Shown here in pieces: positions 1-64,000 of a DNA stretch of 64,000 bases. Source of the stretch: Heterodontus francisci (lineage: Eukaryota); assembly GCF_036365525.1 (NCBI RefSeq), contig NC_090397.1, positions 23,558,034-23,622,033 on the forward strand, given 5' to 3'. Numbering within the stretch: the stretch's first letter is position 1; the number at the start of each line of letters is the position of its first letter. The position numbers and the translations under genes were made by a program. The notes beneath the pieces were generated by a model. It had not been told where the DNA came from. It saw nothing but the letters and a program-made list of their open reading frames with translations, and made no database searches.

Positions 1-670
1 CATGAGATGAGCTTCTGACCACATATCCGCACCATCACTAAGACTGCCTAATTACACCTCCATAACATTGCCTGACTGTGCCCATTAGCTCAGTTTATCT
101 GCTGCTGAAACCCTCGTGCATGCCTTTTATTACTTTCAGACTTGACTATTGCAATGCATTCCTATCCAGCCTCCACATTATACCTACATAAACTTGAGGT
201 CATCCAAAATTCTAACTTGCACGATGTCCCATTCATCCATCACCCCAGTGCTCACTGACCTACACTGGCTCAAGGTAAAGCAACGCCTCAATTTTAAAAT
301 TCTCAAACCTTGTCTTCAAATCTCTCCATGTCCTTACCCCTCCATATCTCTGTAATCTCCTCCAACTCCACAACCCTCTGAGATAGCTAATTCTAATTCT
401 GGTTTCTTGAGCAACCCTGATTTTAATTTCTCCGCCATTGATGGCCATGCCTTCAGTTGCCTAGGTCCTAAGCTCTGGAATTCCCTCCCTAAACCTCTCC
501 ACCTCTCTACCTCTCTTGCCTCCTTCAAGCGATTCCATAAAATCTAACTCTTTGACCAAACTTTTAGTCATCTGCCCCAATGTCTCTTTATGTTGCTTGG
601 TGTCAAATTTTGCTTTATAACACTCCCGTGAAGCACCTTGGGACGTTTTATTATGTTAAAGGCACATTAT
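1..670 (+). mobile_element. L2-clade LINE 3' fragment (decayed)
   Basis: Translates to L2 ORF2 C-terminal motifs (ITPVLTDLHWLKVKQRLNFKIL; a degenerate FVTSRLDY) and ends in the tail 'gtgaagcaccttgggacgttttattatgttaaaggcac'. Same family as 20278-21440 and 44462-45385. Confidence 0.85.
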
Positions 671-934
671 TGTAATGCTAAGTCAATTAATGGCTTCCAG
701 TCCTCACAGAAAATAATCTTGACCATGAAAGCCAAGTGTGGTCAATATGAGTCAGGAGTATGTCTTTACCTAAAAGTACTGAGGGATCAAAGGACAATTC
801 CTTCATGAATTTGAGCAAAGATGGCCAAATAATCTGCAGCTATGAATCACAATGATGGATTCGACCCCTTAAAATGGGCACATATAACATTTGCCACCTG
901 TAGAACCGAATGTTACTACATTATTTTTTATGGA

Positions 935-1463
935 GGCAGGACTGTATTATTGTGTCTAATGCTGCAGATCACACCTTTCGTAAGGATGTCAAGGCCTTGG
1001 TGAGGGTGCAAAGGAAATTTCATAGGAATGAGGGACTTCAGTTATGTCGAGGGACTAGAGAAGTTGGTATTATTCTCCTTAGAGCAGAGGCAGTTAAGGG
1101 GAGCTTTAATAGAAGTGTTGAGAATTATAAAGAGCTTTGAGATAACTAATTAAGGGGAAACGGTTTCCGCTGCCAGGAAGGTCAGTAACCAAAAGACACA
1201 GATTTAAGATAATTGGCAATGGAACCAGAGAGGAGATGAGGAGAAATTTTCTTACGCAGAAAGTTGTTATGATCTGGGGTGCCCTGAAAGGATGGTGGAA
1301 GAAGATTCAATAGTAACTTTCAAAAAGGAGTTGGATATACAATTGAAAAGGACTAAGGGGAAAGAACAAGGAAGTGGGACTAACTGGAGAGCTCTTTCAA
1401 GGAGCCGGCTGTGGCATGATGAGTTAAATGGACTCCTTCTGTGCTGTATGATTCTTTTCTATG
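935..1463 (+). mobile_element. CR1 LINE 3' fragment (decayed)
   Basis: KDVKALVRVQRKF and TFKKELD motifs homologous to the CR1 ORF2 end at 15160-15594; tail 'ctgtgctgtatgattct'. Confidence 0.8.
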
Positions 1464-1643
1464 CTACTTTAATGGATAATATTCTGCCCTCTGTAAATTA
1501 CTGTATTATGCAAATGACACTTAGTCTCTTACCCTTGCCCATCCTTTTACATGAAGCCTAAGTACAGTCAGCATAGAGAGGAATTGTTGAGCCATCACAA
1601 ATGAATCTTGTCATCATTCTGTGTTCCATTCATTGAATTTCAG

Positions 1644-1925
1644 AATCTGGTGATGTTCTTAAGTGAGGTACTTGTTTGGCTGATGGCCGATGTTCCCAAA
1701 GACATTAGCATACGAATGAAAAAGGAGAAAACCCTGCTCGTTGATGTGTTCCTGAAGGAAGAGCAGGAGAAGATTAATCTGATCGAAAGTTTTCTAGTGC
1801 GGGACGGGCAGATGCAAAAGCCCAAGAACGAAGCACACAGGGCTCGAAAGGCCAGCTTCGATCAGATAGCCAGAAGTCAGCGGAGCAGCTTCGCGTCATT
1901 TAGCTCACAGCACACAGACGTCTGA
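1644..1925 (+). CDS. ANO2: Anoctamin-2 (TMEM16B) terminal coding exon
   Basis: Acceptor 'ttgaatttcag|AATCTGGTG' (phase 0). Peptide NLVMFLSEVLVWLMADVPKDISIRMKKEKTLLVDVFLKEEQEK...SFSSQHTDV* matches the ANO1/2 C-terminus after the last TM helix. The SQHT(D/N)V ending is the ANO2 type (mammalian ANO2 ends SQHTNV). Stop TGA at 1923-1925. Confidence 0.9.
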   Translation, partial: NLVMFLSEVLVWLMADVPKDISIRMKKEKTLLVDVFLKEEQEKINLIESFLVRDGQMQKPKNEAHRARKASFDQIARSQRSSFASFSSQHTDV

Positions 1926-2560
1926 GCTTAGGAAGCTCCAGAGGACTAACCACATGTGCCCTTGATACCAGCAGGAAGAAAAGCAAAGCTCGCTGCTTGA
2001 AATAAACTGCATTTAATAATGTTACCCCGAAAGCAAAGAAAATACGAGCTATGTCGTGTACAAGCAGTACTTCAAAATCACAGAACAAAAAAAAAACAGA
2101 TTGCACTGAAATGCAACTGTAGATTAACTTGCACTTATGGAAAGAGTGGGTAATTTTCTGGGTTAAAACCTGCTTGAAAAGTAACATGAAGGTAGCAATG
2201 GAAGCAGAGGGTCATCCACTGAATGTGACTGAGAGATTAGAAAGCGACCTAATGGAAGCTTGATATGATCAGAACTATTAGGTTTAGTTGAGCTCAGTCA
2301 TGCGATGTATGTAAATGTTTGCTACATCTGTAATATACTGTTCATTGTCAAAATAATAAGAAAAACTGCTGTTTGTGTTTTTAAAGAGATTTTAATATTT
2401 ACTGTGCAGTGTACTATGTTACTTTATGCTTAGATACAGTGATTATAATGATAACATTGGGTGTATGCGTGCTATGCCTCCTAGAACAAGTCTATGGTGG
2501 ATAAAATAAACACAAATTTTATTTCAAATTATTTTGGTATTTTTCAAAATTCTATTTTGT
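1926..2560 (+). promoter_or_regulatory. ANO2 3' UTR with candidate polyadenylation signals
   Basis: AT-rich non-repeat sequence after the stop. AATAAA at 2001-2006 and 2505-2510, the latter followed by a T-rich downstream tract. Confidence 0.5.
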
Positions 2561-4452
2561 TAAAGTCAACAATGGAAGATGCAACATTCAAAATCACGTT
2601 CCCTACTCGGAGCCTCATCTACTCAGAGCGCATCTAGGCAAATTTGCTGTCTATATTCCTCCTTACAGGCAGAAATTACAGACGGCGTATGTCCAGATTC
2701 CCAAAATGTGATCCTGGCGGGCAAGGCTCCATGGTGAGAGTGCAGCTTCATATACTTACCCCTTATCTTAATGCATGAGATGGCAGAGTATATACACTTA
2801 ATACACTCATCTGGAATTTGTTTCCCTGCTATTTCAGACGAACATATTAAATGTCTGTAAATTACTGTCCCACCGCAACATTTCAGGACGGTTTACTTAA
2901 CTGTGTCCCAGTGCATGATAATATCTCATGAATGATTCGGAAGGGGTTAATAAGAAGGGATCCATATTCTGTGAATGAAGAGTCTCAAAGATAGAAGTGA
3001 ATTTTTTTTTAAACTTCCATTTTCCTGGGTCAGAGCTTTGTGATGCTCCTGCTCCGCAGTGACAATTTATTTCTTGTAGTTTAGCTGTGAAGCTGCCATA
3101 CAATGTTATCTATAGCAATTAGTGCTCCCAATAAATCAACCCTACTCAGGAGCACAAAATGAAAGCATGATACCTAACTCAAAGAGCCAGGCTAGAGATG
3201 TGCCTACCTGAATTTTCAGCTGCAGCAATAGTTGTATGGCATTAACTTCATGTGTTCCACCACACATAGCATTGCCCTACTACCTGTTGACATGCCATCC
3301 TGTAGAGCTGTCCAATCTGCAGCCATCTGCCTCTCCACTGCAGCACCACCCCTCTCTCTCCACTGCCACATACTTGGGCAAGCTGACCCTCAAAATAAAT
3401 TCCAATTAACAGTTATTTCTTATTTTCTGTTTTGTCCTGTACAGATGTTGTGGGCCTGTAGATATAGAGAGTACTCTCCTTGACCCTGTTGCCTCACTGA
3501 TAGCTATGTTCTGAATAAGACAGATCTTTTAGTATCAGCAACTTGAGATGCATGTACATTAATGGGATTGTGGGTTTCAACTTTAAATGTGGCTGTGTAA
3601 ATACTTAATTTTAGACCACCCTATCTTATTGCACTGATATCCTTTCACATTTCATGTCAATAGTCTGTCATTTTATCCAGCATTTCATAACAACAATGGA
3701 CCAAAGATTGAAAGAATTCATGTTATTAAAACTTCATGCAAATACAGAACCAACACACCTGAGAATATGTATAAGATGCAACTGACTAAAAAGCAGTCAA
3801 TGGGCGGCAAACATGCCACTTGATATCATCTACTAGCTCTGTCTTGGCTTGCAGAAGGTGAATGTCTGACATAGGCTGGCTTATAGAGGACTATTAGAAA
3901 GGCTGACAGCTGAGAGCTAAAATCTCTCCATGCCTCAGCGTGCAAGCTCATCACTCACCGTGATCCCCTCCCACCAGTACCCTCTTCACCCCCCCCCCCC
4001 CCCCCCACCTTCCACTGATCTCACTGTGAGTTAAAATTGAAGCCTTTGTGTGTGTGTGTTTATGTGTGTGTGGCCAAACCAGCAACAAAGCATTTGATCA
4101 CCCCGACTGCCTTCTATGCATACCATAGAGAGCATGAAGTGGTGTGATTGGAGTGGTTCTGATGAACCGTCCAGTATAATGTTTGGTCAGATATTCATGC
4201 AGGATCTGCTTTTTGAGAAGCAGTGCGTACAGGGGCTGCAAAGTGAGTTAATTTTAATTCTCTGCGGACACAGCATTGTAAGTGCTTGGGAAGGGCTCAG
4301 AACACCTCTTCAGCACCCTGACCTATTTCACCTCCCACCATTCTTCTGAACATGCCAACTTGGAGAGACCCATTGGTATCAATAAAGGGAGCTGGGAGCA
4401 AAAAGATAAACATTTAATATAATAAAAAACATTTAATAACAACTGAGACAAT

Positions 4453-4810
4453 AGGCTGAATTTTATTCCCACCTTGGCTCACAGTCAGACCCCTGTTTAA
4501 GTCACGGCAGGCAGCCAATTAACTGCCCATTGTTGACGATGCCATCCCTTTAAGGAATGAGCTCTCACCTCCAGAGCTGTGGGTCAATTACAAGGCCGGA
4601 AGCTCTGCAGTACCAGCAGCGCCACCGAGAGTGGAGGCTGGAATTATCCACTTAAGGCCCTCAATTGGCCTGGGGTGGGAAGGCCACCCTTGACCTTCCC
4701 CGCCATGGACAAAATGGCAGGGAGCTCAGGCAACGTCGGAACGGCACCCCTTTCCATTTTGTTTGCACCCCCTCCCCCCACCCCCTCCTCTGTTCCTGTC
4801 TCCAAGGGAA
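4453..4810. mobile_element. GC-rich non-autonomous DNA element (Harbinger-type MITE remnant)
   Basis: Starts 'ggctgaatttta'; has the internal 'ccacttaaggccctcaattggcc' motif shared with the other MITEs in this window. Confidence 0.5.
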
Positions 4811-7754
4811 AGATAAAAATAAATTATCTTTTTTGGTGGTATTGGTTGAGGGCAAAATGTTGGCCGGGATACTAGGAGAACCCGCTGCTCTTCCTTGAAA
4901 GATTGCCTGAAAGGGAAGACAGAGGCTTTATTTAACGACTTCTCCAAAAGCATAGTAACTGATATTACAGCACCCAATCAGTTAACTCTTTCCCCAGAGC
5001 TCATTGAATTTCATTTGGTGACAGGACAAATGTTGATGAATCTCGCATTTCCAACAACTTGCAGTGCAAAGTATCATGGAAATTAAAAAGGCAAAAGCAA
5101 GTGTAACTAACTGCAGATGCCATTCATTGACAGGTTACAGGAATTTTTGGGCCATTATATATACGTGTGTATATGTGTGTGTGTGTGAATGCACATGCAT
5201 AAAGCCCAACAGAAATGAGGCAGAAGAAAAAGATGTTGCAAGTCTATGACTGAGTTTTGTCAGGTACTCTCATCTTTTTAGCTAAAAGCTGCGAAGTCTA
5301 CTTACATATTAAATGTAAATCAGTGTAGATATTCCTGTGGTACTTAATAAAGTCTCACACTTCTAATTTTGGGGCTCCATTTCGGGATTACAGTACCTAC
5401 TAAAGCATTTAGAAAGGCCAATAAAGAAAAGCAAATCTTGAGCATGACCTCAGAGAAGGCTCCATGAAGGAAACATAAGGAGCCTGAAAGGACATTTGAA
5501 ATCAATTATAACAAAGGCTATGAGAAATAACTTGCAGCTTTCCTCTAATTCCCACAAACCAAGTGACAGTGGTCACTGGTTGGATCATTTTTTTTGCAGC
5601 AGAGCTAACATCTGTTTCCAGGAAAATGCCCCGTGCTTCACACCATAGAAAACAGCGGAATATCTTCCGAAAGGAACATGCCTGTGCAGGATGGATACCA
5701 TCATGTGGACAGTACTGTTGCCAAGAGGATTGGATTCGAGCAGTTGAAGTCCAATCTGTGGTAAAAACGACTGCTCACTGCTCAGCATATACTCTAAGGT
5801 GACAGCAAATGTATTTTCTTTACAACAAAATAATGTTTAATATTCAGGGATTTAAACTCATTTAAATCTTAGGAAAGTTCAAGGCCAGAAATAAAAATCA
5901 GTCCATATAGCTAGGTCCAAAAATGAATAACTATCAATCTTCCATTCTCCCAAATATTTATCCTTTATACTGTTCCTAACTATCTGCCTGCCTGTTTAGT
6001 CTCTTTCACATAATCATGATCCTCTATATAAAGTTGTTAATTCCTCCTTCTAAGTTTCAGCTCTCGAGTTTGTGGCAATCTCCAACATATTTTCCGTTGA
6101 TGCATTCCCTTAACAACATTCACCAGCAATATCACAGGGATTCTCCTGATCTCCCACTTTAAGTTCAGTAGGGAATTGGTGGTAATGTCATGGCTGTTCA
6201 AACTCTCCTAACAGCCCAGATATCTAAATTGAGATGTCTTGAAGTAAACTTTCACACCAATACCTTATTGTAAAGTTATTTTTATTGAATACAGCAAACT
6301 AACACATGCATTGCTGCAGTGCAAAAAGTAAACAAAAACTAGCTGTATTGTTTTAAGTGCAAACATGTGAGAGATCAGTCTTGAAGCAATTAAGATGTTA
6401 AAGTTCTAAAGCATTGTGAAATGATGCAGAGTCAGATTAATCTTGGAGTTTGGCGGATCTTTCAATATTTATAATCGTCATATTTTTTGAATAAATCAGA
6501 GTGTACTATGATAAAGATGACTATGGTATGTGGACAAATAATATGCTGGTTATTAAAGTAATGTTATAAATCCTTTGAAATATATTTTGTAAATTATTTC
6601 CATTTTTCAAGACTTGGAACCAGTCTCAGGAACAACTGATTCTTCTTTGAGTACTTTTCTTTGAAATACCTATAAAGTAAAATTGGAGAGAATGCACAGT
6701 TAAACTGAAGTATCCCAGGATGATAGACATTATAGCACAGAAGGAAGCCATTTCAGCTTATTATCAGTGATAACTCTTCAAAGTGGAATGAAGCAATCAG
6801 ACTCAGAGAGTAAACTGCAGGCCATGACATAATATCATGCATTGATGACAGAGTTTTATTAAAGATACTGCCATACAATTTGTTCACTATTTTTTATTTT
6901 CCTCTTTAGTAAGCACATCCCACCAGATGGGAGAAGGAGCCAGTCTGGTAGTGGTGAGGGATCAACCGCAGCGCAATGAACTTCATTAGCCTGCTCCAGC
7001 TGGGATGAATGACTAAGTAATGACTATCCCCCTTGAGTGGGGGGAGGTAGGCAGGGTGTGAGCTCTAGGAAGATGTTAAGATATTCAGGCTCCAGCAATA
7101 TCCTTGCCCACTGTTCAGTATTAAGAGCTCCTTAAACCTTTGCTGCACCAAACTACACCTAACTAACTAAACTAAACTAAACTAAACTCCATGGCACCCG
7201 CCTCATGGGGAGGCAATAATTTGTGACAGCTTCCTTAACCCTCTGTTGCAAGGAGAAACTGGCTGTTCCGGCTGACGATTAGAACTTATTTAAAACACAG
7301 GACCACTAGTAAACCAGCACTAGTATACTTTCCATTGACTGCAAGAAAGACAGATACCTGGGTTTCTGGTGGGTTGTGTCATCCCAACAGTCCCAATCCT
7401 TTCGGTAATGTCAGAAGAAAAGGGGGCAAGAAGTGCCTGCAAACACTCCAGCCCCACACTATCTCCTTCCGCAGCATCCATTAGAATATTTAATGCCCCG
7501 AATTCTGGCTCCTCTACCGCAACATCCAGTACAAACCTTCCAGGCCTTGGAATTTCCATGCACAAAGTTTTAAACGTCAAAAATAAATACATTTTTAAAA
7601 ATTAGCCTTAAAACTTCAGTCTTTCTTGGGATGGATTCAAGCACAGGCTTGGAAGAGGGATTGTAAGTTGATGCAAAACATTTCAGTCCCTCCAGTAGGT
7701 TTCCATCCCTTCAGCCTAGAAAAAGTATATTGATGTGTGAGTGTGACTGGTAGG

Positions 7755-8085
7755 GACAGCCTTTATTGCCCATCTCGAATTGCCCTGTTACAACTGAGTG
7801 GCTAGCTAGGCCACTTCAGAAGGCAGTTAAGAGTCAACAACATTAACACGGGACTGGATTCACATCAGGTAAGGAGGGCAGGTTCACTTTTATAAAGGAC
7901 ATTATTGAAACAGTTGGCTTTTTACACCAATTCAACAGCTTCATGGTCACTTTTCTGATGCCAGCTTCTTACATCCAGATTGTTTTCAAATTCTCCAATT
8001 GCCATGGTGTGGACTGAACTCATGTGCTTTCAATTATTAGTCCGGGTGTCTGCATTACTAGTCCAGTAATATAACCACTATGATG
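7755..8085 (-). mobile_element. SINE-like repeat sharing the 'tttattgcccatc' LINE tail
   Basis: Plus-strand 'ctttattgcccatctcgaattgccc' matches the end of the LINE at about 51600. The other end is the reverse complement of the tRNA-like head at 8610-8745. Confidence 0.6.
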
Positions 8086-8609
8086 CAGGAAGGAGAGCAC
8101 TTCTTCTGCCTGTCCTTCCCACCTCCCAGTTGTAGTCTGGGAACATTTCTGGAGGCATTCCTCTGTTATCTAAATACATTTTAATTCCATGCATATTTTC
8201 TGATTTCTTAAGTATTGTGCTCTAGGGTTATTTTCAATGTTATTATACAGTTATTTTCTTGAGGTTTTTGCCCGTATTTTACTTGCCAGAAATTTAATTG
8301 ATGCAATTCTAATTTTGAAAATTGGCACATAATGAAAATTCCTCTTTTTTATGTTATTTAGAAGATAAAGGAGAGGATGAGAGGTGGGATGCGAAGTAGG
8401 TCAGATTGTCTGAAGGGACTATAATCACTTTTAACTACCTTTGCCATTATGTCTACAAGAGCTTGCCTACCTTGGATTGGAGGAAGAAAGCTACCTTCAC
8501 AGGACCTGCTTCACTAGAGTTGCAGTGACAGAGTTGTGCTGTCTCTAAGAATCTGTCCTCCAGCCAACCTGCACCATAGAGCTGGAACTGACACTGACAC
8601 TCAAGAGGT

Positions 8610-8745
8610 GTGGTACCATAGTGGTTCTATTACTGAATTGGTAATCCAGATACCAGGCTTGATAATCTGGAGATGTGAGTTCATATCCCACCATATCAGT
8701 TGGTGAATTTAAATTCAGTTAATTAAATAAATCTAGAATTAAATA
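8610..8745 (+). mobile_element. tRNA-like SINE head fragment
   Basis: A-box-like 'tggtaccatagtgg' and B-box-like 'gagttcatatccc'; homologous in reverse to about 7980-8085. Confidence 0.5.
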
Positions 8746-9467
8746 GGCGGACGGGACTTCACTACCGATGTAAAAGTCGGTGGCAAACCCTCTTCCGCCC
8801 AGCCCAGGAATCCGACCTTTACGGGTCCCCGGGCTTTAATTGGCCCGAGGCGGGACTTCCGCCCGCTTGAGGGAGGAGGTCCCGCCTCAGTGAGCTGCCG
8901 GCCAATCAGCGGGCCGGCAGTTCTTGGGCCCAACAGCGCCACCGGAATGGGTGGTCACTGCTGGGACTGCAGCCCAGCCAACGCCATGGAGCCAGGAGAC
9001 CAGGTAAGTTGGACATGTCTCGGCGGGGGGCGGGGGAGGGTGGTCGCTCATGGCGGCGAGGCAAGGGTAGTTGTTTGGGGGGAGCGGGGGCATCTTGGGT
9101 CCAGAGGTGGGTTGGGAGGTGGGGGCGGCCCTCAATCTGGCACCCTGTGCCCGACTGCTGGCAGCTATCGCTGGGTGGCCTTTCATCTCCTCAGCACACC
9201 CGCTTGCAATGGGTAAAATACCCGTGGAGGTGGGCGAATGTCCTTAAATGGCCGTTGTGGCCACTTAATGGCCTCAATTGGCCTGGGGCGAGTGGGCCGT
9301 TTGCCTCCCACCCCCCCCCCCCCCCCCCCACCACCACCCACTGTAAAGTTGATCGGAGGGGGGAGCGGGGCGGGAAAGCCTACCGGAGCCGCCTGCTCAA
9401 TTTTACGCCGCCCCATCTGCCCCCATGCCACCATCTGACCCACTTGGGCAGCGTAAAATTCAGTCCG
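8746..9467. mobile_element. GC-rich Harbinger-type MITE
   Basis: CpG-rich island with 'ttaattggcc' motifs, ending 'gtaaaattcagtcc', a degenerate form of the GGCTGGATTTT TIR family. Confidence 0.6.
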
Positions 9468-10499
9468 ATGTGTGGGGTGCCGGTCAAGTGGGCTGCTTTG
9501 TCCTGGATGGTGTCGAGCTTCTTGAGTGTTGTTGGAGCTGCACCCATCCAGGCAAGTGAAGAGTATTCCATCACACTCCTGACTTGTGCTTTGTAGATGG
9601 TGAACAGGCTTTGGGGAGTAAGGAGGTGAATTACTCACTGCAGAATTCCTAGCCTCTGACCTACTTTTGTAGCCACTGTATTTATATGACTGGTCCTGTT
9701 TAGTGTCTGGTCAATGGTAACCCCAGGATGTCGATGGTAGGGGAGTCAGCAATGGTAATGCGATTGAATGTCAAGGGAGGATGGTTAGATTCTCTCTTGT
9801 TTGAGATGGTCATTGCCTGGCACTTATGTGGTGCAAATGTTACTTACCACTTATCATCCCAAACCTGAATGTTGTCCAGGTCTTGCTGCATATGGGCACA
9901 GACTGCTTCACTAACTGAGGAGTTGTGAATGGTACTGAACACTGTGCAATCATCAGCAAACATCCCCACGTCTGATCTTATGGTGGAAGAAAGATCATTG
10001 GTGAAGCAGCTGAAGATGGTTAGGCCCAGGACACTACCCTGAGGAACTCCTGCAGCAATGTCCTGGGGCTGAGATGATTGGCATTTAGCACAATCATCTT
10101 CCTTTGCATTAGGTATGACTCCAACCAGCGGAGAGCTTTCCCCCTGATTCCCATTGACTTCAGTTTTGCTCCTTGATGCCATACTCGGTCAAATGCTGCC
10201 TTGATGTTAAGGGCAGTCACTCTCATTTCACCTCTGGAATTCAACTCTTTTGTCCATGTTTGGACCAAGGCTGTAATGAGGTCAGGAGCTGAGTGGTGCT
10301 GCTGGAACCCAAACTGAACAGGTTATTGGTGAGTAAGTGCCACTTGAGAGCACTGTCAGCGTTACCTTCCACACTTTGCTGATGATTGAGAGTAGACTGA
10401 TGGGACAGTAATTGGCCAGATTGGATTTGTACTGTTTTTTGTACCTGGGCAATTTTCAACATTGTTGAGTATTTGCCCGTGTTGTAGCTGTACTTGAAC

Positions 10500-13400
10500 T
10501 AGTTTGGCAGGGGGATGGGAATCTGAGGGTATACTCAGTTGGGACAAAATCAGAAATGAAAATGGAAGGCAGAAAGTTAACAGATGAGTCTGGAAGACAG
10601 AGGAAACAAAGGTTAGAAAATAAAAAAAAGAATTTGGCAGTGCTCAAGGGTATCTATTTCAATGCAAGGAGTATAGCAAATAAAGCAGATGAACTGTGGG
10701 CACAGATAAACACGTGGCAGTGTGATATCATAGCTATTACAGAAACATGGCTTAAGGAGGGACAAGAATGGCAGCTCACGTTCCTGGTTCTAGGGTTTTC
10801 AGACAAGATAGCGTGGGGGATAAGAAAGGAGGGGGAGCGGCAATTTTGGTCAAAGAAACTATTACAGCTGTGAGGAGGGATGATATGTTGGAAGATTCAT
10901 CAAATGAGGCCATATGGATTGAGCTATGGAACAAAAAAGGGGCAATCACACTGCTGTGAATGTACTATAGATCCCCAAACAGTCAGAGGGAGATAGACTG
11001 TAGGCAAATCTCTGAGAAGTGCAAAATGCAAAAAACAATAGGGTAGTAATAGTAGGGGATTTTAACTACCCCAATATTAACTGAGGGAGCAGAATTCTTG
11101 AGGTGCATTCAGGAGAACTTTTACGGCCAGTATGCAGCAAGTCCAATAAGAGAAGGCACAGTCTTAGATTTAATTTTAGGATATGAAGATGGGCAGGTGG
11201 AAGGAGTGGCAGTGGGACAGCATTTTGGTAGTAGTGATCATAATTCAGTCAGTTTTAACACAATTATGGAAAAGGACAGAGATAGAACAGGAGTTAGAGT
11301 TCTCAATTGGGGCAAGGCCAATTTTACTAAACTGAGGAATGATTTAGCAAAAGTGGACTGGAAATGGCTACTTTGAAGGTAAGTCAGTGTCAGAGCAGTG
11401 GGAGGCATTCAAAGGGGGGATTCAAGGGGTTCAGAATTAACATGTTCCCACAAAGAAAAAGGGTGAGACAGCCAAATCCAGAGCCCCATGAATGTCAAGG
11501 AGCTTACAAGGTAAGATAAAGCAGAAAAGGAAAGATTTTGTCTGACACCAAGAACTCAATACTACAGAAAGCTGAGAGGCATATATAAAATGGAGGAGTG
11601 AAATCAAAAAGGAAATTAGGAAAGCAAAGAGCGGGCATGAAAACATATTGGCAAGCAAAGTGAAGGTGAACCCAAAGATGTTTTATCAATACATTAAGAG
11701 TAAGAAGATAACTAAGGAGAGTGTAGGGCCCATAAAAGACCAAAAAGATAACCTATGTGTAGGGGTGGAAGATGTTGGTATTGTTCTTAATGAATACTTT
11801 GTGTCTGTCTTCACAAAAGAAGGGGACGATGCAGATATTGTAGTTAAGGAGGAGGAGTATAAAGTATTGGATGTGATAAACATAGGGAAACAGGAAGTAT
11901 TAATGAGATTAGCATCCTTGAAAGTTGATAAATCACCAGGGCGAGATGAAATGTACCACAGGCTGTTAAAAGAAGCAAGAGAAGAAATAGTGGAAGGTCT
12001 GACCATCATTTTCCAGTCCTCACTGGATACAGGTGTGGCGCCAGAGGATTGGAGAACTGCTAAAGTTGTACCTCTGTTGAAAAAGGGAGCGAGGGATAAT
12101 TACAGGCCAGTCAGTCGAACCTCAGTAGTGGGCAAATTATTGGAATCTATTCTGAGAGACAGGATAAACTGTCACTTAGAAAGGCACAATTCTGATGAAG
12201 GGTCACTAACCTGAAATGTTAACTCTGCTTCTCTCTCCACAGATGCTGCCAGACCTACTGAGTATTTCCAGCATTTCTTGTTTTTAATTACAAATTAATC
12301 AAGGATAGTCAGCATGGATTTGTTAAGGGAAGATCTTGTTTGACCAACTTGATTTTGAAGAAGTAACAAGGAAGATAGATGAGGGTAGTGTAGTTGATGT
12401 GGTCTACATAGATTTTAGCAAGGTTTTTAACAAGATCCCACATGGCAGACTGGTTAAAAGGATAAAACCCCATGGGATCCAGAGAAATTCAGCAAAATGG
12501 ATACAACATTGGCTCAGTGGCAGGAAAAAAAGGGTAATTGTTGACTGGTGTTTTTGTGACTGGACGGCTGTTTCCAGTGGTGTTCCGCAGGGCTCAGTAC
12601 TGGGTCCCCTGCTTTTTGTAGTATATATTAACGATTTAGACGTAAATGTAGGGGGCATGATCAAGAAGTTTGCAGACGACACAAAGATTGGCCATGTGGT
12701 AGATAATGAGATAGGAAGATATTGATGGTCTGGTCAGATAGGCAGAAAAGTGGCAAATGGAATTCAACCTGGAAAAGTGTGAGGTGATGCATTTGGGGAG
12801 GTCAAACAAGGCAAAGGAATACATGATTAATGGGAACATACTGACAAGTGTAGGGCATGTGAGGGACCTTGGAGTGAATGTCCACAGATCCCAGAAGGTA
12901 GCAGGACAGGTCCATAAAGTGGTTAAGAAGGCATATGGAATCCTTTCCTTTATTAGCCAAAGTATATAACATAAGAACAGGGAGGTTATGCTGGAACTGT
13001 ATAACTCATTGGTTAGGCCACAACTTGAGTACTGTGTGAAGTTCTGGTCACCTCATTACAGAAAGGATGTAATTGCACTCGAGAGGGTATGGAGGAGATT
13101 TATGAGGATGTTGCTGGGACTGGAAAAATGCAGCTATGAGGAAAAATTGGATAGGCTGGGGTTGTTCTCCTTGGAAGAGAGAAGGCTGAGGGGAGATCTG
13201 ATTGAAAAGTACAAAATTTTGAGGGGCCTGGAAAGAGTGGAGGTGAAGGGCATATTTGCCTTAGCAGAGAGGTCAGTGACTAGGGGGTATAGAGTTAAAG
13301 TGATTGGTAGAATAAATAGAGGGTAGATGAGGAAATATTTTTCACCCAGATGGTGGTGGGGGTCTGGAACTCACTGCTTGAAAGGGTAGTTGAGGCAGAA

Positions 13401-13575
13401 GCCCTCAACTCATTCACAAGGAGTCCAGCTATGCACCTCAAGTGCCATAATCTGCAGGGTTGCAGACCAAATGCTGGAAGGTGGGCTTAGAATGGGTGGA
13501 TCGTTTTTTGGCTGGCACAGACATGATGGGCCAAATGGCCTCTTTCGGTGCCTTAAATTTTCTAGGATTCTATGA
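10500..13575 (+). mobile_element. CR1 LINE, nearly complete ORF2 (APE endonuclease + RT), pseudogenised
   Basis: YFNARSIANK...DIIAITETWL, LDLILG, SDHNSV (APE); KSPGRD, DFSKVFNKIPH, GVPQGSVLGP, FADDTKI (RT). Many stops and frameshifts. Tail 'aggattctatga'. Candidate TSD TTGAAC at 10494-10499 and 13576-13581. Confidence 0.92.
12187..12290 (+). mobile_element. Short Penelope-type repeat with hammerhead-like core, inserted in the CR1
   Basis: 'ttCTGATGAagggtcactaacctGAAAtgttaactctg...cagatgctgccagacctactgagtatttccagcattt' interrupts the CR1 RT between 'HLERH' and 'LIKDSQHGF'. Homologous to the copies at 16831 and 30954. Confidence 0.75.
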
Positions 13576-13969
13576 TTGAACAGCTTGGCTAGGGGAACAG
13601 CTAGTTCTGCAGCACAAGTCGTCAGTACTGCAGCCTGAGAAATGTCCCGACCTTTGCACACAGGATATTGTGCCCCAAAATTGACACTTATGATGAATGA
13701 TGATTCTGGACCTGCTTCAGAGAATTTCATACAAAACATAGGTGCTGCATGAGATTAATAAGGGCCAGAGTGATCTCCTGGATTGGTTTTGATCACCCAA
13801 GGGAGTCAGAGAGAAATTTTCCAGATTTTTTCCCCTGAACGACCTTGGCTTTTGTCTGAACTTTTACCTCTCTTAGGAGATTAGTGGGTTCTGATTGGAG
13901 TGGGAATGTCTACATTTTGATGCATAAGGCATCACAACTTTATGGAGCAGGCTGGATGGACCAGTAGAT

Positions 13970-15685
13970 CTATTTTTGTATTCACCGAGGAGAGGGACAT
14001 GACGGATGTTGAGGTTAGGAACAGATGTTTGATTACTCTAGGTCAAGTCGGCATAAGGAGGGAGGAAGTGTTGGGTATTCTAAAGGGCATTAAAGTGGAC
14101 AAGTCCCCAGGTCCGGATGGGATCTATCCCAGGTTACTGAGGGAAGCGAGAGAGGAAATAGCTGGGGCCTTAACAGATATCTTTGCAGCATCCTTAAACA
14201 CGGGTGAGGTCCCGGAGGACTGGAGAATTGCTAATGTTGTCCCCTTGCTTAAGAAGGGTAGCAGGGATAATCCAGGAAATTATAGACCGGTGAGTCTGAC
14301 GTCAGTGGTAGGGAAGCTGCTGGAGAAGATACTGAGGGATAGGATCTATTCCCATTTGGAAGAAAATGGGCTCATCAGTGATAGGCAACATGGTTTTGTG
14401 CAGGGAAGGTCATGTCTAACCAACTTAATAGAATTCTTTGAGGAAGTGACAAAGTTGATTGATGACGGAAGGGCTGTCGATGTCATATACATGGACTTCA
14501 GTAAGGCGTTTGATAAGGTTCCCCATGGCAGGCTGATGGAGAAAGTGAAGGCGCTTGGGGTCCAAGGTGTACTAGCTAGATGGATAAAGAACTGGCTGGG
14601 CAACAGGAGACAGAGAGTAGCAGTAGAAGGGAGTTTCTCAAAATGGAGACGTGTGACCAGTGGTGTTCCACAGGGATCCGTGCTGGGACCACTGTTGTTT
14701 GTGATATACATTAATGATTTGGAGGAAAGTATAGGTGGACTGATTAGCAAATTTGCAGACGACACTAAGATTGGTGGAGTAGCAGATAGTGAAGGGGACT
14801 GTCAGAGAATACAGCAGAATATAGATAGATTGGAGAGTTGGGCAGAGAAATGGCAGATGGAGTTCAATCAGGGCAAATGCGAGGTGATGCATTTTGGAAG
14901 ATCCAATTCAAGAGTGAACTATACAGTAAATGGAAAAGTCCTGGGGAAAATTGATGTCCAGAGAGATTTGGGTGTTCAGGTCCACTGTTCCCTGAAGGTG
15001 GCAACGCAGGTAAATAGAGTGGTCAAGAAGGCATACGGCATGCTTTCCTTCATCGGACGGGGCATTGAGTACAAGAGTTGGCAGGTCATGTTACAGTTGT
15101 ATAGGACTTTGGTTCGGCCACATTTGGAATACTGCGTACAGTTCTGGTCGCCACATTATCAAAAGGATGTGGATGCTTTGGAAAGGGTGCAGAGGAGGTT
15201 CACCAGGATGTTGCCTGGTATGGAGGGCGCTAGCTATGAAGAGAGGTTGAGTAGATTAGGATTATTTTCATTAGAAAGACGGAGGTTGAGGGGGGACCTG
15301 ATTGAGGTGTACAAAATCATGAGAGGTATAGACAGGGTGGATAGCAAGAAGCTTTTTCCCAGAGTGGGGGTTTCAATTACTAGAGGACACGAGTTCAAAG
15401 TGAAAGGGGAAAAGTTTAGGGGGGATATGCGTGGAAAGTTCTTTACGCAGAGGGTGGTGGGCACCTGGAACGCATTGCCAGCGGAGGTGGTAGATGCGGG
15501 CACGATGGAGTCTTTTAAGATGTATCTAGACAGATACATGAATGGGCAGGAAGAAAAGAGATACAGAAGCTTAGAAAATAGGCGACATGTTTAGAGAGAG
15601 GATCCGGATCGGCGCAGGCTTGGAGGGCCGAAGGGCCTGTTCCTGTGCTGTAATTATCTTTGTTCTTTGTTTGTTCTTTGTTTGT
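13970..15685 (+). mobile_element. Young 5'-truncated CR1 LINE with uninterrupted RT ORF
   Basis: About 540 codons with no stop (ORF 13942-15594, first codons from the flank). Motifs KSPGPDGI, YMDFSKAFDKVPH, GVPQGSVLGP, FADD. 3' UTR 'gaagggcctgttcctgtgctgtaa' and a (TTTG/TTC) microsatellite tail. No APE domain. Confidence 0.95.
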
Positions 15686-15751
15686 CATTTTTTTCATGCA
15701 TTCATATAAGGATTTCTGTTGATTACCTATACACTAGCACTGGCACTCAAG

Positions 15752-15812
15752 GCTCCACAAACCACTGACCACCTCTAGGCGCTTAACCATTGTCTCTCAA
15801 GGCCAAAAAGAG
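15752..15812 (+). mobile_element. RTE LINE 3' tail fragment
   Basis: 'gctccacaaaccactgaccacctctaggcgcttaaccattgtctctc' is near-identical to 45683-45730. Confidence 0.7.
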
Positions 15813-16830
15813 CACTGGCATCATCAGCCTATCAGTTCAATGCAAAATACCAGTTACCAGTCCCTTCAAGCTGATAATCAATTTACAATAAGTGAAACCC
15901 TTCATTGGAAAAAGCATTTGTATTTCCTTAACATATTAATGATGAAATATAATAACAATATGAGTGACCACCATTTTTCTGTGTATTGAGCCGTGAAATG
16001 GGACAACAGTTAAGAGGAAATCAGGAATACTGTATAATGTGAATGCATTTTATACACTGAAACAGAATTATATGAGGATAGGCATCTCATCCTCTGTGTT
16101 TAGAAGGCTCTTATTTACTGTGTACTGTGAACATACATTGTTAGGGTTTTTTGAATAATAATGAACTTTGAAGTGTTAGATTCGCAGTAGTACTGGGAAA
16201 TTCAAGGGTTATTATTAAAGAAATTATATCTGACTGTATCCTAAAAAGTGCTTGTCCAAATTAATCAGAATAAATGTGTTTGCCTGGGTTGTTAATCTAG
16301 CATGTGGACAATAGGATACAACAGCACCCGAATAGATTTATTACTGGGAGTGTCCACTTCGAGATCAAGGTGCCATTCAATTTTTAATGCCATGGAAGCA
16401 AGTCCAGGGGTAGCCTTAACTGGCTTCATCAGCGGAAATGAAATCTCATTGAAAGATGACAAAACAAAAGGCTTGTCCAAACTGATTAAATTTAATGATG
16501 CTGCTCCTATAAATTGAGATCTCTTCAACATTACAACAAAGCTTTTCAAAGACCGGTTAATCAGCTCATCTGAATTGCCCTAGGGCATTGAGCAAGGTGG
16601 GTGAAAGAAGTCAGTGGAATGGTGCATTGTTTATATATATTCACTGAACCGCCTTTTTGCCAAACATACTAAGCCCACCAGTGCCAATCGTTAAGAAGTC
16701 TGAATGACAGTGGTGATCAAAGCAGCATTCAGTCAGCAAATTCACGATCACCATTCATTTTAATGTGGAGAGGAGGAAGGGAGATATTAGAATTAATTCT
16801 GACCTACTGGCGCTTCCAGCCTGTCCCTCG

Positions 16831-16962
16831 CAGTTCTGAGGAAAGGTCATCGACCTGAAACTTTAACTGTTTCTCTCTTCACAGATGCTGCTTGACTTAT
16901 GAATATTTCCAGTATTCTGTTTTTATTTAAGACTTCCAGCATGTACAGCATTTTGCTTTTAT
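16831..16962 (+). mobile_element. Short Penelope-type repeat with hammerhead-like core
   Basis: 'cagttCTGAGGAaaggtcatcgacctGAAActttaactg...acagatgctg...ttccagcatgtacagcattttgcttt'. Confidence 0.75.
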
Positions 16963-17015
16963 TATAATTAATTGCTCACTGTTTCGGTGAGGGATAAAGA
17001 GGGAGCAGTACAAAA

Positions 17016-17138
17016 GACCCAGGAAATTACGGCATGGCCTAAGTGCCACAATTTCCTGGAATTTTTGTATCATAAAACAGGCCGTGCAATGTAGATGCCA
17101 CCTTTACAATGGCGCAGGTCTCCAGGAAATTCTGGGCC
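17016..17138. mobile_element. Very short MITE-like inverted-repeat element
   Basis: Termini 'gacccaggaaatt' / 'aaattctgggcc'; internal hairpin ccaggaaatt...aatttcctgg. Confidence 0.45.
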
Positions 17139-19849
17139 AAAGTTTATTTCAATATAGAGCAGACTAAACTGAAAAAAATAGAGTATTCCAGGGATCATAA
17201 GGTGCCCATATAACTGCCAGTAGTCCACAGTACTAAGAATCATTTGCAGATAACGATATTTCCAGGATTGTCAGATCAAGAGCAACAGCTTGTTAAATTA
17301 AGATAAATTTATGATGGGTAAAGAACTGCTATTTTACTAAAAGTCATTCCCACCATTGCCCACCCCCTCCCCGCACCATCCCCACCCACCACCCCCCCCG
17401 CCCCTCCCCTCCCCCTGCCATCGCCCCACACCCCATGTTTGAGGCCATAATGCAGAGAAAAAGGAACAGAAGGCTATTTTTGAGGTCAGAATTTAGATAC
17501 ACAGTTCAGGGTCACAAGCCAATACTTTCCTCTGTATAGCAGAACCCAAAAGAGTTTCTCCATTGCTTGGTGTGAGGTCTAGTGGGGCCATGATAAGGTA
17601 TTTGTTGAGTTTTGTGCAAGCTGAGAGTTCCACCTGGTGTCAGACCACTAACTTGACACAGTACTATCCTTCTACCACATCATCAAGCGCATAAGGCTTC
17701 AGACTACTCCCTAAGATACCAGAAGAATATAAATTTCTATTCTGGTGTAAGACCCTGAACAAGGAATAACTACAGCATGGACTGATTAGTCCAATTCATA
17801 GCAAGTAAATTAAGAGGGAAATACTCTAGATTTACTCAGAGTATAGTTCTCTGCTCACAAATAAGCTTTCAGGACCCTGTAATACGTGTAATATATATAT
17901 AGCCTTCCATTTTGAATATGAATAAGCTTGCTTGCTCATCTTTAATATTTGTGAACTTGGTTCTTGACTGACTATTCACACAGTCCAGTATTATTACAAG
18001 CACTGGACGAACCATTCTCACTAATCAATGTCAGCTCTCTGATTTTCACTCAACTTTCCAATGTTATGCTCCAGGATCATATAGCAAACTGCTACAGGTG
18101 TCTCATTAAAACACTAATTCCCACAGGAGCTTTCTGTCTGCTTCCACCAGTTTTGTATAAACTGACAAATTTCATTAAATGATCTGAATCTCCCAATGAT
18201 TACACACAATATGGTGGAATGGAGGAAACACAGCTGGCTGAGGTGAAAAACCCACAGGCCTTTCTGCTGACAAAGACCCTGTGGGTGGTAGCTTTCTGTG
18301 GAGTCAGGCTGAGGCTGAACGACTGGAGACAGATGCCAGTGATGACTCAGACCTGGAGGCAACCTGAGCAGAGGCTGCAGACTGCTTCAGGAGAAGTAGC
18401 TTAATGAGACTCCGCACCTTAACGCCCCAACAAAAACTTCCCATGTGTACTGTATGTGAGAATGTCAAAAGTGAAAAATAAACAGACACTCAATTTTGTC
18501 TTTATTTGCCTTTGCTGCACACATGACCTCTGCTAGAAAAACATATTTGACTAACTCACACGATTATTAAAGGAACTTCCCCTGATCACAGTCCTTATGG
18601 AAATGAGGACATGTACTACGTATTGATGTCATAGTTGGAAAAGCATGCACAGTATGCGTCCACTTTTCCGATACATATTGTCAGTGCGTAACTTCCCCTG
18701 CTGGAAGCGTGAAATCTGAAAATTACCCCTTAGGTGAGAGCTTAGCATCAACTGGGAAGAAACGGAATGTTTTGACTTTATTGAAGGTGTATCTGTGTTG
18801 CGATCAATGAACCAGTATATATAACACTGAGTGTATTCATTAGTATTAATATGTATTCATTGTGTAATTTGTATTCCATGTGGCATTCAAAGAAAATAAA
18901 ATCTTTTCTGCAATTTTATAAAACGTTACTTTACAGGGCGGAATTAACGATTGGGCACTACAGGTGGCAAGCTTTACCCAGTGGCAGGACACATGATTCA
19001 TATTGAAATGTAAGAATTAAATGTTTGCAACTGAGGCAGAACTGGAAAATTCCACTTCTGCATAAGCCTGAGGCAAGTTACTTAATAGCTTTGTGAAGAT
19101 GAAAACTAAGCCAGTTCATCAGCTTGTTGGCAACATTAACGTGTTTATCTCTCCGTCTCAAATTCAAATTCTTTCTTTGCATTTTTTGCTGCATCCAGTG
19201 CTTTGTGTTTTTTTTTCTACCTTGCCGACCAGTTCCTTATTCATGTCAAAGGTGCATTTTAGACATTTTGGGAACTCGTTTCCTCTGGTTACAACTCATG
19301 TATGTGTTTTTCTGAGGGAAAAGCTCATTGAAACAAGATTCAATGAACATTGTAAAAATGGCTGAAATAACTATTTTTGATCTTCATTAAAGCACCACTC
19401 CCAGCCTCGGCAGCTGTTCCAGCTGTGACTAATGATCAGCTGTTTCATGTCAGTTGTCATTAGTGCATTTTTAGGTCTTTGGTACCTTTTTAATCTAGAT
19501 TATTTCAGCTCTTGTACCTGAGATCTTGCTCATGGGTGAGTCCAGGTAAGTTTTCATTCACACGCCCAGGATCACAAAACAGAAGACCCTGTTGGTTAAT
19601 TGCTTTTATCCACTGCATTTACCCTATGCCTTCTTAGGATCTCTCTCATCTCTGATGAGTGAATACAGCAACAAACCTTCAGCCCCCGTTTTAAGTTTAA
19701 ACCATTAAATAAATTAGTTTAACAGAAGACGAACAATCAAGTAAGTAACAGCTGTATCATACAATTAGACATTTACATTTAAAATCCTTCCACCAAGAAG
19801 TCCTCAAGTAGACACATAATAAAAAGGATCAAAACTCTTTGCAAATACA

Positions 19850-20270
19850 AACATACGAACTATGACAGACAGGTGAAGACTCTCTTGTTTATCCAGCCTG
19901 TCCCACACAAATGTGATGCCTGTGTATTACAATGTATACACTACCCCATCCCACCCAAAACCATGTGATCGCCTGAGGATGTGAAAAACCAATAAAAGGC
20001 CAGGACTATTGGAGGGAAGAAAAATCTTGGAAATTCCTTTCTAACCCACCTAGGTAATCAAAACAGTCTCAGGAGATCGCCCTGGCTGTCCCTGAATTCT
20101 CCGAAGTACCAACCTTTTCTCAGATGCTTGGCCTAACCAGAAACAGACTCAAGTCTCACTTGAAGGAATTCAGTGAATTGACATCCACCACATGAGACTG
20201 CAGCTTGTCCAGAGGTCCACTATTCTCTGGGAAAAAAACCACCTTCTGACATCGAACTGTCTGGCCCTAT
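19850..20270 (-). mobile_element. CR1-like LINE 3' end with long 3' UTR
   Basis: Reverse-strand ORF2-end-like sequence; the UTR is homologous to the + strand repeat at about 13760-13965 that hosts the young CR1. Confidence 0.55.
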
Positions 20271-20277
20271 ACAACAA

Positions 20278-21440
20278 AGACAACTTATTTTTATATAGCA
20301 CCTTTAACACAATAAAATGTTCCAAGGTGCTTCACAGGAACATTATAAAACAAAGTATGATACTGAGTCACATAAGGAGATATTAGGTCAGATGACCAAA
20401 AGCTTGGTCAAAGAGACAGGTTTTAAAGAGTATCTTAAAGGAGGAAAGCAAGGTGGAGAGGCAGAGAGGTGTAGGGATGGAATTCCAGAGCTTAGGGCCT
20501 AGGTAACTGAAGGCACAGCCACCAACAGTGGAGCAATTAAAATTAGGGATGCTCAAGAGGTCAGAATTAGATGGTTATGGTGCTGGAGGAGATTACAGAG
20601 ATAGGGAGGGGTGAGGACATGGAGGGATGTGAAAATAAGGATGAGAATTTTAAAATCAAATCTAATGTAGGTCAGCAAGCACAGGGATGATAGGAGAATG
20701 GGACTTGGTGCGTGTTAAGACATGGACCGCAGAATTTTGGATGACCTCAAGTTAACAGACAGTAGAATGTAGGAGACCGGGTACAGTGCATTGGAATAGT
20801 CAAGTCTAGAGGTAACAAAGGCATGAATGAGGGTTTCAGTAACAGATGAACAGAGGTAGGGGCGAAGTTGGGTGATGTTACAGAGGTGGAAGTAGGTGGT
20901 CTTAGTGACGGCACGAATATGTGATCGGAAGCTCATCTCAATGCCAAATATGACACCAGGCTTGCGAACAGTCTGGTTTAGTCTCAGGCAGTTGCCAGGG
21001 AGAGTGATCTAGTCGGTAGATAGGGAACAGAGTTTGGAATGGGGACCGAAAACAATGGCTTCAGTCTTTCCAATATTTAATTGGAGGAAATTTCTGCTCA
21101 TTCAGTACTGGATGCCAGATAAGCGGTCTGATAATTTGGCAGCAGTGGAGGAGTTGAGAGAGGTAGTGGTGAGGTAGAGCTGGGTGTTGTCAGCATACAT
21201 GTGAAAACTAACGCTATGCTTTCAGATGGTGTTGCTAAGAGACAGCACGTGGACGAGAAATAGGAGGGGGCCAAGGATAGACCATTGGATGATATCAGAG
21301 GTAACAGTGAGGGAGTAGGAAGAGAAGCCATTGCAAGTGGTACTCTGGCTACGATGAGATAGATAAGAATGGAAACAGGTGCATGCAGACCCGCCCAGCT
21401 GGACAACAGTGAAGAGATGTTGGAGAAGGATAATGTGGTC
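20278..21440 (-). mobile_element. L2 LINE 3' half (decayed)
   Basis: SILGPLLF and MSFRSHIRAVTKTTYFHL...ETLIHAFVTSRLDYSNAL motifs; (CAA)-type tail at about 20280. Confidence 0.88.
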
Positions 21441-21459
21441 AACCATGTTACCAACATAC

Positions 21460-22170
21460 AATTGTGACCCCTGGTCCTCCCTAAATTATTTAAGTGGACC
21501 TCAATCAGAGCACCCCCAAGTCTATGCTTCTCTAAAGTGTATGTTAGAAGACCAAAACTGGAAACAGTATTCCAAGTGAGGCCTGACCAAGATCTTGTAC
21601 AAGGACAAAATACAATGCCTCATCTTCTAGTCAATTGTCATATCAACGCACCAACACTCTATTTGCTCTAACTATTGCTTCAGAGCATTGCTCATATACT
21701 TTTAGCGATCTATGCAGCAGAATGTCCAAATCTCTTTCCTTCTCCACCTTCTTTAAGGGAATGTTACACATTCTTCCTGCCACATTCAAAATATTGCACT
21801 TATCCAAATTAAACATCATTTTCCAGTTATAAGCCCAACTCCCAAAACATTAGGATGCACCTGAAGCAGTTGAACATCATCTACAGTCCTAACACTCGCA
21901 CAGATCTTTGCATCTTCTGCAAGCTTGCACATCATGGCCCCAACACTGACATCCAGATCATTACTAAAAATAGTAAAGTGCAATGGTCTCAACACAGTTC
22001 CCTATGGAATACCACTGGTGATTAGTCTCGAAACAGATCCAACTCCAACTACAACTACTTCTTGTGTATGTCCTGCCAGCCAGTTCTCAATCCAGTTCAG
22101 TAGATTACCACTGGTACCAAAGGCTGTAATCTTGTAGAGAAGCCCCTTGTGCGGTACCTTAACACAAATA
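21460..22170 (-). mobile_element. Old CR1 RT fragment
   Basis: KVPHKGLLYKI...NLLNWIENWL...ITSGIP. Confidence 0.75.
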
Positions 22171-22629
22171 TTTGCTAGTCTGTTTACTGGGTGTCCCTTA
22201 TACATCATATAGTATACACTGTTTCTTTTTAGAGGCCATATTAACCTAAACTATTTGACAGGTTCCTCTTCCTCTAGGATTTTCAGTTTATTTCCATTCT
22301 TCTTGCAGAGATTTCCAAATTCAAACAGAACATCTCTTTTCATAATCCAAAAAATTGTTACTCAGTCTTCCTGGATTTTGAATATTTGACCTCACAAATT
22401 TAAAAAGGAACTGTCAGTCATGTAGCAATTGAACCAATCACATAACATTCTTTGGTTTGAATTGTGTCTCACTCCAGCCTGCAACTGACCAACACTTCCA
22501 ATTTTATAGAGGGATAGGCAATATAAAAATCTGCATGATATTTTGGTAAACTACTTATGCACTGTGATTTAGAGTTGTGATTTGACAACTACATTGTCAA
22601 ACTAGATAAAAACATTTCATTTTTGTCAC

Positions 22630-22882
22630 ATAGCTTTAAGTTGAGGGGTGATAGATATAGGACAGATGTCAGAGGTAGTTTCTTTACTCAGAGAGTAGTA
22701 GGGGCGTGGAACGCCCTGCCTGCAACAGTAGTAGACTCACCAACTTTAAGGGCATTTAAGTGGTCATTGGATAGACATATGGATGAAAATGGAATAGTGT
22801 AGGTCAGATGGTTTCACAGGTCGGCGCAACATCGAGGGCCGAAGGGCCTGTACTGCGCTGTAATGTTCTAATTCTAATTCTA
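22630..22882 (+). mobile_element. CR1 3' end
   Basis: 'tttctttactcagagagtagtaggggcgtggaacgccctgcc' ... 'gaagggcctgtactgcgctgtaatg(ttctaa)n'. Confidence 0.85.
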
Positions 22883-23284
22883 AATATCCTCCCTTTTTAA
22901 ACTTGTATTAAATTTTACCAATACAGTAGTGGCAAAGATCAAAACTGTACTTATTCCTGACATGATGGTGTTTTGGTGTTCGTATTTTGGGAACTCCACT
23001 GATCATGGGCGGCCATGTTGAATCCTTGAAAGGAATGGGCCAACACAGCACCTGCCCATTATTGTCATAAGTTAAATTTAAACAGATTAAGGGGTTGTAG
23101 TTTCCGTGATGCTCAGCAGACACTTAAATGTTTCTTTTCAATTGTGGAATAGCCATCTCTCATGGAACAGTTTATGACTTAGATAAGTGTATGGGTTTCA
23201 GCATGGCAATAATTCCTCCATCTGATGCATCAGTGTGCACTATGAAACCTTGAAAACAGTTGGTAAAAACTAGTATGAGGTCTG

Positions 23285-25620
23285 CAGATTGCACAAAGAG
23301 CAATGAGGTGAATGACCATGTAATCTATTTTAGTGGTGTTGGTTGAAGGATAAATCTCAATCAGGACACCAGGAGTTGGATTTTTGTTACAGAGACAGGA
23401 AACGGGAGCCGAAGCTGATTATGGGTCAGAAACACACCTCTGTTGGGAAACTGATTCAGATTCAAAATTTCAAATGAGTAAGCCCTTAATTGGTTTGGAG
23501 GCAGGTTTCCTGTCCACTTGCAGCCACTTGCAGGAATGGAGGCAGGTCAGATCAAGTGTGGGACTCATGTTGACTCCCACAACAGCAGCTGGTTGCTGGT
23601 TGCCCTCAGCAAGAAATCTGCATTTTGTGCCAAAACCTAGTACTTCATCAGAGGGAAGTGTGCTGTCACAGGGGAGTTGGAGGCCTAGCACTAGGGGCAG
23701 GACAGACCCTCGCTTCATCGATGCCGACTTCGATCTCATGCTGGAAGCAATGAGGGAGAGGAGGGAGGTCCTCTACCCGGAGGGTGGCAGGAAGAGGCCA
23801 CCTTATTGTGCAACAAGGGCACCTCTCTATTCAGTGAAAGCCCCCTCCATCCCCACTTTCTCTTCCTGTCTTACCTCCTGTTCCTCCCCAATGAGCTGTC
23901 TCCTTCCAGGGACTCACTGTCCTCAAAGTCCACACCTGTCTGGAGGGCCATGTTATGGAGAGCGCAGCAGAACACCACAATGCCCGAGACCCTTGCAGGA
24001 GGATATTGGAGGATGCCACCCGGCCGGTCTGGGCACCGGAATTGCACCTTCAGAAGCCTGATGACCTGCTCAATGGTTGGCCTGCTGAGTAGGTGGCATT
24101 GGTTGTTTGGCCGCTGTGCCTCTGTCTGGGGCTCCTGTAGAGGAATCGGTAGCCATCTCTTCAAGGGATTTCCCTTGTCCCCTAGAATCCATCCACACAC
24201 TTTGGGGGATGGGCTGAAGATCCTAGGCAGCCTGGACTGTTGGAGGATGAAGGAGTTATGGCAGCTGCCAGGAAAGCAAGTGCACAAGGGGGAAGTTCTT
24301 GTTGTGGTTGCAGACCAGTTGGACGTTGAGGGAATGGAAGCCCTTCCTATTGATGGATCTCACTTACTCACTGGGTGCCTTGATGGTCACATGGGCACAA
24401 GCAATAATTCCCTGCACCTGGGGGAATCCTGCAATGGAGGTGAAACTCAATATCTTCTGTGCTGTGCAGGCCCATCAGTGTCAAAAGTGGATTTAGTCCC
24501 CCACACTCCTGAAGATGGCATCTGTGACCTTCCCTGATGGCATGATAAGCTGCTGACTTCGAGATGCCATCTAGGTCCACAGCTGATCCCTGGAATAATT
24601 CAGTTGCATAGAAATTCAGGGGGATAGTGACCTTGATGGCTGCAAGTAAGGGACTACCATGGGGGCCGCAAGGCGTCAGTTCATTATGTATCAGAGCATA
24701 AAGGTCCAAGACTATCTGCCTGGATAGACATAGCCTCCTACGCACTGGCACTCTGTCATTTACAGGTAGCTGACTCTTGGGCGGTAGACCTGATGTCTTA
24801 GGTAGTGCCTTCTTCCCCTTGCAGTCCCCCGCTGTGCTCCTCTGGCCTCCTGCTGTCCTGGCTGATCTGTCCAATGTCAAGAGTCGCCTCTTCCCATCTG
24901 AACTCCCTCAGCTGGGGTTCGTTTGACCATCAAACCTTCCCCTGCCAACCCCAGCTGTCCTAATGATGCCAGCGGGCTCACATCTCTCTCCGGATTCCTG
25001 CCATTCACCACAGAGAAAAGCAAGTCTTCCAGCTGCAGCAATGATTACTCTGTGGCACTTTTGAAGCAGCTGAGCTTTATTTTGTGCCTCTGTATTATTT
25101 TAATCAGCCTTTCCCATGCCCTGATGACCCCCTGTAGTATTTACGAGTTGAACACCCTCCCGTATTCCAGACATGGCGTTCTCCCCGTTCCCTTCTTTAA
25201 AAATTCAAAACTGCTGCTAGCAAGTCTGTTATTGAGCTCCTCAACTGGAGTGCGAGGATGCCATTTCCTCCCTCCTGGCGTCGCTTTAAAAATGGTGTCA
25301 CATTCTGGAGGCAGCGGAACCCAGTACTGACCCCTGAGAGCGCGATCTTTAAATTGTGTTCACAGCTGTCCCCACACTGAGCGGGCTTTAAAAATCCGGC
25401 CCCAGAACTCCTGTGCTCTTTTTCAAATCATGTTATGTGATCTTTAACATGCACCTGAGAGAGCAAATAAGGTCTTGGTTTAACACCTCATCCAAAAGGC
25501 AGCACCTCTGATAATGCAGTGTTCCCTCAGTAATACACTGAAGTATCAGCCGAGGTTATTTGCTCAAATCTTCTGACCTAATCCATGATTTTCTAGCTAA
25601 GAGCCAAGGATGCTACTACT
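23285..25620 (-). mobile_element. Deu-domain SINE (SacSINE1/AmnSINE1-like), split by a Harbinger element (pieces 23285-23372 and 25403-25620)
   Basis: The two flanks join into the sequence seen intact at 42800-43250, e.g. 'ggtttaacacctcatccaaaaggcagcacctctgataatgcagtgttccctcag'. Confidence 0.75.
23373..25402 (-). mobile_element. PIF/Harbinger DNA transposon (decayed transposase on -, Myb/SANT-like ORF remnant on +)
   Basis: HARBI1-like DDE motifs PGSCHNSFIL, GWILGDKGNPL, IEQVIRLLKVQFRC, CCALHNMAL (23871-24880, -). Myb-like PRFIDADFDLMLEAMRERREVLY (about 23705-23800, +). TIRs gagttggattttt / aaaaatccggccc; apparent 3-bp TSD CAG. Confidence 0.88.
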
Positions 25621-25824
25621 GGACCTTGCATTGTTGCTCCCTGTCCTATTCCTGACATTGTAAACATGAATAAACACAGATGGATGTCATGCTGTAGACA
25701 AGAGAGAACTGTTCTAGCAACTATTGCCTAAAAGTTGCTGTTAATCTTAGTCTGACAGTAACTGAGCATTTTTAAATGATTTGCAACTTTATAGCCTACT
25801 TGTTTGCTTTGCTATTGCTATATT

Positions 25825-26540
25825 GGCCACGAAATTCAGCTCCATTACACCTGTGGGGCTGAATTTAGTGAGCCCATTGTGGATCTAGGCGGCAGACCCG
25901 AAGTGAGCGCTATTCCCGATAGTCATGTGGACGGCCGGTCTGCGCGATCACGTGGCAGGTGGCCACTTTAAAAAATGGAGGCATGGGGCCCGGCCAATCG
26001 TGTGGTGGGGCTGGGATGCGAGACGCTGAAAACGGCATCGGATGACTCCGGAGCAGGTGCTGGCACCATCTTTAAAGCCCTGTCAGCCCTGCATGCATTG
26101 CTGCCTTGGACTCATTTGTGGCTTGCTGATCACACCGGTGAGCAGTGTTGCAGTGACTCTGGACCCCCCCCCCAAGCTCTGGAGGTGGACCCTGCAGGAC
26201 AGCAGAGGCAAGACACAGGGTGGCACCACAGTTTAGCAATGCCTCCCTCAATATACTCCACCAGGCTGCAAGGGAAAGGCGGGTGGTCCTCTTCCTGAGC
26301 AATGGTAAGAAGAGGTCCTCCTGCCTGACCAAGCAAGCCTGGGTGGACATTACAGAGGAGGTCAGCAGCTGTGGGGTCATCCCTCACATATGGGTACAGT
26401 GCCACAAGAGGGTCAACGACCTCTTTCTCTCTGCCAAGGTGACTGCTCCATAACTCTCTCCTTTTTAGGAAACGCAGGAGGAAGTGGGACATGGGGAGGG
26501 AGGCACTACAAATCTGCTGGCAGAGGGGGTTACGCCTCAC
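25825..26540 (+). mobile_element. Truncated Harbinger element with Myb/SANT-like ORF fragment
   Basis: APQFSNASLNILHQAARERRVVLF...TKQAWVDITEEVS...WVQCHKRVNDL (26220-26453) is typical of the Harbinger accessory DNA-binding protein. Begins 'ggccacgaaatt'. Confidence 0.75.
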
Positions 26541-27363
26541 CGCAAATTGGATAAGTATTTGGAAAGGAGTAAATAATAGCTGTTATGGGGAACGGGAAGT
26601 TAAATGGGACTAGAGGAAACAGGTCTTGTTGAAGAGCTGCCACAGGTATGAGCTAAATAAGCTCATTCTGTGCTATAATTTCAATGATTCTATGTGAGGG
26701 CTTTAAGCACCAAGGATCACTGGAATTCATGGCCATGCTCGTCAGTTCCCAGGCATAAGTTTACCTGTAGTCTGGTAATTAAGGATTAGCGTCACAAATG
26801 AACCGATCTGTCGGTTACTCCCCAAAAAAAAACACACTCTGCAGAATGTTTGGAATGCTGGAACTTGCTGCCCTGCCCTAACATGTATTTTATATTTGAT
26901 TTTCTAATCTGAACTTCCAAACAACCCAAGCTTGCTTAAAGCTGAAGGAAATCCTATATTGTACAGCCTTCACAAAAAAATAGGCCTGTCAGCTTAGATA
27001 CTTTCTAAAAAGGATTGCCCTTTTAAATCTCACAACACAAATATTTGTATTTTTCATCAGCTGGAGAATTCTAGTTAAGCACTGGCAGTAGGTACAAAGT
27101 CTTCTAGTTGTCTTCACAGCCATACATCATTGCTTCTTTTCTTCAACCATAATTGAACATAAAACAGATGATATCAGTTTGCACGACACATTGCCAGATT
27201 TATAATCAATTTTCAGTCAGAAATCAATAGCCGGCAAGTGGTAGAGCTCAACCTGCCACTCTGCTGAAGATTGCAACTTGAGCACATCCACCTGCAGCTA
27301 TTTTGCTGTTAGATCAGTAAGGTTAATCTTTTTTTGAAGTTGGTTGCTTTTAAAGATACTTAC

Positions 27364-27459
27364 ACGAAATTGTTTCAGTCTTTCTGCTCTCTCCCGCAGG
27401 ACTTGTTCTTGCACTGCTGTCTTCTTTGCTCGTTCAGTTCTCCATTGTACCTGTTTCTT
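27364..27459 (-). CDS. Putative exon 4 of unidentified coiled-coil gene
   Basis: 'tttgatccag|AAGAAACAG...TTTCGT|gtaagt', 96 nt, phase 0/0, KKQVQWRTERAKKTAVQEQVLRERAERLKQFR. An alternative in-frame acceptor would start the exon at 27450. Confidence 0.65.
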
Positions 27460-28229
27460 CTGGATCAAATCAAATATTATTTGAATCAGAAGCTAAAGTT
27501 CAGAGTTTTATTTGCCGGAGCTGACAGCAATGAAGTTAGCTTGCTGTTGAGAATGCTTTTCACTGTCTGGCAATAAATGCTGAAGATTTTTAAATAATAA
27601 ATAAAGATTTACCTATTGAAACCCTGGTGTAATGAGCTTTTGGTACAATATAAAGTTTTACTTTAGATCTAAAGTATGGTATGTGATTTACAATGACTAC
27701 AGAAATCCAAGTAAAATATATCATTATCTTTAGACAGGTCATTTTCATGTAAACAGTTAGAATAAAATATATGTAATATTGCATTTAGAAATTCAGGGAA
27801 AAGGAGGCTTGGAGGCCAATTCGTGTGACCATCACCATATGTCATGTAAAAAGCCTCTTCTGCCTAGCTTCTAGTGCTGGGGATAACTCAAAAAGTGGTT
27901 AGAATTAAGCCCAAACAATACCATCTTGTTTTTCTTTATGCCTCCTAATAATTAGGACCTATCAGACTCCTGGATCATTGCTCTCAGCTTCTTCATGTTA
28001 GATATTATGCTAGGTTGTGAAGTATGGCAAGTTCATAATGAGAGTGGAGTGTACTTGTTAATTCATGGTGGCTTGAGAAATATGTGGTTTAAATTATTCA
28101 ATTATTCCTAGATAATAGTCTTTATCATCAGAACTGCAGAATGAAGCTATCACTATGGTTTTCACCTCTACCATGCTCACCTCAGACATAAACTGAATAT
28201 TCATCCTAGATTCAACCTAGCAGAGATGA

Positions 28230-28500
28230 GTTGGTTGGAGGGATACAAAGATTATTTAGGATGAAAGGAATCAAGAATGATCTAATAAGACGGTTTGGTC
28301 CAGAAACAATGCTTGTACAGAAGATCCAAGAAAGACGATAGCGATGGTTTGGGCACAATGGAAACAGCTAGAATACCTGCAGAGATACAGAGAACAAGAA
28401 GCCAAGGAAGACCAAGGAAGACTGGATAGGCAATGTCAAGAGTGACTTGTCATAAAAGGGGCCCAGATGACTGAAGGATGATTCAGAAGCATTAACAGTG
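28230..28500 (+). mobile_element. Old RTE-like LINE 3' fragment
   Basis: Degenerate RWFGH ('cgatggtttgggcac') and GRPRKTWI ('ggaagaccaaggaagactggata') motifs. Confidence 0.55.
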
Positions 28501-29049
28501 GAATGAATTTCTTTGGCCCCATTATCACTGCTAACCTGACAGATGGAAATTTAGTTGCAGTAATAGTTTATCCTGGAATGTGCTCTGCTCACAGACGCCT
28601 AAAAATGTCATGAGTTCTCCATAGCTTTGACTCTGAGTGACTGACATTCAGTTGCTCATGGGTCTGTGAGCCTGCTATTGGATACAACAGTGTGAGGGTC
28701 TGACTCACAGACATCAATCTCAGGGAAATCAAACTCAAAGTAACATGTGCTTTGACTGGCATTCCTCATTTTCCGTGATGCAAATAGATAGTTTAAAAAA
28801 TCTATTCACCTCAGTTTGTGCCCTGAATGGTAGCTGCAACCACCAACTTACTTAAAGTTAAGACATTATTCGTGAATAAAACATTTGTTGCAAATCATTT
28901 GATTCTGGAAAGGGAGAAGAAATGAACAGGTGTGCCCCATTGCTTACCTGTGAAACAATGGCACCTTTGACACAACTACACTTTTTGGTGAATTTTTCTG
29001 CAGCAACTGTTCATTTCTGCTCCTTTCAACTCCATGAAATACAAAAATC

Positions 29050-30030
29050 ATGACTTACTTGCCCTTGTACTCCGTGCCTCTTTTTATGAACCCCAAGTGA
29101 CCCTTTTATGACTTTATTTGCCTGCTTTGTACTTTCAAGGAATTAAACATTGAAACTCTCATGTTTCTCTGTCCTGCCACACCCTTCAACATCTTTCCAT
29201 TGAATGTAACATCCATTCTTTATTTTTCTTCTCAAAATACAATATCTTACGTTTAAGTAAATTATTGATTAAATTGTCCCAGGCAATAGGTTGCCAACAG
29301 TTGAAGTACTGTGCAGTGTTAGGTGCTCCAATATAGAAAGAATGTTAAAGTTACAGGGTGTGTAGAACATAGCTTAGCCAAGATGCTTCCAGGGCAGAGA
29401 AACTATAGTTCTGAGCAGAGACTGAGGATACTAGCATGATTTCTACTAGAACAGAAGGCGAGAAGGCACTTTAGTAGAGGCTCTAAAGTTATGCATAGTT
29501 TTAATAGGGTGAATTAGGAAAGACTATTTCTTCTGGTTGGCAAATCCAGAATAAGGGGGCACACTATTAGAGTTAGGCCATTCATGGGTGAGATCAGGAA
29601 GCATTTTTCACACAAAGGAAATCTGGAATTCCATCCCCCAAAAGGCTATAGGTGCTGGACCAATTGAAATTTGCAACACAGAGATTGATGGAATTTTATT
29701 AGCTAAGGGCATTAAGGAACATGGTACAGATTAGCCACTATCTAATTGAATGACAGGCTTGAGGTGTTGAATGGCCTACTCATGTACCTATGCTCCTACA
29801 TTCCTATATTCCAAATTAAATTGCATTTGCCTCTTGTTTGCCCATAGCACTAATCTATATCTTCCTGCAGTCTTTTACAGTCTGCCTTGCTGTTTACCAA
29901 ACCTACTCTACTTTAGTGTCAATAGCAAATTTCAATATCATGTTCTCAGGCACAAGCCCAAGTCAATGTGATATATCTAGAACAAAAGTGGAGCCAGTGA
30001 CCCCTGGGGTACACCATTTCCAACTCTTCT
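29050..30030. mobile_element. Old CR1 fragments (a + strand 3' end at about 29290-29795 within a - strand CR1 remnant)
   Basis: Homology by eye to the intact CR1 ORF2 at 14700-15594, in both orientations. Confidence 0.6.
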
Positions 30031-30063
30031 CTAATACAAGCAACACATTAACCCTAAAGTACT

Positions 30064-31056
30064 ACAAAAGCAAAATACTGCAGATGCTCGAAATCTGAAA
30101 TAAAAAAGAGAAAATGCTGGAAATACTCAGCAGGTCTGGCAGCATCTGTGGAAAGAGAAACAGTGTTAAAGGCTAGGATTTTGTGTGGCCCGCTGAGGCA
30201 GGGTCGGAGGCGGGGGGCATGGACCATTGAGACGGGTGGTTTGGGGGGGGGGGTGGGAGGTGGTATGGAGGGCCCATCACCAAGCGATCTTCCTGGGGTT
30301 GGGATTGGCTGTTGACGCCCTTCCCACCCAGAGGCCAATTGAGACTCTTAAGTGGCCTATTAACGGCCAATTAAGAGCCATTTCCTGCAGCCGCTGGGAT
30401 CTGGCCAACGGCCAGTGTGGGGGTGGGGGTGGGGGGGGCTGCTGAATCTGCCACATGGAGAGATTGCCGTAAAATGAGGCGCCCTCCCTGCGGGCTTGAG
30501 AGGGAGTGGTCCCAGCTTCATGGGCAATTTGTGGCCCATGGAGGGCCCCCACTGGGAACTACTTAACCCCCCGTGAACCCCCATCCCCTGGACTGCACAA
30601 TCACACCCCAGAACCCCCTCGCTGGAGCGTTCTGGACTGGCTCTGGCGACCCTGCCTCACTTACCTGAGCTCTGAGGTTCCAGCGCTGGGGCTGGGTCCG
30701 ATGCCTCTGCAGTACTGGCAGTGGCCACCACTCCCGTTGGCTCTGCCGATACTGCTGTGCCACCGGACCTCTTTTTGGAGACGGGATCCCCGTCTTTAAA
30801 GGGACGGGAATCCCGGCTTGTGAAACTTAGCAGTTAAAACACTGGAGGATTACTCCAGGGGGCATGATACGCCAAGGCAGGGATCCTCTGTCTTCTCAGC
30901 ATGGTCCCAGGAGCCCTGGTTTCAGCACAAAATCCAGCCCAATGTTTCATCATCAGTTCTGATGAAAGGTTATCAACCTGAAATATCAACTCTGTTCCTC
31001 TCTCCAGAGATGCTGCCGGACGTGTTGAGTATTTCAAGCATTTTCTGTTTTTATTA
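30064..31056. mobile_element. Inverted pair of Penelope-type hammerhead repeats (30064-30170 plus 30941-30950 on -, 30951-31056 on +)
   Basis: 'aaaatgctggaaatactcagcaggtctggcagcatctgtgg...gttaa' is the reverse complement of 'aactctgtt...agatgctgccggacgtgttgagtatttcaagcatttt'. Confidence 0.75.
30171..30940. mobile_element. Harbinger-type MITE inserted in the Penelope-type repeat
   Basis: TIRs 'ggctaggattttgtg' / 'cacaaaatccagccc'. Confidence 0.75.
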
Positions 31057-31535
31057 ACCATAAGAACATAGGAGTAGGCCATTCCGCCCCTCGAGCCTGC
31101 TCTGCCACTCAATAAGATCATGGCTAATCTGATTGACCTTAACTCCACTTTCCTATCTCCCCCCATGACCCTTCACTCCCATGTCAATCAAAAATCTGTC
31201 TATCTCATCCTTGGATACATTCAATGACCCAGACTTCACTGCTTGCTGGGGAAGAGAACGCCAAACACTAATGACCCTCTGAGAGAAGAAATTCATCCTC
31301 ATCTCTGTCTTAAATGGGAGACCCCTTATTCTGAAACTGTGCCCCCTAGTTCTAGATTCCCCCATGAGGGGAAACATCCACCCAGCATCTACCCTGTTAA
31401 ATCCTCTCAGAATCATATGTTTCAATAAGATCACTGCTCATTCTTCTAAATGCCAATAAGTATAGGCCCAACCTGCTCAACCTTTCCTCATGAGAAAAAG
31501 CCCTCAGCCCAGGAATCAGCCGAGTGCACCTTGTT
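31057..31535 (-). mobile_element. CR1 3' fragment
   Basis: MFPLMGESRTRGHSFRIRG...FFSQRVISVW; tail 'cataagaacatagg'. Confidence 0.88.
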
Positions 31536-32188
31536 GAATAGCACCCGTTTCCAGGCCTTCGGCTAGTCTCTTCAATTCAGCTTTTTTGAGCTGCAAAGCT
31601 TCCAATAGGAAAGCTTTAAAAACTTTTTATTTAGTTACTAAGAATCTGATCAATGGAACTAATAAATTGTACACCAATAAAACTAATAAATAGTTCTGTA
31701 TTGTTTTTTAAAGTTACTTTCAGTCATTTAAAATCGGGTAACTCACAGGTGATAGAGCACTCTGATTAAAAATACCTTTTCTCATAATAAACCTATTTCA
31801 ACTTGCATTAATAAAGCTGCAGGAGGTTACCACCCTTAAATATATCAAGGAATATTTTTAAATGCAAAATTACGTTCTAAAACACTGTCCGATTGAGCTA
31901 GTTGGCAGTGTGAAAATACGTATGAGCAGAAACTTGAGCAAAACATTCTTCTTGCATAACTAGGGCAATTTTGAGAGCAATTTATGCTCAGATCGTTAAT
32001 TGCACCCAATGTGGAAACTCTTGGCTGTTGTTGCTGTAGGGCTTGGCACACTTGGGCTTGGTGATTGTGTACTAATAAACTTTTGTGAAAAGCTCAGGAT
32101 AGTATCACTACATTGATAGTGTGAAATGCCTTCATTACATGTGTACGTTGTGGACCATCAGAAATTATTCCAAATGCTATTCCAATAC

Positions 32189-32248
32189 CTCTTTAAGTTC
32201 CTTTTGTTTCTGCCTTTCCTCCTGTTCTCTTTGTTGCCTCCGTTTCAT
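32189..32248 (-). CDS. Putative exon 3 of unidentified coiled-coil gene
   Basis: 'ttttttctatttcattcag|ATGAAACGG...AAAGAG|gtattg', 60 nt, phase 0/0, MKRRQQREQEERQKQKELKE. Confidence 0.72.
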
Positions 32249-32338
32249 CTGAATGAAATAGAAAAAACTAATTTGATTCTCAGATAGTTCAGATGACTTC
32301 TAATAAACATCAGTACTTAGAAGAAAGATGCTGGGTAC

Positions 32339-32464
32339 CCTTTCCAGATGCTGTTGACTGTCTAATTGTTCTGTTTGCTGGATATTAGATATTAACTGAA
32401 GCCTCTTTTCATCCAGTGTCCTCAGAAATGCATTATCCTCCTCCTTATTCTCATCCTTCACTGC
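32339..32464 (-). CDS. Putative exon 2 of unidentified coiled-coil gene
   Basis: 'ttgtattttttcaatcag|GCAGTG...GAAAGG|gtaccc', 126 nt, phase 0/0, AVKDENKEEDNAFLRTLDEKRLQLISNIQQTEQLDSQQHLER. A 90-nt intron separates it from the next exon. Confidence 0.7.
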
Positions 32465-34048
32465 CTGATTGAAAAAATACAAATAAGGCTAAAATCATAC
32501 CAATCATTGTGAGAAATCCTGGTAAAATCAATTCAGTATTGCCAAAGGGAAATAATTCTGAAAGAGAGAGATCATAAGGAGTGAATTTATTTCAAAATTA
32601 TTTGGAGACTCGATTCCGGAGCTTAGGCATCTGGTGGTTGTAAAGTTACATTTAACCTCAGTAATCTTGAGGCTATCAGTCAGGATTCCCACTCCGGATC
32701 CCTGCTTGAAAAGGGTCAGTATCAAGTAAGGACAGACTTCGCTGTTATATGTTCCCAATGGCGAATGATCTTTCTAGGATCACATGTGAAAAATGGCTAC
32801 TGAAAGAATGACCAACTAAGCAATGTCAGAGGAAGCCCACCATTGTGTGTATTAGACCTTTAAGAAGAAGATAAGGGAAGAAAATTGGTTACAAAAATTA
32901 GTTAGAAATACTCACTAAAGAGCATTTAATCCATGAGCCTTAACAAATCATGATTGATAAATCTGACAGGAACTCTTCTTCACCAAAAAAAATAGAAATA
33001 CCCTTTATTGGTAATTTTCCCACAAAGTATTTATTTTTATATCACAGTGAATAGTAAACAACATTCTATGTGCTATAAGGCTTATTTCAAACATAGTCAG
33101 TATTTCAATGGGATCTTATCTCTATCCTCGCGGGAATTGCCACCATCTTGAAAATCCACACAGCCAGAAGTGAACAATTACATTTAAACAGCAATCATGG
33201 AGCAAAATAGTACAGATTGTGGCAGTGAGCCTCATAGATAAAGTGAAGAAGTAACGCTGTGATTTCATATAAAGATTTGACTGTGAAATGCGTTTAAAAA
33301 AATCTAAATTCAGTCCCTGAATGAAATTAAACTGACAACAGCATGCTTTATTTCCATATCAAATCCAAAATCTAATTATTGTTAAAGTATAAAACAATAT
33401 TTTTTCATCTTGATGCATTGCCACGAAGCTGAAACTTTGCTCTGGAACTATGATGCAACTTTTTCATGTTAGGCTGAGAATGTTCTGTCACAGACAGTTA
33501 AGAGTAATTTCAAGATGGCAACCATAGAGTTCATTAGGGAGGGAAGTGATGGCAGAGTAAAATGCAAATAATGGAATTTTGTACAATTTTTGAATGAAAA
33601 GCATTTTATTCCATTGTATGTGTGCATAGAACAAGCTCCAAAAGTTAGAGGCCAACTGTGCTCATAAGGTTGTACTGTACACTCAGGTGTTATTGTATAT
33701 ATGGCAATATAAAGATTGAAATTCAGAGAAATTAAAGGAGGCCAATTGGCCCACCACTACTGTGCCAATCCTAACTCTTTAACAAGAGCTGTCTACTCTC
33801 ATCCCATTTTCCTGCCTTTTCTGTGTATCCTGTTATGGTCTTCCTTTTCAAATACTTACCAGTTCTCTTTTCAAGTGGGAATAATTAGACTTGAGTTTAT
33901 TGTTCAACCTTTTAATTTAAAATGTGCAGAAGTCTTCCCACTAGATCTAAGGTAACATATGGGTGTGTTACATGACTCTAAAATAAAACCATAAGACTAC
34001 AGCCTACAACCTACAATGCATATGTCCACTTATTATCTATCTGGACAC

Positions 34049-34735
34049 CTATCTGCAAAGAAAAGGGCCCTGTGTATTAATATATGTAGCTTTCAGTACA
34101 CGCAAATGCGCCACACTGCGAGCACTACTGACAATCTTAAATTGGTTGTCAGTGTAATTCTTAGCACACTGAGGATTATTTAGCAAATGTTGTCCAAACA
34201 AAGAATCACATCTAATGTTAGACACTGTGTTTTGAGCTTTGCAAGCACGGGCTGGTTGGGTATGGCCTGTACCTTGCCCATTGCGAACAGCGGAAGGGAC
34301 ATGTTGTTTGATACGAGCCGCCAGTCTTTGGGATGTATGGCCTATATACCTAGCATCATACTGGCAGACAGAAAGAACATGTACAAACATTGCGCCTGTT
34401 CCAGCTAAACAAAATAAGGGACAGCCATTCACTGGCTCATTCCTCAGGGCAATGCCTTAACCTTAACCAGGCATAAAGATGCCTGGTTTAAATTTCAAAC
34501 AAAGCTTGGCAGTTAACTGTCAGTCAGTGTAAACTGGTGCATTATTCATGGCAACACCTCTACCAATCAGAGTTCAATTGCCAACAAATTAGCACTCTCT
34601 TCTCATACAGTATAAAGTCATTGTTTTCCCTTACATTGGTATTCTTGTGGATTGTCCTGATGAGTGCAAGATGAAAGGCTTCGACAACATGTCTCTATTT
34701 TCAGCAATACTCAAGTTCTGAACTACCAAATGACT
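34049..34735. mobile_element. Penelope-like element 3' end: GIY-YIG endonuclease (inverted, -) plus ORF end and pLTR with hammerhead (+)
   Basis: CQYDARYIGHTSQRLAARIKQH...GQHLLNNPQC...LKATYINTQGPFLCR on - (34049 to about 34365). It continues on + as RQKEHVQTLRLF from about 34366. Hammerhead motif at 34652-34687. Confidence 0.85.
34652..34687 (+). ncRNA. Minimal hammerhead ribozyme motif (Penelope pLTR type)
   Basis: ttgtc-CTGATGA-gtgcaagat-GAA-AGGCTT-C-gacaa: perfect 5-bp stem I (ttgtc/gacaa), conserved core, near-palindromic stem III, UUC cleavage triplet. Confidence 0.65.
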
Positions 34736-35559
34736 AATCACATTTTTGTTTTATAACGTAATTTGCATGAATCACTTAACTAACATTATTCATTTTACAC
34801 CATCATCCTTAGCAAAAGGGATGAAACCATTTTTAAATTAAGCAGTAATAGATGGCCACTTGTATCAAGCAGGAATAACGAAAGGAAAGGTTTGTTATCC
34901 TCATATCCTTGGTATAGGATCGACAGATTCCACTAATGCCATCTCATCAAAGTTTCAGCTCTCTCTTGAATTACTCCACCCATGCTTTTCTTGTTGTTCT
35001 TTGCAGATTTCAAAAAAAGCTGAGCAGAGAATTATCCATTGTCACTGAAATACTGAATGAAGTGATGCCCCATTATATATGTATGTGCACTCTGAAATAG
35101 CTTTAATTGAACTAAACTGTCCTAAATTATGTTCAAATGTATCACCTCCAGTCACCTTCTGCTGAATTGTTTCAGTGTCAGCACTTTAACATCATGTGTT
35201 ATTTCAGTTCCAACAAAGAGACCAGGATTCTCTGCCAGGCAGGACGTGGCAGAGAATGGTACATTTCTGATCTGTTACTTAGCAGAGCAGAGGTTGTGAA
35301 CTAGGATGCGGAACTGGAAATGATTGCAGATGTAGGCTGATGCAAGGCCGTCGAGGAATTTGTAAAATGGTTCCAGATGTAGGCTGATGTAAAGACCTGG
35401 AAGAATTTGGTTGCCGAGCTAGGCTGATGCTAGACCATGGAGGAATTTGACTTTAAGGATGCAGAGTTTGACTTTAATGCACCAGGGAACCAGGATGCTG
35501 GGAAGGATGTGTTCATTAGTGGGCAGGGTAAGATGCAAGTAATGGAGTTCTAGATGAGT

Positions 35560-35975
35560 TGGAATTTGCGAAGGGTGGAGCTGGGGATGCCAGAGAAGAA
35601 ACTGTTTGGAAGGTCTATACTGGAAGTCATTGAGCATGGGGAAGGGTTTCAGCTGGGTTGAGTAAGTGAAGTTAGGCAACATTACAGAAATGAACTAGTT
35701 GTGAGGTTTGAAACTAGGTTTAAAGTCAAAAACAGTACATTGAGCTTACATACTGACAGATTAAGCCTCAGAAAAAGCTGGGAAGGGGGATAGAATTGAG
35801 GAGGTGCTGTGGTGAAAAGTTTCTGACAAGAGCTGAAAAGAATGGCTTCAGCTTTGCCATTGATCAGTGGGCAAAATTCTGGCTTCACCACAACTTAATA
35901 TTGGACAGTTACACGACACAGCAAGGGTCATGAGATCAAATGTGATGGTGGAGACACACAGCTGGGTGTCAGCAC
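35560..35975 (-). mobile_element. Highly decayed L2 fragment
   Basis: LINGKAEAILF (cf. LNIGKTEAIVF) motif; weak homology to 20900-21200. Confidence 0.5.
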
Positions 35976-36346
35976 TTCAACCCCTTCTACCCACTAGCAC
36001 AGACTGGGTCAAGTGACTTGTTTTTGTGCTTTACCATTCTATGATTCTATTCTATAATTGATGCCAAATTCAGTTCTAATAGTTTATTTTATACACTTTT
36101 ATTGAAGTTTCCATCATATTTAATTGGTCAGAAATTCCATAACCATTTTTACTCAAGGATGCTTACTTTATATGAACATAGATTCTCAGCACGTTAATTG
36201 TCTTTTGCCCTTTGCCACTTTGTCTGACACTTTGATCACATGACCAGTCAGTTGCCATATCTTTCTCAGTTAACGCTATTGCCATCTGGATTAGAAATAA
36301 GCACAAACTGATAAAAATGCTGTTGTTTTAATAGTATACCACCTAC

Positions 36347-36408
36347 CTGTGCACCAAGGGTATCTCCCTTTAGCTTTGGGTTGTCCATCTTGATTTTTCT
36401 CCTCCAAA
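36347..36408 (-). CDS. Putative exon 1 (possible start codon) of unidentified coiled-coil gene
   Basis: 'atgtttactgcag|TTTGGAGG...GCACAG|gtaggt', 62 nt, ends in phase 0; WRRKIKMDNPKLKGDTLGAQ. ATG at 36388 in 'AAGATGG' (good Kozak context). Confidence 0.55.
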
Positions 36409-36867
36409 CTGCAGTAAACATATATACAATCAAAAGTAATGACAAAATGTACCTGGCTCAGAAAAGGGATACAGAGACAAACTGCTCAAATTTAACACAT
36501 ATTGTAAAATACAATATGCTTTCTTTCCTGGCTTATATATGAAGAAATTAAGAAGAATAACGTTTTGAAGAAAACTCCCCTCAAAATGCTCCTATCTTTC
36601 AAAAAAAATCGTATAGCTGTTTTTGTATTATTCTCTGGCCACTGACTCCTGTAGGACAGGTCTTTCCTATCAACAAAAAGCTGTCCAATTTTTTTTATAC
36701 TTGAGTCTTATTGGTAATCATTGATCTTACTGGGGTTAGTCTTGACATCACTACTCCCCTCTCATGCACCAAAGTGTCATGGTCAGCCTTATGCGTGCTC
36801 CGAGAAATGTGCCTTTGCATTTCATCTCGTTTACAGGAAGACTGACTGCACATTGGAGTCATTGAGT

Positions 36868-37005
36868 CATAGAGTTATACAGCACAGAAACAGGCCCTTT
36901 GGCCCATCGTGTCTGTGCCAGCCATCAAGCACCTAACTATTCGAATCCCATTTTCCAGCACTTGGCCCGTAGCCTTGTATGCTATGGTATTTCAAGTGCT
37001 CATCA
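36868..37005 (-). mobile_element. CR1 3' tail
   Basis: 'catagagttatacagcacagaaacaggccctttggcccatc' is the reverse complement of the CR1 tail. Confidence 0.75.
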
Positions 37006-37732
37006 TTAGAAACTAAATGCAGGACAGGGCAATGCCTAGCTCACTCTCCGAAGATCCAAGTGGCAAAGTAGAAGTGGCTTCCATTCCAAACAATATTCAT
37101 GGTGAAAGCATTTTTGTCAAACCTTGCTTTGTTAGTTTGAGAACGGAAGAATCTAAAGAGCCATGCATTATCTTTGCTGTGATGTGCAATGAAAAGAATA
37201 ATACTCCATAATTGAGCTATACTTAATTAATACAATCATGTGACCTAATGTGATTTACATCAATGCATCGTGTTTGTTGTAAACAGATGCGGAATCACCA
37301 AATGCATTTTCATGATAACAGTGCCCCTTTAAAATACAAGCCAATTCTGGAGGCTAAAACTGAAAAAGGATGATCAATTAAATTTAAACAGAAACCTGTG
37401 AAAGATTATCAGATAAACTGACTCATCCCATCAGAAGAAAAGAAACCATTGCCAAGACTATACTTACCCGGAAGAGCTTAATAATATTGTGGCATAATAA
37501 CTCTTGAGTTTTAATAATAGGTCATCCAGGAGATTAAAGTGATATGTTGATTGTTGCAATGCTTTGAAAACTGCTTCAAATAGGGGGTGGGGGGTGGTTA
37601 ATGATTGTGAGTTTACAAGACTACCAGCATGATAAAAGGAGAAAGTAACTGAGAGTTGTTGCCTGTAGCTGGAGGATTAGATTAAGCTGATAACCTGCAG
37701 TTTCCTCTGGAGTGGGATCAGATAAAAGCCTG

Positions 37733-40383
37733 AAGAGCCAGCAGGCCTCGCTCTTTGCCAAGGAGGCCTCCAAGATCATCTTCCGGTCCAGAGTCCGCTC
37801 CATCGAGCAGGATGAGACGTGCTCGCGTTACCTCTTCCAAAAGGTACACAGAGAGAGCTCTGTTATCAGCAGCCTGAAGGGAGAGGATGGCTCGGTAACG
37901 TCTTCGCAGTCCGACATACTAAGGATCAGCAAATCCTTTTATGCTGGGCTGTATGACGCGAAACCCACAGACTGCAGAACCTCCCAGTCCTTCCTGTCAT
38001 CTATCACAGAGGTCTTAGATGACAGCAGGAGGGAGAGACTGGACAAGCCGCTAACTCTGGACGAGCTGACAAAGGCCGTCGAGTCCTTCGAGACAAGTAA
38101 AACTCCCGGAAGCGACGGCTTACCAGTCGAGTTGTACTCGGCCCTGTGGGTCTGGGTCGGACCGGACCTGCTGGAAGTATACGAGAGTATGCTCCTGGCC
38201 GGCAGCATGTCAGAATCCATGAGGAAAGGCATCATCCCCCGCATCTACAAGCGGAAGGGGGAGAGGGCAGAAATCAGCAATTGGCGGCCCATTTCACTGC
38301 TTAATGTTGACTGCAAGATTCTGTCCAAAGTCATAGCCAGTCAAGTCAAGTCTGCTCTGGAGTTGGTGATCCACCCCGATCAGACCTGTACTGTACCCGG
38401 CAGGAAGATCTCTGAAAGTCTCGCGCTACTCAGGGATATGATCGCCTATGTGCGGGACAGGAGGGTGGACACCTGCCTCATCAGCCTGGACAGGAGAAGG
38501 CTTTTGACAGGATATCGCACACCTACATGATGGACGTGCTTTCCAAAATGGGGTTTGGGGAGGGAATCAAACTGCTCTACGCAAACATCAGTAGCGCAGT
38601 CTCAATCAATGGGTGGGAATCGGAAAGCTTCCCGATCCAATCTGGAGTCAGACAGGGCTGTCCTCTCTCCCCTGTCTTGTTTGTTTGCTGTATTGAACCC
38701 TTTGCTGAGTCTATTAGGAAGGATGCGAGCATAAGAGGGGTGACAATCCCAGGCAGCGGAGGCACTCAGGTTAAAACCTCCCTGTACATGGACGACGTCG
38801 CCGTCTTCTGCTCGGATCCGCTGTCCATGCGCAGACTGATGAGCATCTGCGACCAGTTCGAATTGGCCTCGGGAGCCAAAGTTAACCACGGCAAGAGCAA
38901 GGCCATGTTCTTTGGGAACTGGGCTGACCGATCGTTTGTCCCCTTCACCGTCAGGTCTGACTACCTGATGGTGCTGGGGATATGGTTCGGAAGGGCCGGG
39001 GCGTGCACCAAAACCTGGGAGGAGCAAGTAGCCAAGGTACAACAAAAGTTGAGCATGTGGGGGCAGCGATCTTTCTCCATTGTGGGTCAGAACCTGGTCA
39101 TCAGGTGCGAGGCGCTCACGTTGTTGCTGTACATGGCGCAGGTCTGGCCCATACCCCACTCCTGTGCTGTGGCGGTCACCCGAGCCATTTTCCGCTTCAT
39201 CTGGGGATCTAAAATGGACCGGGTCCGGAGGGACACGATGTTCAAATCTCTGGATAAAGGTGGGAAAAATGTACCCAACGTGGCCCTCATCCTGTTGACC
39301 ACCTTCGTGTGCAGCTGCATCAAGCTGTGTGTAGACCTCCAGTACGCAAACTCCAAGTATCACTACGTGCTGAGGTTCTATCTGTCCCCGGTGTTGCGAA
39401 GGATGGGCCTGGTCACATTGTCGCGGAATGCTCCATGCAGTTGGACCGTGCCGTACCACCTATCCTTCGTGGAGCAGTTTCTGCAGGAAAACACCTTCGA
39501 CCACCGATCCATCAGCCAGTGGTCTGCACGGAACATCCTCAAGGCCCTACGGGAAAAGGAGACGGGGGATCCTGTCGGATGGTTCCCCGAGCAGACCGCC
39601 AAAGTCATTTGGCGGAATGCCTCATCACCAGAACTTTCAAACAAGCACCAAGATGTAGCTTGGCTGGTGGTGAGAAGGGACCTCCCCGTCAGATCCTTCA
39701 TGCACGCCCGAAGTCTCGCCCCCTCCGCGCAATGCCCCCGCGGGGGCTGTGGTGGGGAAGAGACTGTTGCCCACCTGCTCCTGGAATGTGTCTTTGCAAA
39801 GCAGGTGTGGAAAGAGATGCAGTGGTTTTTGTTGAGGTTCATCCCAAGCAGCTCTGTAACACAGGAGTCTGTGCTCTACGGGCTGTTCCCAGGGACGCAC
39901 ACCGAGACAAACATCAACTGCTGCTGGAGGACTATCAATTCGGTGAAAGACGCCCTTTGGTCTGCCCGAAACCTGCTGGTCTTCCAGCGCAAAGAGTTGT
40001 CCACGACCGAGTGTTGCAGACTGGCAACATTCCAAGGTCCAGGACTATGTGCTGAGGGACGCACTAAAGCTTGGGGCAGCCACAGCAAAGGCTCAATGGG
40101 GAAAGACCACAGTGTAAGGTCCCCCCACCAAGCTGAATTGAGGGGCCGGATCCATGGAAAACCCCTCGAACTGTATCCGGAAAATTTTCATTTGCTGTAA
40201 ATGTAAAAATGTAATTGGCATGACAATTGTGAAATGGAAGGGTTGTGAAGCAACTCATGATTGTATTGAAAGAAACTGATCTCCCTTGGAATGTTTGTAT
40301 TTTTTGGTGCTGTTTGAAACTGTTTGGGAATGTAATTTTTACAGATTTTTATGAATAAAGTATATTTTGGAAATAAAAAAAAA
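37733..40383 (+). mobile_element. Tx1-type L1-clade LINE, 5'-truncated, recent
   Basis: KTPGSDGLP, NWRPISLLNVDCKIL, GVRQGCPLSP, YMDD and the C-terminal CPRGGCGGEETVAHLLLEC zinc motif. AATAAA plus poly(A). TSD ATCAGATAAAAGCCTG at 37717-37732 and 40384-40399. Frameshifts near 38490 and 40030. Confidence 0.93.
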
Positions 40384-41059
40384 ATCAGATAAAAGCCTGC
40401 CTGAAAATGTTTGGCACCTTACTTTCACCATATGTGTTTAAGCTTTAGATCGCAGCAAAATACTAAAGTGTTGTCCTATGACCATAAAAAGCACATCCCT
40501 GACCCCCACAATGTCTCCTGTTACACAGTGACCTGGTTCCACGACTCAGTTACTTCACTTGTGCATGTCAATGAAATACTGGAATGGCAGGATAAATCTT
40601 GAGAATGTGCACTCCCTCCACGAAGACTCACCCACCAGGTGCCCATATTGGGAAATGGTGGGTGCGGTACTATGACTTTTAAACATGAAAATTGTGAGCT
40701 GTTTGTCCGTGATTTCCATATAGGTGGTCCCAGCAGGGAAATTTTGTATTGCGAGCTTGCAAAACAAATATTCAGTTCTTTACAAAATCTCCATACATAT
40801 GCTTTGCATAGTGCTTCATGCACTAAACATTATATGCTTTAAGTTTGCAAGCTTGACTATGCAGACTTCGCAGAGTGGAATGAATTTATCAGATCAATCA
40901 TACCTCCACCCCCCGCAATCCCCCCACAACATGCTACCCTCTTTTCAGCCAATTGTCTTATGGATAAAGGCTCCGCTTTTTGGTATTGTTCTGTCATACA
41001 GCGACCAGAAGGCCCTAAGCTCTAATCCTGCTCTATGCTGAGTTAGCTAATATCAACAC

Positions 41060-41600
41060 AGAATCATAGATACATGGAAAATCTACGGCACAGAGGGAGG
41101 TCATTTGGCCCATGGTGTCTGTGCTAGCTGAAAAAGAGCTATCCAGCCTAATCCCATGTTCCAGCTCTTGGTCCATAGCCCTGTAGATTACAACACTTCA
41201 AGTGCATATCCAAGTATTTTTAAATGTGATGAGGGTTTCTGCATCTACCACACTTTCAGGCAGTGAGTTCCTGATACCCACCACCCTCTGGGTGAAAAAA
41301 ATATCTCCTCAACTCCCCTCTAATCCTCCTTCAAATTATTTTAAATCTATGCCCCAAATAGGAACTTCATATCCACTTTATCTAGGCCCTTCCTAATTAT
41401 ATACACCTCAATTAAATCTTCCCTCAGCTTCCTCTGTTTCAAAGAAAACAACTCCAGCCTATCCAATCTTTCCTCATGGCTAAAATTCTCCATTCCTGGC
41501 AACATCCTTATGAATTGTCCCTGTACTCTCTCTACTGCAATCACATGCTTCCTGCAATGCTGTGACCAGAACTGTACGCAGTACTCTTGCTGTGGCCCCA
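41060..41600 (-). mobile_element. CR1 3' fragment
   Basis: AVERVQGQFIRMLPGMENFSHEERLDRLELFSL. Confidence 0.85.
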
Positions 41601-41947
41601 GCCATTAATCTCAACAGGAGTGGCCCAATTGATTTCATTGTCCCTGGAGGCGTAAAAACAGCCAGTGACCTCTGCTGGAAAGTGCTTATGTGGATATAGG
41701 GTAAGAAGAGAATTAGCCTCGGCTGTGGTACTCACTGACACTCACTATCTAGATTCAGACATGAAGGTGGTTATATGTTAGTTATTGGCTGCTTGCTGGT
41801 TGGTACCCATTATACAGACACCTTCAAAATAGGATGGAGAGCACTGAGAGAAATTGAAGACCTTGGGCTGAACCTTTGCTTTGGGGGCAGCAAACAGGAG
41901 CCGGGTTTGTTTCTGGGTTGCCAAATCTGTCCTCGGGAGAAACAGTC

Positions 41948-42585
41948 ACTGGTTGGAATTTTGACTGGGCCCCCCTTTAATTGGCATGGCGATGGCTTCC
42001 CCATTCAATTAAGGGTGGCGGCCAGGCTCTCAAAGCTCAGGGTCAATCAGAGGCTTTCCAGCTGCAGAGGAACACCTGCCTGCAGTAAATGGTAAGTAAC
42101 TGAGAGAGTGCTTCAACAAGAAGGTGACCTCTCAGCTACTTCTTAAAAAAAATTAATTAAAAAATAGAGAAAGCAGCCAGGCCACCACTGTTAAGGGGGA
42201 ATCCCTATACAGTGCGGCCTTTGGCTGCACCCACACCCAGGCAGGCAGGGAGGGCCTGTCGGCCTCCCTGGAGCACTGGCACCCTGGCCTGCTGCTGGGT
42301 GCCCGCCTGCAGGCAGTTGATCTGGCTCACTCTGTCATGTCGGGAAACTGGAGGCCGACTGTAAAATCACAGTTGGCCTCCTTAACTTATCTTTAACGAG
42401 TCTCTTATTGAGCCTAATTGGCTGCCCCCTTGTGGGGTTGGGCAGCCCTGCTGGACCCCAAACCGGTTCCACCAAAATGGTCACACCAAAAGTGGGGTCG
42501 GGAAACCAGCACGCTGGTCGGTTCCAGTATTTTCGAGCCTTGTCCGCCTCTGTTTCCGAGCTGAGCTGGGCCTGACAATCCAGCC
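41948..42585. mobile_element. Harbinger-type MITE
   Basis: 'tggttggaattttgac' ... 'gacaatccagccc'; internal 'ttaattggc' motifs. Confidence 0.55.
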
Positions 42586-42799
42586 CTTTTTCTCATTTAG
42601 GTACTCAGGGTCGGTATCAGGTTCTGGCAGTTCACAGATCAGATACAAAATAAGGTTTTGCTTTGTTTGAAGTGTGTGCATCAGTCTAGCACAGCTTCTG
42701 TCCCAGTAGTGTGACAATTCAAACTTCAAGGCTTGTGATATGATGTCTAAATTGTGTGTGCTAGTTTTAATTACCTTTATTGAAATATATAGGAGGAAG

Positions 42800-43250
42800 A
42801 TCTGCACTTACACCTTTTGTGGTCTCAGAATGTCGGAAAGTGTTTTACAGTTAACAAAGTACTATTTTGACATGTAGTTTGTTGTAATGTAAGAAACACA
42901 GCAGCCAATTTGTGCACAGCAATGTCCCACAAACAGGAATGAGATAATGACCAGTTAATATGTTTTTAGTGATGTTGGCTGAGGGATAAATGTTGACCAG
43001 GACCAGGGAAAATTCGCCTGCTCTTCTTTGAAATAGTGTCACGAGATCTTTGGAATCCACCAGAAAGGGAAGACAGGACCTCAGTTTAAACATTTCTTCT
43101 GAAATACGGCACCTCAGACAGTGCAGCACTCCAGCAATACTGCACTGGGATCTCAGCCTAGAATTTATATTCAAATCCCTGGAGTGGGGCTTAAATTGTG
43201 ACCTTTTGACTTAGAGGTGAGAGTACTACCACTGAGGTATGGCTGACAGG
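42800..43250 (-). mobile_element. Deu-domain SINE (SacSINE1/AmnSINE1-like), near full length
   Basis: Reverse complement of the Deu core ('gacagtgcagcactccagcaatactgcactggg', 'gcagccaatttgtgcacagc'), with the tRNA-like head at the right end. Confidence 0.8.
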
Positions 43251-43345
43251 AGAACAAATAAGACTTTGGTCATTCTCACTAGTGAATTTGCAACATCTAG
43301 ACAGCATTGAGAACAAACCAGCCAGGCCCAACAAGCTCAGACACT

Positions 43346-44153
43346 GGGCTGGATTTTAAAGCCTCTCCGACACTGGGAACGGTGACGGGGAAGCAATGAA
43401 GATCGGTACAGAGGAGGCCCGCTACCGACCCCGATGGCGGCAGGCCCCTTACCGATCTCGGCAGTGGCGGCGGTAAGGTCTCGTGGCAGCCGCCCCGCCG
43501 CTCGGCGATGGGACCCACATTAAAATATATTAATGCCTACTTACCATGCAGGCCGCAGCGATTCTTCCAGCACATTTCAATCTTTGTTCTGGTGGCCGGC
43601 AATGCCGTGCCTTTGAATCCTATTCGGGGAAACACAGTGCAACACCTGTGGGGACGGGGGAGGAGGTGATTTTCTCTGTGCAGGAGTGCGGGACAGGGGT
43701 TAGAATGCCTCGGATTGGTTGGTGGGGGGCGGTGTTGTTGATGGGAAGGGGTAAAAGATAAAGGTTCCGACCTTTTCAGGGGGAGGTCAAATGTTCACGT
43801 TAGCAATTTTGAGAGGGAAAAGGGCAAGAATGTTGTGATATGCCATGGTGGGGGGGAGGGAGGTGGGTGGGAGAGGGAACGGAACGGTTATTTTGTTCAT
43901 TTTTAAAGAACTTTACACTAACTGGCCCTTGAAAATTTAAATGCACATTGAGGGCTGTAAGCCCTTTAAAAATGGTGTCGGCGCACATGTATTGGTGCCG
44001 GACGCTGTCCATCCCCTCCATGTCATCGTGGGGGGCGGGCTCCGTGGCCATGCTAATGAGCCACTGCATTTCAAATCGTGATCCCTGTGCATACGGGCCA
44101 CATTTTTTTACACCCACTGCCTGTTTCGGCGGCAGAGTCTTAAAATGCAGCCC
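43346..44153. mobile_element. Harbinger-type MITE
   Basis: TIRs 'gggctggattttaa' / 'ttaaaatgcagccc'; CpG-rich interior. Confidence 0.8.
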
Positions 44154-44461
44154 AGTGTGTTATTTGGCAGCATAGAAGATAGATTGAAAAACACAAATAA
44201 TGCTCTCCACAGATCTGGGGGTTGGAGGATAACAATTCAATATTTATAAAATCCCGGTAGATCACAAGCAGGGCTGATCATATCATACAGCACTTTGAAC
44301 TCATTTCCTCCGTGAGTTGTACTGGAAAGGTGAGTCCGTGGCACGACACAAATAATTTAAGAAGCTTTTATTTTCACCGGTAACAGTACAACAACAGCTT
44401 GGCCGAACACATTCTGTGAAGTTTATCCTTTCCTAATTAACACAAACAGCTTAGAAGCACT

Positions 44462-45385
44462 ACAACAACAACTTATATTTCTATAGTGCCTTTAACAATA
44501 ATGAAATATCCCAAGGCACTTCACAGGGGCATTATAAAACAAAATATGACACTGAAACACATAAGGCGATATTAGGGAAGGTGACCAAAAGCCGGGTCAA
44601 AGAGGCAGGCTTTAAGGAGTGTCTTGAAGGAAAAAGTGAGGTAGAGAGGCGGAGAGGTTCAGGGAGGGAATTCCAGAGCTTGGGGCCTAGACAACTGAAG
44701 GCGCAGCTGCCAATGGTGGAGTGATTAAAATCGGGGATGCTCAAGAGGCCAGAATTAAAGGAGCGCAGACATTTCAGAGAGTTGTGGGGCTGGAGGAGAA
44801 TACAGATATAGGGATGGGCGAGGACATGGAGGGATTTGAAAACAATGATGAGAATTTTAAAATCAAGACGCTGCTTGACCAGGAGCCAATGTACATCAGC
44901 AAGCACAGGGGTGATAGGCAAACGGGAGTTAGGACACGGACAGCAAAGTTTTGGATGACCTCAGATTTACAGAGGGTAGAATATGGGAGACCAGCCAAGA
45001 GTGCATTGGAATAGTCAAGTCTAGAGGTAACAAAGGCATGAATGAAGGGGTCAACGGCGGATGAGCTGAGACAGGGGTGAAGTTGGGGGATGTTACGGAG
45101 GTGGAAATAGGCGCTATTGATGGCATGAATATGAGGTCGGAAGCTCATCTCGGGGTCAAATGTGATACCAAGGTTGCAAACAGACTGGCTTAATGTCAGA
45201 CTGTTGTCAGGGAGAGGGATGGGGAACGAAGGTTTCAATCTTCACACTATGTAATTGTAAAACATTTCTGCTCATCCAGTACTGGATGTCGGATAAGCAG
45301 TCTGATTATTTAACAGATTAGAAATAGCAGGGGACCAAGAGAGGGGCCAAGGATAGATCCTTGGGGGATACCGGAAGTAACAATG
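44462..45385 (-). mobile_element. L2 LINE 3' fragment
   Basis: NLGITFDPEMSF...FIHAFVTSRLDYSNALLAGLP, ITPVLADVHWL; (CAA)n tail. Confidence 0.9.
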
Positions 45386-45459
45386 AAACGTTGAAAACAT
45401 AAACTGAAATATCCAGGTTTACAATGATGGTCTTTAAATATTATACAATATATTGTTTA

Positions 45460-45758
45460 AGGACGTGGGAGTCAGTTGCCAGTGATCGCCAGAGCTGGCG
45501 GACAACCATAAAGGCGGGGCTAAAGAGTGGCGAGTCACAGAAACTTAGCAGTTGGCAGGAAAAAAAAACAGAAGTGCAAGGAGAGAGCCAACTGTGTAAC
45601 AGCCCCGACAACCAATTTTATCTGCAGTGCCCGTGGAAGAGTCTGTCAGTCTAGAATTGGCCTTTATAGCCACTCCAGGCGCTGCTCCACAAACCACTGA
45701 CCTCCTCTAGGCGATTACCCATTGTCTCTCGAGACGAGGAGGCCAAAGAAGAAGAGAA
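45460..45758 (+). mobile_element. RTE (BovB-like) LINE 3' end
   Basis: WESVASDRQSWRTTIK followed by a Cys/His C-terminal motif (SRIGLYSHSRRC); tail 'gtctctcgagac...aaagaagaag'. Confidence 0.8.
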
Positions 45759-46575
45759 GATTGCATAAGACCTTATTCCTTCCAGCACTCACTCAAAGTG
45801 GCCACTAGTTACATATTACATATCATTTACAGAACTGAAACAGGCCATCTGGCCCATTAGTGGTGTTTATGCTCCACACAAGCTTCCTTCTACTTCATCT
45901 CACCCTATTGATATAGCTTTCATGTCAGTCTTAACAGTGAGTGCTGCCATTGTATTTGATCTTCCGGAAGAGGCATCACAACTGAGATTAATCCTGACCT
46001 TAGCTGATGCCCAAGCTTACATGCTTCTGGCAGGGGCTGGTGGATAGTGCTCAGGAGCAGGAATCCTAGCCAATTTTAAGATCTGTAGTCCAGAGCACCG
46101 AGGCCACTTTCAGCACTGCCACTTACAGCCTGGCTGAGACGCAAGCACAGACTGATGAGTGAAGCTGCCAATGGGAGGTCTGGATGGCTTGGTGACTCAC
46201 TAGTTAAATTGACTGAGCCTTTTGTAAACTTCTGTAGTTAGGTTGCAGTTTTCAGCCATGATACAGACATGTGCTTGTTTCTTTTTGGTTGTCATTATTT
46301 TTGGGTCATTCCTGTTAGCAGAGATTGAATCCCATACAATACATATTTCTCAGGCAGTTTTCATGTTGAATGTTGTGCTCACACATTTATTGACAGTGTT
46401 CACTTCCTGACTACATTTTATTACATTAAAGGTGCTATATATACGTTGTTATTGTTTCCACTGACAACACAAATCAGTTAGTTTGCTGAATCAGTCCATT
46501 GTGTGGTGCAGTATAGAGCCACACATCCTAAGTTTGATTCTTGACCTGTCCTAGGCTGACTAATCTCAGCTGTCA

Positions 46576-46748
46576 GTAGCACCAGCACCAGTAGCGCCAA
46601 CAGCAACAGCAGCAACAGCACCAACACCAGTGCCATCACCAGCAGAACTACCAGCACCACCCAATTCCAGCAGCACCAACACCAGCACCAAAGCTAGCAG
46701 CAGCAGGAGCACCAGCACCAGTAACACCAGCAGCACGAGCATCAGCAA
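46576..46748 (+). repeat. Compound (CAG/CAC/CAA)n trinucleotide repeat
   Basis: 'agcaccagcaccagtagcgccaacagcaacagcagc...' over about 170 bp. Confidence 0.9.
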
Positions 46749-46867
46749 ATTATAGCTAGAGTTAGCACTCACCATCAACGAGAGGAAAATTCATTTCAAT
46801 TTCCTGTAGCTGATTCCTGTCCACCTGATGGAAAATATGCAGTCCGCATGCACAGGATTTTCCACCT

Positions 46868-48010
46868 AGAGATATAGAGTCATTTACGGCAAAGAAGGAG
46901 GCCACTCGGCCCATCAATTCCATTCTGGCTCTTCACTGATCCATCCAGTCAGTCCCACTCCCCCGCTCGATCCCCGTAGCCTTGCAAGTCTATTTCATTC
47001 AAGTGGCCATCCAATTTCCTTTTGAAGCCATTGACTGTCTCTGCTTCCAACACTCTCATGGGCAGCGAGTTCCAGGTCGCTACCACCCGCTGCGTAAAAA
47101 AGTTCTTCCTCATATTCTCTCTACATCTCTTGCCCAAAACCTTCAATCTCCGTCCCTTAGTCCATTCGTTAATGGGAACAGTTTTTCCTTGTCTAACTTA
47201 TCTAAGCCTGTCATAATCGTACATTCTATTAACTTTCCCTTCAATCTCCTTTGTTCTAAGGAGAACCACCTCAGCTTTTCCAACCTAACCTTGTAACTAA
47301 ACTCCCCCATCCCTGGAACCATTCTGGTAAATATCCTCTATACCCTCTCAAGGACCCTCACATTCTTCCTAAAGTGTGGTGACCAGAACTGGACACAATA
47401 ATTCTGTTGAGGCCTAACCAGAGCCTAATAAAGGTTCAGCATAACTTCCCTGCATTTGTACACCTCTATTTATGAAGCCCAAGATCCCATATGCTCTTTC
47501 AATATGTCCTGCCACCTTCAAAGATCAATGCACATGCACTCTCTCTGTTCCTGCACACTCTTTAGAACTGTGCCATTAAGTATATATGGCATCTCCCTAT
47601 TTCGCCTTCCAAAATGCATCACATTACGCTTGCCGGTATTAAATTCCATCTGCCACCTGTCTGCCCATCCTGCTCGTTTATCTATGTCCTGTTGCAGATG
47701 GTCATATCACCCTCACATGTTTGGTATCATCAGCAAATTTTGAAACCTTACTCTGTATTCCAAAATCCAAATTATTTACACAGCAAAAAAAGCAGTGGTT
47801 CCAGCACTGACCCTTGGGGAGCACCACTGTCTACCATCCTCCAGCCTGAAAAACAAACATTTTCTACGTCTCACTGCTTTCTTTCTTGAAGCGAATATTT
47901 TATTCAATTGGATGCTGACCCTCATTCCATGAGCCTCAATTTTGTTAACCAGCCTTTTATGAGGTACCTTATCAAATGCTTTCTGAAAGTCCATATAAAC
48001 AACATCACCT
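46868..48010 (-). mobile_element. CR1 RT to 3' end fragment
   Basis: DVVYMDFQKAFDKVPHKRL; MRKNFFTQRVVATWNSLP. Confidence 0.9.
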
Positions 48011-48087
48011 ATTAAAATCGATTTACTGCAATATGCTTCCTGTGAATGCAGTTCCACGCTGGACACTCGATGCCTTGGCAGCAGCCC

Positions 48088-48180
48088 TTACAAAAGTGAC
48101 TACACTTCAAACATATTTCATTGGCTGTAAAGTGCTTTGGGAGGTCCATTAGTCATCAAAGGTGCTATATGAATGCAAAT
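48088..48180 (+). mobile_element. Deu-SINE 3' tail fragment
   Basis: 'gtgactacacttcaaacatatttcattggctgtaaagtgctttggg...aaaggtgctatatgaatgcaa'. Confidence 0.6.
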
Positions 48181-49720
48181 ACATGACAAAGAAAGTAAAG
48201 ATCACACACACATAGACTCACACACACAATAGATTCCATACTTTGAAACAAAAAAAATCTGTCAAAGGGTTGTTCGGGATCAAAGTCGAATATAACACAA
48301 AACCAACATTGTCAATATTTTCAACTCCAAAAGACCTTTATCCATTCTCACATCAGGTGCTTTCGCTTGTTGACAACGAATTATTAAATATTTTTTAAAT
48401 ATTGTAACTCATGGTTTGACCCTAAAACACAGAAAATATGTCCTTTTCTACAAAGTAACTTTTCAAATTGGGAAGAAAACAATAACTTACATCAAACAGA
48501 TGGTTGTCTGAAAATCATGTGAGGATTCGGCTAGGGAGAGGAAGCCTCCACTCCTGTGCAAGTTACAGTGAAGTGGAACTGCAGGGAGACAGTTTTTCAA
48601 TATCATGACTTCACCTCAGGGATCCAACCATTCGATTCATGTTGCTATCGCAGCTCTATACTAAAAGTGACAGCTATGTGTTAATAAAATGCCATGAGTT
48701 TGCTTGGACTTCTCCAGTACCTCTAAAAATAGAAACATTACATATGTAACATCTTACTAGATGCTTGGTCACCTAGAACCCTGGACAATAATAATGTTTC
48801 ATATTCCCAGAAAGCAGAACAAAAACACGGCCCATTAATACAAACATATTCGTCTGGAATTTGCAGCATTTTTGACGGAAAATTGTCAGTGTTCGCCAGC
48901 ATTACCCCTACGAATCCGACCATGAATTCAGGATTTAGCACAAGTGCAGATAAACACGGAAATCCTGAAGTTGCGGTCTGTCATTCCCATAGGCGGCACT
49001 GTGGGGCCCCAATGTACCCCCACCCACCCCCCCCCCCCAACCTGAGCCAACGATCAGCAAAATCAGTTGATCTGGTGAGAACTTCCTCTTTTCCCAGCTT
49101 CATATTACTGTTAGAAACCCCATAAAACATTAAACCTTGTTCAATGAGGCGTAACTGGGTTTTTAACAGCGATCTGAGTAATAACTACCGCTGATCAACT
49201 GATATGACCCTGAAAAATATATGGAATGCTGTTAAATGTCTCCATTTTGATTAATTACTAGATGGTTTAAACTAGATTTTTAAAATAATTAACAATAGTG
49301 TTTTCATGATATTTCAGCTTCTATCTTCACCTCATGTATATGTCCCAATTTTTATCTCTCTCTGTAAAATGTTTAAATAGTGATTTGATTATTCGTGCTT
49401 TTCATTTCCTGGCTGGTTTTCTGTGAGAATTCTTTAATATGATTTGCTGATTGGAACAGCTAGATGACATCACTGCAACTGCACGCTGGGAATCCCCATT
49501 AAACAACAGTGTAATCAATTGCACATCAACAGAGATAACAACCTCACCACATAGATTGCTAGATCTTACAATGAAACTTCCTTTGAGGTTGGCAGCGAGT
49601 GCCTTTGCTTTGCTGCTGAATGAAAATCCAGGCCTATGATGGTGTGGTAGAGTGGGGTTATGGGGAGGCAATTCACTACATCACCTACAGTGAGCATTTT
49701 CTCTGGCTGTGGTACAATTG

Positions 49721-50056
49721 TGGCACAGTGGCGCAGTGGTTAGCACCGCAGCCTCACAGCTCCAGCGACCCGGGTTTGATTCTGGGTACTGCCTGTGCGG
49801 AGTTTGCAAGTTCTCCCTGTGACCGTGTGGGTTTTCGCCGGGTGCTCCGGTTTCCTCCCACAGCCAAAGACTTGCAGGTTGATAGGTAAATTGGCCATTA
49901 TAAATTGCCCCTCGTATAGGTTGGTGGTAGGGGAATATAGGGACAGGTGGGGATGTGGTAGGAATGTAGGATTAGTATAAACGGGTGGTTGATGGTCGGC
50001 ATAGACCTGGTGGGCCGAAGGGCCTGTTTCAGTGCTGTATCTCTAAATAAAATAAA
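49721..50056 (+). mobile_element. tRNA-derived V-SINE (HE1-like) with CR1-type 3' tail
   Basis: A box 'tggcgcagtgg', B box 'ggtttgattc', V-domain 'tgcggagtttgcaagttctccctgtg...gtgctccggtttcctcccaca', and CR1 tail 'gggccgaagggcctgtttcagtgctgtatctc(taaaa)n'. Confidence 0.9.
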
Positions 50057-50773
50057 TTCCTGGAGGGCAGTGCAGGAGCTGGGTATCATATTTACTTTTG
50101 ATTCATCATTCTTGGACACTCAAAGCCTCCAGGCCTTCAACTAACAAAAAACATTAGTCAATCTGTCACTAGGTCCTGCTGCTTCACGTCTAGATCTTTT
50201 AAAAGTGGCAAGTGGGTTAATGATAAAAGCAGTCGAGCCATTAGAAGGTTGTTTATGGACATTAAATCTTAGCCACTGAACAGCATACTGAAATGGAAGT
50301 GATTGAATCAAGTGTCGATCTACAAAGCAACATTTTGAATAATACTCAGCCACAGGCGGCTCTGCATAAAAATGGACTTCAGGCAAAAAAAATCCCAACC
50401 TTTGACCTTATAAGTCACAGGTTAAACTCAACAATGGATTTCAATCAAATAGAGGTCATGGCTTTTCTTTTTTGTTTTTTTAAATGAATTACTATTCTGG
50501 TTTGTTCAACTCTTCCAGTTTTGACTTCCAGCTACATAACAAGAATGGGTCTGAGCAGAATCTAATTGGCTTAACCCATTATACCTTTCACCTCAGGCAA
50601 AGGGGGATGAAAAGCAAAGTATGAGTGAGATTTGTTTTTGAGATCCCAGTGAGCGACATAGTGAAAAATCACAGAGGGCACAACTATTATTATTCGATAG
50701 GCTGCTCATTGCATGTGAGGCCATACTAGGGGCATAGTATCTGAGATAAATTTGCCCTCGCTTGTGAAACTTA

Positions 50774-51426
50774 GGCCAGGATTTTACCAGCCCTCTGGCA
50801 ACAGGCACCAGCAGCTTGGCTGCCCACTAACTGGAGGCGGGCAGCCAATTAAGCTAATTAACTGGCCGATTAATGGCCATTTTATTCCCTCCCTTGCATT
50901 TTGCAGTTGTTGGAAGGGCCTCCTGCTGCATGGGGAGACTGACAAGTAGAACGAGGTGGCCTCCAAGTGGCTTCCTGGAGGGGGGGGGGGGCTTCCTTCC
51001 CAAGGTTCCATGTCCCATGGAGGAGCCCCCCAGTGACAATGGCTGCCCCCGCAATTCCAAGCAGGGTGCTCGAGGGATCACCCCTCTGTTCGCCAGGACC
51101 TGCCTGCCTGGCCCTGGCACATTAAACAAAAATTCTCTCTGGCCCTTCGAGGGCACCGCAACATGGAAGCGCCCTCTCCTTCTTCTGCAGCCTCAGCAGG
51201 GCCTCCTCTATAGGTGATGCTACTAACGCTGTCGAGCTGCTGGATCTCTGATTGCAGTTCATAGAGGCAGGCTGCTTACTTAATGTGACGGTAGTCCTGG
51301 TGGCAGCCTCTTAGTTAGCTGCCACAGTAAAATTCCCTCTGCAGTCCTGCCATTCACCCTTGTGGGCTTGGGACCTGCATTTGGTCCCGGAGGCGGAACC
51401 CACAGCATGCCGGCAAAATTCCGGCC
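50774..51426. mobile_element. Harbinger-type MITE
   Basis: TIRs 'ggccaggatttt' / 'aaaattccggcc' with a perfect 3-bp TSD TTA (50771-50773, 51427-51429), the canonical PIF/Harbinger TWA site. Confidence 0.85.
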
Positions 51427-51554
51427 TTAATCCGTCACAGTGGATAAATGATACCAGCAATGAAACCTATAATATGGCCCAAGTCTCAATCAAATAAGTG
51501 AGAAGGACAGCTTGAGAAAAAACAGAGATGTAAAGCTGATTTTCCTCTGCTTTT

Positions 51555-52555
51555 TTCTTATTCGTTCATGGGATGTTGGCGTCGCTGGCCAGGCCAACAT
51601 TTATTGCCCATCCCTAATTGCCCTTGAGAAGGTGGTGGTGAGCTGCCTTCTTGAACCGCTGCAGTCCATGTGAGGTAGGTACACCCACAGTGCTGTTAGG
51701 AAGGGAGTTCCAGGATTTTGACCCAGCGACAGTGAAGGAATGGCGATATAGTTCCAGGTCAGGATGGTGTGTGACTTGGAGGGGAACTTGCAGGTGGTGG
51801 TGTTCCCATGTATCTGCTGCTCTTGTCCTTCTAGTTGGTTGAGGTCGTGGGTTAGGAAGGTGCATTCTAAGGAGTCTTGGTGCGTTGCTGCAGTGCATCT
51901 TGTAGATGGTACACACTGCTGCCACTGTGCGTCAGTGGTGGAGGGAGTGAATGTTTGTAGATGGGGTGCCAATCAAGTGGGCTGCTTTGTTCTTGAGTGT
52001 TGTTGGAGTTGCATCCATCCAGGCAAGTGGAGTGTATTCCATCACACTCTTGACTTGTGCCTTGTAGATGGTGGACAGGCATTGGGGAGACAGGAGGTAA
52101 GTTATTCACCGCATGGTTCGTAGCCTCTGACCTGCTCTTGTAGCCACGGTATTTATATGGCTACTCCAGTTCAGTTTTTAGTCAATGGTAGCTCCTAGGA
52201 TGTTGATAGTGGGGGATTCAGTGATGGTAATGCCATTGAATGTCAAGGGGAGGTGGTTAGATTCTCTCTTGTTGGAGATGGTCATTGCCTGGCACTTGTG
52301 TGGCACGAATGTTACTTGCCACTTATCAGCCCAAGCCTGGATAATGTCCAGGTCTTGTTGCATTTCTACACAGACTGCTTCAGTATCTGAGGAGTCACAA
52401 ATGGTATTGAACATTGTGCAATCATCAGCGAACATCCCCACTTTTGACCTTATGATAGAAGGAAGGTCGTTGATGAAGCAGCTGAAGATGGTTGGCCTAG
52501 GACACTACCCTGAGGAACTCCTGCAGTGATCTCCTGGAGCTCAGATGATTAACCT
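51555..52555 (-). mobile_element. CR1/L2-group LINE 3' kilobase
   Basis: MFADDCTMF, WADKWQVTF, KSWNSLP, GLQRFKKAAHHHLL; same family as 9468-10499. Confidence 0.88.
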
Positions 52556-53340
52556 CAAGTATGTTTTGTCTGCCAAACACAAAGCAGGGAAAGGGTGGTG
52601 GAGACCTGTGGTGCCAGCTCTGTCCCCTTTGTGCTTTCTAAGGAGGAGACAGGGTGGAACTCTCACTTGAAACTGTTGGAAGCATGTACGTTGAATGATA
52701 ATGAGGCAGGAGTGAAGTCAGCATGCCACCCCTCCCCCTTAGTTTCCTAGCTCTGAGCTCAGTGGAAGCCCAAACATTGTGGCACCCACAATAGGTTTCC
52801 TTAGTGTTTGTGCCAAGTCTCCTTTGTTGTGTGATTGCCTTTAAAAGTGATGTCCCTGGAAGAGCTTAGTATGCTAATGAGACAAGTACCAGGATGCAGT
52901 CTTATGACTCGGATCCAGAGTCACTCTGCTACTGTAACATCAAGAGACAAATCCTGTAAATAGTTACCTCTGCGCTGTATATATTCGTTAGCTGTTTAAT
53001 TAACCTGTTTGAGATCTTCAACAACAAAATATAAGATTGAAGACCACAGGAAAACAGCTTTAAAAAAAAAACTACCTTCCTACAGAGAGAGGAGACAAAG
53101 CTTCTCATTACACCCTTAGATAAGAGGATCTGGGAACGGACAAGCAGCAAACTCTTACCGACTTGACAGACTTGAAAACTCCCTTTCTTTATGCCGGGCA
53201 GCACGAGCATTGAAGCTGGATGTGTTTGGCTCTGAAGATGATGGGTATTACTGCTAATGCAAGCTTCCTAAAAAACGCCACTTGATGTTTTACACCCATC
53301 TGAACAGGCTTTCATTTAACGTATAATTTGAAAGACAACA

Positions 53341-54041
53341 GGCAGGATTTTGAGCCTTCGCTAGGGCAGGGACCGGAGCGGGTGGGAGATAAAAATTGCC
53401 CCACTGGCCAGCGTGCTGGTTCTCCAGCTCCATCACATGGCCTGGGCCATTTTGTGTAAGCAGGATGGGGCTGGACCGCAAGGGCTACCTGCCTGCACGT
53501 GGTGGGTAGCCAACATGACTCTATGGAGTCGATTGAGGCCAATTAAAGCAGGTCCCCTCAGGTGGCGGGGGCCAGTTTAGGAGCCTGGAGGCAGCCTCCC
53601 AGCAGCAGACCCGGGAGGGGATGGTCAGTACTCCAGGCAGGCCTAGAAGCTCTTCCTGCCTGTCTGGGTGCAGGAACAGCTACATCCTGCTCTGTAGAAT
53701 GGCTCTGCCCCCATCAATTCCACACCCCGACACCAACTGTGGTGGCCTGGCTACAAGATCCATTTTATATTTTAAGTTTCAAAAGGTTGGACAGAGAGGG
53801 CCTACATTGCAACCCTCCATTGCATCCTGCTGCTCCTTTCAAGCTGGAAGGCCTCTGATTGGCCCTCCAACTTCGAGAGCCTACCCACCATCTTTAATTG
53901 GATGGCGAGCCTGTTTCCATGCCATTTATGAGAGGGTTTCTGTGAAAATCGGAGCCAGTTACTGTTTCCCCCAAGGGGTGAGTTCGGGACGCAGAAACAG
54001 ACCCAACCTCTGTTTTCTATCCCAGAGAGAAAATCCTGCCC
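53341..54041. mobile_element. Harbinger-type MITE
   Basis: TIRs 'ggcaggatttt' / 'aaaatcctgcc'. Confidence 0.75.
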
Positions 54042-54589
54042 AACACTGTGGTATTCTCGGGATTAGAGTGAGGTTTAGCTGAGTTTAGTCAGAGATATGA
54101 GATACAAACAGAGACAGCATGCTGTTGAGACAATGGATTCTTCTTCATTTCCTTTTTACTTTCACTTTCCCTTTGTTGGCTCGTGTGTGGTGTACAGTAG
54201 CCTCAAATGTACAAAATGTACAATGCAATTTTCAAAACACTACATCCCTCCCTTTCTTAGTAAGTGAAAGACATAGCATGTTTCAATGGTTTGTTTCCAA
54301 ATTGTAAACAAAGAACTTAAACATAAATAGTTCACTTCATAACGTAGTCACTTAGGTATGATAGACATTTTCTCTCACAAGTAGGATATTGTCTGATGTC
54401 AGGTGTAGTCTCATTTGACAAATGTTCTTCATCTGAGGTGTTGATGTCGGAATCGGATTCAATGCTTGCGAGTGATGTTTTCAGTGCTTTGAAGAATGAC
54501 ACATTTCATGTGATGATTTGTGAATTGCCAATAGCAGTGATCATTGATCCTTTTGTGTTGGCCACAACAAATGATTACGAACAGACATA

Positions 54590-56095
54590 CGAACATATGA
54601 ATTAGCAGCAGAAGTAGGCCATTTGGCCCCTCGAGCCTGCTCCGCCATTCAATAAGGTCATGGCTGAGCCATTTGTGTTTAAAATTCTACACTCCCATCT
54701 ATCCCCGATGACCTTTGATTCCCTTGCCTAGCAAGAATCTATCTACCTCCACCTTAAAAATATTCAATGACCCCCACCTCCACCACCTTTTGAGGCAGGG
54801 ATTTGCAAAGTCGCACAACCCTCTGAATGAAAAAAATTCTCTTCATCTCTGTTCTAAAAGGGCAACCCCTAATTTTAAAACAGTGTCCCCTAGTTCTGGA
54901 CTCACCCACAAGAGGAAACATCCTTTCCACATCCACCTTATCAAGATCGTTCAGGATCTTATATACTTCAATCAAGCCTCCCCTCACTTCTCTAAACTCC
55001 AGTGAAAACAAGCCCAATCTGTCCAACCTTTCTTCATAAGACAACCCGCTCATTCCAGGTATTAATCTAGTAAACCTCCTCTGAACTGCCTGCAACACAT
55101 TTACATCCTTCCTTAAATAAGGAGACCAAAACTGCACACAATATTCAAGATCTGGTCTCATCAATGCGCTGTATAACTGAAGCATAACATCCTTACTTTT
55201 ATTTTCAATTCCTCTCATAATAAAGAATAGCATTCCATTAGCCTTCTTTATTACTTGCTGTACCTGCATACTAACCTTTTGTGACACAGGCGCTAGAACA
55301 CCTAGATCCCTCTGCACCTCGGAATTCTGCAGTTGTTCTCCATTTAGGTAATACTCTGCTTTTTTATTCTTCCTGCCAAAGTGAGCAACTTCACATTTTC
55401 CCACATTATAGTCCATCCACCAGATTTTCCCCCACTCACTCAACCTATCTATATCGGTCTACAACCTCCTTATGTCCTCATCACAACATACTTTCCTACC
55501 TATCTTTGTGTCATCTGCAAATTTAGTTACTATTCCATCGCTCCCCTCATCTAAGTCTTTGATATAAATTGTAAAAAGTTGAGGCCCCAGCACAGACCTC
55601 TGCAGGACTCCACTCATCTCATCCTGCCAATCAGAAAAGGATCCATTTATACATATTCTCTGTTTCTGCCAGCCAGCCAATCTTTAGTCCATGTTAATAT
55701 ATTACCCCGCTATACCATGAGCTCCTACTTTGCGCAATAACCTTTTTTGCGGCACCCTGTCAAATGCCTTCCGGAAATCCAGGTACAGCATGTCTACGGG
55801 CTCCCTTTTTCTACAGTGCATGTTACTCCTTCAAAGAACTCCAATAAATTGGTTAAACATGATTTCCCTTTCGCAAAACCATGCTGACTATTCCTGATTA
55901 CCTTGAGTTTTTCTAAGTGCCCAGCTATAGCCTCCTTAATGATTGATTCTAACACCTTCCCCACAACAGACATCAAGCTAACTGGCCTATAGTTACCTGT
56001 TTTCTGCCTCCACCCACTCCCCTCCCCGCTTCTTTAATAGAGGATTTATATTTGTTACTTTCCAGTCTGATGGAACCTTTCAAGAATCTGGTTGG
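54590..56095 (-). mobile_element. CR1 fragment nested in the Gypsy element
   Basis: SQHGFAKGKSCLTNLLEFFE, FADDTKIG, LEYCVQFWSPYLRKD. Confidence 0.92.
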
Positions 56096-59000
56096 ATGCC
56101 ATAAAGGGTTGTTTGTTTTCCAATATGACCATCATGTTTCAAAAATACTTTATCTCCTGGCTTAATCGGTGTAGCTCTTAATTGCATGTTTTGCTCCGCA
56201 TTAACCTTAATTAGATCCTTCTGTTCTCGAGCACGTTCTCATACATGTTATTCATTAGCTCCGCGGGGTAGCTCAGGCAGACATGAGTGCATGGGATGTG
56301 CAAAGATGAGTGTAGCTTGAGGTTTTCTAGTAGTTGAGTGAGGAGTCACTCTGTAATTATGAAGAGAGTGATATAGCTCTTGCTTCCATGACTTGCTCTC
56401 ACCTCTCGCTGTATGTATCACATTTTCAAGGTTTGCATAAATCTCTTGACTTCTCCATTAGCTCTTGGTCAATGGAGTGTAATTTTCCTGTGAATGAACC
56501 CGAGGTAGTTTGCGAATTTGCTGAACTCATCGCAGTTGGATGGGGGCTCATTGTCACTTCTTATCATTTGAGGGATTCCAAACAATGCGAAGATCTGGTC
56601 AAGCTTTGGGATGACTGTTTTCATTGAAGTTGACATAACAAATTCCACAATTGGGAATCTGGTGTAGTCGTCAGTGGTAACAAGTAGATGCTCACCTGTG
56701 GGCAAATCTGTGAAGTTAACGTTAACTTCAATCCATGGTCCTGGAGGTAGTTCAGACATCTTGAGAGGATCATGAAGATTTGACATTGTGGTTGCTTGAC
56801 ATGGCAAACACTGATTGATTTTATGCTCTACCAAACAGTCAATTCCTGGGAAACATACCTTTCCCTAAGGAGTTGTTTGGTATTGCCTATTCTTTGGTGT
56901 CCTTCATGTGCTGTATTGAAAAAACACATTCCCTCAATGAGTGTGGAATGACAATATAGCTGTTGTGTAATATGAGATCAGATGTGATTGTAATGGTGCA
57001 TTCATTTCAAGCATTGTGAAGACCTTGTAATGAACAATTTTGTCTGTAGGTGCTTCCTCGACCATGTCTTTTCAGTTTTGTGATTTAATAGCTTTCTTAT
57101 ATAATTGCAAAGCCTCATCTTGTTTTGTTGCTACTATGATGTCAGCTAGTTTCAGCAACTTTGGCATCGCATTTCTGCTTATGTAGTTAAGATGTTGTTC
57201 GGCAACCTTTTCCTCACGACTAGAAGGACTGACTGTCGGCAATTGATGTCATGAAAGGTAGACCACTGGGTTGAGCTTGCCTGGCTGATACTCAACATGG
57301 AACTCGCACTCTTGTAGTTTGAGTGTTGAACGTTTTACTCGAGTGGGTGGTTTGCTAAATGGATTGTTGAACAAGCTCTCTAGTGGTCTCGTGTTTATTA
57401 CTTTAAACTCACTTCCATATAGATGAAAGTGTAAGATACCCCATGTGATTGAGAGTGCTTCTTTCTCTGTTTGTGAATAACATTGCTCTACAGGCATTAA
57501 CGATCTGCTTGCCAACACAACAATTGGTGGGTGACCTTTATTTCCTTTCTGTACAAGAACCACACCAAAACCAATCAGGCTTGCATCCACGACTAGCTGG
57601 GTGGTTTTCTCAGGGTTGAAATACGCATTTGTGCAACTTTCTGACAAACATCAATTGAACTTGTGTACTGCCTGTTTGTGTGATTTAGTCCATTCCCACT
57701 TGGTGGTCTCTTTTGTCAGATTACGTACGGGGACAGATAGTGTAGTGAGATCAGGAATGAAACAACTACAGTACATGTTGAATCCTACCAGACTCCGGAC
57801 TTCCTGCACGTTTATAGCATCAGCAGCGTTTGCAATGGCTTCAACATTCCGTGGATCTGGTGATACTCCTTCACTGCTGAACACATGATTGAAGAATTCA
57901 ATTTTGCTTTCATTGAACAAGCACTTGTCTTTGTTCAAGGTGAGGTTACATTCTCTGAGAAGTTGTAGACATGCATGTAGGAGTGTCTCGAGTTCCTTTT
58001 CGGTGCGATTATAGATGACAATGTCATTACTGATGTTCAGCCTGCCCTCAGGTCCTTGAAGTGCAGATTGAATCATGTGCTGAAATGCCTCATCTGCTGA
58101 ATTGACTCCTAAGTTGAGCCTCTTGTATCGAAAAAGGTCGAATGTAAGTAGAGAATACGTTAAGATATCTCGATTCTTCTGCAAGCCCAATTTGATGGTA
58201 GCCTGCATTGAGGTCAAGTTTAGCGAAGTGTTTAGCAACATTCACTTTCTCTGTGATATCATCAATTGTCGGTGTCAAGTGTCTTTCTTGTTGTATGGCT
58301 TGGTTTGGTGATCACATATCAGCGCAGATTCTAATCTGGCTCTTGCTCTTGGGATTCTTGACGATTTGTATTTGTGAGACACAAGGGGTAGGCTTATCCA
58401 CAACTTGCTCAATAATGTCAAGGTCAAGTAGGCATCAAAGTACCTTCCCTGACTGTTTCCTGACATGAAGTGGTATTCCTCGCCATTGACGTGCATCTGG
58501 GGGCACATTAGGATCTACATGCAACTTGCATGTAACACCTTTCAGTTTGCCAATACCAGTGAAGCGAGCAGCACACAGTTCGAGAATGTTTGTGTTATGC
58601 GAAGGAATCGCGTGTTATGTAACTGCAATCATGTGCAAATCTGTTGTTGTGTGGAAACTGATAAGCGTGTCACATTCTCCAGATATGACATAGAATACAG
58701 ATTTCATACTAGTGTCTTTGAATGAGACTGGCATTTCAAAGGTCCTGAAGATTTTCAGCAGTTTGTCACTGTTGTAAGGGAAAAATTTTTCGTATTCCCT
58801 GGTTTGCAGAGAATGGGGCAATCCTGAAGTTTGTTGAATGTTTTGTCTCCCATGACTTTGACAGATGTACCTGTGTCTATTAGAGCATCTACATCCAAGC
58901 AGCCAATGGTTTCTGTCACACATCGCTGTCTGCAGTGTCTGAGAGGGAGCTCAAAAGTATATTCAGGGTCATCCATCTCTACTTTGGCTACATTCTCTCG

Positions 59001-59938
59001 ACTTTTTGCTGTGGTACGCAAACGTGGCACCCTTCTGTTTGTATTTGTCTTAGTAATTGATTTTGCTGATGAGCAACTAACACGAGCAAAGTGGTTGCGT
59101 TTTCCACAGGCTTTGCACTGTTTACCAGTAGCAGGACACTCTATCCGGTATGGGTAAGCACAGCTACAGTGGAAGCATTCTTTGAAAAAGTTGCAACTCT
59201 CCTTGTGAGACAGCTGTAGTTGCTTTGCAGGTGGTTTCCTGACACGCGAGTGATGTATAGTGTTCACAGGAGTTGAAATTGGAGTGTGGTAGTGCCTTCT
59301 CATCTTCAGTAGCTCTGGACTCTGAGAGCAATAGTGATCTTGCTAATTCTAACAGCTCTGACAGCTTTCTATCTTTCTCGAGTGCTTTTCTGCATAGTTG
59401 ACCAGAGAGACGGCCTTCGATTATTTATGTTTTGATTTCCCATTCGACATGTTCAATATCACTAAAGTCACAGTTGGTTGCCAGTTGCTTCAATCACGTG
59501 CAATATTGGTCAGTTGTCTCGTTTGCTTCTTGCTTAGTGCATCGGAAGATAACAGTTTTGTATATGGTATTTTTCTTAGGCATTAAGCAGGTTGTCAGTG
59601 CATTTTTTGCTGAGTCATAGTCATTTTGCTCAGGCATAACTGTCTGAAAGATATTGTTTAATTCTTCACCTCCATAGTGGAAAACTAAGGCCTTTTTCCT
59701 TTTGTCATCTGTGATTGTAAAATCTGCCATTGCACTTTCGAACCATCGCAGCCACTTTTACCAAATGTGGGGATTCTGATGCTGGCTCTGAATATACATC
59801 AAAAGGTGGTAGATTGTGCATAGACAATACCATGTTGATCAGTAACTCAGTGATAAAGTGTGATCAAGGATCTGGGATTGCGTTCCTTTCAGAGGAAAAC
59901 TTCTCTGGAATGATCCAAGATTAAATTTCTTTTTGATT

Positions 59939-61386
59939 TATCATGAAGACCCCCACCTGCCAAGAATGAGGCATATTAATTTTGGCATATGAACATTAAT
60001 TTAAAACTGTTGCTGGAGTGAAGAAATGACTTGTTTAAAGAGATCACCAGACCTTTGGCTGGAGAACATTTGCACATTAAGAGACAGTGCTTGGAGAGAT
60101 AATAGAACTGCTCACTTAACAATTAACTGCGATTGGTCTGGGCAATGGTGATCCACATCTTGTCGGTGTAAGAGACAGCACTACACCCCACCCCACTGAG
60201 AACTTTGAAATCCACATGACTAACCTGCTGGCCAACTTGAAGTTTTGAATTCTGCTCACAGGACAGTTTGAAGACAGAGTGCAATTTGCAACGGAACCTG
60301 GAACAAGAGAGCCTCTTTCCTGGCTGGCTCTCTCTCACAAGCCTCTGGACCCACTGAAGTCATTTAAGCTTCAAGAGAGAAATGACTCCTACATCGAAAC
60401 AAGTTAAAGCGTGCACTGGGCCCCAACGAGCGGCAAGACTTACCGACAACCAAAGACTCCACATTGAACTCAAAGCACTGTAATTACAATCCAGCTTTTG
60501 CCTCAAGCTTTTCCCCTTTATTCTTTCTACTTTTTCGATCTCTATCTGCATGTGTGTTTATCACGTATGCATGCTAGCGTGGTTGCGCCGCATATTCGTA
60601 GCCATTACCTGAATTAGAGTTTAAGATTAATAAACTTCCACCTTTCTTATTTAAATCTAAGAAAACATTGATTTCTTTGCCTTACAATTGGAAAGCGGTG
60701 AACAAGGATTCACGGAGGGGGAGCCAAAACACGATGTTTTTAAAATTAACTCCTGTTACGGTTAAACCAGGCAAAGGCTGAAAGGGACCCCCCAGACGCC
60801 TTTCTCACCTGGTTATAACAGAAATTTGGGGGCTAGCGTCCTGGATTTGACCCACAGATAAATGAGGAAATTGGAAGTGGGAAGTCAAATTGATCCCAAT
60901 CAAAAAAGAGAAAAGATTTCAATACAGGTTTTCTTGTGGTTGTGTGTGCTAGAATACTAACATGTCTATGACTGAAGCTAAGCTTCCCAAGCCAGGGTGA
61001 AGTAACTTGGGATAAGTTAAAAGCACTGTCTACGGAGGAGTTGAGGAAAATGGCTGAGCAGTGTGGGATCACTGTACGTGGCAAGGTTAGGAAGTCTGAA
61101 CTAGTAAGACTAGTGGCCAACCATTTTTCCCTTGAATCTGAAGAAGCAGAAACAGGGTTTCTCCAAACACTGTTGTTAGTAGCAAATGTTTTTCCAGCCA
61201 AGTGTCTGGTGATTTTTTTTTAACAAGTCATTTCTTCACTCCAGCAACAGTTTAAAATCAATGTTCATATGACAAAATTAATATGCCTCATTCTTGGCAG
61301 GTGGGGATCTGCATGACACCGTTATGGTTAAACCAGGCAAAGGCTGAGTGGGACCCCCTCAATCCCTTTCTCACCTCGTCGTAACT
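59939..61386 (+). mobile_element. Second, rearranged Gypsy-type LTR element nested in the 5' leader of the first
   Basis: LTR of about 880 bp at 59939-60820 ending 'ataaca'; PBS-like 'tgggggct'; gag start (LSTEELRKMAEQCGITVRGKVRKSELVRLV). Then an inverted copy of the LTR 5' end (about 61185-61318) and a direct copy of the LTR 3' end (61319-61386). TSD GATT at 59935-59938 and 61387-61390. Confidence 0.8.
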
Positions 61387-63204
61387 GATTGGGTGGTTAT
61401 TTTGGAGAGATCAGTGTGCGTATATAATGTACAAGCTTCCTGTGTGTCACTAACACAATCGCCAACTTAAAATACTGTCTTCAGAGAGCAGAAAAAAACC
61501 TTCTAAAAGTTTAATACCTGAAAGCAATGTTTCCTTTTTTCACCATCTGTTTTCTATTTACCGCATCGTCATTCTGATGTTCTCAGGACTGCAGTGAGGT
61601 TTAGCTAAGTTTCGTAAGAGATATGAGACAGAGACAGCATGCTGCTGAAACAATGGATTCTTCTTTATTCCCTTGTTACTTTCTCTTTCCCTTTGCTGGC
61701 TCATGTATGTTGTACAGTAGCCTCAAGTGCACAAAATGTACAATGCAATTTTCAAAACACTACAAACATCGCAGTACAGCACCCAGATTATATGCTCCAG
61801 CCTGGAGTCGGGCTTTAACCCATAGCATCGTGATCTGGAAGAAAGAGTACTACCAATGAGCCAAGTTAACATTAACAAGTCAAGGAAGCAATTACTGCTG
61901 CCATTGAACATAACCTTAAGAATGGCACCTTCCGCAAGTGAAAAGGAATGCGTACACAGCAGCTAACTGATTATAAGAGGTTGACTGCTTACTTTGATAA
62001 AAATCAAACCCATGTGTACTTGTGACTCAATCTAGAGGTACCCTAGTACTGGCAGTTCCTTTACTTGTACACTGACAGCAGATGTGCCTTCATTTATTTC
62101 ACATGGCACAAGTGACCACCCTCACGCAGCTCTTTGGTTCCTGGTGCTCAGTCAAAACAGCCCTGAGAATAGATATCATTTGCTTACAAGCATTCCTAGA
62201 GAACTTTAAGTTATGTTACTGTGAAGGCTATGAACAATCTGGGTAGACCGACATAAGACCAAAATATTCCAAATAACCAGCAAGCTGAGTTAATGCCTTG
62301 CTGCCAACAAAAAACATATACCATCTATGTCCCCTGGAAGCACAACATAGTAATTTAATGTGAAACCTATGTGTAAAACAAAAACCTGTTCAAATATATG
62401 AGAGTTGGTCCATAAGGGAACTTGGAAAATACTCCCAACCCCTCACAACAAACCCACACGTCTTAATGAATACAGATGTTAAGTGCCACTTCCAGGCCAC
62501 ATTATTGGTCAGTGGTGAACCAAAATGATATCAATTTATTATTGTGTAACATAATTTCCAATTCATGCAGCCAGAATGTAATCATGTGTTACAGAGTTAA
62601 TTTGTTTTCTAGGGATCCATTTTCATGCAGAACAACCCTAGAATAGCGAGATTAGCACTCTTTCAGCACACACCATTCCGAATATTGAAGAATGCTTGGT
62701 GGATTCATTCACAGCCATCAAACAGGGAGGTTCAGGTGCTCTGCTACTGTATCACTTGTGCACATTCATTTTACCTTCCCCTGGGTGTTTGCCAGTCACT
62801 ACTTTTGCTCCATATAGCCCTTGGCAGAATACATTTAAAATACTTGCAACCTTCGGAAAGGCAGAATTTTAAATTTTTTTTCCAGCCATGCAGGCATTTA
62901 TTGTTAAATAAAACCAGACTCATTATAGCCTTGAAATTTCCATGAGTAAGTGGTTAGCCTTAATCCCAGGAAATCCCGATACGTCCGCTAAATACAATAA
63001 CATTGAGTGCTAGGCTTGATGTTCCATGGCCTTACTATTGAGCCAATCCATCAGCAAATTCACCCGAATGTTGGGCATGAAAAAATGTTACATTTATGTA
63101 GGCTCTTGTAATTGGCAAAGCTATTTTTTAACAAAACGTGAAGTGATAGAGTTTTGACGGATATTCCAGGACATTTTTTTTAGAAATATGCAATTGGATA
63201 AGGA

Positions 63205-63715
63205 GTAGGATTTTCACCATGAGCTTCAAGACCCAGCTGTCAGACTCAAAAGGGGGTCAGAAGCCCGCACTGTGTGGGAACCAGTCACTCAGCTATGATT
63301 TTCCTTGAATCGGTAATTGGATCACCATCCAATTAAGGATGGTGGGTGGGCTCTTGAAGTTGGAGGGCCAATAGGAGTCCCTGCAACTCAGAAGCAGCAG
63401 AATTTGACCTTTCAAGTTAAGTGAGAGAGAGGGCGCCCCAAGACGGAGCAGCCGGGCCACTATTGTGGACGGGGAGGACGGGAAGCCGTCTCCAGGCTGC
63501 TGGGCTGTTCCCCAATACCTCTGGGCACCTGGAGGCTGACTTGTAAATTTCAGTTGGCGTCCAACAATAGGACTTAATAGGCTCTTAACAAAGCCGCTTT
63601 CTGGCAGGTAGCCCTGCCGGCCACATGCCTCCATGCTGCCTTCGGGAAAAAGGCCTGGGGGTGGGATGGAGCCAGGGAACCGGTACAATGGGCAGCGGTG
63701 CAAAATTCCGTGCCT
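63205..63715. mobile_element. Old Harbinger-type MITE
   Basis: 'gtaggattttcacc' ... 'ggtgcaaaattccgtgcc'. Confidence 0.5.
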
Positions 63716-64000
63716 GCCCTCTGTGCCCACCCCCATTGGGGCCTATAAATGTAGCTGAAGATTTTCTGATGGTTGTATTTGTGTCACAAACACAGTCCTC
63801 AACATGATGCAGCAGTAGCCTGTGACAGTCTGTGTCATCAAAATAATCCAGGACAAGAACCTTCAACAGTAACTTCTTAGAAGTTGGCTTTTGGCTGGAG
63901 AAAATAGAAAATTGTATATTAAAGTGCTGAAGAGTACAATGACTGCTTTTCTCGGCAAAGTAATCATTTACAAAATACATCTGAAAGCAATGCATTGTAT

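Follow-up and report, generated by a model that had tools for sequence, protein, structure and literature searches.

A spliced gene on the minus strand

The window analysed here, a stretch of 64,000 nucleotides from Heterodontus francisci, raises the question whether four short minus-strand segments, which the preliminary description joined into an uncharacterised spliced gene convergent with ANO2, are the exons of a genuine gene and, if so, what kind of protein it encodes. The AG before and the GT after each segment, the joining in phase 0, and the translation as first written were all confirmed. Public contigs from the four runs examined (X1, X2, X4, and X8; we call them RNA-type as a guess, none of the listed runs being on record as RNA) cover exactly the predicted exons and join them. 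Exon 2 is covered by contigs in all four runs, and the bin depths of exon 1, 17.4 in X1 and 3.26 in X2, are the values expected if cover ends at 36408. By itself, exon 2 retrieves shark proteins at E values of 2e-12 and 8e-8. Identity to the shark protein P0002, exon by exon and in the same order, is 13/14, 30/42, 20/20, 29/32, and 16/20, and 12 to 13 of the 14 residues of coding exon 1 are identical to those of shark proteins. Since exon 2 matches shark proteins and every exon matches them in order, these exons are not the product of chance. The gene is thus genuine and spliced, and it is unnamed and uncharacterised. Exon 2 has a single match in genome G000, where two single-protein queries found no paralogue better than E 1.6 off the locus; two off-locus matches, when translated, proved to be low-complexity frames with stops and were rejected.

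The preliminary description could find no exon after the donor at 27364, but there is one: tblastn with the shark relative P0001 located it at 6669-6607 (E 7e-5 within the window), across an intron of 20.7 kb, and 15 to 18 of its 20 residues are identical to those of shark proteins. The five coding exons join in phase 0 and give a product of 128 aa in this assembly (Table 1).

At the 5' end, it had been suggested that the donor at 37462-37467 closes an untranslated exon. The bin depth there is 0 in X1, X2, and X8, against 4.1, 0.8, and 0.09 expected, which speaks against this donor, while in X4 the depth of 0.34 against 0.29 expected permits no reading. Absent cover at this place is weak evidence, as a short 5' piece might escape placement. 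On the sequence, an exon ending at 48491 is the better candidate: tblastn places the N-terminal extension of the shark isoform P0108 at 48590-48513 (E 0.006; none of 200 shuffles scores as high), and the match carries on in another frame as far as the donor. Because of a stop and this change of frame, the exon is probably untranslated here.

The gene order read in this genome is a VWD exon, an ANO1/2-type gene, the helix gene, and NTF3. The anoctamin faces the helix gene and NTF3 lies on its other side, so that both the convergence and the neighbour named at the outset were borne out. The best matches of the ORF at 1605-1925 are anoctamin-1 chains (E 4.5e-13), the anoctamin stop lies 4.7 kb from that of the helix gene, and further anoctamin exons and the VWD exon are found upstream on the anoctamin's strand. 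By its sequence the convergent gene appears to be of the ANO1/2 type, and by gene order it would be ANO2.

Table 1. Features of the helix gene and its convergent neighbour in the window, and existing gene models of the same family
Feature	Position or identifier	Strand	Remarks
Candidate 5' untranslated exon	48491..48600	-	3' end 48491 set by GTAAGT donor; start approximate
Coding exon 1	36347..36408	-	20 nt UTR, ATG 36388-36386, 14 codons; AG/GT
Coding exon 2	32339..32464	-	126 nt, 42 aa; AG/GT; acidic-aromatic N-terminal patch and most variable stretch
Coding exon 3	32189..32248	-	60 nt, 20 aa here vs 23 aa in relatives; AG/GT; charged single-helix-like segment
Coding exon 4	27364..27459	-	96 nt, 32 aa; AG/GT; invariant Trp and start of conserved hydrophobic stripe
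Last coding exon	6607..6669	-	20 aa and TGA (6609-6607); AG acceptor, phase 0
Putative 3' UTR	6270..6606	-	AATAAA 6281-6286, first on minus strand past stop; 3' end approximate
Last coding exon of convergent anoctamin	1629..1925	+	Within ORF 1605-1925
Existing model, Scyliorhinus torazame	XP_072326980.1		Same family, automatic
Existing model, Pristiophorus japonicus	UPI00398F784D		Labelled 'ensconsin'
Existing model, Callorhinchus milii	XP_007902350.1		Same family, automatic
Existing model, Latimeria	LOC106705025		Same family, automatic
Existing model, Polyodon	XP_041112222.1		Same family, automatic
Existing model, medaka	XP_023808336.1		Same family, automatic
Existing model, stickleback	LOC120816923		Same family, automatic

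An unnamed family of fish genes

HMMER searches gathered about 100 relatives from sharks, a chimaera, the coelacanth, sturgeons, and teleosts. The members align over their full length, their exon borders coincide so far as can be judged from read-through gene calls and isoforms, and the family tree follows the species. The unnamed family is therefore genuine, but the gene can hardly be called hidden, as it had been, because RefSeq, GenBank, and UniRef models already exist in about 100 fish clusters under arbitrary and conflicting names (U2AF35-related-like, trichohyalin-like, golgin A6-like, MAP7-domain, matrix metalloproteinase-2, and others). Among the domains behind such names are the RRM with CCCH fingers, MAP7, and S100/EF-hand. 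The ZRSR/U2AF35-related, MAP7/ensconsin, trichohyalin, and golgin A6-like names were rejected, since none of their own domains occurs in the part of the list shown for 67 members, 25 families out of 35. Pfam gave no family above its cut-off for any of three shark proteins, and the family most shared by the 67 members was found in 8 rows at E 0.017. P0016, a repeat protein of 700 aa matched at E 1.8e-4, was dropped as unrelated. A literature search, which left supplementary expression tables outside its scope, found no paper describing the gene, nor any under six orthologue identifiers. In organism B, exon 4 has 2 silent and 2 replacement changes among the 4 listed of 7 differences, which are too few for dN/dS.

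It had been proposed that the gene was possibly lost in mammals. The apparent loss looks wider, since no tetrapod is among the visible labels of the matches, although such searches cannot prove absence. If tetrapods do lack it, the gene may have been lost in the transition to land. What is gained is one coherent family of proteins that match nothing in Pfam and that databases scatter under a dozen unrelated names, and its placement in the well-studied VWF-ANO2-NTF3 locus. Since medaka has an orthologue, P0077, knockout and tagging are straightforward.

The predicted protein is one long helix

The continuous helix rich in E, K, R, and Q that was first read from the joined exons is also what AlphaFold predicts. 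For P0001, with an alignment of 67 rows, the model is one helix of about 114 residues (10-123); its mean pLDDT is 87, 95 of its 131 residues reach at least 90, and its pTM is only 0.44. AlphaFold tends to render charged sequences as long helices. Foldseek found no match in the PDB, and the structural matches from VIA-align were generic helices only, all with Z of 7.8 or less. The best PDB sequence match, to DDX39 helicases at E 0.027 over 22 residues, was taken as chance.

The charge is unevenly spread. The exon 3 segment is 68% E/K/R and 14% hydrophobic, while exons 2 and 4 are only 35-38% E/K/R. This segment has 11.9 favourable against 5.9 unfavourable charge pairs at i,i+3 and i,i+4, and its charge-pair z is above 0 in all 67 rows, which are related and not independent, with a mean of 1.26 against shuffles; the score is a simple count of our own and not a published SAH score. 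The exon 2 part has no salt-bridge bias (mean z -0.31). Richness in E/K/R with few hydrophobic residues and salt bridges at i,i+3 and i,i+4 are the criteria for single-alpha-helix (SAH) domains (PMC5812594). The exon 3 segment is like the SAH domains of INCENP and myosin in being E/K/R-rich and poor in hydrophobics with a salt-bridge bias, but the SAH-like part is short here (about 25-33 residues), its z is modest, it is flanked by a conserved hydrophobic stripe, and the helix has no globular domains to connect.

Conservation is concentrated at the C-terminal end. Identity between shark and teleost is 78% over residues 112-121, 44% over 80-111, 23% in the N-terminal patch, and 9% over 29-56. 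W85 and F110 are 25 residues apart in 62 of the 67 rows and 24 apart in the other 5, whereas the distance from F27 to W85 varies from 53 to 61. On the helical wheel, a sector of 100 degrees takes in positions 85, 100, 107, 110, 117, and 118, where W, L, or F is conserved; F113, at 220 degrees, lies outside that sector, and the basic residues R103 and R111 lie within it. The strongest hydrophobic period of the C-terminal part is 3.6 (amplitude 0.155), against 0.133 at 3.5, and since these two periods are poorly separated this part may still be a coiled coil.

A possible spacer or adaptor and its alternatives

The reading that we prefer, and hold with about even confidence, is that this single-copy gene of five coding exons encodes a stiff spacer or adaptor, a predicted helix of 128-131 residues whose conserved C-terminal face docks onto a partner. 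At 0.15 nm per residue, a helix over residues 10-123 would be some 17 nm long. It would begin with the acidic-aromatic patch, whose conservation is strong in teleosts but less strict in sharks, and continue as a variable, indel-tolerant linker and the E/K/R-rich exon 3 segment, where salt bridges would stabilise a lone helix. The stripe of fixed length from W85 to L118, with W85, F110, F113, and Q114 invariant, would then lie on one helix face, in the groove of another protein or paired with it. As a first guess, the partner would be a cytoskeletal or microtubule-associated complex. Small helical spacers and adaptors are not a new class.

A ciliary or sperm-tail protein lying along microtubules, inner-protein-like or centriole-associated, the direction in which the preliminary description pointed, is possible but unlikely, and it can overlap with the spacer reading. 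The composition of a charged long helix is in keeping with it, and so are several axonemal chains in the top 50 structural matches, but their Z-scores are tied with those of unrelated coiled coils and the 13 PDB sequence matches at E of 10 or less include no axonemal chain. The Atlas rows for TSGA10IP/FAM161, CCDC15, and CCDC177 clusters score 0.75-0.83, below the 0.9 mark for a lead. No invertebrate or protist label was found among the matches of this family, whereas core ciliary proteins are usually older.

That the protein is distantly related to EPSTI1, though shorter, and like it serves the p97/VCP N-domain as a helical cofactor, perhaps in the interferon response, we regard as distinctly doubtful. 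EPSTI1 is also a charged helical protein, and EPSTI1 (PF28372) clusters are the best named Atlas matches of shark P0002 (0.92, 165 shared features) and of paddlefish P0022 (0.92, 169 features, with three EPSTI1 clusters on top). Both counts are, however, below the 170-feature mark, and the family is common to only 4 of the 10 best named matches, which the Atlas rates as probably wrong. The likeness is known from a language-model score with no sequence-profile match, the EPSTI1 clusters are about twice as long (225-314 aa), and no EPSTI1-named protein appeared in the HMMER searches, two of which covered only proteins of up to 245 aa. In G000 the EPSTI1 locus was not found by synteny with FAM216, ENOX, TNF, and DnaJ or by a 600 kb scan; the family profile, run against these 600 kb near the two ENOX loci, where EPSTI1 was not located, gave best E values of 2.3 and 4.5. 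According to one report, co-precipitation of EPSTI1 with VCP needs its coiled-coil region (PMC11234217), and in another EPSTI1 is termed an ancestral interferon-stimulated gene (10.1101/693333). The fuller version of this idea, in which a family as old as the first jawed vertebrates, kept in single copy beside NTF3 by cartilaginous fishes, the coelacanth, and ray-finned fishes and lost toward land vertebrates, would be a minimal EPSTI1-like cofactor of p97/VCP or a similar machine, is more doubtful still; if true, it would make this a second, fish-retained branch of the ancient interferon-linked EPSTI1 family.

A conventional coiled coil that forms homodimers over its full length would also be predicted as a continuous helix, and the N-terminal part of non-teleost members does have a heptad in which 50-75% of the a/d positions are hydrophobic. 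In teleosts, however, this part is variable in length and poorly conserved, and in the middle, which is 13% hydrophobic overall, hydrophobic residues occupy only 22-33% of the a/d positions of the best register in 6 of 6 proteins, which makes such a homodimer quite improbable.

A three-codon difference in exon 3

The chain of four exons as first drawn was upheld except at the joint of exons 3 and 4, which by the RNA-type contigs needs three more codons. An X1 contig has 9 bases more at this joint than the assembly, and record 17 of X4, which extends 19 nt beyond exon 4, has 69 nt rather than 60 between exons 2 and 4. The extra bases agree with the relatives, and the automatic models likewise have an exon 3 longer by three codons. 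Since contigs and relatives both carry the 9 nt, this assembly has an in-frame loss of three codons at the 3' end of exon 3. A microexon as their source was rejected: the 4,729-nt intron holds no exact copy, its 8 near-copies with at most 2 mismatches all lack the flanking pair of AG and GT, and the sole exact minus-strand copy (15923) lies in the following intron and has no splice signals. The teleost read-through gene calls P0100-P0102 have a continuous exon of 23 codons, so that it is simpler to suppose that the bases were deleted from the end of the exon. Although the missing 9 nt might suggest that the gene copy here is decaying, or the segments chance, this is very improbable and already largely refuted, because the missing bases leave the frame unchanged, no splice site or reading frame is damaged, spliced contigs exist, and the exons are 64-100% identical to three shark proteins.

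Structure of the helix gene

The gene on the minus strand, here called the helix gene, is a real, conserved and expressed gene, which completes and mostly confirms the preliminary description. Its four proposed coiled-coil exons are, on inspection of the sequence, each bounded by AG and GT as claimed, with internal exon lengths of 126, 60, and 96 nt, all in phase 0. Exon 2 as the query gave two proteins among 6 candidates, P0001 from Pristiophorus japonicus (131 aa, E 2e-12) and P0002 from Scyliorhinus torazame (135 aa, E 8e-8), and with P0001 as the tblastn query the last exon, until then missing, came out at 6666-6610 of the window (E 7e-5). Thus, the four exons are real but the gene was incomplete, the exon after the donor at 27364 being now located at 6669, beyond an intron of 20.7 kb. 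The product of the five coding exons is 128 aa long and every exon aligns to shark proteins in order. Frames at 23354-24907, within the 20.7 kb intron, presumably resemble a broken Harbinger-type transposase, as judged by eye.

Features of the helix gene, its neighbours and LINE-type frames (window positions, or positions on contig C27 where stated)
Feature	Position	Strand	Evidence or remark
VWD exon	C27:23250895		further upstream of anoctamin exons
Anoctamin exons	upstream of window	+	best match anoctamin-1 chains, E 7e-25
Last anoctamin exon	ends at 1925	+	stop 4.7 kb from helix-gene stop (1925-6607)
AATAAA	6281-6286	-	sequence, 3' of helix-gene stop
Last coding exon (5)	acceptor AG before 6669; TGA 6609-6607	-	20 codons; sequence
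LINE-type reverse-transcriptase frame	11576-12214	+	212 aa; type presumed, by eye
LINE-type reverse-transcriptase frame	13921-15594	+	557 aa; type presumed, by eye
Exon 4	27364-27459	-
Exon 3	32189-32248	-
Exon 2	32339-32464	-
Exon 1	36347-36408	-
LINE-type reverse-transcriptase frame	54754-55458	-	234 aa; type presumed, by eye
Neurotrophin frame	C27:23653584-23653910	-	best neurotrophin-3 E 2e-70; NGF E 2e-52

The gene order is VWD, anoctamin (plus strand), helix gene (minus strand), NTF3 (minus strand). Because it equals the human order, which we take to be VWF-ANO2-NTF3, the anoctamin is called ANO2, and with this identity by gene order the helix gene is convergent with ANO2 as had been stated. 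ANO2-NTF3 synteny, checked in this genome only, also holds, with NTF3 on the other side of the helix gene. The 3' UTRs of the anoctamin and the helix gene could overlap in antisense. Plus-strand AATAAA sites are found throughout 1925-6607 and past 6490.

Spliced contigs and possible alternative forms

Eleven public sequencing runs were found, 8 of which, from 3 studies, contain part of the helix-gene stretch; none is on record as RNA. Four were compared over 27200-38200, X1 and X2 being one sample and X4 another organism. Bin depths over exons 3, 2, and 1 were 30.6, 63.8, and 17.4 in X1 (30.62, 64.3, and 17.35 expected for exact exon cover) and 5.75, 12.0, and 3.26 in X2 (5.75, 12.09, and 3.26 expected). 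The predicted junction 32189/27459 was partly borne out by an X1 contig that joins 27460 to 32189, but with 9 extra nt and in a run not on record as RNA, and the exon 1/2 and 2/3 joints rest on depth and record coordinates, neither being among the matches listed. Record 17 of X4 is a 400-nt contig in which exon 2 occupies 88-216 and exon 4 occupies 285-381. The X1 and X4 contigs are spliced forms of the helix gene; as the exon 2-3 stretch has one match in the genome (6.0 Gb searched), the assembly is unlikely to contain a processed copy. The contigs indicate presence only, in runs of unstated tissue.

Run X8 covers exons 2 and 4 without exon 3, which may reflect skipping or an alignment limit. 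Some database models lack the portion from exon 3 (P0091 and P0092) or that from exon 4 (P0099) or have a different last exon (P0003 and P0007). Since, in addition, the coding introns are in phase 0 throughout, alternative splicing may change the rod length of the protein.

The 9 nt in the X1 joint are three codons (Ile-Gln-Met) beyond the assembly sequence at the 3' end of exon 3 (donor 32189); they are present in the spliced contigs of two organisms, and shark relatives likewise have three residues at the exon 3/4 joint. No candidate microexon fits as their source and exon 3 is 23 continuous codons in P0100-P0102 (teleost read-through gene calls), from which we infer that 9 nt have been lost in frame from the 3' end of this exon in the assembly. 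The loss could be an allele, a species difference or an assembly error.

A donor at 37462-37467 had been proposed to end a 5' UTR exon. A better candidate 5' exon, judged by sequence, would end at a GTAAGT donor at 48490. In P0108, one isoform of a record resembling catshark (P0064 being its cluster mate at 95% identity), the N-terminal extension aligns to 48590-48513 (tblastn, E 0.006) and the match runs on in another frame up to this donor; 0 of 200 shuffles scored as high, by a small margin (best 24.3 versus 25.0 bits). A non-LTR retrotransposon (37694-40200, plus strand) with two overlapping reverse-transcriptase-like frames, which we take by eye to be Tx1-like, is inside the likely first intron and lies a short way upstream of the donor first proposed. 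This element accounts for the local CpG-rich stretch.

Distribution of the family

With a profile of three sharks, an exhaustive HMMER search over 1.84 billion representatives (E up to 0.001) gave 15 matches, 14 of them family members. By database names these are from shark, chimaera, sturgeon, paddlefish, coelacanth and teleosts, apart from P0013, which is sturgeon-like; the fifteenth, P0016, is a repeat protein taken to be unrelated and was left out. In word-index searches an 11-row profile found 102 proteins out of 2,480 candidates and missed the coelacanth protein in its own query, and a six-row non-teleost profile found 20 out of 3,844 (E up to 10). No tetrapod was among the visible organism labels of the profile searches, 23 rows of the 11-row-profile search having no organism, and likewise no lungfish, zebrafish or carp. 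The suggested loss in mammals is thus retained as a likely one only, loss in tetrapods being rather probable. Atlas, a language-model comparison of protein clusters, shows a second chordate cluster, likewise unnamed (108 aa, 53 members, score 0.95; taxa not visible).

When a tree was built from 24 of the 67 rows in the alignment, chondrichthyans were separate (support 100/99), chondrichthyans and coelacanth stood against sturgeons and teleosts (99/95) and teleosts grouped together (100/100), a topology that would be as expected for one orthologue. Polyodon (paddlefish) has two copies, P0022 and P0007, on different contigs. In Acipenser sinensis P0005, exons 2-3 are tandemly duplicated with unrelated flanks, and it looks like a mis-joined model.

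No Pfam family passed its cut-off for members of the family and the database names contradict each other. The gene is uncharacterised, as had been suggested. The family is an unnamed one of jawed fishes, already in databases as mislabelled models. Nothing on the helix gene was found in literature searches on NTF3/ANO2 synteny, EPSTI1 paralogues or synteny, tetrapod-lost genes and genes downstream of neurotrophin-3, nor under the commonest database name or six orthologue identifiers. Supplementary expression tables may contain orthologues. The accessible part of PMC3280201 discusses the NTF3 region without it.

Proposed function

AlphaFold2 with the 67-row alignment predicted one helix over residues 10-123 of P0001 (mean pLDDT 87.4, pTM 0.44), in agreement with the continuous helix first described. 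Foldseek with this model gave 0 matches and VIA-align only generic helices (Z 7.8 or less). In the exon 3 segment E/K/R make up 68% and the salt-bridge bias, by our own simple count, has a mean z of 1.26 and is positive in 67 of 67 rows, which are related; this segment thus fits single alpha-helices by the criteria of E/K/R content and salt-bridge bias (PMC5812594), whereas exon 2 has no bias (z -0.31). Residues 85-120 carry a hydrophobic stripe of period 3.6, with 3.5 close behind, and the invariant columns are W85, F110, F113, and Q114. W85 and F110 are 25 residues apart in 62 of 67 rows, whereas the F27-W85 spacing ranges from 53 to 61. Shark-to-teleost identity is 9% over 29-56, 44% over 80-111, and 78% over 112-121.

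The conserved C-terminal face of fixed geometry, the charged, rigid middle and an N-terminal patch that is looser point to a small protein that would serve as a helical spacer or adaptor, which is the likeliest reading. Such a protein that uses the C-terminal face to bind its partner is given an even chance.

A relationship to EPSTI1 is improbable. EPSTI1 clusters were the top named Atlas neighbours of one shark and one paddlefish protein (score 0.92, with 165 and 169 features in common). Both counts are below the 170 features of the Atlas calibration and 4 of 10 matches share one family, by which the link is rated doubtful. The EPSTI1 coiled-coil region is required for VCP binding (PMC11234217) and EPSTI1 is described in 10.1101/693333 as an ancestral interferon-stimulated gene. 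A scan of 600 kb near the two ENOX loci did not locate EPSTI1, and there the best E of the helix-family profiles was 2.3. Downstream of the ENOX locus on contig C10 (21.27-21.36 Mb, plus strand), L057 (5350-5532), L059 (8732-8794) and L065 (2646-2778) contain candidate exons of a gene of charged coiled-coil type.

In the window, 46574-46747 is a CAG/CAC-rich 170-bp tandem array whose frames are Gln/His-rich.
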